A DNA stretch of 64,000 bases from Clostridia bacterium (GCA_017517745.1 JAFWYJ010000040.1:18453-82452), one strand, 5' to 3'. Counted from the stretch's first letter, positions 1 through 64,000 are shown. Numbers and translations: made by a program. The notes: generated by a model not told the origin, from the sequence alone.

Positions 1-986
1 AATTCTGCGCGGCAACGGGATGTGACGCAGAAGCAATGAAGGACGATCCCGAATGTGCCGCTTGGTTCAGTGAGAAGATCGAGAAGGCAAAGATCGCGCT
101 GACACAGAAGCAATCCACCTCGCTGACTCCTTCCTTTGAGGGAAGCAAGGCTAAGGTTGAGATCACCAGAGAGAAGTTTGATGAGATCACCAGGGGTCTG
201 TTCGACCAGACCATTTATCTTGTTGACCAGATGCTCAATGACAAAGGCATGAACATCGTGACCGACATCGATGAGATCATCCTCGTGGGCGGTTCTACCA
301 GAATGCTCCAGATCGAGGAGGGACTCCAGCTCCACTATAACAAGCCCATTTCCAAGTTTGACCCCGACAAGGCGGTTTCCAACGGTGCGGCACTGGTTGC
401 AAGCGGTGCAAGCCTTGAGGAAAACCTGGATATGCCTCCCGTAATGCCCGCAGGCGGCGACGCTTTCGGCGGCTTTGACAGCCCCAGCCTCGGTGGCGGA
501 AGTACCTTCGAGGACAAGAGCGGAAACACCAACCAGATCGTTGAGGTTTGCACCAAGTCTTACTGCCTCAGATATTACAACGGCGGCAAGGAGACCTTCA
601 TCAACCTGGTCAAGAAGGATGAGCCCAAGCCCGCGATCGGAACGACCAAGACGATCATTCCCGGTCTGGTGCTTGGTGGCGGTGATTCCAACGGAATGAC
701 CAACGAAGTTGCTCTTCTGATCATGGAGAATGACAGCCGTGACGATCACGTGGAGCGCGAGAACTGCGTGGAGCTTTACGAAGAGGTTCCGATTATGCTT
801 GCAGAGCCCGTATCCGCGTCCTCTCAGGTTGAGATTCAGCTTTACGTCAACATCAGTGGCGAGTTGAAGCTGACCTTGATCGAGACTGCAACCGGCAGAC
901 AGTACGAGATGATCCCCGTTCGTAAGGGCGGCGATACCAACAGTATCGGTATGGATGCTGCAACCGGATTTACTTTGGTGGGCTAA
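1..986 (+). CDS. Non-canonical Hsp70/DnaK-family protein, C-terminal portion (5' end outside window)
   Basis: The frame is open back to base 1, so the ATG at 36 is internal. Hsp70 nucleotide-binding-domain motifs are present: IILVGGSTRMLQI and DPDKAVSNGAALVA. A Gly/Pro-rich linker follows, then a short beta-rich domain (VEIQLYVNISGELKLTLIETATGRQYEM) resembling the Hsp70 SBD-beta. There is no helical lid or EEVD tail. Confidence 0.8.
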   Translation, partial: FCAATGCDAEAMKDDPECAAWFSEKIEKAKIALTQKQSTSLTPSFEGSKAKVEITREKFDEITRGLFDQTIYLVDQMLNDKGMNIVTDIDEIILVGGSTRMLQIEEGLQLHYNKPISKFDPDKAVSNGAALVASGASLEENLDMPPVMPAGGDAFGGFDSPSLGGGSTFEDKSGNTNQIVEVCTKSYCLRYYNGGKETFINLVKKDEPKPAIGTTKTIIPGLVLGGGDSNGMTNEVALLIMENDSRDDHVERENCVELYEEVPIMLAEPVSASSQVEIQLYVNISGELKLTLIETATGRQYEMIPVRKGGDTNSIGMDAATGFTLVG

Positions 987-1005
987 GGTTAAGCGTTGAA
1001 CTTAC

Positions 1006-1041
1006 AGGAAAGCCCGATCAAGCAATTGATTAGGCTTTCCT
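1006..1041 (+). terminator. Intercistronic hairpin between the two Hsp70 genes (weak terminator, attenuator or processing site)
   Basis: AGGAAAGCC (1006-1014) pairs with GGCTTTCCT (1033-1041). An inner ATCAA/TTGAT pairing lies within the loop. The hairpin is followed by a TTTCACTATTTATT tract that is T-rich but interrupted. Confidence 0.3.
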
Positions 1042-1074
1042 TTCACTATTTATTAATAAGTTGAGGTGTTTTTC

Positions 1075-3192
1075 ATGGGAATCAGCGTTGGAATTGATTT
1101 GGGAACAACTTACTCGGCGGTTGCCACCTTTGACAAGGCAACGGGAACCGTCAAAATTCTGAAGAATGACATCGGCGAGGACTGCACGCCCTCGGTTGTC
1201 TGCATTGAGGACGGCGAGGTGACCATCGGTCAAGCGGCGAAGGATCTGCAGGCGGCGGGCAACGTCAACACTGCGGCGTTCTACAAGAGCATGATGGGCG
1301 AGCCGAACTTCAGCTGTTACATCGATGGGCAAAGCTTTTCCGCGGAGAATCTTTCCGCAGCGTTTCTGCGCGGCCTCAAACAGGCTGTCGAGGAGGCGAA
1401 CGGAGTCACGATCGACAGCGCGGTCATCACGGTTCCCGCCTATTTCAACGAGGCACAGCGCCAGGCAACCCTTCGTGCAGGAGAGGCGGCAGGCATGCGG
1501 GTTCTCAAGCTCATCAACGAGCCGACCTCGGCAATCATTGCCTACGGTCTGACGGGGCAGGGAGAGAAGAACGTCATGGTCTATGACCTTGGCGGCGGAA
1601 CCTTTGACGTCACCATTGCACACATCCGCGGCGCAAACGTGGACGTGCTTGCCACCAACGGCAACCATCAGCTCGGCGGCAAGGATTGGGATGCTGTGAT
1701 CGTGGAGGAGGTCGCTTCTCGTTTTTACGATCAATTCGGAGTCAACGTTCGTGACTACGAGGACGTCATGAACGAGCTGGCGGTCAAGTGCGAAAAGACC
1801 AAAAAGGTGCTCACCAACGTTCCCGTGACACAGATCAGCGTGCAATGCGAGGGCTTTTACGGAAAATACGACATCTCAAGAGAATTCTTTGAAGAAAGAA
1901 CCCAAACGCAGCTGGCGGAAACCACGCTGCTCATTCAAAAATGCTTTGATGAGATCTCTCGGCAGAGCGGCAAGTCCTTTGGCTGGACGTCGCTGGATGA
2001 GGTGGTTCTCGTCGGAGGCTCGACCAGAATGCCGCAGATCAGCAAAATGATTACAGAGGCCTTTGGTCGTCCTCCCATCATCATTGGCAACAAGGTGGAT
2101 ACCATCGTTGCCTCGGGTGCGGCAATGCAGGCAAGCATTTGCAACGAAGGCTCGATCACGCTCAGCGCGGCTTCGGGCTTTGTCAGAAACACCAATACCG
2201 CTCCCGGCGCTCCGGCTCCCACCCTCACGATCTGCGGCGATGCGATCAAGGACGTGACTTCTCACAGCCTTGGCATGCTTGCCTTTTTGGAAGAGAAGAG
2301 CCTGGATCTGATCAACAGTATCATCATCCCCAAAAACTCCGCGATCGGAGAAGCACAGGGCAGATGGTACAAATCACACGCGGATAAGATCTGCGTACAT
2401 GTTCTGCAGGGCGAGTCCGACAATCCTTACGATTGTACCTTCCTCTATTCCTTCACCATCACCGGCTTGAAGGCAGGGCAGGAGAATCGCGTGCAGGTCT
2501 TCTTCCTCTACAACCCCAGCGGTATGGTAGAGGTCAGTGCGCAAGATGAAATGGGAAGAGATCTCCCCGTCAAGAAGGAGCAGGGTGCAGGTCTTGCGCT
2601 TTCGGCAGGGCGCTCTCTGGATCAGATCATCGCAGAGGTTCGCCGCGAGAAGGAAGAGGCGATGCGCAGACCTCCTCTGGACGTCACGTTCGTTGTGGAT
2701 ACGTCGGGAAGTATGGAAGGTCGCCCCCTCGATGAGGCAAAAAAATCGATTCAAGAATTCTTGGCGCAGCTTGATCAAACCGATGCCAAGATCTCGATTC
2801 TTAAATTCTCCGATTCTTGCGATTGGAAGTGTTATCAAACAGAAATCAGCAAGCGTCCTTTTATTCAAAAGGCAATTCAATCTTTGGAGGTGGACGGCGG
2901 AACCACTGCTACACCGCTTGGAGATTTCGCCAAAAAGCAGGGATTCCATAAGATTGACGGAAAGATTCTCGTGGTCTTGACCGACGGTGAATGGGAACAT
3001 CAGGGATTTGAGATCATGTCGGCGCAATCCCTCAAGAAAAAGGGCGTGATCATTTACGCCGTTGGAATTGGCGATGCCGATTTCGATTTTCTCTCGAAGA
3101 TCGCCTCGAACGGCGGCGCGAAGAAGATCGATTTGAGCAGCTTGGCCGACACGTTCCGCGCGATCGCCTCCAGCATCGCAACACAATCTTAA
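1075..3192 (+). CDS. Hsp70-family ATPase fused to a C-terminal von Willebrand factor A (vWA) domain
   Basis: The ATG at 1075 sits 8 nt after TGAGG; the track start at 1066 is a GTG. Hsp70 motifs: GIDLGTTYS, DLGGGTFDV, VLVGGSTRMPQI. An SBD-beta-like segment follows (VHVLQGES...VQVFFLYNPSGMVEVSAQD). The C-terminal vWA has a full MIDAS: DTSGS (DxSxS), TATPLG, LVVLTDGEW. Confidence 0.85.
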   Translation: MGISVGIDLGTTYSAVATFDKATGTVKILKNDIGEDCTPSVVCIEDGEVTIGQAAKDLQAAGNVNTAAFYKSMMGEPNFSCYIDGQSFSAENLSAAFLRGLKQAVEEANGVTIDSAVITVPAYFNEAQRQATLRAGEAAGMRVLKLINEPTSAIIAYGLTGQGEKNVMVYDLGGGTFDVTIAHIRGANVDVLATNGNHQLGGKDWDAVIVEEVASRFYDQFGVNVRDYEDVMNELAVKCEKTKKVLTNVPVTQISVQCEGFYGKYDISREFFEERTQTQLAETTLLIQKCFDEISRQSGKSFGWTSLDEVVLVGGSTRMPQISKMITEAFGRPPIIIGNKVDTIVASGAAMQASICNEGSITLSAASGFVRNTNTAPGAPAPTLTICGDAIKDVTSHSLGMLAFLEEKSLDLINSIIIPKNSAIGEAQGRWYKSHADKICVHVLQGESDNPYDCTFLYSFTITGLKAGQENRVQVFFLYNPSGMVEVSAQDEMGRDLPVKKEQGAGLALSAGRSLDQIIAEVRREKEEAMRRPPLDVTFVVDTSGSMEGRPLDEAKKSIQEFLAQLDQTDAKISILKFSDSCDWKCYQTEISKRPFIQKAIQSLEVDGGTTATPLGDFAKKQGFHKIDGKILVVLTDGEWEHQGFEIMSAQSLKKKGVIIYAVGIGDADFDFLSKIASNGGAKKIDLSSLADTFRAIASSIATQS

Positions 3193-3204
3193 CGGGAGTT
3201 CACG

Positions 3205-6200
3205 ATGGCAAATAATATCAGAACACAAGAAGAATACAAAAAGCCGGAATATAACTATTTCATTGCCCTGAAGCTGGGCATCAAGGAAAAGAATACGGCA
3301 AACATCGAAAAAAGCATCAGCAAGACCTGCGGAAGCACCAAGGGAGACCTGATTTCCCGCCGTCTCATCGAGCTTCGACAGGACATGACCGAGATCATGG
3401 TCAACGATGCAACCTACAATCCGCAAACCAACAGCTACGTCCCCAATTCGGGAGGTCGCCAGAAGGAGGCGGATGCGGCAAAGGCACTCAAACTTGAGGA
3501 ATTGATGAAGCTCGTTTACAATATGTGTATGAGCAACGGACGTATTTTCAAGAGTACCCTCAACGAGCTTTGCATTGCCGCCAATAAAACGGCAGAATAT
3601 TTTACGCTTGACGAGCTGATCAAAAAATGCGATTCGCTCAAGGCGCAGGGAATCAAGTTCATCGACAACATGACCTCGGCAATTCCGTTCGCGGAGTTCC
3701 AGACGGCAGGTCAGTTGCTCGAAACCCCTCCCGCCAAGGCAGACCTTTACGAGTTTTTGGGCGTGAGTAAGACCGCGTCCGTTGCGGAGATCAGTGCCGC
3801 GAGAGCAAACGCGTATAACGAGGCGCAGAAAAAGAGCGACCTCAAGATCAAGCAGTCGGTTTCGGCTCTTTGCGCAAAGGTTGACGCCATTCTCACCAAG
3901 AGCCCCGATATCCGTAAGCAGTATGACTATTACATCCAGGTCAAGGAAACCGTATGGGATCAGTTCAAGATGAGAAAGACCTACGGTGCCAAGAGTATTT
4001 CGCTGGATGAATATTATCAGTTTGCGGAAGAGCTGCAGCGCGTGCTTTCCATCAAAATCGACGAGGTCGAGGAGATGCTGGGCGCGGGACTGAAGTTCTA
4101 CGGTCTGGTAGTCGCGGGTGACGAGGGTGACGGAAGTGCCAAGGAAAAATTGGGCATTCCCGAGCTGGAGCTTTGTCCCTATCCCGATTGCGGTCAGATC
4201 TATCGCGCGGGAGCCAAGGCATGCCCGCATTGCGGCAAGCCGCTTGAAATCCTTTGCTGGAACTGCGGCAATCAGGTGCCCTTTACCGTCAAGCACAAGA
4301 CTTGTAGCCATTGCGGCGCCGCGCATGACGGCAAGGATCGCTATGAAGCGGTTTCGCGCGAGATCGATGCGCTTTTGCGCGCGAGCGTGTGCGATATTCC
4401 GAAGCTGCAGGCTGCACTCATGACTTTGAAAAATCTCGTTCCCAACGATAAGGGGGATGGAAAATCCACCATTTCCAAGAAGGTGGCGCAATGCGAAAAA
4501 ACCATTGCGGATAAAATCAAAGAAGAGGAAACAACGGGCGAGAAGTACCGCGCCGACGAAAAGCTGGTGCAGGAACAGATCGCTCTGAAGAATCTGATGA
4601 CCGCGGCGAGCATGGTGAGCAATATGCGCCGTGCATATCCCACCTACAACGCGGCAAACACCCAAGCGCTCGCCAATTCGATTCAGGCGACGATCTCCAA
4701 GGCGCAGGCAGGACTTGAACAGGTCAAGCGTTATGCGGCGCAGGGGAATGAGGCCATGGTGATCGATTCCGCCTCCAAGGTGCTGGAGATCTGTGCCGAC
4801 TATCTTGAGGCGAAGCAGTTCCTCCAAAAGTTCCCGCCTAAGACGCCCTCTGCCCCCGTGATCTCTGCGTCGGATGACGGCAAGGTTCATCTGGAGTGGA
4901 GAAAAGAAGGGGATCAGAAGATGGTGACCTACACGATCGTCAAAAAGATCGGAACGGCACCGCAGAACGTCAAGGACGGCGCTCTGGTCGAGGAAAATCT
5001 CGAGATCAACTTCTATGAGGACAGCAACATTGTTTCCGCCACGCCCTATCACTACGCGGTATATGCTACCCGTTGCGGCGTGAATTCCGGATTGCTCGTG
5101 TTCCCGTCGTCCATTCAGGTGTTTGGAGACGTTGCCAACATCCAGCAGGAGATCCTGCCCGGCAAGATCAGCGTGCATTGGGATGCACCGCAGAATTTTG
5201 CAAGCATCGACGTCTGGAAGAAGGAGGGAACTATTGCTCCTCTCAAGGCGGGTGACGGCACCAAGCTTTCCGGCACGAAGGACGGCTTCGTAGACGAGGA
5301 TTGCAAGGGAGAAAACAGCTACCTCATCATTTGTACCTACAAGACCGCAGAGGGTGTGAAGTGCTCTCGCGGAATTACGCATACCTTTAAGAAATACGAC
5401 ATGATCGAGCCTCTGCGCGAGGTCAAGCTGACACAGAACACACAAACCGAGTTCTGTCTGTCCTGCAAGAATCCTTCGGACGAGAAGCTCCGTGTGGTGT
5501 TCAGCAAGAACAAGCTTCCTTGCCGCGCCGACACCGTTTTGCAGATGATGGATTACAACACCTATATCAAGGGTGGAACCACATTGCCGATCTTCTACGA
5601 TAATGACGGCGCGACCTGCTTCAATCTGCCTGCGAACGCGATGGGATACGTGTACGTGTTGGTTTACAACGATCAGCTCTTCTGCGCATCGGCTCCGATC
5701 GCCGCCAATGCGCTCGCCGGCATCACCAGCCTCTCCTATGAGGAGCAGAACGCGGGCGTGAAGATCAAGGGTAACCTGAATCCCGCAACCAAGCGCGTGA
5801 TCGCCAAGATCAGCGATACGGCTTTTGCAAAATCGATCAATGACAAGGGCGAGCAGATCGCCATCACCAAAGAACAGTTTGAGAGAGACGGCGGTTTTGT
5901 GCTCAAGCTCAAGACGAATGCTTCGCACTATATTTCGGTGTTTGCCGAATTGGATCTGGAGGGACATGTCACCACGTCCTACGGCACGCCGTTGGAGAAT
6001 GTGATCGACCTGCGCGAAAAGGTTACCGTGCAGTATTGCATGGAATTCACCGTGTCGCAATCCAAGCCTTTCAAGATGACGCTGAAATTTGCGGCGGATC
6101 AGCCCGTGGATCTTCCCGACATGCTGTTGATGAAAGGCGTACCGCGGCCTCTGAACAAGAGCGCCGGAACGCTGGTGGAGCGCGTGAGCGGTGTGGCACT

Positions 6201-6342
6201 GAAAAAAGGCCTCTTCTCCTCGCGTTATACGGCAAAGATCACCCTGACCGTCCCTGCAGACAGACCGAACATGAGGTTCATTCTGTTTACGGCTGACGAT
6301 CACGTCAAACATGCCAAGCTCAAAGAGGTTACGTCTCTGTAA
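3205..6342 (+). CDS. 1045-aa multidomain protein: degenerate J-like domain (no HPD), double zinc ribbon, coiled coil, FN3-like beta domains
   Basis: Residues ~178-243 (DLYEFLGVSKTASVAEISAARANAYNEAQKKSDLK...ILTKSPDIRKQYDYY) follow the J-domain helix I-IV pattern, but the HPD position reads KKS. The zinc ribbons are CPYPDC..CPHC and CWNC..CSHC (nt ~4174-4317). FN3-like signatures are PSAPVISASDDGKVHLEW...YHYAVYA and ISVHWDAP...YLIICTY. The gap to the upstream gene is 12 nt. Confidence 0.75.
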   Translation: MANNIRTQEEYKKPEYNYFIALKLGIKEKNTANIEKSISKTCGSTKGDLISRRLIELRQDMTEIMVNDATYNPQTNSYVPNSGGRQKEADAAKALKLEELMKLVYNMCMSNGRIFKSTLNELCIAANKTAEYFTLDELIKKCDSLKAQGIKFIDNMTSAIPFAEFQTAGQLLETPPAKADLYEFLGVSKTASVAEISAARANAYNEAQKKSDLKIKQSVSALCAKVDAILTKSPDIRKQYDYYIQVKETVWDQFKMRKTYGAKSISLDEYYQFAEELQRVLSIKIDEVEEMLGAGLKFYGLVVAGDEGDGSAKEKLGIPELELCPYPDCGQIYRAGAKACPHCGKPLEILCWNCGNQVPFTVKHKTCSHCGAAHDGKDRYEAVSREIDALLRASVCDIPKLQAALMTLKNLVPNDKGDGKSTISKKVAQCEKTIADKIKEEETTGEKYRADEKLVQEQIALKNLMTAASMVSNMRRAYPTYNAANTQALANSIQATISKAQAGLEQVKRYAAQGNEAMVIDSASKVLEICADYLEAKQFLQKFPPKTPSAPVISASDDGKVHLEWRKEGDQKMVTYTIVKKIGTAPQNVKDGALVEENLEINFYEDSNIVSATPYHYAVYATRCGVNSGLLVFPSSIQVFGDVANIQQEILPGKISVHWDAPQNFASIDVWKKEGTIAPLKAGDGTKLSGTKDGFVDEDCKGENSYLIICTYKTAEGVKCSRGITHTFKKYDMIEPLREVKLTQNTQTEFCLSCKNPSDEKLRVVFSKNKLPCRADTVLQMMDYNTYIKGGTTLPIFYDNDGATCFNLPANAMGYVYVLVYNDQLFCASAPIAANALAGITSLSYEEQNAGVKIKGNLNPATKRVIAKISDTAFAKSINDKGEQIAITKEQFERDGGFVLKLKTNASHYISVFAELDLEGHVTTSYGTPLENVIDLREKVTVQYCMEFTVSQSKPFKMTLKFAADQPVDLPDMLLMKGVPRPLNKSAGTLVERVSGVALKKGLFSSRYTAKITLTVPADRPNMRFILFTADDHVKHAKLKEVTSL

Positions 6343-6354
6343 TCTCAACAAACG

Positions 6355-6415
6355 CTCCGCCGCGCCCGCAGAGCGGGGCGGCGGAGGAATACCGATGAAA
6401 GGATGGAGAACATGA
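6355..6415 (+). promoter_or_regulatory. GC-rich hairpin overlapping a GGAGG, plus a 6-codon mini-ORF whose stop overlaps an in-frame ATG of the next gene
   Basis: CTCCGCCGCGCCCGC (6355-6369) pairs with GCGGGGCGGCGGAG (6373-6386) with one bulge, and no U-tract follows. GGAGG (6383-6387) lies 7 nt upstream of the ATG at 6395. That ATG opens MKGWRT-stop, and its TGA (6413-6415) overlaps the ATG at 6412-6414, which is in frame with the 6403 ORF. Confidence 0.3.
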
Positions 6416-7749
6416 TTACCGGAAACACCACTGTTCGCGTGATCGAGGGAAACCGATTGAACGATACCGTGCCCGAGGCGGCAAAGCAACGTCAACAGCC
6501 AACCCCGTCCAACCCTCGTCCGATCAACATACTTTTCAACGGTAAGAACGGGAAGGGAATGCCCGATCAGTTTGTCCTGACCGAGCGATTGCTCAGCCAG
6601 CATCTGATGCTCATCGGAGGCATCGGTTCGGGCAAAACCAACACCTTCAATCAAATCATGCAAAACATCGCGCCGCAGCTTTCCGCGCGGGACGTGATGA
6701 TTATTTTTGATACCAAAGGCGATTTTCTCAAGGAGTTTTATGCTCCCGGAGACATCGTCATCAGCAATGATACCACAGCAAGAGGAGCAAACGGCCCCGA
6801 CTATTGGAACATTCTCGCAGAGCTTGAGGATGACGATTCGCTTGAGGTCAACTGTGTGGAGATCGCCACGGCGCTCTTTGCCGACAAGCTGAGCGAGGGC
6901 GGAGATTCCTTTTTCCCAAACGCGGCAAAGGATTTGCTCACCGCCGTGCTGTATCATTTCGTCAAAAACCGTGCTCAGATTCGATCGAGCAACAAAACGC
7001 TCTCGGAATGTCTCAAAGGTGTGAATCACGAATGGTTTTTGGCTTTGCTGAATAAATATCCGCAGTTCAAGGCGATGAAGAGTTACATTCCGCAAGACGC
7101 GCCCGGTCAGGCGATCGGCGTGCTGGCGGAGCTTCAGCAGGTGGTGCGCCAGGTGTTCATCGGCAACTTTGCCAAAGAGGGAACACTTTCCGTGCGCAAC
7201 CTCGTGCGTCGCAAAGGCGGAAAAAAGATTTTCATTGAATATGATATCGGTATCGGCGGAATGCTTACACCGATTTACAGTTTGATGTTCGATCTGGCAA
7301 TCAAGGAGGCACTCTGCCGTTCCAAGAGCGACGGAAACGTGTTTTTCGTGGTGGACGAGTTCAAGCTTCTTCCCAACCTCAAGCACATTGACGACGCAGT
7401 CAACTTCGGCAGAAGCCTTGGCATCAAGTTTATGATCGGCATCCAGAACGTGGATCAGATCATCAAGGCGTATGATGAGCACATGGCGTTGAATATCTTT
7501 TCGGGATTTCTCAATCAATTTGCCTTCAAGGTCAGTGATCATTCCACAAGAGAATATATCAAAGAGCGTGCGGGGATGAATCGCAAGCTCACAATGTATA
7601 AAACGGTAACCGTCCAGGAATCGATCGAGGGAGCAAACGTCATCGAAGACTGGGACGTGGGAAATCTGAAGTTGGGGCAGGCTGTGGTCATGCTCAACAG
7701 CGCGGAACCCTTCGTATTCGGTTTCCCCGAATTCATCGGCAGGAGTTAG
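6403..7749 (+). CDS. Soluble FtsK/HerA-superfamily P-loop ATPase resembling type IV coupling proteins (VirD4/TraG/TraD-like), without an N-terminal TM anchor
   Basis: Walker A is LIGGIGSGKTN and Walker B is FFVVDEFKLL. Other T4CP-like blocks: GPDYWNILAE, FFPNAAKDLL, IKFMIGIQNVDQI. No hydrophobic N-terminus is present. The start could be 6412 (see the mini-ORF feature). Confidence 0.7.
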   Translation: MENMITGNTTVRVIEGNRLNDTVPEAAKQRQQPTPSNPRPINILFNGKNGKGMPDQFVLTERLLSQHLMLIGGIGSGKTNTFNQIMQNIAPQLSARDVMIIFDTKGDFLKEFYAPGDIVISNDTTARGANGPDYWNILAELEDDDSLEVNCVEIATALFADKLSEGGDSFFPNAAKDLLTAVLYHFVKNRAQIRSSNKTLSECLKGVNHEWFLALLNKYPQFKAMKSYIPQDAPGQAIGVLAELQQVVRQVFIGNFAKEGTLSVRNLVRRKGGKKIFIEYDIGIGGMLTPIYSLMFDLAIKEALCRSKSDGNVFFVVDEFKLLPNLKHIDDAVNFGRSLGIKFMIGIQNVDQIIKAYDEHMALNIFSGFLNQFAFKVSDHSTREYIKERAGMNRKLTMYKTVTVQESIEGANVIEDWDVGNLKLGQAVVMLNSAEPFVFGFPEFIGRS

Positions 7750-7751
7750 TT

Positions 7752-8966
7752 ATGGGATTCTTATTTGGAAACGGCGGCATTTTTGCCGCGTCCCCCGGCA
7801 GGGGTAACGTTGTGAGCCTCGACACGAGCCTCGGAAACACCATTCTCGTGGGCAATTCGCCCAGGGGCATTGAATCCGTGATGCGAAATTATCTCATCGA
7901 CGCGCTCAATAAGGGCAATGCGGTGGTGATTTTGCGCAACGGAGAGAACGGTTTTTCGGCATATCCGAGCGTGGTGAATATGCGCGGCAGAATCTATGAC
8001 GTTGACGTCGCAGAGGATCTTGGAGCGGAGCAGATCGATGGCTTTTCCGGTTATTCCGACCGTGAGCAGGACATGGCCATGCTGCAAACGATGGAGATGT
8101 ATAATCAGATCGATCCTGCAAAGAAGATGAAGTTCCAAAACTATATTTCCATTGTCCGCAGCCTGCTGGCCACGCGCAAAAAACGCTTGCGCCTGAACGA
8201 GCTGTATCAGTATAACGTTGATGAAGTGGAGATGCTCAATGCCTCCGCTCCCATCCCCGATGCGGAAAAGATGCGCAACGAGCGTTTCTTCAACAGTTTC
8301 CGCGCGGACATTTTTGAGTTTGAAACCTATTTTTATGAGTTTTCCAACAATGCCGTCGGACACATCCTCTCGGGCGCGAAATCGTTGGAGACGATCTTCG
8401 CGAGCAAGAACGTGATTGAAATCTCTTTTGATTTCAAGTCGCATGAAACCGACTCCAACGTCCTGCTTCACGCGCTGGTCAACGTGCTTGGAAAATTCAA
8501 CTGTGCGGCAGCCGGCAAAAGAGGCTTGACGGTGGCGGTCAACGAGATTCCCAACGAGAGCTTGGAGCAATCGGGACTGCAAAAGCTGATCAAAAATACG
8601 CCCAATTGCAACGTGATCTATTCGGTCGCGGACATTTCCAAACTGATCGAAAAGACCAACGATTGGATTGAGTACGCCGACAGCTATTTCTTCCTGAGAC
8701 AGACTTCGGACAAGAACAAGGAGTTCAGCTCAAGCTTCTTCGGTACATACGAAAAACAAAAGGTGAGCACCAATCAAAGCCGTTCCACTCCCTCCTTCTG
8801 GGATCGCCTGAACAATCGCGGCGCTGTGACCAGCACCAGCGGAACCACGGTGACCACCGAAAAAGAACGTGTTTATCAGCCCGACGATTTTGCGGTGATG
8901 CCCGAAAACGAAGCGATTTATTTCTTCAAAAAAACCAATTCGCATAGCCGCATCAGGCTGTTCTGA
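7752..8966 (+). CDS. Paralog-like partner of the upstream ATPase with degenerate Walker motifs (predicted catalytically inactive)
   Basis: It starts 2 nt after the upstream stop. The Walker-A position reads VGNSPRGIES (no Lys-Ser/Thr) and the Walker-B position reads LTVAVNEIP (no Asp-Glu). The C-terminus ERVYQPDDFAVMPENEAIYFFKK resembles the T4CP C-terminal block. The paralogy call was made by eye. Confidence 0.55.
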   Translation: MGFLFGNGGIFAASPGRGNVVSLDTSLGNTILVGNSPRGIESVMRNYLIDALNKGNAVVILRNGENGFSAYPSVVNMRGRIYDVDVAEDLGAEQIDGFSGYSDREQDMAMLQTMEMYNQIDPAKKMKFQNYISIVRSLLATRKKRLRLNELYQYNVDEVEMLNASAPIPDAEKMRNERFFNSFRADIFEFETYFYEFSNNAVGHILSGAKSLETIFASKNVIEISFDFKSHETDSNVLLHALVNVLGKFNCAAAGKRGLTVAVNEIPNESLEQSGLQKLIKNTPNCNVIYSVADISKLIEKTNDWIEYADSYFFLRQTSDKNKEFSSSFFGTYEKQKVSTNQSRSTPSFWDRLNNRGAVTSTSGTTVTTEKERVYQPDDFAVMPENEAIYFFKKTNSHSRIRLF

Positions 8967-8980
8967 AAGGGAGGGTTCTC

Positions 8981-9688
8981 ATGAGCAGAAACGATCAGGA
9001 CAAAACCAAGGAATACAGAGACGGCGAGGCGATCGAAAAACGCTTCAACCGTTGCAAAGATCATCCGAACGAAAGATATGCCGCGATGGAGGACTACCGT
9101 GATAATCTCCAAAAGCAAAAAGACGCTCTTGCGGACATGAAGGACAAAAACAGTCCCGAATATCAGCAGCGGAAGGGAGAGATTGCGGAGCAGGAAAGCA
9201 AGTACAAGGAAATGTGGAACGAGGCTCAGAAATCCTACGGCGAGAATCGGCAGCAGGAAAAAGTGAACCAAGTCGATCGCTTGAGAGCCGAAAACCGTGA
9301 GCTTTCTTCGAAGATGGAAAAGGCGGCGGAAAAAGGAAACAAGAGTCAATATGATTCGCTGCGCCAAAAGTACGAGACCAACCTCAAGGCACAAGAGGGC
9401 GTTTGCAGAGATCTGCGAGAAGATCGTGTCGAACATCGTGACACCACGTCGCAGCAAAGATCGGCAATGGTGGATAGTGATCGCCATATGGCGGAAAAAG
9501 TGAGAAGAGACTCCAAGGACAAGAATGACAAATACAAAAATCAAGCACAAGCGAGTCAAAAAGAAGCAATGAAGAAGCAGGACGATAAGGCGCTCGATGA
9601 GAAACGAATGACCTACGGCATTTCGGAGGAGGAAATCAACGCCGAGCGCCGAACGAGAGAGCATGAGCGCAACGAGCATTGCAGATAA
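8981..9688 (+). CDS. Hyper-charged (K/E/D/R/Q/N-rich) 235-aa protein, paralog 1
   Basis: A strong RBS (GGGAGGG) precedes it. It aligns end to end with the next ORF through shared blocks: DKNSPEY, KYETN-KAQEG, YG-SEEEINAER. There are almost no hydrophobic stretches. Confidence 0.7.
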   Translation: MSRNDQDKTKEYRDGEAIEKRFNRCKDHPNERYAAMEDYRDNLQKQKDALADMKDKNSPEYQQRKGEIAEQESKYKEMWNEAQKSYGENRQQEKVNQVDRLRAENRELSSKMEKAAEKGNKSQYDSLRQKYETNLKAQEGVCRDLREDRVEHRDTTSQQRSAMVDSDRHMAEKVRRDSKDKNDKYKNQAQASQKEAMKKQDDKALDEKRMTYGISEEEINAERRTREHERNEHCR

Positions 9689-9745
9689 GCCCGCTATCTT
9701 GAAAATTTCGCATCCCTCATCAGATTCTTCCAAGGAGGATGGCAA

Positions 9746-10456
9746 ATGAAAAGCAAAGACAAAAACGACATTATCAGCAAGCGGTTTGATGCCTATGCAA
9801 AAAGTGGCGATCACACCGAGATGTATGCCGCAAAGGCGGAGTATGACGAGAATCTGCGCGATCAAAAGAATGAGCTGGAGGATATGAGGGACAAGAACAG
9901 CCCCGAATATCGGCAGAAGAAAGAAGAGATCGAAAAGCAGGAAGAACGCTCCAAGGAAATGAGCCGTGAAATCGATAAACAATACAAAAAGGAGCACGGC
10001 TACAACGATCAAAACGCCAAGAAGGAGGATCTCGAAAAACTCAAACGCGAAAATCAAGGCATTTCGCGTGAGATGCACCGCGCGGTGGAGAAGGGCGACA
10101 CCAAGAAATTTGACGCGCTTTCTCAAAAATATGAGACCAACATCAAGGCGCAGGAGGGGATCAGCAAAGAGCTGAAGACCAACGGCATCGACCATGAGGA
10201 TACCAGCTACCGCCAAAGAGTTGATTTGAAAAATCAAAACAACGATATGAGCGATAAACTCAGAGCATCTTCCAAACCCAAGGATCGGGAAAATGCACAG
10301 AAATACATGAATCGGACGCGCGAGTGCGAGCAGAAGGAGCTCAAGAAGAAGGACAACGCCGAGCTTGACCGCATGAAAAACAACTACGGTCTCTCGGAAG
10401 AGGAAATCAACGCCGAGCGCAAAAAAATGGAACACGAGCGCGAAAAGTACAGATAA
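9746..10456 (+). CDS. Hyper-charged 236-aa protein, paralog 2 (tandem duplicate)
   Basis: RBS AAGGAGGA precedes it. Length, composition and conserved blocks match those of 8981-9688. Confidence 0.7.
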   Translation: MKSKDKNDIISKRFDAYAKSGDHTEMYAAKAEYDENLRDQKNELEDMRDKNSPEYRQKKEEIEKQEERSKEMSREIDKQYKKEHGYNDQNAKKEDLEKLKRENQGISREMHRAVEKGDTKKFDALSQKYETNIKAQEGISKELKTNGIDHEDTSYRQRVDLKNQNNDMSDKLRASSKPKDRENAQKYMNRTRECEQKELKKKDNAELDRMKNNYGLSEEEINAERKKMEHEREKYR

Positions 10457-10516
10457 GCCCCCCTGAGTCAATCGAAAATCCAAATCAAGCAAATCATATA
10501 GAAAGAGGAAAAAACC

Positions 10517-11623
10517 ATGGCAAAATTCACATGCCCGTACTGTTATGCCACTCATACGCTGGATACCTGCGGAATGAAGTGCTCCTATAACATCACGGGT
10601 ACCGACGTCACCTGCAAGAAAAACCTTCCAAAGGATGCTGAAGGTTGGATCCCTCAGCTCTACAAAAAGCAGTGCCTCGCGTGCAAGGATGCGAGAAAGC
10701 GCATCTATTGTCCCACCGTGGAAAAGGAAATTCCCACCGAGTTCCTCTCGGGCGAGAGTCTTCCCATCGCACTCGTGGGCGCAAAGGCATCGGGCAAATC
10801 CAACTACATCGGCGTGCTGATCGATGAGGTCAAAAGAAAGATGGCACGGAGCTTTAACACCACGCTCAGCGTGAGCTGTGACGAGACCTCCCGTCGATTC
10901 TACGATCAGTTCTACAAGATCCCGCTCTACACACACGGAGAGGTGGTCGCCGCCACCGACGCTGGAGAAATGCCTCCCATGATCTTCCCGTTGCGCTTTA
11001 TGGATCGCAAGGATCGCATCATCAACAGCGCGACGCTGACCTTCTATGACACCGCAGGAGAGAATCTTGACTCGGATGAGGAAATGCTGATCTACAATCG
11101 CTACATCCCCAATGCAAAGGGAATCATCCTGCTTCTTGACCCGCTGCAGGTACCCGGTATTCGTCAGCAACTCGAGGGAAAAATGCAGCTTCCTGCCATG
11201 AACACCGACGTGACCGAGGTTCTCAGCCGCGTGGTCGAGAATATCCGAAGCGTCAAGAACATCAAGGGAACCATCAACATCCCGCTGGCTCTGGCATTCA
11301 CCAAGCTCGACGTGCTGGAAAAGTTTGACATCATTTCTGAGGACAGCCTCTTGCGAGAGGAATCTCGCCATCTTGAGCTGGGCGCGTTCTCCATGTCGGA
11401 TTTCGACAGCTGTACCATTCAGATGAGAGACATTCTGGAAAACTGGCTGGATGCCGAGTTCACCCAGTTGGTCAAAAACTTCTCCAAGTACGCTTTCTTC
11501 GGCGTGTCGGCATTGGGAGAAGTGCCTGAGAATAACACTGTTTCTTCCATCAAGCCCAAGCGTGTGCTTGACCCGCTGCTTTGGCTGTTGGCGGAAAACA
11601 AATACATCAAGAAAGTGAAGTGA
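10517..11623 (+). CDS. Zinc-ribbon-fused TRAFAC-class GTPase (soluble)
   Basis: N-terminal Cys clusters are CPYC...C..C and CLAC...C. The G1 motif is GAKASGKS, G3 is FYDTAGE (DxxG), and G4 is FTKLD (an NKxD variant). RBS is AGAGGAAAAAACC-ATG. Confidence 0.8.
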   Translation: MAKFTCPYCYATHTLDTCGMKCSYNITGTDVTCKKNLPKDAEGWIPQLYKKQCLACKDARKRIYCPTVEKEIPTEFLSGESLPIALVGAKASGKSNYIGVLIDEVKRKMARSFNTTLSVSCDETSRRFYDQFYKIPLYTHGEVVAATDAGEMPPMIFPLRFMDRKDRIINSATLTFYDTAGENLDSDEEMLIYNRYIPNAKGIILLLDPLQVPGIRQQLEGKMQLPAMNTDVTEVLSRVVENIRSVKNIKGTINIPLALAFTKLDVLEKFDIISEDSLLREESRHLELGAFSMSDFDSCTIQMRDILENWLDAEFTQLVKNFSKYAFFGVSALGEVPENNTVSSIKPKRVLDPLLWLLAENKYIKKVK

Positions 11624-11630
11624 TTCATTG

Positions 11631-14318
11631 ATGAAAGCGGCTCAGTATATGTACACGTCTTGGAAAAATGCCCCCAATCACGGATTCAGTCTCTATTCGA
11701 TGACGCCGGGACTCTCCGCGACCGACAGCGAGGACATTTCCAAAATGATGAAGTACGTTTTGCAGCCCGGAATGCCGCGTGATCCTTCCGATGAGGAAAT
11801 CGCGTCTGTTCTGCCGCGAAACGTCGCGTTCTTCCCACTTTCCTCGGGTAGGTACTGCCTCGCACAGGCGGGCTACGTGGGACGTGAATACCGAGGCTTT
11901 GAGGACGGCGGCCGTCTTGGAAACTATCTTTTACACGCCTATATTTTGGACGATGTGAAGGACGTTCTTCCCATGTCTTTCGTGGGAGACGACATTTTCC
12001 GCTACGACCTGACGAAGGAGGAGTGGCAGGCAACCAATCCCGCGCCGCTTCCCATTGTGGAGCTTGCTCCCGTCGGAAAGATGCTGACCCAAAGCGAGAT
12101 CGCGTCGTTCTTCGATGCAACTCGCATCGAAACGCTGGAAAAGCTGGTTCAGGCGATCATCACTGCATCGGCAAACGGAAAAACCGTCTTTTTCAATGAC
12201 GAGAATGCAAACATGCGCTTTTGGTACAAGGCTTTGGCGGTCTGTCTGCCGGTCAGCCTTTCGAAAACGGCGTTCAACACGTACTCGCTTTCGATGAGCC
12301 TGCCTGTCGGTGTTTCTCCTTGCTGCAAGCTCAGCCTCATGAACGTTTCGGTCAGCAAGGATCCCGCCATTCCGATCACCGCGCCCAACCTCGCGGACGA
12401 GACGCGAAAGGGCAACTTTGTCATCGACTTGGTGCGTGGAGCTTATAGCCCCGTTACGGTCGGTTCTTATGCCAAGGCTGTTTGCGCGAAATTCAAGGCG
12501 AATCTCTTTGACGCGGTCAATTTCGCGAAGAAGATCGACGTTACGGCGGCAAGATATTCCTGCACCGTCGATCAGGCGATGGATATCCTCTGCTTCTCCG
12601 AGGGCAAGCTGGATCAGTTCCCGAGCATTGGTGACGTGCTGAGGGTGATCCGTCTGCTTGGCGACGGCACGCCGGATGCACAGATGCAGAACAGCATCAC
12701 CCGATTTGCCGAGCGCATTCTGACGGGCGCATATCCTTACGGAAATGAGCTTTGCGAGGCAATCAAAAACGTGGTTTATCCCAACGTTGCCGATGATTGG
12801 AAGCAGAAGTTGCTCGCTTACGTGATGCAGACCGCACTCTCCATGAATGCACCGAGCAAGGCAGCGTTCGCAAAGGCGGTCGATTCCGCGATCCCGTGCG
12901 ATAAATTGACGGCGGCACGTTATATTTACGATAACAAGATCTATGACCGCTTGTTGGGCGGAGATCTTTATCAGATTCACTATCTGGCAACCATGACTGT
13001 CGAGAATTATACCGCGCTGCAGACGGTATATGGCAAGCTTCCCACCATGATGCTGAATACGGTGGTGTCCAAGTACATCGGACAGAACGATTTCGCTTCG
13101 TTGGATGAGCTGGTAGCGCTCGCTCCCGGACTCACGGGCAGTGCGATCGCAGTGGTGATCTGTCACTATGCAGAGAAGAAGACGCTCGGTCAGATCTCGG
13201 TGGATGCCTTCTTCCGTGTCCTTCCCAAGGCAACGCTTTCGAGCGATGCTCTGGTCACTCTCATGACCGAGGCAATCGCGCTGTGGGGAAGGGATGCCGA
13301 TTTCTGCCGAAAGTACGAGGCGTTTGCTGCGACGAATGCGCAGGCGGATGCCGCACTCCGCGCAATTCCCGCGTGTGTGCCGTTCTTTGACGAGATGGAG
13401 GTGCATCGCTTCCGCTCGAGCCGCCCGACGATGGACGGACTTTGCAATTACTTCATGCGGATCTATGCCAAGAATCCCGATGACACGGCGTTCGAAGCAA
13501 AGCTGACCGAATATTTGAAGCCTTTGGATTGGAAGACTTGTCTGCGTGAATCGATCACGGTTTACTCCAGATGCTTCAAGCCGAAAAAAGGCTGGACTCC
13601 GAACGATTTGCGCATCGTGCAAGTCTTGCGCTGGAATGTGTTGGAAAAACCGGAGCGCCGTGAGTTTTCCAAGGCGCTTCTGTCGGAAGTAAATCTCCGC
13701 ACGATGGTGGACGGATTCGTGAAGGATACCGAGATGAGAGGTTGCGGCAAAGATGCCTTCTATGCGATGATCTCCGCCTTTGCCGAGATCATTGCCAAGC
13801 CTGCACTCCAGGCAGTGAAGGCCATCGAGACACAAACGCTTCTCGCGGGACTTCTGGTCTCCAAGGAAACGGCGGCAATCTTCAATCAAAACCTTGCCGA
13901 GGAGTATCTCATCTACGTCACAGAGGCAATCAAGGCGTCCCGAAAAGAGGATCATCCCTTGTTGACAACGGCACTCCTTCCTCTGACAGCCGATGAGCCT
14001 TCCTTCAAAAAGGCGATCGCCGCGATTCTTTCTTCCAACGAAAAGGATGCGCAGAAGCGCAGTTTGCGACTGCGGGCAGTATTGCTTCTGCACGTTTCCA
14101 CCGATGCCAAGCCGCACAAGGCGCTCAAGGCAGTATTTGAGGATGACTTCCTCAATTGCTCCAAGAAGGAACGCTTGAACGTGCACAAGGCGACGGCAAA
14201 GGCGACACAAGACAAAGATCTGTTTGCAAAGAGTCTGGAATATGTGACAGACTTCAATGCAAAGCACAAAACCGGTTTCTTTGACAAGCTGAAGGGCTTG
14301 TTTGGAAATAAAAAATAA
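11631..14318 (+). CDS. 895-aa mostly helical protein of unknown function; candidate GTPase-associated (GAP1-like) scaffold
   Basis: The ATG at 11631 follows the GTPase stop by 7 nt. The N-terminal pattern QYMYTSW...HGFSLYSMTPGLS and GRLGNYLLHAYIL recalls, from memory, the N-terminal module of GTPase-associated protein 1 families. This functional label is tentative and was not verified by any search. Confidence 0.6.
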   Translation: MKAAQYMYTSWKNAPNHGFSLYSMTPGLSATDSEDISKMMKYVLQPGMPRDPSDEEIASVLPRNVAFFPLSSGRYCLAQAGYVGREYRGFEDGGRLGNYLLHAYILDDVKDVLPMSFVGDDIFRYDLTKEEWQATNPAPLPIVELAPVGKMLTQSEIASFFDATRIETLEKLVQAIITASANGKTVFFNDENANMRFWYKALAVCLPVSLSKTAFNTYSLSMSLPVGVSPCCKLSLMNVSVSKDPAIPITAPNLADETRKGNFVIDLVRGAYSPVTVGSYAKAVCAKFKANLFDAVNFAKKIDVTAARYSCTVDQAMDILCFSEGKLDQFPSIGDVLRVIRLLGDGTPDAQMQNSITRFAERILTGAYPYGNELCEAIKNVVYPNVADDWKQKLLAYVMQTALSMNAPSKAAFAKAVDSAIPCDKLTAARYIYDNKIYDRLLGGDLYQIHYLATMTVENYTALQTVYGKLPTMMLNTVVSKYIGQNDFASLDELVALAPGLTGSAIAVVICHYAEKKTLGQISVDAFFRVLPKATLSSDALVTLMTEAIALWGRDADFCRKYEAFAATNAQADAALRAIPACVPFFDEMEVHRFRSSRPTMDGLCNYFMRIYAKNPDDTAFEAKLTEYLKPLDWKTCLRESITVYSRCFKPKKGWTPNDLRIVQVLRWNVLEKPERREFSKALLSEVNLRTMVDGFVKDTEMRGCGKDAFYAMISAFAEIIAKPALQAVKAIETQTLLAGLLVSKETAAIFNQNLAEEYLIYVTEAIKASRKEDHPLLTTALLPLTADEPSFKKAIAAILSSNEKDAQKRSLRLRAVLLLHVSTDAKPHKALKAVFEDDFLNCSKKERLNVHKATAKATQDKDLFAKSLEYVTDFNAKHKTGFFDKLKGLFGNKK

Positions 14319-14339
14319 AATAAAGAAAGAGGTAGTATC

Positions 14340-14528
14340 ATGGAAATCATTGGACACATTTTAATGATTATTCTTTACATTTGTTACCTACTGTTCATGA
14401 CCTTGTTGCTCATCGCGATCGCAGCGATCACAACGGCAGTCGGTGTGGGTATGGGACTTGTAAAGGGAATCAACCACGCGCTCGAAATTTATTTCGGAAC
14501 ATTAATTGAAGAGATTGGAGATAGATGA
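14340..14528 (+). CDS. 62-aa small membrane protein
   Basis: RBS is AGAAAGAGG. One or two hydrophobic helices are present (ILMIILYICYLLFMTLLLIAIAAITTAVGVGMGL). It lies in operon context. Confidence 0.55.
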   Translation: MEIIGHILMIILYICYLLFMTLLLIAIAAITTAVGVGMGLVKGINHALEIYFGTLIEEIGDR

Positions 14529-14532
14529 CGCT

Positions 14533-16023
14533 ATGAGAAAACAACCGGCAAAAGTAAATTATTTCTTCGGCGGTGCGTATCGCACTCTGATCAAAACCAT
14601 TTTGGGGTCTTTTGCGAAGACCTTCGGACTTATCACCGTTCTTGCACCTTTACCCTTCAAAGCATTTTTCCTGTTTATCAAAGCATTCGTAGCACTTGTC
14701 GTTTCGATTTTCAGTCTGGATTTCCGCGACATTTGGGACAATACCAAGGATACCGTGTTTGCTCTCTGGAGCTTTACTTACACGCTCCCCACGTTCCTCA
14801 GCGTTTTGATCCTCACCCCCACCATGTGCTTGATCCTCAGCGCAATTCAGCTGGTGATCTTCCTTGGTTTGATGTTCACCATCTACGTGGTCTACACCAT
14901 CACCTATCTGCTCGACCTGCTCTTCCGTAAGATCAAGCAGATCTCCAACACCTGCCGCTACTGCCAGCGCAAGATCAAGAATCCCATTTATTTCTGCCCG
15001 AACTGCGGAGTTGAGCACGATATGCTCATTCCTTCCAAGTACGGTGTGTTCAAGCGCAGATGTGAGTGCGGTGCAAAGCTTGGCACCACCTTCCTGAGCG
15101 GACGTGAGAAGCTTGAAAGTAAGTGTCCTTACTGTGAGAGCGGTATCGCGGATACGTCGCACGTGGATATCACCGTTCCCGTTGTGGGCGGTCCCAGCGC
15201 AGGTAAGACCTGCTTCATTCATATGGCAATTTCTGATATTGAGCAGAATTCCATGACCGATCACAAGCTGGAATATGAATATGATCCCGGCATTGATGAT
15301 GAGTTCGCAATGAACATGAGCAACCTCAAGCAGGGCTTGGCACCGAATAAGACCAGTGACATGCGTCTGCGTTTCTACAGCTTCTATCTCAAGCCCAAGA
15401 AGGGAATCAAGCATCTGATTTCGCTTTGTGACGTCGGAGGAGAGATCTACGACGACAGTGAATCTCTCGGTACGCAGGCTGCTCTGACACACTCCAATGC
15501 ATTCCTTATGGTCATCGACCCGCTGTCCATGATGGATTACCGCAAGGAGCTGGAGCAAAACGGTGTCGACATTTCCAAGTTCGGACCCAGCTCCAAGCCG
15601 ATTGACGAGGTGCTCAGCTTGCTGATTACCACGCTCGAGAATATGTGTAACATCTCCGCAAAGGATATGCTCAACCGTGATTTGGCGGTTGTATTCTCCA
15701 AGGGAGACCTTCCCGGTCTGGAGGAAAAGATCGGCAAGACTGCAGTAGAGGAGTACATGACCTCTCATGCAGGCACCACCCGTCTGCAGGCGCAGAATGC
15801 GGTTTGCGAACAGTTCCTCAAGGAATATGATGAATTCGGCTTCCTCAATGCCGTGAAGTCCAAGTTCAAGGTGGTGCAGTTCTTTGCAAGCAGCGCACTT
15901 GGACACGCCGCTGACGGAAGTGCCTTTGAATCCAATGGCGTATCCGAGCCCGTCTACTGGATCGTCGATAAGATCAGCGCAAGCATCGATCTGACCGAGG
16001 TTTGGGACGAAAAGCGCGGATAA
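14533..16023 (+). CDS. Membrane-anchored zinc-ribbon TRAFAC GTPase, paralogous in architecture to 10517-11623
   Basis: The ATG at 14533 is 4 nt after the upstream stop; the track start at 14506 is a TTG. The N-terminus has ~4 TM helices. Zinc ribbons are CRYC..CPNC and CECG..CPYC. G1 is GGPSAGKT, G3 is LCDVGGE, and G4 is FSKGD. Confidence 0.8.
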   Translation: MRKQPAKVNYFFGGAYRTLIKTILGSFAKTFGLITVLAPLPFKAFFLFIKAFVALVVSIFSLDFRDIWDNTKDTVFALWSFTYTLPTFLSVLILTPTMCLILSAIQLVIFLGLMFTIYVVYTITYLLDLLFRKIKQISNTCRYCQRKIKNPIYFCPNCGVEHDMLIPSKYGVFKRRCECGAKLGTTFLSGREKLESKCPYCESGIADTSHVDITVPVVGGPSAGKTCFIHMAISDIEQNSMTDHKLEYEYDPGIDDEFAMNMSNLKQGLAPNKTSDMRLRFYSFYLKPKKGIKHLISLCDVGGEIYDDSESLGTQAALTHSNAFLMVIDPLSMMDYRKELEQNGVDISKFGPSSKPIDEVLSLLITTLENMCNISAKDMLNRDLAVVFSKGDLPGLEEKIGKTAVEEYMTSHAGTTRLQAQNAVCEQFLKEYDEFGFLNAVKSKFKVVQFFASSALGHAADGSAFESNGVSEPVYWIVDKISASIDLTEVWDEKRG

Positions 16024-16032
16024 ATTCAAACG

Positions 16033-17109
16033 ATGCTACAAAAGGAATATTGGCGCACAAAGCTTTCCCCGGCGGATCAGAAGACCTATGATCTGATTCG
16101 CGCGGGGCTGGCATCCCAGCGGGAGCGAACCGCCATTCCGACCTTTTCGGGAGATCCGAACGGCATTTTGCCGATCTATCAGGCGATCTGGAACGATCAC
16201 CCCGAACTCTATTGGCAGACCTATGCACCGGGCGTTGCGCAAGCGGCATCTTCGTTTGGCGGATTGTTTGGCTCGGGGGGCGCACCTCGGTTTGAGGTCA
16301 TCCATCCGACGCTTTATCAACCCAAGGAAACGGCAAGCATCAACGCGTCCATTCGGAACGTGCTTGCGAAGTTGGATGCGTTGAAGGCACAGCCAAAGAT
16401 CGATCAGATCATCGCCGCGATTCTGCATCTTGCAAAGCACGTAACCTACGAGATCAACAACGAAAAGAACCAGAATGCGGCGTCAGCCCTCTACTTCGGA
16501 CGTGCGCAATGCACGGGATATGCCAAGGCGTTCAAGCTGATGATGGATCATCTCGGCATCCCCTGCATATTGGTTTCGGGATCGGCAATGGCAAGAGAGG
16601 GGGATCCCTCCTCCATGGGACCGCATGCGTGGAATCTTGTTGAGCTGGACGGTGCTTGCTATCACCTGGACACCACCGCGGTGGCAGGAAACGTCGATGA
16701 CCGCGAGGATATTTTGGCAAGTCTGCTGTTTCTCGGAAAGGATGGGGATTTTGAGAAAAACCATGTGTGGGATCGCAAATCGATTCCCGCATGTCCCAAT
16801 CATTCTCCCTACCGTGCGACAAAGATCATTCCCTCACCGGGCGCAGGGATGCCCTCCAAGCCCGATGATGCAAGCGTTACGCAGATCTCCTCGCTTTACG
16901 AATTGCGGATGCTTTTGGCACGCGAGTTTGCAAGCGAGAAAACTTGCACGTTTGCTTTTCGCATGAACATGAGTCTGCCGACCGAAAAACTTCATCCTCA
17001 TGTGATGAGCAGCATTCAGGCAGCGCTCAATCAAGCAAAAAAATCATCGAGCGTAGAGACGACTTGTCAGGGAACGCTCTATCAGCTGACGAGAACCGTG
17101 AGCCCGTAA
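16033..17109 (+). CDS. Transglutaminase-like cysteine peptidase superfamily protein
   Basis: A Cys-His-Asp arrangement is present: RAQCTGYAKAFKLMMDHLGIP, then GPHAWNLVELDGACYHLDTT. This is typical of the transglutaminase core. Confidence 0.75.
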   Translation: MLQKEYWRTKLSPADQKTYDLIRAGLASQRERTAIPTFSGDPNGILPIYQAIWNDHPELYWQTYAPGVAQAASSFGGLFGSGGAPRFEVIHPTLYQPKETASINASIRNVLAKLDALKAQPKIDQIIAAILHLAKHVTYEINNEKNQNAASALYFGRAQCTGYAKAFKLMMDHLGIPCILVSGSAMAREGDPSSMGPHAWNLVELDGACYHLDTTAVAGNVDDREDILASLLFLGKDGDFEKNHVWDRKSIPACPNHSPYRATKIIPSPGAGMPSKPDDASVTQISSLYELRMLLAREFASEKTCTFAFRMNMSLPTEKLHPHVMSSIQAALNQAKKSSSVETTCQGTLYQLTRTVSP

Positions 17110-17141
17110 GACAAAAATAACGAAATTGGAGATATCATCCG

Positions 17142-17414
17142 ATGGCAAAAGGAACAAATCGTGTTGTGGCAGGGGATTACCGCGGAGCAGAGGTGATCTG
17201 GAACGGAGCAGAGCTTCTAATCTCGGGATTGATGTTCACCGCCTGCAAGATAGACAAGACCACGGTCGCCCATCACACCCTGGTGGGACAGACGAGCGGT
17301 CTGTTCGGAACGAACGTCGGATACAACGTTTCGGTGGATTTCACCAACGGCAAAAGATCCATGCTTTCGCTCGACCAACAATATTATGATCTTTTGATCA
17401 GAATTTTATTTTAA
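17142..17414 (+). CDS. 90-aa small beta-rich protein, unknown function
   Basis: RBS is TGGAGAT. It lies in operon context and has no recognisable motif. Confidence 0.5.
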   Translation: MAKGTNRVVAGDYRGAEVIWNGAELLISGLMFTACKIDKTTVAHHTLVGQTSGLFGTNVGYNVSVDFTNGKRSMLSLDQQYYDLLIRILF

Positions 17415-17429
17415 GGAAAGGGATCGATT

Positions 17430-18341
17430 ATGTTTTATTACGGACCCCCTCCGCGGCAGGATAGAGACGGAGGCTGTTTCGCCTTCTTGGCGATATTCAT
17501 CATCATTGCCATCATCGCAGCTGTGATCGGCTGGTACATCCTTCTCTTCTTCCTCGGACTTGGCTTGGCGGTTGGTTGCGTGTTCTCATTGATCATTTAT
17601 ATTCGTGCACTCGTTTCCGCCATTCAAGAGCTTGCCGCCGCGCCGCCGCATGCATCCAACAAACTGTTGACGGTACTCAAGGGCTACGGAATCCTGCTTC
17701 TGAAGGTGCTGGCAAACAGTTTCCGCGAGACCATGACCGTGGTGTCAAACAGCTTTACAAAGTTTCTGAATCACCGTGTGCTTTCCTTCCAGAAATGGAT
17801 GTGGCTGACCGTGGTCCTCACGGTTTCGGTGTGTGAGGTGCTTTTCCTGATTGCCGCGATCATGTTCCAGTTTGTGCTCGTGAGCGCGATCCTGATGCTG
17901 ATCTTCTATCTCATTGTTGCGGTGTTGCTCATCAATCTGATCGCGGCACTTGGCTATACGACTGTGTTGGCGGTTGCAGATCTGATCAGGAATATCGGTG
18001 TCAATCAGCGAATGGATCACATGACCTTTTCTTCGCTCTCCACGTTTTCCGCATGGCTGCAAGCCCCCGGACTTCTTTGGAAGAGTGAAAAATCCTTTTT
18101 CCGCACGGTGATCGCAGATACGGCTCTGCGCGCGCGCACGTTTTTGGCATATTCGGGCGCACATCGCCTGGTTTCGGTGCAGAAGTGGTTTGACCTCACT
18201 TGTGCCATCGCGATCTGGGTGGTTGCCGCCGTCTTCAGTCTTGTATTCACGCTTTGTTATCTGATCGCATTCTTGGCAGTTTGGATCGCAAACCTTTTCT
18301 GGACGACGGGCGTTGTGTTGTTTTACCGTCTGCATCCTTGA
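17430..18341 (+). CDS. Polytopic membrane protein (303 aa), unknown function
   Basis: RBS is AAGGAAAGGG. Six or more long hydrophobic segments are visible. Confidence 0.65.
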   Translation: MFYYGPPPRQDRDGGCFAFLAIFIIIAIIAAVIGWYILLFFLGLGLAVGCVFSLIIYIRALVSAIQELAAAPPHASNKLLTVLKGYGILLLKVLANSFRETMTVVSNSFTKFLNHRVLSFQKWMWLTVVLTVSVCEVLFLIAAIMFQFVLVSAILMLIFYLIVAVLLINLIAALGYTTVLAVADLIRNIGVNQRMDHMTFSSLSTFSAWLQAPGLLWKSEKSFFRTVIADTALRARTFLAYSGAHRLVSVQKWFDLTCAIAIWVVAAVFSLVFTLCYLIAFLAVWIANLFWTTGVVLFYRLHP

Positions 18342-18356
18342 TCGGAGGCGACGGAG

Positions 18357-19298
18357 ATGAATCTGTTTTTGATTGCAGGCAACGGCTGTGACGGGAACGG
18401 GATGGCGGAGATTCGACGAATCTCACGGTTGCTTCCGATTCTGGAGAGCGGTGTGCCTTGCATTCTCACGGGCTATCAACCCGATCAGCTGGCACTGGCG
18501 ACCGAGGCACAGAACGTTCTCAAGGACGCCCGTGTGCGACCGACACATCTTTGCACGGTGTCCGAAGCGGACACGTTTTCCAAACTCTGCCTGCAGGCCG
18601 AGTTGCTTTTGGAACGAGTTCGCCGCGGAACCCTATCAGACCGTGGAACGCTGTTGATTTTGGCGCCTGCCGACATGATCCGTGCAATTCTGCAAGCCGC
18701 GTTTTATATGAGACCGGATGAGGCGATCGCGCTTTCTGTGCCAAAAAGCGGGACACGTTGGATCGCGTTGAAGGGCGAACACTTCTTCGATCTCGGCGCA
18801 CTTGCCGATGCCGAGGTGGATTTCACCGAGGACGAGCCGAATCCGAACGAAGATCTTCCTTCGGGTGGCTTTTGCGGTGTGATCGGCACGGACGATGCAC
18901 AAGAGAAGCAAGAAGAGCCGCAGCACAAGTATATTCCAACATATTTCAAAACCCATTGTTACCGAGAAGACGCCGTGACGTTTGTGAAGACCGTCAATCA
19001 AGTCATCAAAACCGTTCAAAACGTGATCGAAAAACGCGTCGAATGGGGATACGGCATGCAACGTCCTCCGGATTTTGCGCGAAACAACGAATTGAGAATG
19101 CTTCGCACATTGATGGAGGGAGCAGTCGCCTTTGCTTGTGCGAAGGCACTCATGAAAGAGGGCGTGCAGATGGGGCAGGTTTCTCCCGAGCGGGAAATGC
19201 CCGTGCTTGAGGAGGAAAACAACTACGGCATCGATCTTGAACCAAGCCGAGAACAAAACGGCAGAAACCATGGAAATGAAATGCAAAATTCAAAATAA
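18357..19298 (+). CDS. 313-aa protein; the N-terminal half resembles a histidine-phosphatase (PGM-like) fold with catalytic residues replaced
   Basis: RBS is GGAGGCGACGGAG. LFLIAGNG sits where LIRHGE/Q would be, and LLILAPADMIRAIL sits where VSHGG-IR would be. The similarity was judged by eye only. Confidence 0.5.
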   Translation: MNLFLIAGNGCDGNGMAEIRRISRLLPILESGVPCILTGYQPDQLALATEAQNVLKDARVRPTHLCTVSEADTFSKLCLQAELLLERVRRGTLSDRGTLLILAPADMIRAILQAAFYMRPDEAIALSVPKSGTRWIALKGEHFFDLGALADAEVDFTEDEPNPNEDLPSGGFCGVIGTDDAQEKQEEPQHKYIPTYFKTHCYREDAVTFVKTVNQVIKTVQNVIEKRVEWGYGMQRPPDFARNNELRMLRTLMEGAVAFACAKALMKEGVQMGQVSPEREMPVLEEENNYGIDLEPSREQNGRNHGNEMQNSK

Positions 19299-19316
19299 GT
19301 AAGAAAGAGGCATATT

Positions 19317-19796
19317 ATGAGCAATAATAACGATATCATTACATTAACAAGTGCCGACGGTACCAGCACGGATTTTTATAACCTCGGCGTCATCCGTCAC
19401 AAGGGCACTTCCTTTGCGATTCTTCAGCCTGTGGATCTTCCTGCGGGAATGACGGCAGACGAAGCACTGGTGTTCCGTATGACCTTCAAGGCGGGCGGCG
19501 ACATTGATTATAATATTGAGGTTAACGACAAGATCGTGGACGCCGTTTTGAAGAAGTTCAACAATCTGGTGGATCAGAGCAACAATGACGCCGGAAGAGC
19601 GGTCGGACATCCCCTCAACATGCTGCTTGACGTCGGAGTCTTCATCGTGCTGGTGATCATGACCCTCGTTGTGCAGGATTTCTTGCCCACGGATGGATTG
19701 CGGAGCATCTTGCTCACGACAATTTTGGCGGGAATGGTTGCAGACGTCGGATACTTCATCGTGCATCTGTTCTGCTTCCTGATTGGAAAGCGTTGA
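19317..19796 (+). CDS. DUF1292-like N-terminal domain fused to a C-terminal membrane segment
   Basis: ITLTSADGTSTDFYNLGVIRHKGTSFAILQPVD follows the DUF1292/UPF0473 pattern. The C-terminal 60 aa are hydrophobic. Confidence 0.55.
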   Translation: MSNNNDIITLTSADGTSTDFYNLGVIRHKGTSFAILQPVDLPAGMTADEALVFRMTFKAGGDIDYNIEVNDKIVDAVLKKFNNLVDQSNNDAGRAVGHPLNMLLDVGVFIVLVIMTLVVQDFLPTDGLRSILLTTILAGMVADVGYFIVHLFCFLIGKR

Positions 19797-19820
19797 AAGA
19801 GAACGTCAAATCGAAAAGCA

Positions 19821-19860
19821 AAAGGCATTCCCAAACGCGGGAATGCCTTTGCTGTTTTTA
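19821..19860. terminator. Intrinsic terminator closing the long operon (between convergent genes)
   Basis: AAAGGCATTCCC (19821-19832) pairs with GGGAATGCCTTT (19839-19850). It is followed by GCTGTTTTT. Confidence 0.75.
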
Positions 19861-19873
19861 TACCTTTGCGGCG

Positions 19874-20503
19874 TTAGCGTTCAGCCTTGATGTTTTTCAG
19901 CAACGGTGCGAGTGCTTCGGCGATCTCTTTGAGCGGTGCGGCGGAGGTGTTGATGCAGAAGTCATAGTTGGTACGGTTTCCCCAGATCTGCCCCGTGTGA
20001 TAGTGATAGTGTCTGGCACGGTTTTTGTCGACTTTTTTGATCATGCGGCGCAGTTGCTTGTCGGAAAGTTGCTCGTGCTCGTCAGCATTTGCGCGACAAC
20101 GAGCGACCTTGGCTTCCTCCTCGGCGTAGACGAACAGACGGACGGGATGATAGTCCTTGAGAATATAGTCACTGCAACTTCCGACGATCACACAGTCCGA
20201 GCGTTCCGCCATTTCGCGCAGTACGTTTGCCTGCTCGCTGTAAACGTGGGCGTAGTGATGCAAGAGATATTCTCCGCCGTGGTTGTGATGATAGAGCGTG
20301 CGGCCGACCGTGATGGGAAAGGGAATGCCCGTGTGGTTTTCCACGATCGCGTGAAGATACTCCTCGGCAAGCTGTGTGCGCTTGGCGATCTCTTGAACGA
20401 TCTCTTTATCGTAATAAGCAAATCCGAGCAGTTCCGCGAGCTCCTTTCCAAGCTCTCGTCCGCCGCTTCCGAATTCTCTGCCGATGGTGATGATTTTGTT
20501 CAT
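19874..20503 (-). CDS. Cytidylate-kinase-like family P-loop protein
   Basis: MNKIITIGREFGSGGRELGKELAELLGFAYYDKEI is the typical N-terminus of this family. GGAGGG lies 6 nt upstream of the ATG at 20503. Confidence 0.7.
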   Translation of the reverse strand: MNKIITIGREFGSGGRELGKELAELLGFAYYDKEIVQEIAKRTQLAEEYLHAIVENHTGIPFPITVGRTLYHHNHGGEYLLHHYAHVYSEQANVLREMAERSDCVIVGSCSDYILKDYHPVRLFVYAEEEAKVARCRANADEHEQLSDKQLRRMIKKVDKNRARHYHYHTGQIWGNRTNYDFCINTSAAPLKEIAEALAPLLKNIKAER

Positions 20504-20697
20504 GGAAACCCTCCGTTTTGTCAAAAGTCTGATACCTAACTATATTATACTCTTTTTTCAAGCATTTGTCAAGAATGAATGTTTTTGAAGAAACGGTAGG
20601 CTTTGCGAGAATCGTTTTTTGTACGGAGACGGAAAAGAACCCCTCGCGATATCACATATTTTTTCCAATCTCAGCATAGAGTGTGACGAGGTGATGT

Positions 20698-21921
20698 ATG
20701 ATGAAACGAACTCGATTTTTGCGGCGAATTTTGACGTTGCTTATGACACTTCTTTTGGTGATGCTTTCTGTGATTCCGGCGACTGCCGAGGAGGGAATCG
20801 TGCCGATTCTCGATGCGGAAGAAAATGCAACGGGGGTGTCGGATCTTGGAGTGAAGGAAGGCTCTTTGCAACTTCCGTGCAAGGGCGCGATCCTGATGGA
20901 GGCGACAACGGGAGCGGTGATCTACTGTCAGAACGATGCGGAGGCATTGCCGCCGGCTTCTGTGACCAAGATCATGACACTCCTTTTGGTGATGGAAGCG
21001 ATCGATGCGGGAACGGTACGCCTTGACGATACCGTTGCTGTCTCTGCAAACGCGGCTTCGATGGGCGGCTCTCAGGTCTTTCTGAAGGAAGGCGAGCGCA
21101 TGAAGGTGGAGGATCTCTTGAAGAGTGTGGTGATCGCGTCTGCGAACGATGCGGCGGTCGCACTTGCTGAGCATATCGCAGGGAGCGTTCCCACGTTTGT
21201 GGAGCGTATGAATAGCCGTGCCGCCGAGCTGGGCATGAAACATACGCGCTTTGAAAACGTAACGGGACTCGACGATACTGCCGAGCATCATCTGACGTCC
21301 GCGCGAGATATCGCCATGATGTCGCGAGAGTTGATCAAACATCAGACGATCCTGCAATACAGCTCGATCTGGATGGACACCATCCGCGACGGCGCGTTTG
21401 GGCTTACCAATACCAACCGCCTGGTGCGCTTTTATCCCGGTTGCACGGGACTCAAAACCGGTTCGACCTCCAAGGCTGGATTTTGTGTCAGCGTCACGGC
21501 GGAGCGCGACGGTTTTTCTTTGATTTGTGTCATCATGGGAGCCGAATCCCGTGACGTGCGAAATGCGACCGCAACACAGTTGCTCGATTGGGGATTTGCC
21601 AATTACGGACTTTATTCCTCTGAGGCGGCAACCACCGATCCGATCCCTCTGACGGGTGGTGCCGTACGTGATTGTGAAGGCTCTTACGGTGCGTTTTCTT
21701 GTGTCCTTCCCAAGAGTGAGATGGGAAGCGTCAAGAAAGAAGTCTCTCTTCCCGATCGCCTCGCGGCTCCCTTGAAAGCCGGGGACGAGATTGGAGAGGT
21801 CCGTTTTCTTGTGGGTGAAAAATCGGTTGGGAAAATCCCCGTCATTGTCAATGATGACCTTCCGAAGATCGGATTTTTTGAGGTTTTTGCAAGAATTTTT
21901 GCGCGATTTTTACTGATTTGA
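20698..21921 (+). CDS. dacB: D-alanyl-D-alanine carboxypeptidase (PBP5/6-type serine peptidase)
   Basis: A signal peptide is present. The three motifs are SVTK (SxxK), SAND (SxN) and KTGST (KTG). Confidence 0.85.
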   Translation: MMKRTRFLRRILTLLMTLLLVMLSVIPATAEEGIVPILDAEENATGVSDLGVKEGSLQLPCKGAILMEATTGAVIYCQNDAEALPPASVTKIMTLLLVMEAIDAGTVRLDDTVAVSANAASMGGSQVFLKEGERMKVEDLLKSVVIASANDAAVALAEHIAGSVPTFVERMNSRAAELGMKHTRFENVTGLDDTAEHHLTSARDIAMMSRELIKHQTILQYSSIWMDTIRDGAFGLTNTNRLVRFYPGCTGLKTGSTSKAGFCVSVTAERDGFSLICVIMGAESRDVRNATATQLLDWGFANYGLYSSEAATTDPIPLTGGAVRDCEGSYGAFSCVLPKSEMGSVKKEVSLPDRLAAPLKAGDEIGEVRFLVGEKSVGKIPVIVNDDLPKIGFFEVFARIFARFLLI

Positions 21922-21982
21922 CCGTTGGTTTTTGTGAAAAACGGAAAAAGAGAAAAAAAGTGATTTTTTTATTAAAAAAAGA

Positions 21983-22011
21983 TTGTTTTTTTGTAGGAAA
22001 TGTTATATAAT
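21983..22011 (+). promoter_or_regulatory. Sigma-A-type promoter upstream of pgi
   Basis: TTGTTT (21983-21988), 17-nt spacer, TATAAT (22006-22011). Confidence 0.45.
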
Positions 22012-22049
22012 ATCTATTAGATTTCATTAGCGAAGGACGGTCAAATTCT

Positions 22050-23390
22050 ATGGCAATCAAACTCAACGACAAATATCTTTCTTCTTTTGTGGGAGAGCAT
22101 GAGTACAGACACATTCAAGCACAGGTCACCGAGGCAGATCGCCTTTTGCGCACGAAAAGCGGCGCGGGCAGCGATTTTCTCGGTTGGGTAGATCTTCCCG
22201 TCAATTATGACAAGGAGGAATTTGCGCGCATTCAGGTTGCCGCAAAGAAGATTCAGAAATCCTGCGACGTGCTGGTGGTCATCGGCATCGGAGGCTCTTA
22301 TCTGGGCGCGCGTGCCGTCATTGAATATCTCAAATCTCCGCTGTATAACGCGCTCAAAAAGGATACGCCCGACATTTATTTCGCAGGCAATTGCATCAGC
22401 GCCGACGCGCTGAACGAGCTTCTGCAGCTCTGTGAGGGACGCGACGTTTGTGTCAACGTCATTTCCAAGTCGGGAACCACCACCGAGCCCGCCGTTGCTT
22501 TCCGCGTGTTCCGCGAACTGATGGAGAAGAAGTACGGCAAGGACGGCGCGAAAGAGCGCATTTTCGTCACGACCGACAAAGCGCGTGGAACGCTCAAGCA
22601 GTTCTCGACAGAAAAGGGTTACGAGACCTTTGTGGTTCCGGATGACGTCGGAGGCCGTTTCTCGGTGCTGACGGCGGTGGGATTGCTTCCGATCGCAGTT
22701 GCCGGAATTGACGTGGTTGCTTTGATGGAGGGCGCGGCATCGGCAAGAGTTGCCTATACCAACCCCGACATTTCCAAAAACGATTGCTATCGCTATGCCG
22801 CGCTTCGCAATATTCTTTACCGCAAGGGCAAAACCACCGAGATCATGGTCGGCTACGAGCCTTTCCAGACGATGCTCAACGAGTGGTGGAAACAGCTGTA
22901 CGGTGAAAGCGAAGGAAAGGATCAGAAGGGCATTTTCCCCGCGTCGGTCATTTTCTCGACCGATCTGCATTCGCTGGGTCAGTTCGTCCAGGACGGCAAC
23001 CGCAATCTCTTCGAGACGGTCATCGACATTGCCGAAACCGGATCGCGCTTTGAGATCCCGGACGATCCCGCCAACGTGGACGGATTGAACTTCCTTTCCG
23101 GTAAGAATATCAATTATGTCAAAAAGACCGCGATGATGGGAACGATTCTCGCGCACGTTGACGGCGGAGTTCCGAACATCATCATCAACGTTGATGAAAA
23201 GAGCGCCTTTGTGTTGGGCGAGCTGCTCTATTTCTTCGAGCTTGCTTGCGCGATCTCGGGTTATATTCTCGGTGTCAATCCGTTTGACCAGCCGGGTGTT
23301 GAATCCTATAAGAAGAACATGTTCGCTTTGCTTGGCAAGCCGGGATATGAGGAGCTTTTGGAAAAATTGGAAAAAAGACTGAAAAATTAA
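22050..23390 (+). CDS. pgi: Glucose-6-phosphate isomerase
   Basis: A 446-aa Firmicutes-type PGI. Characteristic segments: [38 protein letters not shown]. Confidence 0.9.
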
Positions 23391-23410
23391 ACAATAACAT
23401 CAAAAAACCC

Positions 23411-23439
23411 TTGACTTTGTGCTTGGAATTTGATATAAT
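23411..23439 (+). promoter_or_regulatory. Consensus sigma-A promoter (extended -10) for the small P-loop gene and topB
   Basis: TTGACT (23411-23416), 17-nt spacer ending in TGa, TATAAT (23434-23439). Confidence 0.6.
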
Positions 23440-23495
23440 GAGAGTACAAGGATGCGAGGGCAATCCGCATTCGGATTTTTGGAGGTAAACACAAT

Positions 23496-23903
23496 ATGTT
23501 AAAATTGATTATCGGCGTTAAAGGAACAGGTAAAACCAAGACTCTCATCAATTTGGTCAACGGTGCGCTCGAGGTTACCAAGGGAGACGTCGTTTGCATT
23601 GAAAAGGGCAGCAAGCTCAGATATGACATCAAGCCGTCGGCAAGATTGATCGACGTTGAAGAATACATGGTAGACGACGCGCAGTCGCTTTACGGCTTCG
23701 TCGCAGGCATTTTGGCAAGCAATCATGACGTGACCGATCTCTTCATCGACAGCACGCTCAAGATCTGCAAGGGAGACCTTCCCGCGTTTGAGACGCTGGT
23801 TGTGGAGTTGGATAAGCTGACCAACAAGGTCGGACTCAACATGACCATGACGGTTTCGATGCCCGAGGATGCCGCTTCCGACACAATTCGCAAATATATC
23901 TGA
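23496..23903 (+). CDS. Small (135-aa) P-loop NTPase-like protein, unknown function
   Basis: A Walker-A motif, GVKGTGKT, is at the N-terminus. RBS is GGAGGT. Confidence 0.6.
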   Translation: MLKLIIGVKGTGKTKTLINLVNGALEVTKGDVVCIEKGSKLRYDIKPSARLIDVEEYMVDDAQSLYGFVAGILASNHDVTDLFIDSTLKICKGDLPAFETLVVELDKLTNKVGLNMTMTVSMPEDAASDTIRKYI

Positions 23904-24018
23904 TAAGGCTCCTCCAAAGGAGCAGTCACATATGGGCTGCCCGCGCAAGCGCGGGTAGCCCTGTTGTGTGTTTTTGTTTTTCCAAAATGCAAATCAATCG
24001 ACAGGGAGGTGTAGAGTC

Positions 24019-26217
24019 ATGATACTGATCATTGCGGAGAAGCCGAGCCTCGGACGCAACATTGCGGCGGGCATCGGTGCGATGCAACGGAGACAGGGGT
24101 ATCTGGAAGGACAGGGATATCTGATCACGTGGGCGTTTGGTCACTTGTTTTCGCTGTGTGACATTGAAGAATACAATCCGCAGCCGGACGGTTCTACACG
24201 CTGGACGCTGCAAAATCTGCCGTGCTTTCCCAAGGAATTTCGATTTGAATTGCGCAAGGGAGACAATAAGCGTGTCGATTCGGGTGTCAGAGCGCAGTTT
24301 GAGGTCATCCGTCAGCTTTGCAACCGAGAGGACGTGGACACCGTTGTCAACGCGGGAGACGCCGACCGAGAGGGAGAGATCATCGTCCGCCTCTGTATTC
24401 AGAACGCGCTGAAAACGCCCAAGACACTCAAGAGGCTGTGGTTGCCTGACCAAACCCCTCAGACAGTCGCCAAGGCGCTGACCGAGATGAAGGAAGAGGG
24501 GGAGTATGACTCGCTGGCATCGGAGGGCTTCGCAAGAACCTATATCGATTGGCTTTACGGCGTCAACCTCACGCGCTACGCCACGCTCAAAACCGGAACG
24601 CTTCTTCGTGTCGGACGCGTGATCGTCCCCATCGTCAAGGCGATCTATGACCGAGACATGGCGATCCGCAACTTCGTTCCGGGGAAATATTACGCCATGA
24701 TCAGCCGAGAGAAGACCAACGGAGAGATCGTGGAGCTGACCTCCAAGCACAAGTTCGAGCAGAACGAGCTTGCCGAGGCGCAACGAACCTGCGCACTCTA
24801 CAACGCGACGGGAGCCGTCGTGACGGGTGTGAAAAACAAAAAGGACAAGCTTTTCCCCGGCAAGCTCTATTCGCTTTCCAAACTGCAGAACGTGCTGGGT
24901 AAAAAATACAAAATGTCGATGCAAGAGAGCCTGACGATCGTGCAGGGGCTTTACGAAAAGGGCTATCTGACCTACCCGCGTACCAACTCGGAGTATCTTG
25001 CCACGGCAGAGAAGGACAAGATCCGTCAGATTCTCGCGGGCTGTGCCAAGCTGGGCTATCCCGTGAAGTTCAAGGATCACAAATCGATCTTCGACGATAG
25101 CAAGATCGAATCGCACTCGGCGCTCACACCGACCTATAAGATCCCCTCCAAGGAACAGCTCAACGAGCGCGAGATGCAGGTCTATTCCACGGTGTTCCGC
25201 CGCTTCGTGGCGGTCTTTTGCGCGGAGGATTGCATCGTTTCGCGCACCGAGATCACGATCGACGTGGGAGAGCTGGAAACCTTTGTGCTCAAGGGCATGA
25301 CAGTGATCGAAAAGGGCTGGACGAAGTACGATGACTACAATCAAAAGGACAAGATTCTGCCTGCCCTGAACAAGGGAGACGTGGTCAACATCGACTTCAA
25401 GCCCACCGAAAAGGAAACCTCGCCGCCCAAGCATTACACCATCGAAACCCTCAACAATTACCTCAAAAATCCCTTCAAGGACGAAAAAAAGGCGGCAAAG
25501 GAAGCCGCTGAGAATGAAGAAAACGGGGAAGAGGGAGACGACAGCGAGGACTACCGCGCCATCTTCGAGGGCTTGGAGCTTGGCACCGAGGCAACGCGTA
25601 CGGGAATCATTGACAACGCGCGTAAAAGCGGGTATATCGATCTCAAAAAGGACGTTTATACCATTCTCCCCGGCGGAGAATTTCTGATCCAATCGCTTCT
25701 GCAAATGCAGATCACGATGGACAAATACAAGACTTCTCAGCTCGGTCAGGCACTCAAAAAAGTCTTTCACGGCAGCATGACCGTGGAGGAGAGCGTACGC
25801 CTTGCCGAGGACGAGATTCGCGAAGTGTTTGACAAAAAATCCGACGTGACCTTCGCGAGAGAGAGCGACACGGGATTTTTCGGGGACGTGGTCGCGAAGT
25901 GTCCGCTTTGCGGCAAAGACGTCAAGCGGCAACGCAACTTCTACGGTTGCAGCGGATACAAGGACGGATGCAAATTTTCGGTGAATATCAGCATTTGCAA
26001 CCGTGTGATCTCGATCGCGATGCTGAAGGAATTGATCGAAAACGGCAGGACCCAGCTTATCGAGGGCTTCGTTTCGCCGCGTTCCGGAAAGAGTTTTTCC
26101 GCCGCCCTCAAGCTTGAGAACGGGAAAGCCGTATTCGACTTTGAAAAACGCGCGCCCGCGCTTCCGATCGGTGACGGCGATCAGCCTCCTCTCCCCGAGC
26201 CACCGCCGGAGTGGTAA
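24019..26217 (+). CDS. topB: DNA topoisomerase III (type IA)
   Basis: The Toprim N-terminus is MILIIAEKPS. The active-site tyrosine context is GYLTYPRTNSEYL. A C-terminal zinc ribbon is CPLCG...CSGY..C. The ATG at 24019 follows GGGAGGTG. Confidence 0.9.
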   Translation: MILIIAEKPSLGRNIAAGIGAMQRRQGYLEGQGYLITWAFGHLFSLCDIEEYNPQPDGSTRWTLQNLPCFPKEFRFELRKGDNKRVDSGVRAQFEVIRQLCNREDVDTVVNAGDADREGEIIVRLCIQNALKTPKTLKRLWLPDQTPQTVAKALTEMKEEGEYDSLASEGFARTYIDWLYGVNLTRYATLKTGTLLRVGRVIVPIVKAIYDRDMAIRNFVPGKYYAMISREKTNGEIVELTSKHKFEQNELAEAQRTCALYNATGAVVTGVKNKKDKLFPGKLYSLSKLQNVLGKKYKMSMQESLTIVQGLYEKGYLTYPRTNSEYLATAEKDKIRQILAGCAKLGYPVKFKDHKSIFDDSKIESHSALTPTYKIPSKEQLNEREMQVYSTVFRRFVAVFCAEDCIVSRTEITIDVGELETFVLKGMTVIEKGWTKYDDYNQKDKILPALNKGDVVNIDFKPTEKETSPPKHYTIETLNNYLKNPFKDEKKAAKEAAENEENGEEGDDSEDYRAIFEGLELGTEATRTGIIDNARKSGYIDLKKDVYTILPGGEFLIQSLLQMQITMDKYKTSQLGQALKKVFHGSMTVEESVRLAEDEIREVFDKKSDVTFARESDTGFFGDVVAKCPLCGKDVKRQRNFYGCSGYKDGCKFSVNISICNRVISIAMLKELIENGRTQLIEGFVSPRSGKSFSAALKLENGKAVFDFEKRAPALPIGDGDQPPLPEPPPEW

Positions 26218-26230
26218 GGGAATGTTTTTT

Positions 26231-26358
26231 GTGGGGGAAGGAAAACTTCTTTGAGGAAGAAGCTTTTCCTTCCCCCACACCCCTATCCTTTCAAGAACCT
26301 TTTGGAAAAGGGAAAAAGAGAAAGCATTCCTCGGTTTGCCGCCTCGGAATGCTTTCTG
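26231..26358. repeat. Composite palindromic repeat, copy 1 (hairpin B, conserved flank, hairpin A)
   Basis: Hairpin B is GTGGGGGAAGGAAAACTTCTT...AAGAAGCTTTTCCTTCCCCCAC (26231-26280). The flank is CCCTATCCTTTCAAGAACC (26281-26299). Hairpin A is GAAAGCATTCC...GGAATGCTTTC (~26320-26358). Confidence 0.8.
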
Positions 26359-26448
26359 TGGTTTTATGGGAAGGAGACAGATTATAAACAAAATTCGATC
26401 GCACAGAGAAACAGTTACGTTTATCCCTTTTGTGCGAAACGTTTTTGC

Positions 26449-26488
26449 GGGGGTGTGGGGGAGCTTTTTTCAAAAAGCTCCCCCACAA
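26449..26488. repeat. Short variant of the palindromic repeat, immediately 3' of rhaA; likely terminator-like
   Basis: GTGGGGGAGCTTTTT-TC-AAAAAGCTCCCCCAC forms a perfect 15-bp stem. It lies 4 nt from the rhaA stop. Confidence 0.7.
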
Positions 26489-26491
26489 ATA

Positions 26492-27742
26492 TCATCTGTT
26501 TTTCAGTACCGTATTCTCGTAGTCACGAACGGCATCGAACCAGCTTGCGTCACCGACAACGCCGTTGCGCGCGCAGAACTCGTTCCAGACGTCGCCCACG
26601 GGCATCATCTTCAACTCTTCTTGAAGCATCATCAGCTCGGTGAACTGCAGAGAATTCTGAAGTGCTTTCAACTTGGCGTTGGGTGCGAGCATCGCGGTGA
26701 GAATCGCCTTTTGAACCGAGCGCATACCGATGACCCAAGCGCCGATGCGGTTGATCGAGGCGTCGAAATAGTCGGTTGCGATGATCACGCGGTCGAGCGC
26801 GTCATTGCGAACGATCTCCTTCATCATTTCCACCGTCTCGTCATCGTAGCGAACGACGTGGTCGGAATCCCAGCGCACGCCGCGGGTGACGTGGAGCGCG
26901 ATCTTGGGATTGAAGCAGAGAAGTGCCGAGATCTTGCCCGACACCAGCTCGGTGGGATGATAGTGTCCGTTGTCCATCAGCGGAACGATGCCGCGTGTGG
27001 TGGCATAGGAGAGAGCGAACTCCGCGGAGCCTGCGGTGTAGGACTCCAGACCGATGCCGAAGACCTTGGACTCGAGCGTGACGTTGACAAGGTTCTTGTC
27101 ATAGCCGCAGCCGATGATCTGATCGAGAGAATCCATGAAGCGCATTCTCGGACCGAGACGGTCGGCGGGAATATCCTTGAAGCCGTCGGGGATCCAGATA
27201 TTCATCGTGCAGGGGAATCCGGTCTCGCGTGCGAAATATTCGGAGATGCGGATGCAGGCAATGCCGTGACGGATCCAAAACGCGCGGATCTCTTCGTTGG
27301 GATTGGTCAGCGTGCCGTCGGCGGCGAGGGGATGCGAGAAATAAGTCGGATTGAAATCCAGACCGATGCCTCGCTCCTTCGCAAAGGCGACCCAGGGGGC
27401 GAAATGCTCGGGCTTGATGGCGTCGCGGTCTGCGATCTTTCCGTCGGAATAGATGCCGTAGCACGCGTGAACGTTGAGGTTATGCTTGCCGGGAATGAGC
27501 GAGAACGCTTTGTCGATGTCCTGCATGAGCTGTGCGGGGGTGGTTGCGGCACCGGGATAGTTACCGGTCGTCTGAATACCGCCGGTCAAAGCACCCGCGT
27601 TTTCAAAGCCCTTGACGTCGTCGCCCTGCCAACAATGCATGGAGACGGAAACCTTCGAAAGCTGCTCGATCACAGCCTCGGTATCAACGCCGATCTCGGC
27701 ATAGCGCGCGCGAGCGATTTGATAAAGTTCCTGTTGTGTCAT
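26492..27742 (-). CDS. rhaA: L-rhamnose isomerase
   Basis: SVSMHCWQGDDVKGFE, TGGIQTTGNYPG, MNIWIPDGFKD, RGVRWDSDHVV and FDASINRIGAWVIG match the E. coli RhaA blocks from memory. The ATG at 27742 follows GGAGGT. Confidence 0.9.
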   Translation of the reverse strand: MTQQELYQIARARYAEIGVDTEAVIEQLSKVSVSMHCWQGDDVKGFENAGALTGGIQTTGNYPGAATTPAQLMQDIDKAFSLIPGKHNLNVHACYGIYSDGKIADRDAIKPEHFAPWVAFAKERGIGLDFNPTYFSHPLAADGTLTNPNEEIRAFWIRHGIACIRISEYFARETGFPCTMNIWIPDGFKDIPADRLGPRMRFMDSLDQIIGCGYDKNLVNVTLESKVFGIGLESYTAGSAEFALSYATTRGIVPLMDNGHYHPTELVSGKISALLCFNPKIALHVTRGVRWDSDHVVRYDDETVEMMKEIVRNDALDRVIIATDYFDASINRIGAWVIGMRSVQKAILTAMLAPNAKLKALQNSLQFTELMMLQEELKMMPVGDVWNEFCARNGVVGDASWFDAVRDYENTVLKNR

Positions 27743-27781
27743 AAAAAAGACCTCCGTTTGTTTTTTCTGGTTGTCATATTT

Positions 27782-27810
27782 ATTATAAAAGAAACCCGCC
27801 TTTTTTGCAA
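27782..27810 (-). promoter_or_regulatory. Sigma-A promoter for rhaA
   Basis: On the minus strand: TTGCAA (27810-27805), 17-nt spacer, TATAAT (27787-27782). Confidence 0.5.
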
Positions 27811-27894
27811 GAGCCTTTCGAAAATATGAAAAACACACCCACTTTTACAAAAAAAACACACCACTTGGCGTGCCTGCGATAAAGCAGATATAAA

Positions 27895-27938
27895 GAAAAC
27901 CACCATTCAGCATTTGATGTACGCTGGATGGTGGTTTT
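27895..27938 (-). terminator. Hairpin terminator downstream of the XRE-family gene
   Basis: AAAACCACCATTCAGC (27896-27911) pairs with GCTGGATGGTGGTTTT (27923-27938). T-rich tracts lie on both sides. Confidence 0.55.
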
Positions 27939-27944
27939 ACGTTT

Positions 27945-28472
27945 TTACTTTATGCCTTTTTTAGCACAATAATCTAAAATGATTTTTTTGAAATGGTCAT
28001 ACTTAAGACTGTTTTTTACATCGGTAACATCTACGTAAGCCCCCATATTCAAATTTTGAATGACAGCTTCCGCAACAAATGCCTCAAAAACATAATCATC
28101 GGTAAATGCTTTTTCGATTTCTGTGTTCATATTGGTATCAATGCCATTAATTGCCGAGCGATAGATTATATTTGAGTTTCCAAGCAAATTTCCCATATTT
28201 TCAAGGCATCTCAAACCTTGTATCATATCGGAAACCATTATTTTTCCCTTATATTCAATCATTCTCTCTCCTCCTGTCAATATAAAATCTGTAGTTGTTT
28301 CCAAAACATTAGCCAAGTCCGGCAAAATAGCGGTGTCGGGCAAAGTTTCTCCTCGTTCCCATTTGCTTACAGCCTGAAACGATACGCAAAGGCGTTCACC
28401 TAATTCACTTTGCGTTAATCCTTTCAGTTTTCGTAATTCGGCAATCTGATTACCAACTTTCTTTATATCCAT
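27945..28472 (-). CDS. XRE-family helix-turn-helix transcriptional regulator with an uncharacterised C-terminal domain
   Basis: IAELRKLKGLTQSELGERLCVSFQAVSKWERGETLPD is a classic Cro/C1 HTH. The gene is visibly AT-rich compared with its neighbours. Confidence 0.85.
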   Translation of the reverse strand: MDIKKVGNQIAELRKLKGLTQSELGERLCVSFQAVSKWERGETLPDTAILPDLANVLETTTDFILTGGERMIEYKGKIMVSDMIQGLRCLENMGNLLGNSNIIYRSAINGIDTNMNTEIEKAFTDDYVFEAFVAEAVIQNLNMGAYVDVTDVKNSLKYDHFKKIILDYCAKKGIK

Positions 28473-28517
28473 TTTGGTATCATCCCTTTCATAATAATTT
28501 TGAATCGATTCAATAAT

Positions 28518-28545
28518 ATTATAACATAACTTTCCAAACTTTCAA
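28518..28545 (-). promoter_or_regulatory. Sigma-A promoter (extended -10) for the XRE gene
   Basis: On the minus strand: TTGAAA (28545-28540), 16-nt spacer, TGtTATAAT (-10 hexamer at 28523-28518). Confidence 0.5.
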
Positions 28546-28667
28546 TAACGAGATATTTGAGTTTCCAGAAAAACAATTCAACCAAAACAATATGTTTATC
28601 GCTTTTGTGCCCACAAAAGCAGTGCTTGTCAGGAAAATTGACGGACTTTCGGAATGCACGAACCAAA

Positions 28668-28802
28668 GGCTCCCTCCGGGAGGGAGCTCCCGACGAAGTC
28701 GGGTGAGGGAGAGCGCGTTACAATAAAAATTGTGCTTATTTGACAGTCGCGCGGGCTCCTTCCGTCACGCTTCGCGTGCCACCTTCCTCCCGGAGGAAGG
28801 CT
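28668..28802. repeat. 135-bp element with ~50-bp imperfect inverted arms, each holding two small GC-rich hairpins (MITE-like or structured RNA)
   Basis: Arm a (28668-28717) is GGCTCCCTCCGGGAGGGAGCTCCCGACGAAGTCGGGTGAGGGAGAGCGCG. The reverse complement of arm b (28748-28802) is AGCCTTCCTCCGGGAGGAAGGTGGCACGCGAAGCGTGACGGAAGGAGCCCGCGCG. The AT-rich core is TTACAATAAAAATTGTGCTTATTTGACAGT. Confidence 0.6.
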
Positions 28803-28866
28803 ATGTTGCCGCCCGACAGTACGCCTATGAGGTGTAACACACTATACCTTGCAGGCAAGGCGTGTG

Positions 28867-28908
28867 AAAAGGAGTACGAACAAAATGCTCATACTCCTTT
28901 TGTTTTCG
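28867..28908 (+). terminator. Terminator-like hairpin in a non-coding region
   Basis: AAAAGGAGTA (28867-28876) pairs with TACTCCTTTT (28892-28901). It is followed by GTTTTCGG. Confidence 0.35.
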
Positions 28909-29037
28909 GCAGGAAAAACCTGCTTTACGGAAGGTACCCCTTGGTGAGCGCTTTTTAATCGATTTTTGCAATATGAACCCTATTTGAACCGATTCTCGCA
29001 AACTTTTTTTGGCGCGTGAAAATTTCTCTTCAAAGTA

Positions 29038-29066
29038 TTGACAAGGTTGAATTTTTATATTATAAT
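29038..29066 (+). promoter_or_regulatory. Perfect-consensus sigma-A promoter for plsY
   Basis: TTGACA (29038-29043), 17-nt spacer, TATAAT (29061-29066). Confidence 0.65.
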
Positions 29067-29116
29067 ACTATAACACTATGTGGTGGATAGATGATTGAGA
29101 GAGGGAGGAGATATCT

Positions 29117-29806
29117 GTGGCAAGAAAATTGTTTTTGTGTGCGTTGATCGGATATTTGATCGGCGGAATCAACCCGGCTTACGTGCTTGCAAAAATCAAG
29201 GGCTTTGACATCCGCAAGCATGGTTCCGGCAATGCGGGCGCGTCCAACGCCGTCATCACCATGGGCAAGAAATTTGGCTTGATCAGTGCTTTGTTTGACA
29301 TTTTCAAGGCGTATGCCTCGTTCAAGCTGGCAGTTTATCTATTTGCCGAGACTACGTTTGCCGGTATTGTGGCGGGTGTTTCTTGCATTTTCGGCCATAT
29401 TTTTCCGCCTTTGATGCGATTCCGCGGCGGCAAGGGATTGGCGTGCCTGGGAGGGGTGGTTCTCGCCTTCAATCCCTTGGTGTTTTTATTGCTCTTGGCG
29501 GCGGAGCTGATTTTGGTTCTGATCATCGATTATATTTGTGTGGTTCCGATCACCGCGTCGATCGCTTTTCCGATCATTTACAACGTCATGGAAAAGGACC
29601 GCATCGGTGCGCTGATTTTGGGGCTTGCAACGGTGGTGATCCTTTTCAAGCACGTGGAAAACCTCAAGCGCATCCGCAATGGTACAGAGATCCATCTGAG
29701 CTTTTTGTGGAGACGGAAAAAGGAGATCGAACGTCTCAGAGAAAAAAACGTCTATGACGAGCTTGTGGATCGTTTGGAAAAGGACAGAGAACAAACCGAA
29801 GATTGA
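29117..29806 (+). CDS. plsY: Glycerol-3-phosphate acyltransferase PlsY, with a ~35-aa charged C-terminal extension
   Basis: GTG start after GGGAGGAG. GSGNAGASN and FRGGKGLA are the family motifs. Multiple TM helices are present. Confidence 0.85.
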   Translation: MARKLFLCALIGYLIGGINPAYVLAKIKGFDIRKHGSGNAGASNAVITMGKKFGLISALFDIFKAYASFKLAVYLFAETTFAGIVAGVSCIFGHIFPPLMRFRGGKGLACLGGVVLAFNPLVFLLLLAAELILVLIIDYICVVPITASIAFPIIYNVMEKDRIGALILGLATVVILFKHVENLKRIRNGTEIHLSFLWRRKKEIERLREKNVYDELVDRLEKDREQTED

Positions 29807-29813
29807 AAAAATC

Positions 29814-29857
29814 CGAGACACGGAGACTTCCCAAACGAGGTTTCCGTGTCCTTTTTT
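29814..29857 (+). terminator. Intrinsic terminator after plsY
   Basis: GAGACACGGA pairs with TCCGTGTC (29814-29849). It is followed by CTTTTTTGG. Confidence 0.65.
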
Positions 29858-29888
29858 GGTTTGAAAGAGCGATGATTTTTCTTCAACC

Positions 29889-29917
29889 CTTGACAGAGAA
29901 GCCGTTTTTGTGTATAA
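29889..29917 (+). promoter_or_regulatory. Perfect-consensus sigma-A promoter for the aldo/keto reductase operon
   Basis: TTGACA (29889-29894), 17-nt spacer, TATAAT (29912-29917). Confidence 0.65.
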
Positions 29918-29950
29918 TAGAAAAGAAGATGAAAAAAGGAGAGGGAAGGA

Positions 29951-31066
29951 ATGAAAAAACTTGGATTTGGCATGATGCGCCTGCCTGAAACGGTGTCGGA
30001 CGAAGAAAAAAGAGTCGATCTTGACGCGGTTTGCCGCATGGTGGATCTCTTCTTGGAGCGCGGATTTACCTATTTCGATACGGCGTATTTTTATCATGAC
30101 AGAAAAAGTGAGATCATCGTGCGCGAGGCACTGGTCAAACGTCATCCGCGCGAGCGCTTTGTTCTGGCGGATAAGCTTCCCGTTTCCTTTCTTGAAAGTG
30201 AAAACCTCAAGCAGGAGGACGTTTTTGAGGAGCAGTGTCAAAAATGCGGCGTGACGTATTTTGATTATTATCTCTTACATAACCTCAACACCGAGCACTA
30301 CGAGATCGCAGAGCGGCATGATTCCTTCGGTTTTGTCTCACGCTTGAAGGCGGAGGGACGAGTTGGCAAGATGGGCTTTTCTTTCCATGATACTGCCGAA
30401 GTGCTTGACCGTATCCTGACGGCGCATCCCGAAGTCGACTTCGTGCAGCTTCAGCTCAACTATCTGGATTGGGAGAGCGAATCGGTGCAATCGCGTCTGT
30501 GCTATGAGATCTGCCAAAAGCACGGCAAGCCCGTGATCGTGATGGAACCCGTGCGAGGCGGACGTCTGGCAACGCTTCCGAAGCGAGCCGAACGCCTGTT
30601 GAAGCGTGCGCGGCCCGAAGCATCGGCGGCATCCTGGGCACTTCGCTTTGCCGCAAGTCGAGAGAGCGTGTTCATGGTGCTCAGCGGCATGTCAAACATG
30701 GAGCAACTGAGCGACAATCTTTCGACGATGGATCCGCCCGCTCCCATGACACCAGAGGAGATCGCCTTGCTGGAGGAAACGGTGCGGATCATCTACGAGG
30801 ATATCGCCGTGGCTTGCACGGGATGCCGATACTGCGTGGAGGGGTGTCCCAAGCAAATCGCGATTCCCGATTTGTTTACGCTTTATAACGCCGCGATGCA
30901 GGACCGAGAGGGAGACCATACCGAGCAACGCGCGGCCTATGCGGAACTGACACAACGTGGCGGAAAGGCGTCGGATTGCATCGGTTGCCGCGCATGTGTC
31001 AAGAGCTGTCCGCAGCGCATCCGCATCGTCGAAGCGCTCAAGACGGTCGCCAAGACTTTGGAATGA
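29951..31066 (+). CDS. Aldo/keto reductase with a C-terminal 4Fe-4S ferredoxin-type domain
   Basis: An AKR N-terminus (LGFGMMRLP, FDTAYFY) is present. Two CxxCxxC-type clusters follow: CTGCRYCVEGCP and CIGCRACVKSCP. Confidence 0.8.
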   Translation: MKKLGFGMMRLPETVSDEEKRVDLDAVCRMVDLFLERGFTYFDTAYFYHDRKSEIIVREALVKRHPRERFVLADKLPVSFLESENLKQEDVFEEQCQKCGVTYFDYYLLHNLNTEHYEIAERHDSFGFVSRLKAEGRVGKMGFSFHDTAEVLDRILTAHPEVDFVQLQLNYLDWESESVQSRLCYEICQKHGKPVIVMEPVRGGRLATLPKRAERLLKRARPEASAASWALRFAASRESVFMVLSGMSNMEQLSDNLSTMDPPAPMTPEEIALLEETVRIIYEDIAVACTGCRYCVEGCPKQIAIPDLFTLYNAAMQDREGDHTEQRAAYAELTQRGGKASDCIGCRACVKSCPQRIRIVEALKTVAKTLE

Positions 31067-31101
31067 TTTTGATTTTTCTGTCAGCGAAAGGAGAAAAAAC
31101 G

Positions 31102-31653
31102 ATGATTCAAGTAATTGCAAGAGCGAGAAACACCGTGAAGGGAAGAATCCTTTTGACCGTGGCGGCAATCGTCGGCGCGGTAGCCCTGCCGCAGTTGGTT
31201 CACGTGGCGGGCAGAGCATCCGGTGTGGGAACGGCTTTGGGAGAATTGCTTTTGCCGATGCACTTTTTCGTGTTGCTCGCGGGACTTCTCGCAGGCCCTG
31301 CGGTGGGATTGGTGACGGGAGCTTGCGCACCCATAATCAGCTGTCTGCTCTCGGGAATGCCCAAGGTGGCGGTATTGCCTTTCATGACGATCGAGCTGAT
31401 CGGCTACGGTCTTGCGGCGGGACTTCTTTCCAAGTCCAAGCTTTCTTCCTTCCTCAAGCTCCTCGTCGCGCAGGTGTTTGGTCGCTTTTTGCGCGCGCTT
31501 GCGGTTTTTGTGGCGGTTGGTTTGTTTGACGTGTCGGGAATGTCGGTGACGTCGGTTTGGAATGCCGTTGTGGCGGGCTTGCTTGGAATTTTGTTGCAGT
31601 GGTGCATTCTTCCGCTCATTCTCTTCTGCGTGAACGCGTCGGAGGAGATATGA
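31102..31653 (+). CDS. ECF-transporter S-component-like membrane protein
   Basis: The ATG at 31102 follows AAAGGAGAAAAAAC. There are six hydrophobic helices. LLPMHFFVLLAGLLAGP is typical of S components. The longer track ORF (30976) would overlap the AKR gene. Confidence 0.6.
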   Translation: MIQVIARARNTVKGRILLTVAAIVGAVALPQLVHVAGRASGVGTALGELLLPMHFFVLLAGLLAGPAVGLVTGACAPIISCLLSGMPKVAVLPFMTIELIGYGLAAGLLSKSKLSSFLKLLVAQVFGRFLRALAVFVAVGLFDVSGMSVTSVWNAVVAGLLGILLQWCILPLILFCVNASEEI

Positions 31654-32087
31654 CCGATCTCGAACGTGCAAAGGAACTTTTGAAGGATTCTACTCACACC
31701 TGCGTGCTTTGCAGGGGAGAGGAGACTTGGACGAGCGACCGCACCGGCATCGCGCCCATGCTGGGCTTTTTGGAAGAGCGGATCGATCTTCGCGGCGCAT
31801 CTGCGGCAGACCGCATCGTCGGAAAGGCGGCGGCAATGCTGTTCGTGCTCGCGGGCGTGACCTCGCTTTATGCCGAGGTGCTGAGCGAGCGCGCGCTTCC
31901 CGTGCTGGAGCACCGAGGGATTGCCGTATCATGGGGGACGTTGACTCCCGCCATCATCAATCGGCGCGGGGACGGTCCTTGCCCGATGGAGCAAGCCGTG
32001 GAGTCGATCGACGCCCCCACTGAGGCATTCGAAGCGATCCGCTCTGCCGTCGCGCGCCTGAAAAAGCAAAAAGAAAAGGAATCGTAA
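31650..32087 (+). CDS. DUF1893-like protein
   Basis: An ATGA overlap joins it to the upstream stop, and GGAGGAG lies upstream. MTDLERAKELLKDSTHTCVLCRGEE resembles the DUF1893 N-terminus. Confidence 0.55.
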   Translation: MTDLERAKELLKDSTHTCVLCRGEETWTSDRTGIAPMLGFLEERIDLRGASAADRIVGKAAAMLFVLAGVTSLYAEVLSERALPVLEHRGIAVSWGTLTPAIINRRGDGPCPMEQAVESIDAPTEAFEAIRSAVARLKKQKEKES

Positions 32088-32088
32088 C

Positions 32089-32946
32089 ATGATGTTGGAA
32101 TATGCAATGACAGCGGGGCTTTACCACCCCGAAGAGAATTTTTTTGAAACAGAGATCAACCAGCTTGCCGAGGCGGGCTTTACCTGCGTGGACTATCGCT
32201 CGGTTGTGTTGGACAATACGCCCGCGCTTTTGATGCCGTATCATGAATTTCGCACGCTGATCAACGAGCATAAGCGCATCATGGACACCGCCGGCATTTC
32301 GGTTTGTCAAACGCACGGTCCTTGGATGTGGCCTCCGCTTGACGGAGATGCCGAAACGCGTGCGATCCGCTTCGAAAAAATGAAGCGTGCCATCGAAGCC
32401 AATGCCATGGTCGGTTCACGTTACATGGTTGTCCATCCTTTGATGCCGAAGGGCTACAAGGATGAGGATGCGGAACTTTCGCGGGAGGTCAATTTTGAGT
32501 TTTATTCGCGCCTTGCCGAGGTGGGCAGAGAATTTGACGTGGTGATTGCGTTGGAAAATATGCCCTTCGTGCGCCAACCGTGGTGGCTTCCTGCTCCGAT
32601 TGCCGAATTTGCCGCTTCCTTTCAAAACGATTACGTCAAGGTTTGTCTCGATACGGGACACAGCTTTATGAGGGGCGATTCCCCCGACGATGCCGTTCGC
32701 GCGATCGGTGCAGATCTGCTGACCACGCTCCATGTGCATGATAATGACGGGACCGAAGACCAACATCTCGTTCCTTATGACGGAAAAACCAATTGGCCCG
32801 CCTTCATCGCCTCGCTTCGTGAGGTCGGCTTCCGTGGCGCACTCTCGCTTGAGTCCAAGGTGCCGTTCGATTGTCCCGACGACGAGCGTCTCGCGCTCTT
32901 CCGGAAAATGAAAGCAAGTCTGGACCGCATGACGGGCGTGAGTTGA
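32089..32946 (+). CDS. Sugar phosphate isomerase/epimerase (xylose-isomerase-like TIM barrel)
   Basis: IALENMP, VCLDTGH and LHVHDNDG are the metal-ligand blocks typical of the family. Confidence 0.75.
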   Translation: MMLEYAMTAGLYHPEENFFETEINQLAEAGFTCVDYRSVVLDNTPALLMPYHEFRTLINEHKRIMDTAGISVCQTHGPWMWPPLDGDAETRAIRFEKMKRAIEANAMVGSRYMVVHPLMPKGYKDEDAELSREVNFEFYSRLAEVGREFDVVIALENMPFVRQPWWLPAPIAEFAASFQNDYVKVCLDTGHSFMRGDSPDDAVRAIGADLLTTLHVHDNDGTEDQHLVPYDGKTNWPAFIASLREVGFRGALSLESKVPFDCPDDERLALFRKMKASLDRMTGVS

Positions 32947-32957
32947 ATCATGATATT

Positions 32958-33001
32958 GCGGGGGAAGGAAAGCTTCTTTTAAGAAGCTTTCCTTCCCCCG
33001 C
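32958..33001. repeat. Palindromic repeat, copy 2 (hairpin B only)
   Basis: GCGGGGGAAGGAAAGCTTCTT-TT-AAGAAGCTTTCCTTCCCCCGC has perfect 21-nt arms. It lies 12 nt after the upstream stop. Confidence 0.8.
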
Positions 33002-33037
33002 AAATTTTCACTTTTCGCAAAAAATCGCGAATATGTA

Positions 33038-33066
33038 TTGCATAAACGAGAGAAATATGATATAAT
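33038..33066 (+). promoter_or_regulatory. Sigma-A promoter (extended -10) for prfC
   Basis: TTGCAT (33038-33043), 17-nt spacer ending in TGa, TATAAT (33061-33066). Confidence 0.55.
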
Positions 33067-33109
33067 ATCTTGTTAAATATTATTATTTTATAGAGAGAGA
33101 TGAAAACCC

Positions 33110-34693
33110 ATGAAAACAATGGAACAGGAAATCAACCGCAGACGGACGTTTGCGATCATTTCGCACCCTGACGCGGGAAAGACGACGCTGACCGAGAAGT
33201 TTTTGCTTTACGGCGGCGCGATTCAGACCGCGGGCTCGGTCAAGGGTAAGCAGAGCGACCGTCACGCGGTGTCGGACTGGATGGAGTTGGAGAAAAAGAG
33301 AGGAATCTCGATCACTTCGTCGGTCATGCAGTTTGAATATGACGGCTACTGCATCAATATTCTCGATACCCCCGGACACCAGGATTTCTCGGAGGACACC
33401 TACCGTACCCTGATGGCGGCGGACAGTGCCGTCATGGTGATCGACGCGGCAAAGGGCATCGAGCCGCAGACGCGCAAGCTCTTCAAGGTCTGCGCAATGC
33501 GCCATATTCCGATCTTTACCTTCATCAACAAGCTCGACCATGAGGCACGCGATCCCTTCGATCTGTTGGACGAGCTGGAGAAGGAGTTTGGCATCGGGAC
33601 CTATCCGATGAACTGGCCGATCGGATGCGGCGTCAGCTTCAAGGGCGTTTACGACCGCGACGGACGCAAGATCCTGGCGTTTGGCGACTCGCACCGCGGA
33701 CGTGACCGTCTGTCTTCGATCGACTGTGACATCAACGATACCGCGCGCATGGACGAGCTGATCGGCTCGTATGCTCGTGAGGAGCTGGTCGAGCAGGTCG
33801 AGCTTCTCGACGGCGCGTGCTTTGAATTTGACATCGAGCAGGTGCGTTGCGGCAAGCTTTCTCCCGTCTTTTTCGGCTCGGCTCTCAACAACTTCGGCGT
33901 GGAATTCTTCTTGGAGCATTTTCTCAAGATGACCACGGCTCCGCTCTCCCGCCGTGCAGGCGAGGCGACGGTCAGCCCGTTTGACGAGACCTTCTCGGCG
34001 TTTGTCTTTAAGATCCAGGCAAACATGAACAAGGCGCACCGTGACCGCATTGCCTTCATGCGCATCGTGTCGGGTAAATTTGAGCACGATCGGGAATATT
34101 TCCACGTGCAGGGCGGCAAGGAGCTCAAGCTGTCTCAGCCTCAGCAGATGATGGCGCAGGAGCGTTCGATCATTCAGGAGGCTTATGCGGGCGATATCAT
34201 CGGCGTCTTTGATCCGGGCATTTTTTCGATCGGTGACACGATCTGCGAAAAGACGAACAAGATCCAATTCGAGGGAATCCCGACCTTCGCGCCCGAGTGC
34301 TTTGCGATGGTCGAGCAGATCGACAGCATGAAGCGCAAGCAGTTTGCAAAGGGCATGAATCAGATCGCGCAAGAGGGCGCGATCCAGATCTTCATCGAAC
34401 CGGGCGGAGGCTTGGAGCGCGTCTACGTCGGTGTTGTGGGTATGCTGCAATACGACGTGCTGGAATCGCGCATGAAGGCGGAATACGGCGTGTCCTACCG
34501 TCAGTATCCGCAATCCTATCAGTATATCCGCCGCATTGCCAACGGTGCCGATCCCAAGAAGCTGCATTTGTTTGACGTCAAGTGGGTGCAGGACTTCCGC
34601 GGAAACGATTTTCTGCTCTTCAACAGCGAGTGGCACATCAGACACACGCTGGACAACAACGAGGGGCTGGAGCTGGTGGAATTCGGAAGCTGA
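33110..34693 (+). CDS. prfC: Peptide chain release factor 3
   Basis: RRTFAIISHPDAGKTTLTEKFLLYGGAIQ, LDTPGHQDF and INKLD are translational-GTPase motifs in the RF3 arrangement. The protein is 527 aa. Confidence 0.9.
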   Translation: MKTMEQEINRRRTFAIISHPDAGKTTLTEKFLLYGGAIQTAGSVKGKQSDRHAVSDWMELEKKRGISITSSVMQFEYDGYCINILDTPGHQDFSEDTYRTLMAADSAVMVIDAAKGIEPQTRKLFKVCAMRHIPIFTFINKLDHEARDPFDLLDELEKEFGIGTYPMNWPIGCGVSFKGVYDRDGRKILAFGDSHRGRDRLSSIDCDINDTARMDELIGSYAREELVEQVELLDGACFEFDIEQVRCGKLSPVFFGSALNNFGVEFFLEHFLKMTTAPLSRRAGEATVSPFDETFSAFVFKIQANMNKAHRDRIAFMRIVSGKFEHDREYFHVQGGKELKLSQPQQMMAQERSIIQEAYAGDIIGVFDPGIFSIGDTICEKTNKIQFEGIPTFAPECFAMVEQIDSMKRKQFAKGMNQIAQEGAIQIFIEPGGGLERVYVGVVGMLQYDVLESRMKAEYGVSYRQYPQSYQYIRRIANGADPKKLHLFDVKWVQDFRGNDFLLFNSEWHIRHTLDNNEGLELVEFGS

Positions 34694-34714
34694 CACCAAA
34701 GAAAGGAGTTCTGA

Positions 34715-35857
34715 ATGAACAAACGGATATTTGCTCTTTTCCTCGCGCTCCTTCTGTCGCTGACTGCGCTTGTGAGCTGTGGCGGTCTGGGCTTTTCCGA
34801 TTTTCCGTACGGAGAATCTGGAACGGATGGACAGAAAACCGAACCGCAGGAAACAGAACCGCAAGAAACCGATGCCCCCCAAGTTGGAAACGGGTCAATC
34901 GAGTCAAGCTTTGCGGTGCATTTCATTGACGTGGGACAAGCCGACGCGGCACTCATTCGATGCACGGGCAAAACCATGCTCATCGACGGCGGAAACAAAG
35001 AGGACTCCGATCTGATCTATACCTATTTGAAAAAGCAAGGGATCACGCATCTTGACTACGTGGTCTGCACACACGCGCACGAGGATCACGTGGGCGGACT
35101 TTCGGGTGCGCTGACCGCGGTGGAGAGCGTCGGACACGTGCTTTCTCCCGTGACAGATTACGACAGCCGGGCGTTTCGTGATTTTGTCACCAAGACCGAG
35201 GCGCACGGCCGCACTCTTGAGATCCCGCGCGCGGGAGAAAGCTTTTTGCTGGGAGATGCCACGGTGACGGTGCTCGGACCCGTGAAGGCGTACGACGAAA
35301 CCAACGACACCTCGATCGTTTTGCGTGTGGTTTACGGCGAAACGTCCTTCCTTTTCACGGGAGACATGGAGGGCCCTGCAGAGACAGATCTGATCGAATC
35401 CGGCGCATCTCTGAAGTCCACGGTACTCAAGGTTGGACATCACGGAAGCTCCACCTCCACGTCCTACCGCTTTTTGCGCGAGGTCGCGCCAAGTCATGCC
35501 GTGATCTCGGTGGGGAAGGACAATCAGTATGACCACCCGAACGAAGAGGTGCTCTCAAGACTCCGCGACGCCGAGGTCAAGCTCTACCGCACCGACCTGC
35601 AAGGCGACGTGATCTGTGTGAGCGACGGCAAAAACGTCAGCTTTACAACTGCCAAAAATTCGGATATTCAAACCAATCCCACCGAAAATGACAAAACCCC
35701 ATCGGGGGAGATGCAATATATCGGCAACAAAAACTCCAAGGTCTACCATCTGCCGACCTGCTCGAGTCTGCCGAACGAAGAAAACCGAGTGCTGTTGTCC
35801 ACCAAAGAGGAGGCAGAGCAAGAGGGATATCGTGCCTGCGGCAGATGTCACCCTTGA
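34715..35857 (+). CDS. Secreted/lipoprotein MBL-fold hydrolase (ComEC/Rec2-related beta-lactamase domain) with a C-terminal Ada-like Cys4 motif
   Basis: A lipobox-like LVSCGG is present. The MBL motif is THAHEDHVGG, and GHHGS also occurs. The C-terminus is YHLPTCSSL...GYRACGRCHP. Confidence 0.75.
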   Translation: MNKRIFALFLALLLSLTALVSCGGLGFSDFPYGESGTDGQKTEPQETEPQETDAPQVGNGSIESSFAVHFIDVGQADAALIRCTGKTMLIDGGNKEDSDLIYTYLKKQGITHLDYVVCTHAHEDHVGGLSGALTAVESVGHVLSPVTDYDSRAFRDFVTKTEAHGRTLEIPRAGESFLLGDATVTVLGPVKAYDETNDTSIVLRVVYGETSFLFTGDMEGPAETDLIESGASLKSTVLKVGHHGSSTSTSYRFLREVAPSHAVISVGKDNQYDHPNEEVLSRLRDAEVKLYRTDLQGDVICVSDGKNVSFTTAKNSDIQTNPTENDKTPSGEMQYIGNKNSKVYHLPTCSSLPNEENRVLLSTKEEAEQEGYRACGRCHP

Positions 35858-35893
35858 TTTGATAAAAATTTCTATATTATTTTTCAAAACCTA

Positions 35894-35922
35894 TTGACTT
35901 TATCGCTTTAGTGTGTTATCAT
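35894..35922 (+). promoter_or_regulatory. Sigma-A promoter (extended -10) for the hisR-his operon
   Basis: TTGACT (35894-35899), 17-nt spacer ending in TGt, TATCAT (35917-35922). Confidence 0.55.
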
Positions 35923-35931
35923 ATTAAAGCG
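35904..35931. promoter_or_regulatory. Inverted repeat spanning the -10 box; candidate operator for the YerC/HisR-like regulator
   Basis: CGCTTTA (35904-35910) and TAAAGCG (35925-35931) are exact reverse complements. They bracket the -10 hexamer. Confidence 0.3.
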
Positions 35932-35970
35932 TTAAAGTGCAGAAGTAGAAAAGGAGCGGTTTTTGCAGAG

Positions 35971-36261
35971 ATGGAAATGCATGAAAATCAAGATATTCGT
36001 CTGTTATATCAGGCGTTGCTGGCACTCGAGACAGAAGAGGAATGTGCCGCATTTTTGGAGGATTTGATGACGAGAAAGGAGCTGTGCGACGTGGCACAGC
36101 GTCTCGCGGTTGCCAAGATGCTGTCTGCGCAGGCTGTTTACAGCAAGATCGTCGAGGAGACGGGTGCAAGCACCGCAACGATCAGCCGCGTCAACCGTTG
36201 CTGTAATTACGGAACGGGCGGCTACGCGAAAATTTTGGAACGGATCGGAGAAAAGAAATGA
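35971..36261 (+). CDS. hisR: YerC/YecD-family TrpR-like DNA-binding protein (predicted histidine regulator HisR)
   Basis: EEECAAFLEDLMTRKELCDVAQRLAVAKML...ETGASTATISRVNRC matches the YerC/TrpR-like pattern. Its stop overlaps the hisZ start (ATGA at 36258-36261). Confidence 0.7.
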   Translation: MEMHENQDIRLLYQALLALETEEECAAFLEDLMTRKELCDVAQRLAVAKMLSAQAVYSKIVEETGASTATISRVNRCCNYGTGGYAKILERIGEKK

Positions 36262-37211
36262 ATTTTTCTATCGACGTGCTGAGAAACGAAGAGAAGGCAC
36301 TTTACAGCCTCCGCCAACTTTATATGCAGCACGGATACGCGCGCTACAAGGTCAGCAAATTTGAGGAATATGACCTTTATGCCGGTAACAAAAGCTTTTT
36401 GATCAGTGAGAACATCCTGACCTTCACCGACACCAACGGAAAGCTGATGGCACTCAAGCCCGACGTCACGCTCTCGATCGTCAAAAACGTTCGCAGTGAC
36501 GTCACCGACACTCATAAGGTCTATTACAATGAAAACGTCTACCGTACGTCCGGCGGGACCGACGGCTTCCGCGAGATCATGCAGACGGGACTTGAATACA
36601 TCGGACGCGTTGATGACGCGGCGGTCGGAGAGGTGCTGACGCTGGCGCAAAAGAGCCTTGCGATGATCAGCGACGACTATATCCTCGACCTTTCTCACAT
36701 GGGCTTTGTGACGGGGCTTCTGGAGGTTGCGGGCGTGAATGAAGAGGATGAGGCGCGTTTGCTTTCTCTGGTGGAGAGCAAGAACGTCTCCGCCATTCGC
36801 AGTCTGTGTGCCGAGTACGGCGTTTCGGAGGCGCATACCGACGCGCTTTGCGAGATCACGAGTCTGTACGAGCCGCTCAAGACCGCGCTGCCCAAGATCC
36901 GCGGCTTTGTCAGCGGCGAGAAGATGCAGGAGGCTTACGCGCAGCTTTGCGCACTTGCTGAGATCCTTGAGAGGGACGGAGATCCTTCACGGCTGTATCT
37001 TGATTTTTCGATCGTGAACGATATGAATTATTACGACGGCATTATTTTCCGCGGTTTCATCAACGGCATTCCCGACGGCATTCTTTCGGGCGGACGCTAC
37101 GACAAGCTGCTCTCGCGCATGGGAAAGCGAAGCGGCGCGATCGGTTTTGCGGTCTATCTCGACATGCTGGAGCGTCTGGAGATCGCCGCGGCAGGCGAGA
37201 GGGAGGAGTGA
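36258..37211 (+). CDS. hisZ: ATP phosphoribosyltransferase regulatory subunit
   Basis: A HisRS-like paralog lacking the anticodon domain (LRQLYMQHGYARYKVSKFEEYDLY). It sits directly before a short-form hisG. Confidence 0.85.
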   Translation: MNFSIDVLRNEEKALYSLRQLYMQHGYARYKVSKFEEYDLYAGNKSFLISENILTFTDTNGKLMALKPDVTLSIVKNVRSDVTDTHKVYYNENVYRTSGGTDGFREIMQTGLEYIGRVDDAAVGEVLTLAQKSLAMISDDYILDLSHMGFVTGLLEVAGVNEEDEARLLSLVESKNVSAIRSLCAEYGVSEAHTDALCEITSLYEPLKTALPKIRGFVSGEKMQEAYAQLCALAEILERDGDPSRLYLDFSIVNDMNYYDGIIFRGFINGIPDGILSGGRYDKLLSRMGKRSGAIGFAVYLDMLERLEIAAAGEREE

Positions 37212-37215
37212 GACG

Positions 37216-37851
37216 GTGAAAAACATGATCAATATCGCCCTCCCCAAGGGCAGACTCGGCGAGAAGGCATATGCCATTTTTGAAAAAGCCGGCTATGAGT
37301 GTCCTTCGATCCGCGAGGAAAACCGCAAGCTGATTTTTGAGAACCCCGAAAAGGGCGTGCGTTACTTCTGGGTGAAGCCATCCGACGTGGTGATCTACGT
37401 CGAGCGAGGCGCCGCCGACGTCGGAATCGCGGGCAAGGATATTATTCTGGAATATAGCCCGAATATTTACGAGCTTGCCGATCTCGGCATCGGAAAATGC
37501 CGCATGGCAGTGGCTTGCAAGCAGGATTTTTGTGACAACCGCGAGCGCACGTTGCGCGTGGCAACCAAATTTCCGCACATTGCGCGAACCTATTACAACG
37601 GCATCAGCCGTGAGATCGACATCATCAAGCTCAACGGCTCGATCGAGCTCGCTCCCATCCTCGGACTCTCCGACGTGATCGTCGACATCGTGGAGACGGG
37701 AAAAACGCTTTTGGAGAACGATCTTGAGCCGCGCGAGACGATCGTTGACATCAGCGCAAGGCTGGTGGCGAACAAGGTCGCTTACAAATTCAAAAACCAA
37801 GAAATCCGCAAGCTTTGCGAGGACGTGGAAGCACTGCTTCGCGAAGATTGA
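37216..37851 (+). CDS. hisG: ATP phosphoribosyltransferase (short form)
   Basis: INIALPKGRL and VDIVETGKTL are present. The GTG at 37216 is 7 nt after GGGAGGAG; the ATG at 37225 is an alternative start. Confidence 0.85.
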   Translation: MKNMINIALPKGRLGEKAYAIFEKAGYECPSIREENRKLIFENPEKGVRYFWVKPSDVVIYVERGAADVGIAGKDIILEYSPNIYELADLGIGKCRMAVACKQDFCDNRERTLRVATKFPHIARTYYNGISREIDIIKLNGSIELAPILGLSDVIVDIVETGKTLLENDLEPRETIVDISARLVANKVAYKFKNQEIRKLCEDVEALLRED

Positions 37852-37866
37852 GAAAAGGACAGAACC

Positions 37867-39147
37867 ATGATCAGTATTTACAAATACGGAGAAGTTGAAA
37901 ACGATAAAATATTTGCGCGCGTCACACCTGAGATCGACGTGACTGCGGTGGTGTCCGGCATCATTGCCGACGTCAGAGAACGGGGAGATGCGGCGCTTTT
38001 GGATTATTGCGAGAAGTTTGACAAGGTCAGACTTGCCTCGCTTGAGGTGAGTGCCGCGGAGATCGAGGAGGCGTTTGCTTCGGTGGATGCCGAGCTGATC
38101 CGCGTGATGAAGATGGCAGCGGAGAATATCCACGCTTTCCACAAAAGACAGGTGCGCAACGGCTTTGTCATCGACGAGGTCGAGGGCGTTGTCATGGGAC
38201 AGCGCGTCACTCCGATCGACCGCGTGGGACTCTACGTTCCCGGCGGCACGGCGGCATACCCTTCGTCGGTGCTGATGAATTCAATTCCCGCAAAGATCGC
38301 GGGATGCGGCACGATCGTGATGGTCACGCCCCCCATGAAGGACGGCAAGATCAATCCCGCCATTCTGGCGGCGGCAAAGATCGCGGGCGTGGACCGCATC
38401 TTCAAGGTCGGCGGCGCGCAGGCGGTTGCGGCATTGGCTTACGGCACCGAAACGGTTCCCGAGGTTGACAAGATCGTCGGACCCGGAAACGCCTTCGTTG
38501 CCGAGGCGAAGAAGCAGGTCTTCGGAAAGGTCGCGATCGATATGATCGCGGGACCGAGTGAGATCCTCGTGGTCGCAGACGGCACTTGTGATGCCGACGT
38601 CGTCGCGGCGGATCTGCTGTCTCAGGCGGAGCACGACAGGCTGGCGAGCGCGGTGCTGGTCACCAACAGCGAACGGCTGGCGCAGGAGGTCAGCGAGGCG
38701 CTGGAGCGTCAGATCCCGCAGCTTTCCCGCAGTGAGATCGCGCGCGCTTCGATCGACAACAACGGCAAGATCATCGTCGCAAGCGACCTGGAATGTGCCA
38801 TTGAGATTGCAAACGAGATCGCGCCCGAGCATTTGGAGCTTTGCGTTGACAATCCCTTCGATTACCTCAGCCGTGTGCGTCACGCGGGGTCGATCTTCAT
38901 GGGCAAGCACTGTCCCGAGGCACTCGGAGACTATCTCGCGGGTCCCAACCACACGCTTCCCACGAGCGGTACGGCAAGGTTCTCGAGTCCTTTGTCGGTC
39001 GATGATTTCGTGAAGAAGTCGCAGTTTACTTACTTTACCGCCGACGCGCTTTCCAAGGTTGCCGACGACGTGGCGCTCTTTGCCACGAAGGAGGGATTGA
39101 CCGCGCACGCCGCAAGTGCCGTGGCAAGAAAGGGAAGTGTCAAATGA
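37867..39147 (+). CDS. hisD: Histidinol dehydrogenase
   Basis: [18 protein letters not shown] and PNHTLPT blocks are present. The protein is 426 aa. Confidence 0.9.
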
Positions 39148-40223
39148 GTCGATTTTTGGCGGAGCGGTACGCGTCCTTGGAGGCTTATACCCCCGGAGAG
39201 CAGCCTACCGACATGAAATATATCAAGCTGAACACCAACGAGTCGCCTTTTCCGCCCTCTCCCGCCGTCATTCGTGCGATCTCGGAGGAAAGCGTGCGCG
39301 CGTTGCGGCTTTATCCCGATCCCGAGTGCGGCGCGCTGAAGGCGGCGCTGGCAGAGCACTTTGGCTTTGAGAAACGGAATATTTTCGTTTCCAACGGCTC
39401 GGACGACATTCTCAACTTCTCCTTCATGGCGTTCTGCGACGGGAAGAAGTGCGGCGTCGCGTTCCCCGAGATCAGCTACGGATTTTATCAGGTTTATGCC
39501 GATCTTTACGGCGTGGATGCAAAAAAGATTCCGCTGGCATCGGATTTTTCGGTGCGTGCCGAGGATTATCTGAACGTCGGAAGAACGGTGGTCATCGCCA
39601 ATCCGAACGCGCCGACCGGCATCGCGCTTTCCAAGAATGAGATCGAACGGATCGTGGCGAGCAACCCCGACCATATCGTGCTGATCGACGAAGCCTATGT
39701 CGATTTCGGCGCCGAGAGCGCAGTGGAGCTGGTACACAAATATGATAACCTGCTCGTCGTGCGGACCTATTCCAAGTCCTATTCCTTGGCAGGCGGACGC
39801 TTGGGATTTGCCATCGGATCTGAGGCGTTGATCGACGATCTCAATCGCATCAAATATTCCACCAATCCCTACAACGTCAACCGTCTGACCCTGCTTGCGG
39901 GTGTCGCGGCGATGGAGGAGCACGATTATTATATGAATCACTGCCGCACGATCGAGGCAAACCGCGCCTATACGACCGATGCGCTGACCGCCCTCGGCTT
40001 TGAGGTGCTTCCGTCACGTGCAAACTTCGTATTCGCGCGTTCTCCCCGCATCGGTGGCGAGCAATTGTACTTGGAGCTGAAGCGGCGAGGCATTCTGGTC
40101 CGCCATTTCAAGACCGAGAGCATTCGGGAGTTCAACCGTATCACGATCGGTACGTTGGACGAAATGAAGAGCCTCGTGGCGGCGGTCGAGGAGATCCTCA
40201 CGGCTACGGGCGCAAACGATTGA
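39144..40223 (+). CDS. hisC: Histidinol-phosphate aminotransferase
   Basis: A class II aminotransferase with YSKSYSLAGGRLG (PLP lysine). A 4-nt overlap joins it to hisD. Confidence 0.9.
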   Translation: MSRFLAERYASLEAYTPGEQPTDMKYIKLNTNESPFPPSPAVIRAISEESVRALRLYPDPECGALKAALAEHFGFEKRNIFVSNGSDDILNFSFMAFCDGKKCGVAFPEISYGFYQVYADLYGVDAKKIPLASDFSVRAEDYLNVGRTVVIANPNAPTGIALSKNEIERIVASNPDHIVLIDEAYVDFGAESAVELVHKYDNLLVVRTYSKSYSLAGGRLGFAIGSEALIDDLNRIKYSTNPYNVNRLTLLAGVAAMEEHDYYMNHCRTIEANRAYTTDALTALGFEVLPSRANFVFARSPRIGGEQLYLELKRRGILVRHFKTESIREFNRITIGTLDEMKSLVAAVEEILTATGAND

Positions 40224-40233
40224 AAGGAGTTTT

Positions 40234-40827
40234 ATGATGCCTTCTGCAGAAATTACACGTAAAACGGGTGAAACCGATATTCAATTGATCCTCAAGACCG
40301 ACGGCAACGGCACGTCGAAGATCACCACCGGCTGTGGTTTTCTCGATCACATGCTGACGCTGTTTGCCAAGCACGGCAGATTCGATCTCGAGCTGACCTG
40401 CAAGGGAGACACCGAGGTTGACTATCACCACAGCGTGGAGGACGTCGGCATTTGTCTTGGAAAAGCATTTCGCTTGGCGCTCGGCAACTGTGCCGGTATC
40501 GCGCGCTACGGCAGCATGCTGCTTCCGATGGACGAGGCGTTGGTGCTTTGCGCGGTCGATGTTTCGGGACGCGCATGCTTGGTCTGCAATTTGGAGATCC
40601 CCGCGCAAAAGGTGGGAGATTTTGATACCGAGCTGGTCGAGGAATTTCTGACGGCATTTGTGCGCGAGGCGGCGATTACCCTGCACGTGCGTCAGCTTAA
40701 CGGAAAGAATTCGCATCACATCATTGAGGCGGTGTTCAAGGCATTGGCACGCGCGTTGGCGATCGCGGTTACCGTTGATGCGGCAAGAGCCGGAGAGATT
40801 CCTTCGACAAAGGGAGTGCTGGTATGA
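40234..40827 (+). CDS. hisB: Imidazoleglycerol-phosphate dehydratase
   Basis: RKTGETDI, DYHHSVEDVGI and NSHHIIEAVFKALARAL are present. Confidence 0.9.
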   Translation: MMPSAEITRKTGETDIQLILKTDGNGTSKITTGCGFLDHMLTLFAKHGRFDLELTCKGDTEVDYHHSVEDVGICLGKAFRLALGNCAGIARYGSMLLPMDEALVLCAVDVSGRACLVCNLEIPAQKVGDFDTELVEEFLTAFVREAAITLHVRQLNGKNSHHIIEAVFKALARALAIAVTVDAARAGEIPSTKGVLV

Positions 40828-41435
40828 TCGCGATCGTTGACTACGGTGTCGGAAATCTCTTTTCCCTGGAAAGCTCCTTCCGTTGCATTGGAGAGAAAGC
40901 CGTCGTCACCTCCGACAGAGAGGTCATCCGACGTGCTGACCGCGTGATCCTGCCGGGAGTGGGCGCGTTTGAGGATGCTGCGCGAAAGCTTCGTGAGAGC
41001 GGACTTGACCGCGTGGTGATCGAGGAAGCAGAGAGCGGGAAGCCGCTTCTCGGCATCTGCCTCGGCATGCAGATGCTCTTTGAGCGGAGCTTTGAGTTTG
41101 GTGAGCATCAAGGACTTGGACTGATCAATGGCTCGGTCAAGGCGATCCGCGACGTGATCCCGACGGATCTGAAAATTCCGCACATCGGTTGGAATTCGCT
41201 TTCCTTCGGCAAGGAAAAAAGCCCCTTGTTCCGCTATCTGAACGAGGGAGATTACGTCTATTTCGTGCACTCTTTCTACGGTGCCGACTGTGACGAATCT
41301 GTCATCGCAACCACCGAGTACGGCGCGACGTTGACGGCGGCGGTTTCCAACAAAAACGTATACGGAACGCAGTTCCACCCCGAAAAGAGCGGAGAGGTTG
41401 GACTTGCGATCCTCCGCGCGTTTTGTGAGATGTAA
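40824..41435 (+). CDS. hisH: Imidazole glycerol phosphate synthase, glutamine amidotransferase subunit
   Basis: LPGVGAF, GICLGMQ and QFHPEKS form the triad context. Confidence 0.9.
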   Translation: MIAIVDYGVGNLFSLESSFRCIGEKAVVTSDREVIRRADRVILPGVGAFEDAARKLRESGLDRVVIEEAESGKPLLGICLGMQMLFERSFEFGEHQGLGLINGSVKAIRDVIPTDLKIPHIGWNSLSFGKEKSPLFRYLNEGDYVYFVHSFYGADCDESVIATTEYGATLTAAVSNKNVYGTQFHPEKSGEVGLAILRAFCEM

Positions 41436-41453
41436 GAGAAAGGACCTTTTTCG

Positions 41454-42182
41454 ATGATGAATATTTTTCCCGCAATCGACCTGATCGACGGCAAGGCGGT
41501 GCGCCTTGTACGAGGGGATTACAAGCAAATGACGGTCTACAGTGACGATCCCGTCGCCGTGGCGAAGAAATTCGCGGCGTGCGGCGCGAAATATCTCCAC
41601 GTCGTGGACCTGGAGGGCGCGAGAGACGGCTCTGTGCCGAATATTGAAACCGTCCGAAGACTGATCCGCGAGAGCGGACTTTTGGTGGAGATCGGCGGAG
41701 GCATCCGTTCGATGGAAACCGTGAAAACCTATATCGATGCAGGCGCGTTCCGTGTGATCATCGGAACTGCCGCGGTCACCGATCCGGCTTTTTTGGAGGA
41801 GGCGATCGCCGCTTACGGCGACAAGATCGCGGTTGGCGTTGACATTCGCGACGGCAAGGTGGCGATCAAGGGCTGGACCGAGGTGTCGGCGCTTGAGTGC
41901 TTCGATTTTTGTGCCGAGCTGCAGCGCAAGGGCGTTTCTTGCGTCATTTGCACCGACATTTCCAAGGATGGTCTTCTGGGAGGGACCAATTTAGCGCTCT
42001 ATTCCGAAATGGCAAAGCGCTTTTCGATCAACGTCACGGCGTCCGGCGGTGTTTCAAGCGCAAAGGACGTCAGAACGCTCGCCGGAATGGGACTTTACGG
42101 CGCCATTCTCGGCAAGGCACTTTATACGGGGGATCTGGATCTTTGCGATGCGTTGCGCGCGGCAGAGGAGGGAAGCGTATGA
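41454..42182 (+). CDS. hisA: 1-(5-phosphoribosyl)-5-[(5-phosphoribosylamino)methylideneamino]imidazole-4-carboxamide isomerase
   Basis: IFPAIDLIDGKAVRL and GGGIRS are present. The gene sits in the expected his-operon position. Confidence 0.9.
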   Translation: MMNIFPAIDLIDGKAVRLVRGDYKQMTVYSDDPVAVAKKFAACGAKYLHVVDLEGARDGSVPNIETVRRLIRESGLLVEIGGGIRSMETVKTYIDAGAFRVIIGTAAVTDPAFLEEAIAAYGDKIAVGVDIRDGKVAIKGWTEVSALECFDFCAELQRKGVSCVICTDISKDGLLGGTNLALYSEMAKRFSINVTASGGVSSAKDVRTLAGMGLYGAILGKALYTGDLDLCDALRAAEEGSV

Positions 42183-42955
42183 TCACAAAAAGAATCATTC
42201 CGTGTCTTGACGTCAAGGACGGACGCGTGGTCAAGGGCGTGAATTTCCTCGGGCTTGCCGACGTATCCTCTCCCGTCAAGCTTGCGCAGTTTTACAGTGA
42301 TAACGGCGCGGACGAGCTTGTTTTTTACGATATTACCGCGTCTGCGGAGGGCAGAGCGCTCTTCACCGACATTCTCCGCGAGGTCGCGAGCCATATTTTC
42401 ATTCCGCTCACGGTGGGCGGCGGCATCAATACGGTGGATGATTTTGACCGCGTGCTGAAATGCGGCGCGGACAAGGTCAGCGTCAACTCGGGCGCGATCC
42501 GCAATCCCGATCTCATTTACGATGCCGCGCGCAGATACGGCAGTCAGTGCGTCGTGCTTTCGGTCGATGCCAAGCGCGTGGACGGACGCTTTCGCGTTTT
42601 TGCCAAGGGCGGCAGAGAGAATACCGGCATGGATGCCATCGAATGGATCCGTCGCGGTGTGGAATCGGGTGCCGGAGAGATCGTGCTCAACAGCATCGAC
42701 ACCGACGGCGTCAAGCAGGGCTTTGACCTTGAGATGCTCGATGCCGTTTGCCAAGTGGTTGACGTTCCCGTCATCGCGTCGGGCGGTGCGGGCTGTCAGG
42801 AGGATTTCATCAAGCTGTTCCATGCGCTTCCCAAGGTGGACGCGGGACTTGCGGCATCGATCTTCCATTTTGGAGAGGTCGATATTCACGATCTCAAGAG
42901 AACCCTTCGACAGAACGGGATCGAGGTCAGAATGACACAGAATAAGGAGAATTGA
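42179..42955 (+). CDS. hisF: Imidazole glycerol phosphate synthase, cyclase subunit
   Basis: MITKRIIPCLDVKDGRVVKG is present. The ATG at 42179 overlaps the hisA stop. The upstream part of the track ORF (41897) is the +1 frame of hisA. Confidence 0.9.
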   Translation: MITKRIIPCLDVKDGRVVKGVNFLGLADVSSPVKLAQFYSDNGADELVFYDITASAEGRALFTDILREVASHIFIPLTVGGGINTVDDFDRVLKCGADKVSVNSGAIRNPDLIYDAARRYGSQCVVLSVDAKRVDGRFRVFAKGGRENTGMDAIEWIRRGVESGAGEIVLNSIDTDGVKQGFDLEMLDAVCQVVDVPVIASGGAGCQEDFIKLFHALPKVDAGLAASIFHFGEVDIHDLKRTLRQNGIEVRMTQNKEN

Positions 42956-42960
42956 GCGAG

Positions 42961-43611
42961 ATGCTGAATTTGGATGAATTGAAATTTGATGAAAAGGGCT
43001 TGATCCCCGCAGTGGTGGTCGATGCCGAGAGCCGTAAGGTGCTCACCGTGGCGTATATGAACCGCGAGTCTTTGGAGATCAGCATGAAGGAGGGCACGAC
43101 CTGCTTCTGGTCGCGCTCGAGACAGGAGCTTTGGAGAAAGGGCGAGACGTCCGGAAACCGTCAGCACATCGTCAGCATTACGGCGGATTGTGACCGCGAC
43201 GCGCTGACCGTGCTGGTGAAGAAGGACGGCCCCGCATGCCATACGGGCGCGGATTCCTGCTTCAACGATCTCGTTTATGAAAACGAGGAGCTGACTCCCT
43301 TCAGCTTGGAAGGCTTGATGGAGCTGATCCGCGGACGCAAAATCGAGAAAAAAGAGGGTTCTTACACGACCTATCTCTTTGAAAAAGGCATTGACAAGAT
43401 CCTCAAAAAGGTCGGTGAGGAATGCACCGAGGTCATCATCGCGGGCAAGGCGGATGACAAGGCAGAGACGGTCTACGAGATCTCCGACCTCGTGTATCAC
43501 GTCATGGTGCTGATGATCGAAATGGGCATCTCGCTGGAGGATATTCACAACGAGCTTGCCTCGCGTCACGTCATTGACCACAAGGTCAAGCAGGAGAAGA
43601 TGACGAAATGA
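42961..43611 (+). CDS. hisIE: Bifunctional phosphoribosyl-AMP cyclohydrolase / phosphoribosyl-ATP pyrophosphatase
   Basis: GLIPAVVVD...WSRSRQELWRKGETSGN is the HisI part. EECTEVIIA...ISDLVYHVMVLM is the HisE part. The ATG at 42961 is 10 nt after AAGGAGA; the TTG at 42952 is an alternative start. Confidence 0.9.
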   Translation: MLNLDELKFDEKGLIPAVVVDAESRKVLTVAYMNRESLEISMKEGTTCFWSRSRQELWRKGETSGNRQHIVSITADCDRDALTVLVKKDGPACHTGADSCFNDLVYENEELTPFSLEGLMELIRGRKIEKKEGSYTTYLFEKGIDKILKKVGEECTEVIIAGKADDKAETVYEISDLVYHVMVLMIEMGISLEDIHNELASRHVIDHKVKQEKMTK

Positions 43612-44420
43612 TCCCGACCTGTAATTTGCACGCGCACACCACCTTTTGCGACGGAAAAAACACCGCGGAGGAGATGGTGCGGGGCGCGATCGCGCTTGGT
43701 TGTACCACACTCGGTCTTTCGGGACATTCTCCCCTATCCTTTGCCGATTGGTGTATGAAGGACAGTGATCTCGATGCCTACCGTCAAGAGATCGCGCGGC
43801 TTCGCAAGCAATACGAGGGGCAGATTGAGCTGCTCTGCGGCATTGAATATGACATCCTTTCCACTTGCTCCACCGAGGGCTACGATTATATCATCGGCTC
43901 GGTTCACCACGTCGTGCGCGAGGGGATCTATCTCCCCGTGGACGGTTCGATCAAAATGGTGGTCGAGGGCGTCGAGCAGTTGTTCGGAAACGACTATATC
44001 GCCTATGCACGCGCGTATTATGAGCAGATGTACGATCTCTGTGACCGCACCAAGTGCGACATCGTGGGGCATTTTGATCTTTTGACCAAGCACAACGAAA
44101 ATGACGAGCTGTTTGACACGGGCGACCGACGCTACCGTCAAACCGCTCTTGAGGCGTTGGATGATCTTTTGGAGCAGGACAAGATCCTCGAGCTGAACAC
44201 GGGTGCCATCTCGCGCGGCTACCGCACGACACCCTATCCCGCGCCCTTCCTTCTGCGCTACATTGCCGAGAAAAAGGGAAGAGTGATGATCAACAGCGAC
44301 AGCCATGCCGCCGACACGATTCTGTTTGCCTATGCGGAGGCGGTCGAATACGCCAAGAGCTGCGGCATCCGCGAGCTTACCGTCTACCAAAACGGCGGAT
44401 TTGACGTGATTGGAATTTAA
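43608..44420 (+). CDS. hisJ: PHP-family histidinol phosphatase
   Basis: NLHAHTTFCDG is the N-terminal PHP motif, and GHFD and NSDSH are also present. It is the last gene of the his operon. Confidence 0.85.
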   Translation: MIPTCNLHAHTTFCDGKNTAEEMVRGAIALGCTTLGLSGHSPLSFADWCMKDSDLDAYRQEIARLRKQYEGQIELLCGIEYDILSTCSTEGYDYIIGSVHHVVREGIYLPVDGSIKMVVEGVEQLFGNDYIAYARAYYEQMYDLCDRTKCDIVGHFDLLTKHNENDELFDTGDRRYRQTALEALDDLLEQDKILELNTGAISRGYRTTPYPAPFLLRYIAEKKGRVMINSDSHAADTILFAYAEAVEYAKSCGIRELTVYQNGGFDVIGI

Positions 44421-44435
44421 GAGAAAATCGTTTTT

Positions 44436-44497
44436 GTGGGGGAGGAGAACTTCTTGAAAGAAGATTCTCCTCCCCCACGCCCCCTTCTCTCAAGAAC
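44436..44497. repeat. Palindromic repeat, copy 3 (hairpin B variant plus flank)
   Basis: The hairpin is GTGGGGGAGGAGAACTTCTT...AAGAAGATTCTCCTCCCCCAC, followed by GCCCCCTTCTCTCAAGAAC. The stem carries paired substitutions relative to the other copies. Confidence 0.75.
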
Positions 44498-44602
44498 TTT
44501 TCGCACAAAAAGGAAATAAACGAAATCGTTTGTCTGTGTGCTCATCCAAACGTGTCGATTCCTAGAAAAACGGATCCGATTGTGTTTCCTTTTATATAAA
44601 AG

Positions 44603-44725
44603 AGAAAGCATTACTTTAGCGAACAAGTAATGCTTTCTCTCTTTTTCTTTTGTTAGCAAGGTTCTTGAAAGGATGGGGGTGCGGGGGAAGGAAAAGCTTC
44701 TTTCAAGAAGTTTTCCTTCCCCCGC
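44603..44725. repeat. Composite palindromic repeat, copy 4 (hairpin A, flank, hairpin B; orientation opposite to copy 1)
   Basis: Hairpin A is AGAAAGCATTACTT-TAGCGAAC-AAGTAATGCTTTCT (44603-44638). The flank is GTTCTTGAAAGGATGGGGGTG (44661-44681). Hairpin B is GCGGGGGAAGGAAAAGCTTCTT..AAGAAGTTTTCCTTCCCCCGC (to 44725). Confidence 0.8.
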
Positions 44726-44733
44726 CATATCGT

Positions 44734-47700
44734 TTATTCACTCCTCAACGCTTCGACAGGGTTCCGTCTTGCGGCGAATCCGGCAGGGAAGAGACCTGCG
44801 ATGAAGGTCAGAAACATGCTGATCGCCACGAGGATGATCGCCGCACCCGTGGGCAGAACTGCTTTGAGGGAGGGGATTCCGGTGAGGTTGAAGAGGATGA
44901 TATTGATGATGAGATTGAAGAACAGTGTTGCCAGAATACCGATCAAGCCGGCGGCAAAGCCGACGATGAGAGTTTCGGCGTTGAATACGCGGCGGACGTC
45001 ACGCTTGGAGGCACCGATCGCGCGCAGAATACCGATCTCCTTGGTACGCTCCAACACCGAGATATAGGTGATGATGCCGATCATGATCGAGGAGACCACG
45101 AGCGAGATCGCAACGAATGCGATGAGGACGTAGGAAATCGCGTTGATGATCGTCGAGACCGAGGACATCATCAGCCCTACCACGTCGGTGTATTTGAGCT
45201 TGTCGGCATCTTCGGCATTGTCGTTGTACTCGGTAATAAAGTCTTCGATCACGTCCTTGGATTCAAAATCCTTGGCATAGAAATTGATCGAGGCGGGAGC
45301 AGCCTTTTCGGCATCTCCCAGCTTTTTGAGCGTGGAATCGTAGGTCGCGTCGGTCTGCGGTGCAAGATTGTAGAGCATTTCCTCCATGCTTGCAAACTGA
45401 TCGTCGGGAATGAAGCCGCCTTGCAGAAGCAGCTTGAAGCTCTCCTCGTTGATGGTCAGGGTTTTGATACGCTCGGTCATGCCCGCGTAGATCGTTTGCA
45501 TGGCTTCTTCACCGCAAAGATCGATCAGACCGAGTGTGGCGGGAACCGTAACCGTGTATCCGTTCACCTCCATCTGTTTTTCCGGCGTACCCATGAGAGC
45601 AATCATTAGTTGCTCATTGGAAAGAATGGGGAGCAGCTTGAGAAAATCTTTTTCCGAAACAGTGACGCTGTTCGGGAATTGGCTGAGAAGCGTCATCAGC
45701 TTTCCGATCTTTTCGCTTTCGGGATCATTCTGCTTGGCAACGTCCATCATGATGGTCAAAAGCTCGGTGCGGAAGTCGCTTGGCATGATCGCGAAGAACC
45801 CAAGGAAGGATTCCCGATTGTTGACCTGCAGTTGTCCCGCAAATTCGGGATTTTGCAAAATCTGCTGTGTCATATAGGCATAGAGCTTTTCCATGGTGGC
45901 ATCGTCCACCTTGTCGATCAGCTCTTGAATGTTTTCGCGGGTGTAGACCGTTCTCTCAAACTTCAAGCCCGTCAGGACGTTGTAGTCGGGGGTTGCTTTT
46001 TGCTGATTGAGAATTTCGCTTTCTCGGTTCTTTTCGAGGATGAGGTCGGTCAGTCCCTTGGTATATCCGATCGCACCCGAAATCGAGGTCGCGGTCGCGC
46101 CCTCACGGGGACGCACGATGCCCGAAATCTTGAGCTTGGTGCCGTGCTCGGTTACGAAGGCTTCCTGATCGAATACCCCTTCGCGAAGATCTTCCCAAAC
46201 GGGATATTCAACGCCGTCGACCGTGTAGGTCGAACCCTTCTTTTCTTCAAAGAAGTCCGATGTGTTGAGGAGCATGAACTCCATGCCGAGGAAGTCGCTC
46301 AGATCGTAGGGCTCCAGCGGTGTGGTGTCATATTTGCCGTTGGTCATCAGCTCGGTCATGATCTCCTCCAATTCTCCCTGATCGAGTACGCCCAACATAT
46401 AGAGTGCCATTTTGCTGATCTGGTTGTTTTCGCTGACAACGAGAACCACCTCGTTGGCGTTTTGCGGCCAACGGCTGTCCTCGCCAACCAGCTCGTATTG
46501 CTCATCAAGAAGTGCTTGGTTGTTGATCATTTCCGACATGACGTTAAAGCCCTTGCTTGCGCCGCCCATCGAATTCATCATCTCGCCGATGCCAGAGAAG
46601 GCGTCGCCCATGTTGTCGAAGATCGTGGTGGGGCTGACCTGTGTTTTTCCGTCTCCGGTAAAGATCTGCAGATCGAAGTCGTAGGTGCGCTGAATGTCAA
46701 GCACCGAATCTTTGATGCGATCGTAATTTTTCTCGAGGTGTTCGTTGAACTTGACGAGGTTGTTCTTGGTGGTGGCACTCATTGCCGCCATCATGGTACC
46801 CATCGAGTCATCGACGTAGATCTTGTTGGGATCGGTCTGCGATGCCTGCAATTCACTGACTTCCGTCATCGCGGAGAACAGCGCGCTGTAATCCTGTGTC
46901 TCTCCCTGGATGGTCAGCGGATAGGTCGAAAGGGTATCTCTTTGCACCGCGTTGATATAGTTGTTCACACCCGTCGAGACCGAAAGGATGAGCGCGATAC
47001 CGATGATACCGATCGAGCCTGCGAAGGAGGTCATAAAGGTGCGCGTTTTCTTGGTCATAAGGTTGTTGAGCGAGAGCGAGAGCGCGGTGAAGAAGGACAT
47101 CGAGCGTTTCTTTCCGCCCTTTCTTTGCGCTTCGAGCTTCGCCGCTTGCTTTGCCGCCTTCTTTTGCGCACGCGCCAAAGCCTTTTCGTCCGTGACGTCC
47201 CCGAGATCGGCTGTGACGTCTGCCTCCTCGGAGGTGTAGGGATTGGAATCGTCGGTCACGCGTCCGTCGAGAATGCGGATGATGCGGTTGGCGTACTGAT
47301 CGGCAAGCTCGGGATTGTGTGTGACCATGATGATGAGCTTGTTCTTGGAGATGCTTTGGAGGATCTCCATGATCTGCTCGCTCGTCTTGGTGTCGAGAGC
47401 GCCGGTCGGCTCGTCGGCAAGCAGAATGTCGGGATCGTTGACCAGCGCGCGGGCGATCGCGACGCGTTGCATCTGTCCACCGGACATTTGATTGGGCTTC
47501 TTTTTGAGCTGATCGCCAAGTCCCACCTGTTTCAATGCCTCCACAGCGCGGGCGCGACGCTCACGCTTGGAAATACCCGAAAGCGTCAGCGCAAGCTCGA
47601 CGTTCGCAAGCACGGTCTGGTGGGGAATGAGGTTATAGCTCTGAAAGACGAAGCCGATCGAGTGATTGCGATAGGTGTCCCAGTTGGCATCGTTATAGTG

Positions 47701-47910
47701 CTTGGTCGAGATGCCGTTGATGACGAGATCTCCGTCGGTGTACTGATCGAGGCCGCCGACGATGTTGAGCAGCGTGGTCTTTCCGCATCCGGACGGACCG
47801 AGAATGGCAACGAATTCGTTTTTGCGGAAATCGAGCGAGACGCCGTCAAGCGCGCGGACGGTTGATCCGCCGGTGGTATAGTCTTTGACGATGTTTCTAA
47901 GCTTGAGCAA
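44734..47910 (-). CDS. Fused ABC transporter: N-terminal ATPase plus MacB/FtsX-type permease with a large extracytoplasmic domain
   Basis: Motifs are GPSGCGKTTLL, LSGGQMQRVAIARAL and ILLADEPTGALD. The C-terminus has the FtsX 4-TM pattern. A TTG start at 47910 lies 8 nt after AGGAGG; the track start at 47985 has no RBS. Confidence 0.85.
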   Translation of the reverse strand: MLKLRNIVKDYTTGGSTVRALDGVSLDFRKNEFVAILGPSGCGKTTLLNIVGGLDQYTDGDLVINGISTKHYNDANWDTYRNHSIGFVFQSYNLIPHQTVLANVELALTLSGISKRERRARAVEALKQVGLGDQLKKKPNQMSGGQMQRVAIARALVNDPDILLADEPTGALDTKTSEQIMEILQSISKNKLIIMVTHNPELADQYANRIIRILDGRVTDDSNPYTSEEADVTADLGDVTDEKALARAQKKAAKQAAKLEAQRKGGKKRSMSFFTALSLSLNNLMTKKTRTFMTSFAGSIGIIGIALILSVSTGVNNYINAVQRDTLSTYPLTIQGETQDYSALFSAMTEVSELQASQTDPNKIYVDDSMGTMMAAMSATTKNNLVKFNEHLEKNYDRIKDSVLDIQRTYDFDLQIFTGDGKTQVSPTTIFDNMGDAFSGIGEMMNSMGGASKGFNVMSEMINNQALLDEQYELVGEDSRWPQNANEVVLVVSENNQISKMALYMLGVLDQGELEEIMTELMTNGKYDTTPLEPYDLSDFLGMEFMLLNTSDFFEEKKGSTYTVDGVEYPVWEDLREGVFDQEAFVTEHGTKLKISGIVRPREGATATSISGAIGYTKGLTDLILEKNRESEILNQQKATPDYNVLTGLKFERTVYTRENIQELIDKVDDATMEKLYAYMTQQILQNPEFAGQLQVNNRESFLGFFAIMPSDFRTELLTIMMDVAKQNDPESEKIGKLMTLLSQFPNSVTVSEKDFLKLLPILSNEQLMIALMGTPEKQMEVNGYTVTVPATLGLIDLCGEEAMQTIYAGMTERIKTLTINEESFKLLLQGGFIPDDQFASMEEMLYNLAPQTDATYDSTLKKLGDAEKAAPASINFYAKDFESKDVIEDFITEYNDNAEDADKLKYTDVVGLMMSSVSTIINAISYVLIAFVAISLVVSSIMIGIITYISVLERTKEIGILRAIGASKRDVRRVFNAETLIVGFAAGLIGILATLFFNLIINIILFNLTGIPSLKAVLPTGAAIILVAISMFLTFIAGLFPAGFAARRNPVEALRSE

Positions 47911-48020
47911 TGGATTTGCCTCCTGACTTTTTAGAAGAATGAAAATATTGTAACACGTTTTTTTAAAGTGAATATGAACATCCACTCATTATTTTTATGA
48001 TTTTTGTAAACGAAAAATCG

Positions 48021-49793
48021 TTATTTGTCGGATGCTGTCACAGCTCCCGAAAATTGGCTGAAATAAAGGTGATGGTAGAAGCCTTTTTGAGAGAGAAGTG
48101 TGGCGTGATCGCCCTGCTCAATGATCTTGCCGTCTTTCATGACGAGGATCACGTCGGCGGACTCGATGGTGGAGAGTCTGTGCGCGACGATGAAAGAGGT
48201 TCTTCCTTGCATCATTTGCGCGAAAGAATTTTGAATCTTGAGCTCCATACGCGTGTCGATTGACGAGGTCGCCTCGTCGAGGATCAGCATCGGCGGCAGG
48301 GCAAGCATCACGCGGGCGATGCAAAGCAGCTGCTTTTCTCCTTGCGAGAGGGTTCCGCCGTTCTCGCCCAGCACCGTGTCATAGCCTTGCGGCAGACGCT
48401 TGATGAAAGAGTGGATGTGCGCTGCCTTTGCGGCGGCAACAATCTCCTCCTCGGTGGCGTCCGGGCGGCTCATGGCGATGTTTTCCCGCACGGTCGCGGC
48501 GCGAAGCCAGGTGTCCTGAAGCACCATGCCCCAGGATGCTCTCAGAGAATCGCGCGTGACGTTGCGAACATCGGTTCCTTCCACGCGGATCTCTCCCGCC
48601 TTGACGTCATAAAACCGCATCAGAAGATTGATGACCGTGGTCTTTCCGCAACCCGTCGGACCGACGATCGCGATGCGCTGTCCCGGTTTCACCGAGAGAT
48701 TCAGATCACGGATGAGGTCCTGCTCGGGAGTGTAAGAGAACGCCACGTTTTCGAGATCGACGTTTCCGTCGACCGAATCCAGCACACGCGCATCGGATTT
48801 GTCCGGGACGATCTCAGGTTCGTCCATCATCTCAAAGAGGCGTGCCGCGCAGGCAAGCGCATTTTGAAGCTCGGTCAGAACGCCCGAAATTTCGTTGAAG
48901 GGCTTGGTGTATTGGTTTGCATAAGAAAGAAATACCGAAAGCTGCCCCACGCTGAATCCTTGGCCGCCGATGACCATCAACGCGCCCGTCAGAGCCACGC
49001 CCGCATAGACCAGATTGTTGACGAATCTCGTGCAGGGATTGGTCAGGGAAGAGAAGAAGGTCGCGCGCAAAGAGCATTTGCCCAGCCTCTCGTTGATCTC
49101 GTTGAACTCCTCCTCGGCCTCGTCCTCACGCCCGAAGGCAACGACAACCTTGTGATTCGTGATATACTCATCGATCATTGCGGTTTGCTCGGCGCGGGTT
49201 TCGGATTGCTTTTTGAACATCGAATAGGTTCGCTTTGAGATGAAGGATGCCACAAAGAGCGAGAGCGGCGTGACGAGGATCACGACCAAAGCGATGCCGG
49301 GACGGATGACGAGCATGATGATCAACGTTCCGAAAATGGTCAGAATTCCCGTGAAGAATTGTGAAAAGCCCATCAGAAGACCGTCTGTGAACTGATCGAC
49401 GTCGGTCATCATGCGGCTGACGATCTCACCCACCGAATGGGAGTCGAGATAGGAAAGAGGAAGCCGTTGCAACTTTTCAAAAGCATCGCGTCTGAGCTTG
49501 CGCACCATTCCGTAGGTGATGCGGTTGTTGATGACGTTCATCACCCATTGACAGATTGCCGAGATCACGGTGCAAACCCCGATCTGCGCGGCAATGAGCA
49601 TCACCTGCGGGATGTTGACTTTTCCTTCGTCGACGATCAAGTCAATTGCTTTACCCGTCAAAAACGGGGTGTAGAGCGTGATCGCCACGGTCGCGGCGGC
49701 GAGAAGAAGAGAGAGGATCAGTGCCGGTCGATAATGCCGCAGATCTCGCAGGATGCGACGGAGGGTAGAGGAATCAAAGCCTTTGTTTTTCAT
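48021..49793 (-). CDS. ABC exporter, fused permease/ATPase (half-transporter, partner B)
   Basis: A six-TM N-terminal domain is followed by GPTGCGKTT, LSQGEKQLLCIARV and LILDEATSSID. Confidence 0.85.
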   Translation of the reverse strand: MKNKGFDSSTLRRILRDLRHYRPALILSLLLAAATVAITLYTPFLTGKAIDLIVDEGKVNIPQVMLIAAQIGVCTVISAICQWVMNVINNRITYGMVRKLRRDAFEKLQRLPLSYLDSHSVGEIVSRMMTDVDQFTDGLLMGFSQFFTGILTIFGTLIIMLVIRPGIALVVILVTPLSLFVASFISKRTYSMFKKQSETRAEQTAMIDEYITNHKVVVAFGREDEAEEEFNEINERLGKCSLRATFFSSLTNPCTRFVNNLVYAGVALTGALMVIGGQGFSVGQLSVFLSYANQYTKPFNEISGVLTELQNALACAARLFEMMDEPEIVPDKSDARVLDSVDGNVDLENVAFSYTPEQDLIRDLNLSVKPGQRIAIVGPTGCGKTTVINLLMRFYDVKAGEIRVEGTDVRNVTRDSLRASWGMVLQDTWLRAATVRENIAMSRPDATEEEIVAAAKAAHIHSFIKRLPQGYDTVLGENGGTLSQGEKQLLCIARVMLALPPMLILDEATSSIDTRMELKIQNSFAQMMQGRTSFIVAHRLSTIESADVILVMKDGKIIEQGDHATLLSQKGFYHHLYFSQFSGAVTASDK

Positions 49794-51523
49794 GCCTCGT
49801 CACCTCCTTTTTGGAATTGAGAGTCATAAATTTCACGGTAGACCTCACAGCTCTTGAGAAGCTCCTCGTGTGTTCCCACACCGACCGACTCACCGTCCTC
49901 AAGCACCAGAATGACGTCGGCGTGTTGCAGGGAAGAGGTCCGTTGAGAAATGATGAACACCGTGGGATGGTTGGGAAGCGAGCGGATCGCCTGACGGAGC
50001 GCGGCGTCGGTCGCATAGTCAAGTGCGGAGGAACTGTCATCGAGGATCAGGATCTCGGCTTGCCTTACCAGCGCACGCGCGATCGTCAATCTCTGCCGCT
50101 GACCGCCCGAAAAGTTTCGTCCGTTCTGCGCGACGGGGGCATCAAGCCCTCCTTCTTTGGCTTCGATGAAGTCCTTTGCCTGCGCCGCCTCCAGGGCAGC
50201 CCAGAGCGTTGCGTCATCGGCACCCTCGTTGCCCCAAAGGAGATTGGAGCGCACCGTTCCGCGAAAAAGCACTGCTTTTTGCGGTACGATCGCGATCTTG
50301 TTTCTCAGTTCTTCGATCGGATAAGAACGAACGTCTCGTCCGTTGACGAGCACACGTCCCTCGGTCGCGTCATAGAAACGTGGGATGAGATTGATCAAAG
50401 AGCTTTTGCCGGATCCGGTCGATCCGATGATGCCAACCGTGGTACCGCGCGGAATTTTGAGGTCGATTCCGCTGACCGACGGCGCGGCGTTGTTTTCATA
50501 GGTCAAGCCGACACCGCAAAGGGCAACGGCGAGGGAAGTGTCGCCGGATGTGTCGGTTTGGATCGTCTCCTGTCCCGCCGGCGCGCTCAATACCTTTTCC
50601 ACGCGGTCACCGCAGGCGATCGCCTTGTTGACGAGAATGATCGTGTTTGCGAATTTCACCAGCTCCACGAGAATCTGTGCCATGTAGTTTGTCATCGCCA
50701 CGACCTCGCCCTGTGTCATCTCGCCGATCTGTACCAGCTCCGCCCCCGACCAAAGGAGCAGGATCACACCTGCATTGACCAGGATCAACGTCAGCGGATT
50801 CATCAAAGCCGAGATCCCTCCGACGTGATTCTGCGCGCGGTTGTGCTCCTCGTTGGCTGCCCGGAATCTTTCGTTTTCGGAAGCTTCCTTGCCCAACGCG
50901 CGGATCACGCGCACACCGGTCAGATTTTCCCGCGTGACTGACGTGACGCGGTCAAGATTCTTTTGCACGCCTTGGAAGAGCGGTACTGTTTTGAGCATGA
51001 TCGTAAAGACCACCGCTGCGAGCAAGGGGATGACGATCACAAAGACCAACGCACTCTGCGCGTTGACGGTAAATGCCATGATCATTGCACCAAACACCAC
51101 AACGGGGGAGCGCAAAAAGAGGCGCAGTGTCATGTTGACACCCGATTGTAGCTGATTGACGTCGGCGGTTATGCGCGTGATCATCGTCGACGTTCCGACG
51201 CGGTCGGTTTCTTTGTATGAGAATTTTTGAATGTGAGAAAACAGATCCCGTCGCAGATCGGTGCTGAATCCTACCGCCGCGCGCGCCGCGTAATATTGTG
51301 CCACCAGAGCGCAGAGCATTCCGACGATCGCAAAGACGATCAAAACGCCAAAGCCCGCGAAGATGTCGGTTTTCCCCTGATCGCCCTTGGCAATGCCAAC
51401 GTCGATGATATACTTCACCACCAACGGAACGAGCAGGTCAAAAATCGCCTCCAAAAATTTGAAAAGAGGACTGATGACAACTTCTTTTTTATATGGCTTG
51501 AGATATCCCAGCAGTCGTTTCAT
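49790..51523 (-). CDS. ABC exporter, fused permease/ATPase (half-transporter, partner A)
   Basis: GSTGSGKSS, FSGGQRQRLTIARAL and LILDDSSSALD are present. A 4-nt overlap with the downstream partner suggests a heterodimer. Confidence 0.85.
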   Translation of the reverse strand: MKRLLGYLKPYKKEVVISPLFKFLEAIFDLLVPLVVKYIIDVGIAKGDQGKTDIFAGFGVLIVFAIVGMLCALVAQYYAARAAVGFSTDLRRDLFSHIQKFSYKETDRVGTSTMITRITADVNQLQSGVNMTLRLFLRSPVVVFGAMIMAFTVNAQSALVFVIVIPLLAAVVFTIMLKTVPLFQGVQKNLDRVTSVTRENLTGVRVIRALGKEASENERFRAANEEHNRAQNHVGGISALMNPLTLILVNAGVILLLWSGAELVQIGEMTQGEVVAMTNYMAQILVELVKFANTIILVNKAIACGDRVEKVLSAPAGQETIQTDTSGDTSLAVALCGVGLTYENNAAPSVSGIDLKIPRGTTVGIIGSTGSGKSSLINLIPRFYDATEGRVLVNGRDVRSYPIEELRNKIAIVPQKAVLFRGTVRSNLLWGNEGADDATLWAALEAAQAKDFIEAKEGGLDAPVAQNGRNFSGGQRQRLTIARALVRQAEILILDDSSSALDYATDAALRQAIRSLPNHPTVFIISQRTSSLQHADVILVLEDGESVGVGTHEELLKSCEVYREIYDSQFQKGGDEA

Positions 51524-51840
51524 GTGTCTCTTTTTCCTCCCTCTGTTAATATTTATTGATCACTTTATATCTTTTCTATTATACATCTTTTTCATCGCGA
51601 TTGATAGCACAGCGCCATGAATTATCTGTGAATGATTTGTGAAGATAGATCCTCTTTTCTGAAGAGAGGGTTTTGAAAAGCGGCGTTCGATCGAGACTGC
51701 ATTTTTTTGAAATAGTTGAAAACTCCACCTTTTCGATAGCATACTCTATTGACAGAATGCGCGTTTATCATGTATCATAATAACGGTATGACTGCCGATC
51801 ATATCCCCGAAAAAGCGAACAGAAAAGGAGGACAGCGTGT

Positions 51841-52154
51841 ATGAAAACCAGAATTTGGACTCGGTTGCTGTTGATTTTTCTCTTGGGGGCGATATTGCTT
51901 GCGCCGAGGCAAATGATCCTGCCAAGGATCCCGACTCCTCGAGAATGATTCCTTTGATTTATGATAGCCTTTATTTTGACAGCGCGTGGACCAACCCCGG
52001 ATTTTCCGCGAATGCCAGCAACCAGTTTGGCTATTACATCCAACAAAAAAACAAGAGTATTTCGGCAAAAATGGTATCCTACGCCAATATGAAGAGTTTT
52101 GTCAATGAGATTAAAAAGCTCCACTTGAACATCAAAATCGGAAATTCCAGATAG
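51841..52154 (+). pseudogene. Small secreted-protein gene split between two frames at a G5 run (frameshift, phase-variable, or assembly error)
   Basis: The ATG at 51841 is 9 nt after AAGGAGG. It encodes a signal-peptide-like MKTRIWTRLLLIFLLGAILLA and stops at 51948. The rest of the ORF (to 52154) is in the frame of the GTG at 51837. One extra G in GGGGG (51885-51889) would join the two frames. Confidence 0.4.
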
Positions 52155-52155
52155 A

Positions 52156-52210
52156 AAAACCAACGCGAGGGCGTCTTGCAAGATGCCCTCGCGTTGGTTT
52201 TCTTTTTGAT
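52156..52210. terminator. Strong bidirectional intrinsic terminator
   Basis: AAAACCAACGCGAGGGC (52156-52172) pairs with GCCCTCGCGTTGGTTTT (52185-52201). It is followed by CTTTTTGATTTTTT and lies between convergent genes. Confidence 0.8.
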
Positions 52211-52220
52211 TTTTTGTTCG

Positions 52221-53783
52221 TTATTCAATGCCTTCTGCTTCGGTGAACTCTGCCATATCTCTCATGGAGAACGCGACGTGGATCTGGCAATTGATCCAGT
52301 AATTCCGTTTGCCCTCCGCACAGTTTTCACCAACCCAGAACGTGGGACTCTGACCGGTTTCGAGATCCATTCTTCGCGTCACGGTGTCGGCAAGCGTCAA
52401 TGCCTTTTCCAGATAGAGTCGCTCGCCCGTCAAGCGGTACATATTCGTAAACGCCGTCAGGATCGTTGTGGTGCTGGAATCGATCGGCACGTAGCAGAAA
52501 TACTGCTCAAGACCGGCAGGCGTGTGGTGGGGCTCCATCTTCGCGTTGGGATCCCAACGGGGGAACTCACCCCAAAGCACAAATTGATCCTCCACGTAGC
52601 GCATCAGATCGACCGCCTCGGCAACCATTTCGCGGTTGTCGGACATGTGATTTGCAATATAACCGATCATCTTGTTCGCGGCAAAGTGCGTCAGATTGCG
52701 GTAATTGCCCGAGACCTTGACGTCCTCGAACTGACCTTCCCATTTGTAGGTCTTGAGGCAGGTCTCTTTGATGTAGTTGAAGTGCGCCAATTCAAGCTCT
52801 TGCCAGACTTTGTCGCCCGTCATGTCGTGGAGTTTGTGGAAAAATTCAACGAATCGGAATTCGATGCAAATGTTATTGGTAAGAGGCTTGCCCGTCTTGC
52901 CATCAAAGAGCAGATACCAGCTTCCGCAAGGAAGGATCGTTTTCTTATAATATTCCGCGATGCGCAGGGCGGCTTCCCAATATTTCTTGTCACCCGTTGC
53001 CTCGTAAAGGTCCACGAACGCGCCTGCCGCGGACACGGGATAGATCATCATCGTGGTACCCAAACAACCCTCTGCGGCGGGTGCGACCTTTCCGACCGCC
53101 TCCGCGTCAAGCCCTTCGAAGGAATACGTGGGAGGCAGGAAGGCGAGCGGTTCACCCTCGGCGGGGGTGATCGAGAGCAGATAATCCGCCGCGCGGCGAG
53201 CCAGCTTGATGGCGTTTTCGGCATTTGCCGGCTCGAGCTTTGCGTATGCGATCATCGCTCTGACAATGCTTGCAATCGTTTTGGAGGGATATGCGTTGTG
53301 GGCGTAATCGGGCTGCGGAACGCCGTGCTCAAGCCAATACTGAACCGCGTGATCCCGATAGACGTAGCGCAGTGCCATCAGGGCGCACTCGCGATAGGTG
53401 CAAGCCTTGGGGGGATATGCGGTGCGTCCGGGGAAGGGGGCGCACTTATAGAAGGTTCTCACGCCCGCAAGGTGCAAGACGTTGTCCTCACGGTCGAGTG
53501 CCTCAACGGTGAGATAGACCAAGCCTTCGGGAATCTCTCCCCAAACGGGAGCGAGAGACGCCTCGGGAGATTCCGATACAAACGTGTGGAGCGCGCCGTT
53601 TTTATCCTTTGCCGTATAACGGAATTTGCGCTCCTTCGGGAGCTTGGGAAAATAGAACTTGGGAGCAAACATAAACTGAGAGGAACTTAAGTTCCAGTAG
53701 GGTCTGCCGCCCACGCCGCCGGGATGCGCCATGGTTTCTTCGCCGTTGTATTCAAGCAAGGCTTGCGCTGCATATTGATCCAT
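52221..53783 (-). CDS. 520-aa cytoplasmic protein of unknown function (aromatic-rich; possibly a carbohydrate-active alpha/alpha-toroid fold)
   Basis: It is a long ORF with sense-like codon usage. It has no signal peptide and no motif I can assign. The opposite-strand ORF (52176-53690) has antisense-type composition. Confidence 0.6.
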   Translation of the reverse strand: MDQYAAQALLEYNGEETMAHPGGVGGRPYWNLSSSQFMFAPKFYFPKLPKERKFRYTAKDKNGALHTFVSESPEASLAPVWGEIPEGLVYLTVEALDREDNVLHLAGVRTFYKCAPFPGRTAYPPKACTYRECALMALRYVYRDHAVQYWLEHGVPQPDYAHNAYPSKTIASIVRAMIAYAKLEPANAENAIKLARRAADYLLSITPAEGEPLAFLPPTYSFEGLDAEAVGKVAPAAEGCLGTTMMIYPVSAAGAFVDLYEATGDKKYWEAALRIAEYYKKTILPCGSWYLLFDGKTGKPLTNNICIEFRFVEFFHKLHDMTGDKVWQELELAHFNYIKETCLKTYKWEGQFEDVKVSGNYRNLTHFAANKMIGYIANHMSDNREMVAEAVDLMRYVEDQFVLWGEFPRWDPNAKMEPHHTPAGLEQYFCYVPIDSSTTTILTAFTNMYRLTGERLYLEKALTLADTVTRRMDLETGQSPTFWVGENCAEGKRNYWINCQIHVAFSMRDMAEFTEAEGIE

Positions 53784-53901
53784 TTTTTGTCTCCTTTTGC
53801 TTTCAAAGAGTTGTGTTTTTTGGATTTGATTATCACGAAGCCATTATAGCATATATTTCAAAAGATGTCAAGCCTTTCACTCCGATTGAAAAAGATAAAA
53901 T

Positions 53902-54360
53902 CTATCTTTTTTTCATCCCCACAAACGAACCTGCGATCGAGAGAAGGAGAAAGCCGACGTGAAGCAGACACGAGAGCCAGGACGTATAGGCAGAGGCGTA
54001 GGGACGGAAGAAGAGCGATGCGAGGATCATCAAGAGCATCATCGCAGAGCCGTTGAGCATCCCACACAGAAGCGCGGAACGTTTGTGGATGCGGATGGCG
54101 ATCAGACCGCCGAAAAATGCGGTCAGTGCGGCACAGACAATGCCGAGCGGACGCGTGAGACTGTCGGGGTCGGGGGAAAAATAGGCGGCAAGAGAAGAAA
54201 CCAAAGCGAGCGCAAGTGCGATCGCGGCGGTCAAAAGCAGACTTTTTCCGACGTGCCGCACAAGAGAAGCGGGGGAATCGGTCTCGGGTATGCTTTTTTT
54301 GCTTGGATGGGGCGTGTGTCGTTTTTTGGCGGGCGGACGACGTGTTGCTTGCTTCATCAT
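53902..54360 (-). CDS. Small polytopic membrane protein (TIGR04086-like)
   Basis: A basic N-terminus is followed by four hydrophobic helices. The family assignment is from memory. Confidence 0.55.
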   Translation of the reverse strand: MMKQATRRPPAKKRHTPHPSKKSIPETDSPASLVRHVGKSLLLTAAIALALALVSSLAAYFSPDPDSLTRPLGIVCAALTAFFGGLIAIRIHKRSALLCGMLNGSAMMLLMILASLFFRPYASAYTSWLSCLLHVGFLLLSIAGSFVGMKKR

Positions 54361-54433
54361 AAAAAGAAACCTCCGTTAGAAAATGCTGTTAAAGCATATT
54401 CAAACAGAGGTCTTTTTATTCCAGGATCGGAGA

Positions 54434-54763
54434 TCAATCCTGAGCGTCTTCCGCCTTGACGTCGACGCGGCTGACCGCACTTTTCAGAATGCGGATCTTG
54501 GTTTTGTCGTGAGCACTTTCGATGACACAGGTCTCTTCCTTGATGCTGACGATCTTGCCGATGATACCACCGATGGTGGTGATCTCATCGCCGACAGCAA
54601 GGTTGTTGCGCATGTTGTTGGCTTCCTTTTCCTGCTTTTTCTGCGGACGAATGCCGAAGAAATAGAACGCAACGAACATGACCAACAGCATACCGATGGT
54701 CAGAAGTCCCGATCCACTTGATCCCGTAGAAGCGGTTTCCATCAGAGAAACAATCAGATTCAT
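54434..54763 (-). CDS. yajC: Preprotein translocase subunit YajC
   Basis: YFFGIRPQKKQEKE...GDEITTIGGIIGKIVSI is present. The ATG at 54763 lies 8 nt after AAGGAAGG. Confidence 0.85.
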   Translation of the reverse strand: MNLIVSLMETASTGSSGSGLLTIGMLLVMFVAFYFFGIRPQKKQEKEANNMRNNLAVGDEITTIGGIIGKIVSIKEETCVIESAHDKTKIRILKSAVSRVDVKAEDAQD

Positions 54764-54894
54764 AAAAATTTCCTTCCTTTCAAAACATTGCATCATATTA
54801 TAAGCCTTTTTTTCGGAATATACAAGAGGGAAATTGTAAATATTTTTAGCAAATGCATTTTTTTCGAAAAAAGAAGAGAAAAAAAGAAGAGTTC

Positions 54895-54923
54895 TTGCTT
54901 TTTTGCGCGGAATATGTTATACT
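54895..54923 (+). promoter_or_regulatory. Sigma-A promoter (extended -10) for rimM-trmD
   Basis: TTGCTT (54895-54900), 17-nt spacer ending in TGt, TATACT (54918-54923). Confidence 0.5.
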
Positions 54924-54968
54924 ATAACCATCGAAGAACTTGACGGAAGGATTTTGAACGGTAGTTAT

Positions 54969-55490
54969 ATGAAGCAAGCATATCTCGAATGTGGAAAAAT
55001 CATCAACACACACGGTTTCCGCGGCACGGTCAAGCTGGAAAGCTGGTGCGACACCCCGGACGTTCTGGCGGGACTGAAAACGCTTTGGTTTGCGGAAAAC
55101 GGGGAATACCGCCCCTGCCGTGTCAAGCACGCCTCTCTGTTCAAACAGTTTGTCCTGGCGGATCTGGAGGGGGTGGAGACCGAGGACGCGGCGAATGTTT
55201 TGCGCAATCGCGTTGTGTTTGCGGCAAGAGAGGATCTTCCGTTGGAAAAGGGAGATCATTTCGTGGTCGATCTGATCGGACTTCCCGTGCTGGATGCCGA
55301 CAGCGGCGAGTGCTTGGGTGAGATGATCGACGTCAAGCAATACGGCGCGCGCGATCTTTACGTCGTGCAGACCGCCTCGGGAGAGTATATGATCCCCGCC
55401 GTGCCCGAATTCGTGCCGCGCATTGAGGAGGATGCCGTCTACGTGCGCCCCATTCCCGGACTTTTGGACGGAGGTGCGGAAAACGTATGA
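54969..55490 (+). CDS. rimM: Ribosome maturation factor RimM
   Basis: GKIINTHGFRGTVKLESW is present, followed by a PRC-barrel C-terminus. The gene lies upstream of trmD. Confidence 0.85.
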   Translation: MKQAYLECGKIINTHGFRGTVKLESWCDTPDVLAGLKTLWFAENGEYRPCRVKHASLFKQFVLADLEGVETEDAANVLRNRVVFAAREDLPLEKGDHFVVDLIGLPVLDADSGECLGEMIDVKQYGARDLYVVQTASGEYMIPAVPEFVPRIEEDAVYVRPIPGLLDGGAENV

Positions 55491-56194
55491 TGCGGTTTGA
55501 TATTATGACGCTCTTTCCCGATCTGGTCAACACGGTGCTCGGCGAGAGCATCATCGGTCGGGCGCAGAAGAGCGGTGCGATCGAGGTGCACACGCACAAC
55601 ATCCGTGATTATACCGAGGACAAGCACCGACGTGTGGACGACACGCCCTACGGCGGCGGGAAGGGTATGCTGATGATGGCACCGCCGATCTTCAATTGCT
55701 ATCAAGCAATTCTCTCACAGCAGGCAACAGACGGCTTTGAGGCCAAAAATCGCCGTGTGATCTATCTCTCTCCGACGGGAAAGGTGCTCAATCAGGCACG
55801 CGCAGCGGAGCTTGCCGCGGAATACGATAACCTCATTCTGCTTTGCGGACATTACGAAGGCGTGGATCGGCGCATCGTGGACGAGATCGTGGACGAGGAG
55901 ATCTCGATCGGTGACTTCATTCTGACGGGAGGCGAGATCCCCGCGTGCATTCTGACCGACTGTGTGGCAAGACTGGTCGACGGCGTGCTTTCGGATGCCG
56001 AATGTTACGAAAAAGAAAGCATTTCCTCGGGGTTGCTCGAATATCCGCAATATACGCGTCCCTATGAATATCACGGCGTCAAGGTTCCCGACGTGCTGAT
56101 CTCCGGACATCACGCCAACATTGATCGCTGGCGTGAGGAACAAGCGTTGGAAATGACAAAAAATCTCCGTCCCGATCTTTTGGAGGATCGGTAG
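55487..56194 (+). CDS. trmD: tRNA (guanine37-N1)-methyltransferase
   Basis: MRFDIMTLFPD, DDTPYGGGKGM and LLCGHYEGVDRR are present. Confidence 0.9.
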   Translation: MMRFDIMTLFPDLVNTVLGESIIGRAQKSGAIEVHTHNIRDYTEDKHRRVDDTPYGGGKGMLMMAPPIFNCYQAILSQQATDGFEAKNRRVIYLSPTGKVLNQARAAELAAEYDNLILLCGHYEGVDRRIVDEIVDEEISIGDFILTGGEIPACILTDCVARLVDGVLSDAECYEKESISSGLLEYPQYTRPYEYHGVKVPDVLISGHHANIDRWREEQALEMTKNLRPDLLEDR

Positions 56195-56204
56195 AGTGGA
56201 GCTT

Positions 56205-56273
56205 GCGGGGGAAGGAAACCTTCTTTGAGGAAGAAGCGTTTCCTTCCCCCGTCCCCCCATCCTTTCAAGAACC
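56205..56273. repeat. Palindromic repeat, copy 5 (hairpin B plus flank)
   Basis: GCGGGGGAAGGAAACCTTCTT..AAGAAGCGTTTCCTTCCCCCG is followed by TCCCCCCATCCTTTCAAGAACC. It lies 11 nt after the trmD stop. Confidence 0.8.
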
Positions 56274-56368
56274 TTTTTGAAAAAGGGGTAGAGGAAAAAT
56301 TGATCATTTGTTCGCATGGATAAAACCTTCTTACATATCGCCAAAGCGCGAATGAGGAGGGGCTTTCT

Positions 56369-57586
56369 ATGCTAAAATACCGAGTGCTTGCTGCCGTGAG
56401 GCGACTTTGCTTGTTCGAAGGACTTTCTGTGCTGTTGCTGTTCTGCTTGCCGTTTTTGGGCGTACTTCCTTCGCCCACGGTTGTGCTGACGGCTGGCGCG
56501 TTTTTGGTTGAGATATTATGGGGAATCCGCGCATTGACGGAGGACGGGAATCCGCGCTTCGGATTGCCCGATGCGGCAGTGTTGCCGGTTGCGCTTTCGA
56601 TGCTTTTTTCGGGATTTTTCGGCGCCGGAGGCGGGAGTGGCTTGCTTCACGCGCTTTCTTCCTTCGTTCTGGTTCTTTTTTGGTTTCCGATGCGAAGTCT
56701 TTTTCGCCGCGAAGCCTGGAAAAAACGCGCGCTTCTTGCCTTGAAAAGCGCGGCTCTCATTTCGGCGGTTTGGGGAATCGCGGAATATGTTTCCGGCAGA
56801 GCCGAGCTCCGTTGGGTGGATTTTTCACGTTTTTCGGACATCGGAGGTCGCGTTTGCGGTCCCTTTGAAAATCCCAATATTTTTGCGGTTTTTCTGGTGG
56901 CGGTCACGCCTCTTTTTTTGCAGGGAACGCCGGAAGCGGGTTCGCGGCTTTTGCGCGTGGGGAATCTGCTTTCCCTCGGCGCGTGCTTGCTGTGCATCGT
57001 GTTCACTTGGTCGCGCGGCGCTTGGCTGGCGATTTTGGCGGCGTTGATCTGTTTTTTCGTGTTTTACAGCGGGCGCACACGGAGGTGGTTTCTTTGGGGG
57101 GCGATTCCCGTCGGCATCGCCGCATGCTTTTTGCCGCATAGCGTGACCAACCGCTTTCTGAGCATCGGCTCGCTTTCCGAATCGTCGATCAACTATCGTT
57201 TTCTCACTTGGCGCGGCGTTTTGGCGATGATTCGCGCGCATCCGTGGGGAATCGGGGCGGGGAACGATGCCTTCGCGACGGTCTTTCCGACCTACGCCGT
57301 CAAAGGTACCGAGCGAACGGCGCATGCGCACGCGCTTTTTTTGCAGATCTTGATCGAGCAAGGCGTCCCGGGACTTTTGATTTTTCTCTTTTTTTTGATT
57401 GCTCTGGTGATTTCCTTCACTCGAACGCTGAGAAGCACGCGTGCGGGAAGAGGGACCGTCATCGCGGCGTTTTGCGGCATCATCGGCGTGCTGACGATGG
57501 GGCTTTTTGACTACGTTTGGTATCACCGAGGAATGCTTTTTCTCTTTTTTGCGCTTGCCGCGACGGTTCCGTTGAGGGAGGAATGA
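56369..57586 (+). CDS. O-antigen ligase (Wzy_C)-family polytopic membrane protein
   Basis: It has ~10 TM helices. WSRGAWLAILAA and HAHALFLQILIEQG are loop motifs typical of the family. The start is uncertain. Confidence 0.65.
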   Translation: MLKYRVLAAVRRLCLFEGLSVLLLFCLPFLGVLPSPTVVLTAGAFLVEILWGIRALTEDGNPRFGLPDAAVLPVALSMLFSGFFGAGGGSGLLHALSSFVLVLFWFPMRSLFRREAWKKRALLALKSAALISAVWGIAEYVSGRAELRWVDFSRFSDIGGRVCGPFENPNIFAVFLVAVTPLFLQGTPEAGSRLLRVGNLLSLGACLLCIVFTWSRGAWLAILAALICFFVFYSGRTRRWFLWGAIPVGIAACFLPHSVTNRFLSIGSLSESSINYRFLTWRGVLAMIRAHPWGIGAGNDAFATVFPTYAVKGTERTAHAHALFLQILIEQGVPGLLIFLFFLIALVISFTRTLRSTRAGRGTVIAAFCGIIGVLTMGLFDYVWYHRGMLFLFFALAATVPLREE

Positions 57587-57712
57587 TTTTGTCGGGGAAA
57601 GCGGCTGCGAGACGCGTGCCTTCCTCGTCAACTGCCTCTTTCAGCCTCTTTCTATGGCAAAATTGCACAATAAGTTTTTTTGGTTGTCATGAAAAATGCC
57701 ATAGATTGTCTA

Positions 57713-57741
57713 TTGATTTTTGTCGTATTTTTTGATATACT
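57713..57741 (+). promoter_or_regulatory. Sigma-A promoter (extended -10) for the HPr gene
   Basis: TTGATT (57713-57718), 17-nt spacer ending in TGa, TATACT (57736-57741). Confidence 0.5.
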
Positions 57742-57817
57742 ATATATGTATATGAATATGGATTTGGCGCAGAATCAATTGCGTCACAATCTTACGTAAG
57801 GAATGGGAGCAAACGTT

Positions 57818-58084
57818 ATGATTTCACGCGACATCGTCATCACCAATACCAGCGGGCTTCATGCAAGACCTGCGACCTTTTTCATTCAAAAGGCAAACTC
57901 TTACCGTGCCTCCATCTGGATCGAAAAGGATGATCGCAAGGTGAATGCAAAAAGCCTTCTCGGTGTACTTTCTCTCGGAATTGCCAAGGGCATGACCGTG
58001 ACTCTGATCGCCGACGGTCAGGACGAAGCAGCCGCAATTGCCGGCTTGGTGGAGCTGGTTGACAGCGGATTTGCGGAATTTTGA
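57818..58084 (+). CDS. ptsH: Phosphocarrier protein HPr
   Basis: GLHARPA carries His15, and NAKSLLGVLSLG carries Ser46. The protein is 88 aa from the ATG at 57818. Confidence 0.85.
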   Translation: MISRDIVITNTSGLHARPATFFIQKANSYRASIWIEKDDRKVNAKSLLGVLSLGIAKGMTVTLIADGQDEAAAIAGLVELVDSGFAEF

Positions 58085-58103
58085 GAGATTTGAGATAAGA
58101 AAA

Positions 58104-58156
58104 CAGCGGTGTGCATCGGCGAACGGATTGACGGTTCGGGCACACCGCTATTTTTC
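58104..58156 (+). terminator. Intrinsic terminator after ptsH
   Basis: CAGCGGTGTGC (58104-58114) pairs with GCACACCGCT (58140-58149). It is followed by ATTTTTCC. Confidence 0.7.
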
Positions 58157-58185
58157 CATCAAAAGAGGGAAGGAGGGCGTGTTCG

Positions 58186-60057
58186 ATGCAACAAGAGGAG
58201 ATCCGCAAGCGTCTTTTGGAGAAGGCAAACACACTGCCGCTTTGTCCGGGCGTCTACCTCATGCGGGATCGCGGCGGCAAGGTGATCTACGTCGGCAAAT
58301 CGCGCAAGCTGAAAAACCGCGTGTCGCAGTATTTTCAAAACGCTGAAAAAAACCTCAAAACGGCGCGCATGGTTTCTTTGGTGCATGAGTTTGATTATTA
58401 TATCTGCGACACCGAGATCGAGGCACTTTCTCTGGAAAACACGCTCATCAAGCAGTATACGCCCAAATACAACATCCGACTCAAGGATGCCAAGTCCTAT
58501 CCCTATATCAAGCTGACGTCCGAGGAATATCCGCGTCTCTTGTTTACCAGACGGCGCGACAGTGACCGCGCAAAATATTTCGGTCCGTATTCGGGCTCCT
58601 CGACGGCGTATGCACTGATCGAGCTTTTGCGCCGCACGTTGCGCTTGCCCGCGTGCTCGCGGGTGTTTCCGCGTGACATTGGTCGCGAGAGACCTTGTAT
58701 TTATTATCAGATGAACCGTTGCTGCGGCGTTTGCACCGGAGCGGTTTCGGCAGAGGAATACGGACGGCTGATGCGATATGCCGCCGACATTCTCAACGGC
58801 AAGAGTCGCGCGGTGCGCGAGATGCTGGAGGGGGAGATGTATGCCTTTGCCGAGGAGGAGCGCTATGAGGCTGCGGCGCGTTGCCGAGATACCATCGCGG
58901 CGCTCGACGCGATCGGAGAAAAGCAGAAGGTGGTTGCCGCACCCGATGCCGAGCATGACGTGGTGGCACTCTATTCGGACGATTTTTGCTCTTGTGTCTC
59001 GGTTTTTTACGTCCGTTCCGGCACACTTCAGGACAAGGCGGAATTTTTGTTCGGCGCGGACAGCATTCTGGAGACGGAGGACATGACCACCTTCCTGTGT
59101 GAGCACTATCAGTCCAGACAGTATATTCCGCCGCAGATTCTGCTCTCCTTTGAAATGGAGGACGCCGATCGAGAGATGCTTTCGTCCTATCTCTCAAAGA
59201 TCGCGGGGCATCGCGTCACGGTACGAACCCCCGAGAGAGGAACCTTGAAAACGCTTTGCGAAATGGTGGAAAAGAACGCCGCCGAGCAGGCAAAGCTCTA
59301 TCGTATCAACACCTCGAAGAGTGAGGGAACGCTTGCGCGTCTTGCCGAGCTGTTGCGCTTGGAGACCTATCCCTCCCGCATTGAGGCGTATGATATTTCC
59401 AACCTCGGAAAGGAACACCTGACGGCCGGCATGATCGTTTGCAACAACGGCAAATTCAGCAAGGCGGACTATCGCACCTTTCGAATTCGATCGGTCGAGG
59501 ATTCCACCGATGACTACGCCTCCATGCGCGAGGCACTTGAGCGCCGCTTGGAGCATTTGCAGGACAAGGAGGGCTCGTTTGCCAATCTCCCCGATTTGAT
59601 CTTGCTCGACGGTGGACGCGGACACGTATCCGTGGTGCGCGAATTGTTGCGGGAGAAGGGGATCGACCTGCCCGTGTTTGGCATGGTCAAGGATGACTAC
59701 CACAAAACGCGCGCGCTTTGTACCGATACCGAGGAGATCAGTATTGCCAAGGAGCATGACGTCTATTCTCTGATCTATCGCATTCAGGAGGAGGTTCACC
59801 GTTTCACGGTCGGTCGCATGGAGAATGCCAAGAGAAAGACCTTGAAAACCTCCACGCTGACGCGTATTTCGGGGATCGGCGAGGTGAAGGCAAAAAAATT
59901 GTTGCAGGCGTTTGGCGGAATGGGCGCGTTGCGCACGGCAGATGTGGACGCGATCGCAGCTGTTTCGGGAATTTCACGCCGCGATGCCGAGGCGGTTTGG
60001 ACAGAGCTTCACCGCGACAAAAAGAAGCGCGTGAGAGAGGAGAATGACGGCAAATGA
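58186..60057 (+). CDS. uvrC: Excinuclease ABC subunit C
   Basis: The GIY-YIG N-terminus is GVYLMRDRGGKVIYVGKSRKLKNRVSQYF. A UVR domain and a C-terminal HhH are present. The protein is 623 aa. Confidence 0.9.
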   Translation: MQQEEIRKRLLEKANTLPLCPGVYLMRDRGGKVIYVGKSRKLKNRVSQYFQNAEKNLKTARMVSLVHEFDYYICDTEIEALSLENTLIKQYTPKYNIRLKDAKSYPYIKLTSEEYPRLLFTRRRDSDRAKYFGPYSGSSTAYALIELLRRTLRLPACSRVFPRDIGRERPCIYYQMNRCCGVCTGAVSAEEYGRLMRYAADILNGKSRAVREMLEGEMYAFAEEERYEAAARCRDTIAALDAIGEKQKVVAAPDAEHDVVALYSDDFCSCVSVFYVRSGTLQDKAEFLFGADSILETEDMTTFLCEHYQSRQYIPPQILLSFEMEDADREMLSSYLSKIAGHRVTVRTPERGTLKTLCEMVEKNAAEQAKLYRINTSKSEGTLARLAELLRLETYPSRIEAYDISNLGKEHLTAGMIVCNNGKFSKADYRTFRIRSVEDSTDDYASMREALERRLEHLQDKEGSFANLPDLILLDGGRGHVSVVRELLREKGIDLPVFGMVKDDYHKTRALCTDTEEISIAKEHDVYSLIYRIQEEVHRFTVGRMENAKRKTLKTSTLTRISGIGEVKAKKLLQAFGGMGALRTADVDAIAAVSGISRRDAEAVWTELHRDKKKRVREENDGK

Positions 60058-60638
60058 TGAGAATTATCACGGGACGTGCGCGTGGCGTGCGCCTGGAAAC
60101 CTTGGCGGGGGAGAACACCCGCCCGACCTCGGAAAGAGCCAAAGAAGCCATTTTTTCAATGCTGCAATTTGAACTGCAGGACAAAGAGGTTTTGGATCTC
60201 TTTGCCGGCTCGGGACAGATGGGGCTTGAGGCACTCAGCAGAGGCGCACGGCATGCCTGCCTGTGTGATACCTCGCGCGATGCGGTAAAGGTGATTCGCG
60301 CCAATACGCTCAAAACCAAGCTCGCCCCCATGTGCGAGGTGGTCTCGGCGGATTGGACGGAGGCTTTGCGCGCTTTTCGTCGCAAATATCGCTTTGATCT
60401 CGTTTTCCTCGATCCTCCCTATGCGCTGGGTGTGATTCCTTCGGTGTTGGAACGCCTTTGCAAGGACGGTTTGCTTGCTTCGGATGCCATTGTGGTGTGC
60501 GAGGCGGGAAGCGCCGACGCCGTGTTCGACGGAAACGAAGATTTGATGAAAAAATTTGAAATTTTGAAGCAAACGCGATACGGCGTGGCATTTGTGACGC
60601 TGTTGCGTGTCAAGAATCAAGAGGAGGTGTCATCGTGA
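60054..60638 (+). CDS. rsmD: 16S rRNA (guanine966-N2)-methyltransferase
   Basis: RIITGRARG..L....TRPT, LDLFAGSG and FLDPPY are present. Confidence 0.85.
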   Translation: MMRIITGRARGVRLETLAGENTRPTSERAKEAIFSMLQFELQDKEVLDLFAGSGQMGLEALSRGARHACLCDTSRDAVKVIRANTLKTKLAPMCEVVSADWTEALRAFRRKYRFDLVFLDPPYALGVIPSVLERLCKDGLLASDAIVVCEAGSADAVFDGNEDLMKKFEILKQTRYGVAFVTLLRVKNQEEVSS

Positions 60639-61138
60639 GCCTTGCCATCGTGCCGGGAAGCTTTGATCCCATGACGCTGGGACACTTGGACATCGTCCGC
60701 AAGGCGGCGGAACGCTACGACGAGGTGGTTGTGGCTGTGATGATCAACGCTTCGAAAAAATATTTGTTCGATATTGAAACGCGTGTCGAGATCGCCAAAA
60801 GAACGGTTTCGGCATATCCAAACGTCCGTGTGATCGCCGATCGCGGCATGCTGATCGATCTGTTTGACCGATTGGGGGCGGATACCGTTTGCAAAGGCTG
60901 GAGAAATGACCGCGATTATGACTATGAGCTTCACATGGCGGAGTGGAATCTTGCGCACAATCCGCGTTTTCGCACCGAGATGATTCGCGCGCGCGGAGAA
61001 TTTGCCGCGCTTTCCTCCACGGAGATCCGACAGATGCTTTCCGTGGGAGACACGCCCGAGGGGCTGGTACATCCCGATGCACTGCCGCTGATATTGAAAA
61101 AATTAAACTTTGGAAAGAGGGAAGAGCATGAAGATTGA
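60635..61138 (+). CDS. coaD: Pantetheine-phosphate adenylyltransferase
   Basis: PGSFDPMTLGHLDIV (the T/HxGH motif) and ISSTEIR-like LSSTEIR are present. The GTG start overlaps the rsmD stop. Confidence 0.9.
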   Translation: MSLAIVPGSFDPMTLGHLDIVRKAAERYDEVVVAVMINASKKYLFDIETRVEIAKRTVSAYPNVRVIADRGMLIDLFDRLGADTVCKGWRNDRDYDYELHMAEWNLAHNPRFRTEMIRARGEFAALSSTEIRQMLSVGDTPEGLVHPDALPLILKKLNFGKREEHED

Positions 61139-61775
61139 ACAGAATGGAGGCGCATTCCGCGCAGGCGCGCTTTGGTTTTTGATCCTTGGCGTTTTGTTGG
61201 GTGTTTTATTGATCGTGACTCCCGTCGACAGCCTTTTGAAGATGATTTTTGTTGTGATCGGAATCATCACGATCTTTTATCAGATCCCGGGGTTTGTGAT
61301 GGGACTGATGCATCTGCATACGGGGGCGGGGATCCTTTCCTTCGTATTGTCGTTGATCTCGATGGCGATGGGTGTGGCGATGATCTTTTTCCATTCCACC
61401 GTTCTTGTTGTGATTCTCGGTGTCTATCTCATCGTTCTTCCCGCCGTGCAGCTGTTGCTTTCCAAGCAACGCGCGACACAGTGGAAGGCAGAACTCCCCA
61501 AAATCATGTTCGGCGTGGTCCTTCTTTTTGTCGGACCCGCGACCGCACTTTCGGTTTTGTTTGACGTTGCGGGATGGGTGATCATCGGTTTGTCGGTGGT
61601 TTATACGTTGATCTCGCTCCTCGTCAAGGCGGGCAAGCGTGCGAAATATGAAAATACGACGGGGAACAGAGTCTTCGTCGATACGACGGGTGACGGAAAG
61701 ATTGATACGGTGTACGTCGACACCACGGGAGACGGCGAGCCCGACACAGCAAGACGCTACCGTGACGACAAATGA
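61128..61775 (+). CDS. DUF308/HdeD-like membrane protein with a C-terminal tandem DTTGDG(x)D repeat
   Basis: The ATG at 61128 follows GGAAAGAGGGAAGAG. Five or six TM helices are present. The tail is VFVDTTGDGKIDTVYVDTTGDGEPDT. Confidence 0.6.
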   Translation: MKIEQNGGAFRAGALWFLILGVLLGVLLIVTPVDSLLKMIFVVIGIITIFYQIPGFVMGLMHLHTGAGILSFVLSLISMAMGVAMIFFHSTVLVVILGVYLIVLPAVQLLLSKQRATQWKAELPKIMFGVVLLFVGPATALSVLFDVAGWVIIGLSVVYTLISLLVKAGKRAKYENTTGNRVFVDTTGDGKIDTVYVDTTGDGEPDTARRYRDDK

Positions 61776-63175
61776 ACCGTTATAAAAAATTAGTTTCCGA
61801 CACACTGATTCTCGGAATCGGCACCTTCGGCTCCAAGCTGTTGGTCTTTTTGCTCATGCCGTTTTACACGGCATGGCTCTCCACCTCGGAGTTCAGCACA
61901 GCCGAGCTGATCAACGCGACGGCGAACCTCTTGATTCCGTTGGCGTGCGTCGGTATCGGCAACGGCATCTTTCGCTTTGCCGCCGAGCGGGAGAGCGATC
62001 AAAAAGCCGTCTTTTCCACGAGCATCGCCCTTTTGGGCATCGGTTCTGCCATCTTTGCGGTGTTGTCGCCGCTTTTGATGCTCATTGATTATTTTGACGG
62101 TTATCTTTGGTTGATCGTTTGCTACGTTCTCTCCGCCAATCTGCAATCGGTTTGCGCGCAGTACGTCAGAGCGATTGACCGCACGCGTCTGTTTGCGGTT
62201 CAGGGAATCTTGAATACGGCACTGACGATCCTCTGCAACGTGATCTTCCTTGTCGCGTTTGACATGGGCGTGACGGGCTACGTGCTGTCTGTCATCGTGG
62301 GAAATCTTTTGACCACGTTGTTTTTGGTGATTCTCGCAAGGCTTTGGCTGGTGTTTGACGTCAAACGGATCGAGCGAAGGCTGATGAAGGATCTGCTCAA
62401 ATTCAGTTTGCCGATGGTTCCCACCACGGTCTGTTGGTTGCTCACCGACCTCTCCGACCGCTATATGGTCACCTATTTTTGCGGTTCGGACGTCAACGGC
62501 GTCTATTCCGCGGCGTACAAGATCCCCACGGTCGTCAATCTGATCTCGGGCATCTTCATGCAAGCCTGGCAGTTCTCGGCGGTGGCGGAATCCTCGGATG
62601 AGACCACTTGCAAACGCTTTTATTCCGAGGTCTTTCGCGGCTTTTTGTCGGTCATCATGATCGGCACCGTGGGATTGATCCTGCTTTCGGATTTCCTGAC
62701 GGGACTGCTTCTCAACACGGCCTACGCGGACGCGGCGCGCTATATGCCCACGCTCCTGTGTGCGGCGGCGCTGGAGGCGATTGTGTCTTTTCTTGCCACG
62801 GTCTATATGGTGAAAAAGAAGAGCATGCATTCCTTCCTCACCGCAATGGTCGGCACGTTGCTCAATATCGTACTCAATTTGATTCTCATTCCGCGCCTCG
62901 GTGCGCTCGGTGCGGCGATTGCCACCATGGCAAGCTACGGATCGGTTTTGATCGTCCGTTCGGTCGATGCCACGCGCATGATCCGCTTCCGACTCTGTCT
63001 GCCGCGCATGATTCTCAGCGTTTTGCTCATCCTTGCCGCGTCGGCACTCATGACCGCGAATATGCGCGGCGCCGTTTGGTGGACGCTCATTCCAACCGCG
63101 CTCATGTTCGCGCTCAACACGCCAGCGCTGCTCGGTAGCCTCAAGCGCCTTTTGCAACACAGACGGGGAACGTAA
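61772..63175 (+). CDS. Polysaccharide/oligosaccharide flippase (MOP superfamily, Wzx/SpoVB-like)
   Basis: It has ~14 TM helices. The N-terminus KKLVSDTLILGIGTFGSKLLVFLLMPFYT is typical of the family. Confidence 0.75.
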   Translation: MNRYKKLVSDTLILGIGTFGSKLLVFLLMPFYTAWLSTSEFSTAELINATANLLIPLACVGIGNGIFRFAAERESDQKAVFSTSIALLGIGSAIFAVLSPLLMLIDYFDGYLWLIVCYVLSANLQSVCAQYVRAIDRTRLFAVQGILNTALTILCNVIFLVAFDMGVTGYVLSVIVGNLLTTLFLVILARLWLVFDVKRIERRLMKDLLKFSLPMVPTTVCWLLTDLSDRYMVTYFCGSDVNGVYSAAYKIPTVVNLISGIFMQAWQFSAVAESSDETTCKRFYSEVFRGFLSVIMIGTVGLILLSDFLTGLLLNTAYADAARYMPTLLCAAALEAIVSFLATVYMVKKKSMHSFLTAMVGTLLNIVLNLILIPRLGALGAAIATMASYGSVLIVRSVDATRMIRFRLCLPRMILSVLLILAASALMTANMRGAVWWTLIPTALMFALNTPALLGSLKRLLQHRRGT

Positions 63176-63197
63176 AATTCAATCGAGGAGATGTGAT

Positions 63198-63804
63198 ATG
63201 GCAGTCAGAAGCTGGGAAAAAGGATGGGATAAAATCGCAACAATATTTATCGGAGCGGTTTTTGCGTGCTGTGTGCTCTGTGGAATATATGCAAGTGTAT
63301 CCGCAGGTCTGGAATTCCGAAATTACGATGACTTGGAAAACAAATGTCAAACCGTTCAAGGAGAGTATATTTCTTATGAGGTGGATTATCCCGGAAGATA
63401 TGGCGCAACCAAAAGGATGATAACGGTTGATGATCGACAATATCAGGTCCGTAGCGATGAGCTTGATGAGGATGCTTTAAAAAACGATTTAAAACAGGGA
63501 GATCCGGTTACGCTCATTGTGGATTCCAAAAGAGGAAACGGTGCTTGCCATATTTGATGAACAGAAGACGTATTTATCTTATGAAACGTCAAAAAGCACG
63601 ATCAAACAGATTGCAATCAACGGTATGATCATGGGCTTGGTGTTTATTTCGGTAGGGCTCGTGAGTGCTTACTTCTATTTCATTCACCCAAAAAGGTCCC
63701 CGCATCAAAGTCGAAAACGGAGAAAAAGATCATTTTCAAACAGATCCGTGAAGCATTTTTTGTCCATAAACAAAAGAAAGCATTACCTGTCAGCGAACAA
63801 GTAA
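63198..63804 (+). pseudogene. Small two-TM protein gene apparently split by a frameshift at an A4 run
   Basis: ORF 63198-63557 ends ...LIVDSKRGNGACHI-stop. ORF 63517-63804 reads IPKEETVLAIFDEQKTYLSYE... in the next frame. Deleting one A from AAAA (63528-63531) gives a continuous ...LIVDSKEETVLAIFDEQ... Confidence 0.4.
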
Positions 63805-63895
63805 TGCTTTTTTCTATCCTTTTTCAAAAAGTTCTTGAAAGGATAGGGGTGTGGGGGAAGGAAAATCTTCTTTCAAGAAGTTTTCCTTCCCCCAC
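63776..63895. repeat. Composite palindromic repeat, copy 6 (same orientation as copy 4)
   Basis: Hairpin A is AAAGCATTAC..GCGAAC..GTAATGCTTT (63778-63810). The flank is GTTCTTGAAAGGATAGGGGTG (63831-63851). Hairpin B is GTGGGGGAAGGAAAATCTTCTT..AAGAAGTTTTCCTTCCCCCAC (to 63895). Confidence 0.8.
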
Positions 63896-63901
63896 AATCC
63901 T

Positions 63902-64000
63902 TCAATACACCAACAACTCTTTTTCCGAGAAGGGGAGCTTTTGTGAGCCGACGAGCTGATAGGTCTCGTGTCCCTTTCCGGCAAGCACGAGAAGGTCTCC
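63902..64000 (-). CDS. C-terminal end of a Mur ligase family protein (MurE-like); partial, continues beyond the window
   Basis: The reverse strand translates to GDLLVLAGKGHETYQLVGSQKLPFSEKELLVY-stop. AGKGHE-YQ is the conserved Mur-ligase C-terminal motif. Confidence 0.6.
   Translation of the reverse strand, partial: GDLLVLAGKGHETYQLVGSQKLPFSEKELLVY

Follow-up and report, generated by a model that had tools for sequence, protein, structure and literature searches.

What kind of system is encoded by two zinc-ribbon GTPases, one soluble and one membrane-anchored, that bracket a large helical protein and a small membrane peptide, and what might it do? The question is raised by positions 10517-16023 of the window, the whole 64,000-nucleotide stretch of Clostridia bacterium DNA (GCA_017517745.1, JAFWYJ010000040.1:18453-82452) analysed here. 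A preliminary description, made from the DNA alone, had reported four ORFs in this region, and all four are present where it placed them, on the + strand. On sequence evidence, they form the core of an operon of the GAP1-N2-type DO-GTPase class with an HSP70 theme, a fresh example of a kind already described. DO-GTPase/GAP1-N2 systems are membrane-linked, computationally predicted bacterial conflict systems (Kaur, Burroughs, Iyer and Aravind, eLife 2020; PMC7159879; Pfam PF19993, PF20013, PF20014); that the whole arrangement was already in the literature had escaped the preliminary description. Our literature search found no experimental study of any DO-GTPase/GAP1 system, so that each functional step discussed below is inferred.

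The GTPase pair

GTPase A (10517-11623, + strand) is a soluble DO-GTPase2 (Pfam PF19993) of 368 aa with N-terminal zinc ribbons; its ATG is preceded by an AGAGGA Shine-Dalgarno sequence. GTPase B (14533-16023, + strand) is a membrane-anchored DO-GTPase2 of 496 aa, consisting of about four N-terminal hydrophobic helices, two zinc ribbons and the G domain. The mechanical ORF of GTPase B spans 14506-16023 (505 aa, TTG start); the ATG at 14533 is the likelier start, being 4 nt past the stop of the preceding peptide gene and in agreement with the 495-aa orthologues.

The preliminary description had credited both proteins with complete G1/G3/G4 motifs and CxxC-type ribbons, and the second with about four TM helices; these features are borne out. 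The motifs of GTPase A are the P-loop GAKASGKS (aa 88-95), DTAG followed by glutamate (178-182) and TKLD (262-265). Those of GTPase B, in the numbering of the 505-aa form, are GPSAGKT, within GGPSAGKT at 228, DVGG, again followed by glutamate, at 309 and SKGD at 398. The Walker B glutamate of GTPase A, E182, is nearly invariant (68 homologues). The cysteine pairs of GTPase A are CxxC motifs at aa 6 and 53 (pairs 6/9 and 53/56), with C22, C33 and C65 invariant, while the ribbons of GTPase B are of the CxxC/CxxC and CxC/CxxC types. A Kyte-Doolittle scan, a crude measure and not a topology predictor, places four hydrophobic segments within aa 19-131 of the 496-aa form of GTPase B, and the orthologues carry N-terminal hydrophobic blocks of 60-110 aa. 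No hydrophobic segment that could form a C-terminal TM helix was found in GTPase B or in any of 14 B-type orthologues.

DO-GTPase2 (cut-off 27 bits) is the sole Pfam model above its cut-off for these proteins, at 28.6 bits for GTPase A and 45.9 bits for GTPase B; the corresponding DO-GTPase1 scores are lower, at 13.3 and 20.0 bits. Dynamin, septin, Ras, Era and Obg do not reach threshold, in keeping with the earlier view that these are not housekeeping GTPases, and no dynamin, septin or Ras match appears at E≤0.1 for either protein. MMR_HSR1 gives a sub-threshold 17.9 bits on GTPase A (cut-off 21.9). GTPase A has 664 homologues, the majority of which are annotated with PF19993 (precomputed annotation). 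A sequence search of the PDB returned no GTPase relative at E≤10. The AF2 model of GTPase A (pLDDT 86) shows a generic TRAFAC GTPase fold with helical insertions, and Foldseek lists Der, Arl, atlastin, G-alpha, the EF-Tu family and YcjX as matches. Since these are scattered over many TRAFAC families, at identities of at most 17% and TM scores of at most 0.38, they indicate a shared fold only.

GTPases A and B are paralogues (21% identity, E 3e-8). In a tree of 27 GTPases, from the window and 12 related loci, they fall into separate clades of congruent topology, and the P-loop, DxxGE and [ST]KxD motifs are retained in all 27 proteins of these 13 loci. As judged from their sequences, the two are anciently duplicated TRAFAC GTPases that have co-evolved.

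The GAP1 protein and the 62-aa peptide

The gene between the GTPases encodes a GAP1-N2 protein of 895 aa (11631-14318, + strand), with an N2 and M module at aa 1 to ~270 and a helical solenoid at aa ~270-885. Called mechanically, the ORF opens at a TTG and covers 11628-14318 (896 aa); the ATG at 11631, which yields the 895 aa of the preliminary description, agrees with MKAxQxxYTSW, the consensus at the N-terminus of its homologues. The gene begins 8 nt past the stop codon of GTPase A. A likeness to GAP1 proteins had been suggested for this product from its N-terminus, and Pfam now supports it: GAP1-N2 matches aa 4-131 with 63.3 bits (cut-off 24). GAP1-M scores a sub-threshold 19 bits (cut-off 24) on the window protein, at the expected position (aa 163-220), and is matched in nine of nine family members (best E 2.3e-20). 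Pfam GAP1-C does not match the window protein and matches just two short, distant members (P0008 and P0009); since the tail is a fast-evolving helical solenoid, a GAP1-C domain may be hidden by divergence.

The AF2 model (pLDDT 78) shows a tail of helical repeats, an all-helical solenoid of ~600 aa, for which Foldseek returned generic TPR, HEAT and ARM solenoids and nothing else. Sequence identity is 52-67% over the N-terminal part but drops to 20-40% along the solenoid. The family profile gathers 1,744 cluster representatives (50% identity clusters), and many members align over the first ~220-350 aa alone. DO-GTPase/GAP1 systems are widespread.

The 62-aa membrane peptide of the preliminary description is encoded by an ORF at 14340-14528 (+ strand), between GAP1 and GTPase B. 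It is preceded by a good Shine-Dalgarno sequence and has a single long hydrophobic stretch (aa ~5-40). Homologues were found by sequence in L001, L002 and L005 of the related loci introduced below, and in L011-L013 a called gene of 64-91 aa occupies the same position.

Extent of the operon and conservation among related loci

The four-gene GTPase/GAP1 set is the core of a ~20 kb operon on a single strand (+), which reaches from the window start to a terminator at 19821-19850. Its order, 5' to 3', is Hsp70, Hsp70::vWA, a 1045-aa protein, an optional ATPase module, GTPase A, GAP1, the 62-aa peptide, GTPase B, a transglutaminase-like enzyme and membrane proteins. The terminator is a strong, bidirectional hairpin with a 12-13 bp stem, found by terminator scan and assigned to neither strand; it is the end of the operon and faces a convergent cytidylate-kinase-like gene (19874-20524, - strand; Pfam). 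The genes flanking the operon are housekeeping genes and differ from locus to locus. Among the ORFs scanned in the window, no nuclease or toxin effector, neighbouring known defence gene or mobile-element gene was found. The preliminary description took in only the four core genes, overlooking the Hsp70, vWA and J-like parts of the ~20-kb operon.

The window was compared with 13 related loci (L001-L013), making a set of 14. The preliminary description had named beforehand, among the grounds for abandoning its view, an 895-aa protein that is neither related to GAP1-type proteins nor consistently linked to the GTPases in other genomes; the GTPase A-GAP1-GTPase B core recurs, with its order unchanged, in 12 of the 13 loci (L001-L009 and L011-L013), three of these related loci having been chosen via GTPase A alone. 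With the motifs kept in all 27 GTPases and the gene order conserved, the arrangement is not a product of chance. Hsp70 genes lie upstream of the core in most of the 12 loci. The related loci belong to distant phyla (Bacillota, a Tannerellaceae MAG and a Planctomycetia MAG), each with a different genomic context.

The components differ in their rates of change. Identities to L001 and L002, the closest two of the loci, are respectively 77 and 81% for GTPase A, 63 and 61% for GTPase B, 40 and 42% for GAP1 and 37 and 33% for the transglutaminase-like enzyme. The conserved GTPases and the fast-changing helical tail of GAP1 agree with a switch that stays constant and is coupled to a sensor or scaffold that varies. 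In L011, lectin and Ig-like proteins and a third GTPase stand in place of the transglutaminase, and L008 carries a TPR fusion. The comparison delimits the full operon and separates its constant parts (the GTPase pair, the N-terminal module of GAP1 and the Hsp70 components) from those that are fast-evolving or swappable (the GAP1 solenoid, the transglutaminase and the coupling-protein-like ATPase module), which marks out candidates for expression and mutagenesis.

Hsp70, vWA and J-like components

Positions 1-986 (+ strand) hold the 3' part of an Hsp70 gene (Pfam HSP70, 1.5e-21), whose frame is open to base 3 and which continues beyond the window start. Its orthologues are 537-559 aa long and have a GrpE-like gene upstream; in the orthologous loci L002 and L013 the upstream order is GrpE, then HSP70 (GrpE in L002, 30.7 bits; cut-off 25.8). 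In the window, such a GrpE gene would fall upstream of the window start. The next gene, Hsp70::vWA (1066-3192, + strand), combines an Hsp70 nucleotide-binding domain and a beta-sandwich substrate domain with a C-terminal vWA domain (Pfam HSP70 1e-95, VWA 1.2e-21). By inspection its MIDAS motif is intact (DTSGS at aa 545), and its identity in L001 and L002 is 65-71%.

The 1045-aa protein (3205-6342, + strand), found in 10 of the 13 related loci, has a J-like segment at aa ~173-240, a double zinc ribbon at aa 327-371 (Pfam DZR, 28 bits), a helical middle and a beta-rich C-terminal half. The profile of its family weakly matches many solved J-domains over their full length (E 0.002-0.05). The HPD motif, which is needed for canonical stimulation of Hsp70, is absent from the J-like domain. 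The C-terminal half may contain FN3-like repeats: the FN3 models of Pfam gave no match in eight orthologues, and the profile at aa 541-624 aligns with Fn3, titin and DSCAM at non-significant E values of 0.4-4.

Transglutaminase-like enzyme and downstream genes

Directly downstream of GTPase B lies the gene for a fast-evolving transglutaminase-like cysteine peptidase or crosslinker (16033-17109, + strand; Pfam Transglut_core, 42 bits). The sequence retains an intact Cys160-His198-Asp213 triad, and the enzyme occurs in 9 of the 13 related loci, in eight by sequence search and in L012 by Pfam Transglut_core. Four more + strand genes follow it. The first and third, 17142-17414 and 18357-19298, encode proteins of 90 and 313 aa, and the second, 17430-18341, encodes a multi-TM protein of 303 aa (TM scan). 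The product of the last, 19317-19796, is 159 aa long, matches Pfam DUF1292 (24.2 bits) and has two TM helices at its C-terminus (TM scan). Orthologues of these four genes (17142-19796) occur in the same order in L001 and L002.

Proposed mechanism and role

We consider it probable, with room for doubt, that the operon is a complete HSP70-type GAP1-N2 DO-GTPase system acting through the following switch mechanism in biological conflict. GTPase A would be recruited to membrane-bound GTPase B, the nucleotide-dependent heterodimer serving as a threshold switch. The conserved N-terminal module of GAP1 would dock on the GTPase pair and leave the variable solenoid to bind a trigger or partners. The change in GTP state would then be relayed to the dedicated Hsp70/J-like/vWA machine, with ATP-driven assembly, remodelling or sequestration, at the membrane, of target proteins as the outcome. 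The transglutaminase-like enzyme may process or crosslink a component, and the optional coupling-protein-like ATPase pair may contribute a translocase or sensor activity. A recruitment switch at the membrane, as suggested in the preliminary description, is a plausible hypothesis, and the same was proposed by Kaur et al. (2020) for systems of this type. The likeliest role is in conflict, countering invaders close to the cell membrane. If this is true, the system would represent a bacterial immune or stress mechanism in which a G-protein switch is combined with an Hsp70 chaperone of its own, comparable in this respect to the G-protein and chaperone-based signalling of eukaryotes. The window offers a compact, apparently intact example, its DO-GTPase, MIDAS and Cys-His-Asp motifs being preserved.

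The same genes could instead serve a GTPase-gated Hsp70 machine with no part in conflict, which assembles, quality-controls or remodels a membrane or envelope structure in Clostridia-type bacteria, such as surface-protein or division/sporulation-related assemblies. This is possible, at clearly lower odds. It would suit a long, strictly ordered operon (at least 12 genes) that is rich in chaperones (GrpE, two Hsp70s and a J-like protein) and also encodes a vWA domain, a transglutaminase-like enzyme and several membrane proteins. The housekeeping flanks, in which no defence or mobile genes were found, are likewise compatible with it, as are the database searches: PHROG gave no relatives, and PADLOC-DB v2 no match for GTPase A or GAP1, the P-loop region of GTPase B alone matching Csx3 weakly (E 2.5e-4). 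However, the parts of the switch change far more slowly than the GAP1 tail and the transglutaminase, modules are swapped among otherwise syntenic loci, and the related loci are scattered over distant phyla in differing contexts; such features are more characteristic of conflict systems that spread horizontally than they are of core machinery.

The optional ATPase module

The module upstream of GTPase A is found in 6 of the 14 loci (the window, L001, L003, L005, L011 and L012). Its first gene (6403-7749, + strand) encodes a soluble ATPase resembling the T4SS coupling proteins TrwB, VirD4 and TraD (Pfam TrwB_AAD_bind, 143 bits; also T4SS-DNA_transf and TraG-D_C), with the Walker A motif GGIGSGKT and the Walker B motif FFVVDEF. 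It is highly conserved (70-81% identity). The best PADLOC match is mad8 (1e-14), and HerA models match too. The gene for a 404-aa partner (7752-8966, + strand) invariably follows. This protein has GNSPRGIES where Walker A would be, and TraG-D_C gives matches below threshold in four of four orthologues (best E 5e-4); it is probably a degenerate, inactive paralogue of the ATPase. The remaining genes (8981-9688, 235 aa, and 9746-10456, 236 aa; both + strand) encode tandem paralogues that are 43% identical to each other (E 2e-49), highly charged and probably coiled-coil. Profile searches found no family match for either, and L001, L011 and L012 each have just one such gene, coding for 243-246 aa.

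The ATPase might be a DNA or polypeptide translocase controlled by the membrane GTPase pair and the Hsp70/vWA machine, giving a new kind of membrane surveillance. We regard this extension as unlikely; if true, surveillance would act physically on incoming DNA or proteins and not via nucleases or toxins.

That the operon belongs to a conjugative element or type IV secretion system, with the GTPases accessory to DNA transfer, is very improbable. The three coupling-protein families matched upstream of the GTPases point that way, as do partial matches to the NCBIfam TraD and VirD4-like models. Yet the scores are far under the cut-offs of the conjugation equivalogs (TraD 89 against 521 bits; CD1115 80 against 250), and the TM scan found no TM segment or N-terminal membrane anchor in the ATPase. 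The scan of ORFs in the operon and its flanks turned up no relaxase, no VirB4 and no other T4SS gene, the flanks are of housekeeping type, and the module is missing from 8 of the 14 loci, which otherwise retain the operon where readable.

Scarcely credible is a reading of the GTPases as divergent housekeeping or membrane-remodelling enzymes (Era, Obg, EngA, FtsY, dynamin, septin or Ras-like) with an incidental GAP1 match, since, beside the sub-threshold MMR_HSR1 score and the families listed by Foldseek, DO-GTPase2 alone passes its cut-off, the PDB search is empty, the fold matches are diffuse, and the Walker B glutamate and zinc-ribbon/TM architecture are conserved family traits; such an identity is effectively refuted.

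Comparison with known systems

The preferred reading, a GAP1-N2 DO-GTPase system of the HSP70 type, rests on a close match with the published description (PMC7159879). There the GTPases carry one or two zinc ribbons at the N-terminus, and the second GTPase has, as a typical though not a defining trait, four TM helices at its N-terminus and one at its C-terminus. GAP1, with its N2, M and C domains, is encoded 3' of a GTPase; a protein with FNIII repeats accompanies the set, and the HSP70 theme comprises Hsp70, GrpE and a large protein fused to DnaJ or TPR. The window shares with this description two paralogous DO-GTPases that have the Walker B glutamate and zinc ribbons at the N-terminus, a TM block being present in the same region of one; a GAP1-N2 gene directly 3' of a GTPase gene; small TM components; and a Firmicutes-type genome. 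The DO-GTPase subtype mirrors that of GAP1-N, since DO-GTPase2 outscores DO-GTPase1 in both GTPases and the GAP1 is of the N2 type. The HSP70 theme is probably represented by the linked Hsp70, the second Hsp70-derived protein, GrpE (in orthologous loci) and the large J-like protein, with weak profile support for the last.

There are also differences from the description. The membrane GTPase of the window clade has no C-terminal TM helix. The window GAP1 lacks a Pfam GAP1-C match and ends in the ~600-aa helical solenoid. The second Hsp70 retains its beta-sandwich domain and is fused to vWA, the J-like domain is without HPD, and the sequence searches gave no significant FN3 match. The coupling-protein-like ATPase, its degenerate partner and the transglutaminase-like enzyme are not mentioned for DO-GTPase/GAP1 systems in the main text of PMC7159879.

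GAP1-N1-type systems (PMC7159879) follow the same DO-GTPase and GAP1 core logic, but with a GAP1-N1 domain, DO-GTPase1-type GTPases, GASH, GAAD and classical effectors (SLATT, peptidases); the window, with 63 bits for N2 and merely 13-20 bits for DO-GTPase1, departs from them. The MoxR-vWA ternary (VMAP) conflict systems are built on analogous lines: an NTPase acts as the switch, a vWA domain binds peptides, and a large, constant 'third' component is joined to variable parts. In the window, however, the switch is a GTPase pair with Hsp70 in place of a MoxR AAA+ ATPase, and the VMAP protein is absent. The ATPase at 6403-7749 belongs to the same domain family as TrwB, VirD4 and TraD, with Walker A and B intact, and differs from these coupling proteins in being soluble, without T4SS partners, below the equivalog cut-offs and paired with a degenerate paralogue. 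G-alpha, YcjX and atlastin, dimerisation-activated or helical-insert TRAFAC GTPases, resemble the window GTPases at the fold level only, in a TRAFAC G domain with helical insertions, at the low identities and TM scores given above and with no family-specific match. Finally, the window GTPases carry glutamate after DxxG, the position at which the usual catalytic residue is glutamine.

Identity and organization of the core genes

The core of the system consists of four ORFs, all on the + strand between 10517 and 16023, and every detail observed for them in the preliminary description is confirmed. The soluble GTPase (GTPase A; 10517-11623, 368 aa) starts at an ATG that follows an AGAGGA ribosome-binding site, and features CxxC motifs at residues 6 and 53, a P-loop (GAKASGKS) at residue 88, DTAGE at residue 178 and TKLD at residue 262. 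The mechanically defined ORF of the following gene, GAP1, opens with a TTG (11628, 896 aa); since its homologues open with MKAxQxxYTSW, the start is placed at the adjacent ATG (11631), which gives 895 aa. A 62-aa ORF (14340-14528) with a good ribosome-binding site and a single long hydrophobic stretch lies between GAP1 and the membrane-anchored GTPase (GTPase B). The mechanical ORF of GTPase B begins with a TTG at 14506 (505 aa); judging from the 495-aa orthologues, the ATG at 14533, 4 nt past the stop codon of the peptide, is the more likely start (496 aa). GTPase B has four hydrophobic segments in the first ~130 residues, followed by CxxC/CxxC and CxC/CxxC zinc-ribbon pairs and then by GGPSAGKT, DVGGE and SKGD. 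The zinc ribbons and G motifs that had been claimed for both GTPases are visible in each sequence, and the four hydrophobic segments of GTPase B match the approximately four transmembrane helices claimed for one of them.

We are nearly certain that this is a GAP1-N2-type DO-GTPase system. Both GTPases exceed the Pfam cut-off of 27 for DO-GTPase2 (28.6 bits for GTPase A, 45.9 bits for GTPase B), and the 895-aa protein, earlier read as GAP1-like, scores 63.3 bits against GAP1-N2 (cut-off 24), followed by a GAP1-M match that is below threshold in this protein and is present in nine of nine aligned family members, with a best E of 2.3e-20 (Pfam). No Pfam model of housekeeping, dynamin, septin or Ras GTPases reaches threshold on either GTPase, in agreement with the earlier remark that their layout is not a housekeeping one; housekeeping and dynamin/septin-like identities were rejected. 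The PADLOC, NCBIfam and PHROGs collections contain no model that covers the GTPases or GAP1, and a PDB sequence search with both GTPases returned nothing meaningful, no solved structure being a sequence relative.

For GTPase A, AlphaFold2 gives a TRAFAC G-domain fold (pLDDT 86, pTM 0.88). Foldseek matches to this model scatter diffusely across G-alpha, the EF-Tu family, Arl, Der, atlastin and YcjX, with at most 17% identity and TM scores up to 0.38, indicating the fold common to TRAFAC rather than any specific family. At 21% identity (E 3e-8), the soluble and the membrane-anchored GTPase are distant paralogues of each other.

GAP1 combines a conserved N-terminal module with a variable tail: identity to the five closest homologues is 52-67% over the first 300 residues and 20-40% over the remainder. 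In the AlphaFold2 model (pLDDT 78), residues ~270-885 form a continuous helical solenoid (pLDDT ~88), while the N2 domain is modelled with low confidence. Foldseek retrieves generic TPR/HEAT/ARM alpha-solenoids alone (TM ≤0.19), with no hint as to the N2 fold. Word-indexed protein searches retrieved 7-9 proteins and an exhaustive profile search revealed a large family of 1,744 cluster representatives, 440 of them at E≤1e-30. The representatives are mostly 850-950 aa long, and many align over the first 220-350 residues alone.

The surrounding operon

The operon occupies a single strand; it begins 5' of the window and ends at a strong bidirectional terminator (19821-19850). Its first gene in the window encodes an Hsp70 that is truncated by the window edge. 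This is followed by an Hsp70::vWA fusion, in which nucleotide-binding and beta-sandwich domains are joined to a vWA domain whose MIDAS motif (DTSGS) is intact, and by a 1045-aa protein that contains a double zinc ribbon. The latter has no HPD motif; its family profile aligns end-to-end with solved J-domains, albeit at weak E-values of 0.002-0.05. Also 5' of the core is a soluble TrwB/VirD4-like (T4CP-like) ATPase (6403-7749; 143 bits) with intact Walker motifs. Among PADLOC models its top match is mad8 (methylation-associated defence system, E 1e-14), with HerA models next, a hint that defence contexts repeatedly feature soluble ATPases of the coupling-protein type. The ATPase is accompanied by a 404-aa protein and two charged proteins, 43% identical to each other. 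The 404-aa protein lacks the Walker A lysine and shows a sub-threshold TraG-D_C match in four of four orthologues; from the consistency of this match and a Walker A position located by eye, we read it as a probable degenerate paralogue of the ATPase. BLASTP gives no match between the two, and a profile-profile comparison, with four sequences each, is uninformative. On the 3' side of the core, one gene encodes a transglutaminase-like protein whose Cys-His-Asp triad is intact. The others specify proteins of 90, 303 (multi-TM) and 313 aa and a DUF1292 protein that carries two TM helices.

Opposite the operon genes, the - strand carries long stop-free ORFs at 2374-7542, 8918-11371, 11931-14357 and 14650-16029 (1722, 817, 808 and 459 aa, respectively), which are most likely shadow ORFs arising from codon bias and not genes. 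Rfam and tRNA scans of the 64-kb window were empty, and a promoter scan gave a result no better than shuffled sequence.

Elsewhere in the window, long ORFs overlap on opposite strands at 45610-47865 (+)/44734-47985 (-) and at 26336-27829 (+)/26492-27838 (-). The + strand ORFs (751 and 497 aa) have no Pfam match at 1e-4, and the real genes of both pairs may be those on the - strand. G+C content dips to 0.434 at 28001-30000, compared with 0.49-0.585 in every other 2-kb block. The dip lies around an XRE-type HTH gene (27945-28472, -; Pfam HTH_3, 5e-15) and an intergenic stretch 5' of an ORF for a hydrophobic 229-aa product; a small foreign insert could explain it, or a plain AT-rich regulatory region.

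Related loci and evolutionary pattern

Thirteen related loci were compared with the window: two (L001, L002) found via GAP1 homologues, eight (L003-L010) via a scan of representative genomes, and three (L011-L013) via GTPase A homologues alone. A scan of genome contigs with the single GAP1 protein found no relative; L003-L010 came from an alignment-based scan. The core genes are tightly linked, the order GTPase A, GAP1, TM-GTPase B being kept at all loci but the fragmentary L010. At most loci the typical order is [GrpE], Hsp70, Hsp70::vWA, a ~1040-aa protein and an optional T4CP-like module, followed by GTPase A, GAP1, [small peptide], GTPase B, the transglutaminase-like protein and a TM protein. 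Besides the window, 5 of the 13 loci carry the T4CP-like module, and the genes flanking the system vary by locus.

The accessory modules can be swapped. An example of such exchange is L011 15627-20278, where the place of the transglutaminase is taken by a third DO-GTPase2 (470 aa) together with PPC/Ig-like (639 aa) and C-type-lectin proteins. Tandem duplications are seen at L013 2582-6812 (two Hsp70::vWA genes) and L007 4007-7128 (two membrane B-type GTPases). The hosts of L003-L010 are Oscillospiraceae, Eubacteriales, Lachnospiraceae, Clostridia and Erysipelotrichaceae MAGs, with one Tannerellaceae and one Planctomycetia MAG; the window itself is probably from a Clostridia-type bacterium. In the Tannerellaceae locus (L008 7676-9976), GTPase A is a fusion protein (766 aa) with a long TPR array at its C-terminus; the occurrence of the system in another phylum, the Bacteroidota, suggests horizontal transfer.

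Compared with the two closest loci, L001 and L002 respectively, GTPase A is well conserved (77% and 81% identity), and the T4CP-like ATPase is 81% identical in L001 and absent in L002. GTPase B (63% and 61%), Hsp70::vWA (65% and 71%) and the 1045-aa protein (66% and 69%) are intermediate, while GAP1 (40% and 42%) and the transglutaminase-like protein (37% and 33%) diverge most. In a neighbour-joining tree built from 27 G domains, the A and B sequences form cleanly separated clades of matching internal topology, and the P-loop, DxxGE and [ST]KxD motifs are kept in all 27. This pattern indicates an old duplication, after which both copies were selected to stay active and co-evolved.

Possible role

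Following the proposals of Kaur et al. (2020), the GTPase pair could form a nucleotide-dependent heterodimer at the membrane, acting as a threshold switch which the conserved N2/M module of GAP1 would read or set, with the variable solenoid binding the trigger or downstream partners. The private Hsp70/GrpE/J-like machine, together with the vWA metal site, may then serve protein assembly, remodelling or trapping. The roles of the vWA domain, the transglutaminase and the ATPase pair are our own suggestion: the transglutaminase-like enzyme may process or crosslink a component, and the optional ATPase pair may add a translocase or sensor function.

A role in biological conflict is, on balance, the somewhat favoured reading. 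The main rival, a membrane or envelope chaperone machine outside any conflict, is possible but less likely; it is favoured by the housekeeping flanks, the remainder of the window being ordinary chromosome (D-Ala-D-Ala carboxypeptidase, PGI, topoisomerase, RF3, histidine biosynthesis), and by the finding of no known defence or toxin domain with Pfam, PADLOC and PHROGs. The reading of the region as a conjugative element was rejected.

Comparison with described systems

The finding is real and the interpretation first put forward is supported; the system has already been described computationally, by Kaur, Burroughs, Iyer and Aravind (eLife 2020, PMC7159879), and its kind is experimentally uncharacterised. 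Our literature search on DO-GTPase/GAP1 systems found this as the sole describing paper and no experimental study. What the present locus offers, rather than surprise, is an intact example with clear boundaries, along with a map of constant and variable parts.

The published GAP1-N2-type systems feature TRAFAC GTPases with a conserved Walker-B glutamate and usually two N-terminal zinc ribbons; in systems with a pair of GTPases, four N-terminal TM helices are found on one member. The GAP1 gene lies downstream of a GTPase gene, TM components are frequent, and ~14% of neighbourhoods include Hsp70 and GrpE along with another protein derived from Hsp70 and a large DnaJ- or TPR-fused protein (PMC7159879). 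The window fits this description closely. In contrast with it, GTPase B of this clade has no C-terminal TM helix, Pfam GAP1-C is not detected in GAP1, the J-like domain is without HPD, and the second Hsp70 retains its beta-sandwich domain in a fusion to vWA. The FN3 repeats of the published systems are unconfirmed in the 1045-aa protein, and the T4CP-like ATPase module and transglutaminase-like enzyme are absent from the main text of that paper on GAP1-N2 systems. These differences are variations inside a known kind, not a new one.
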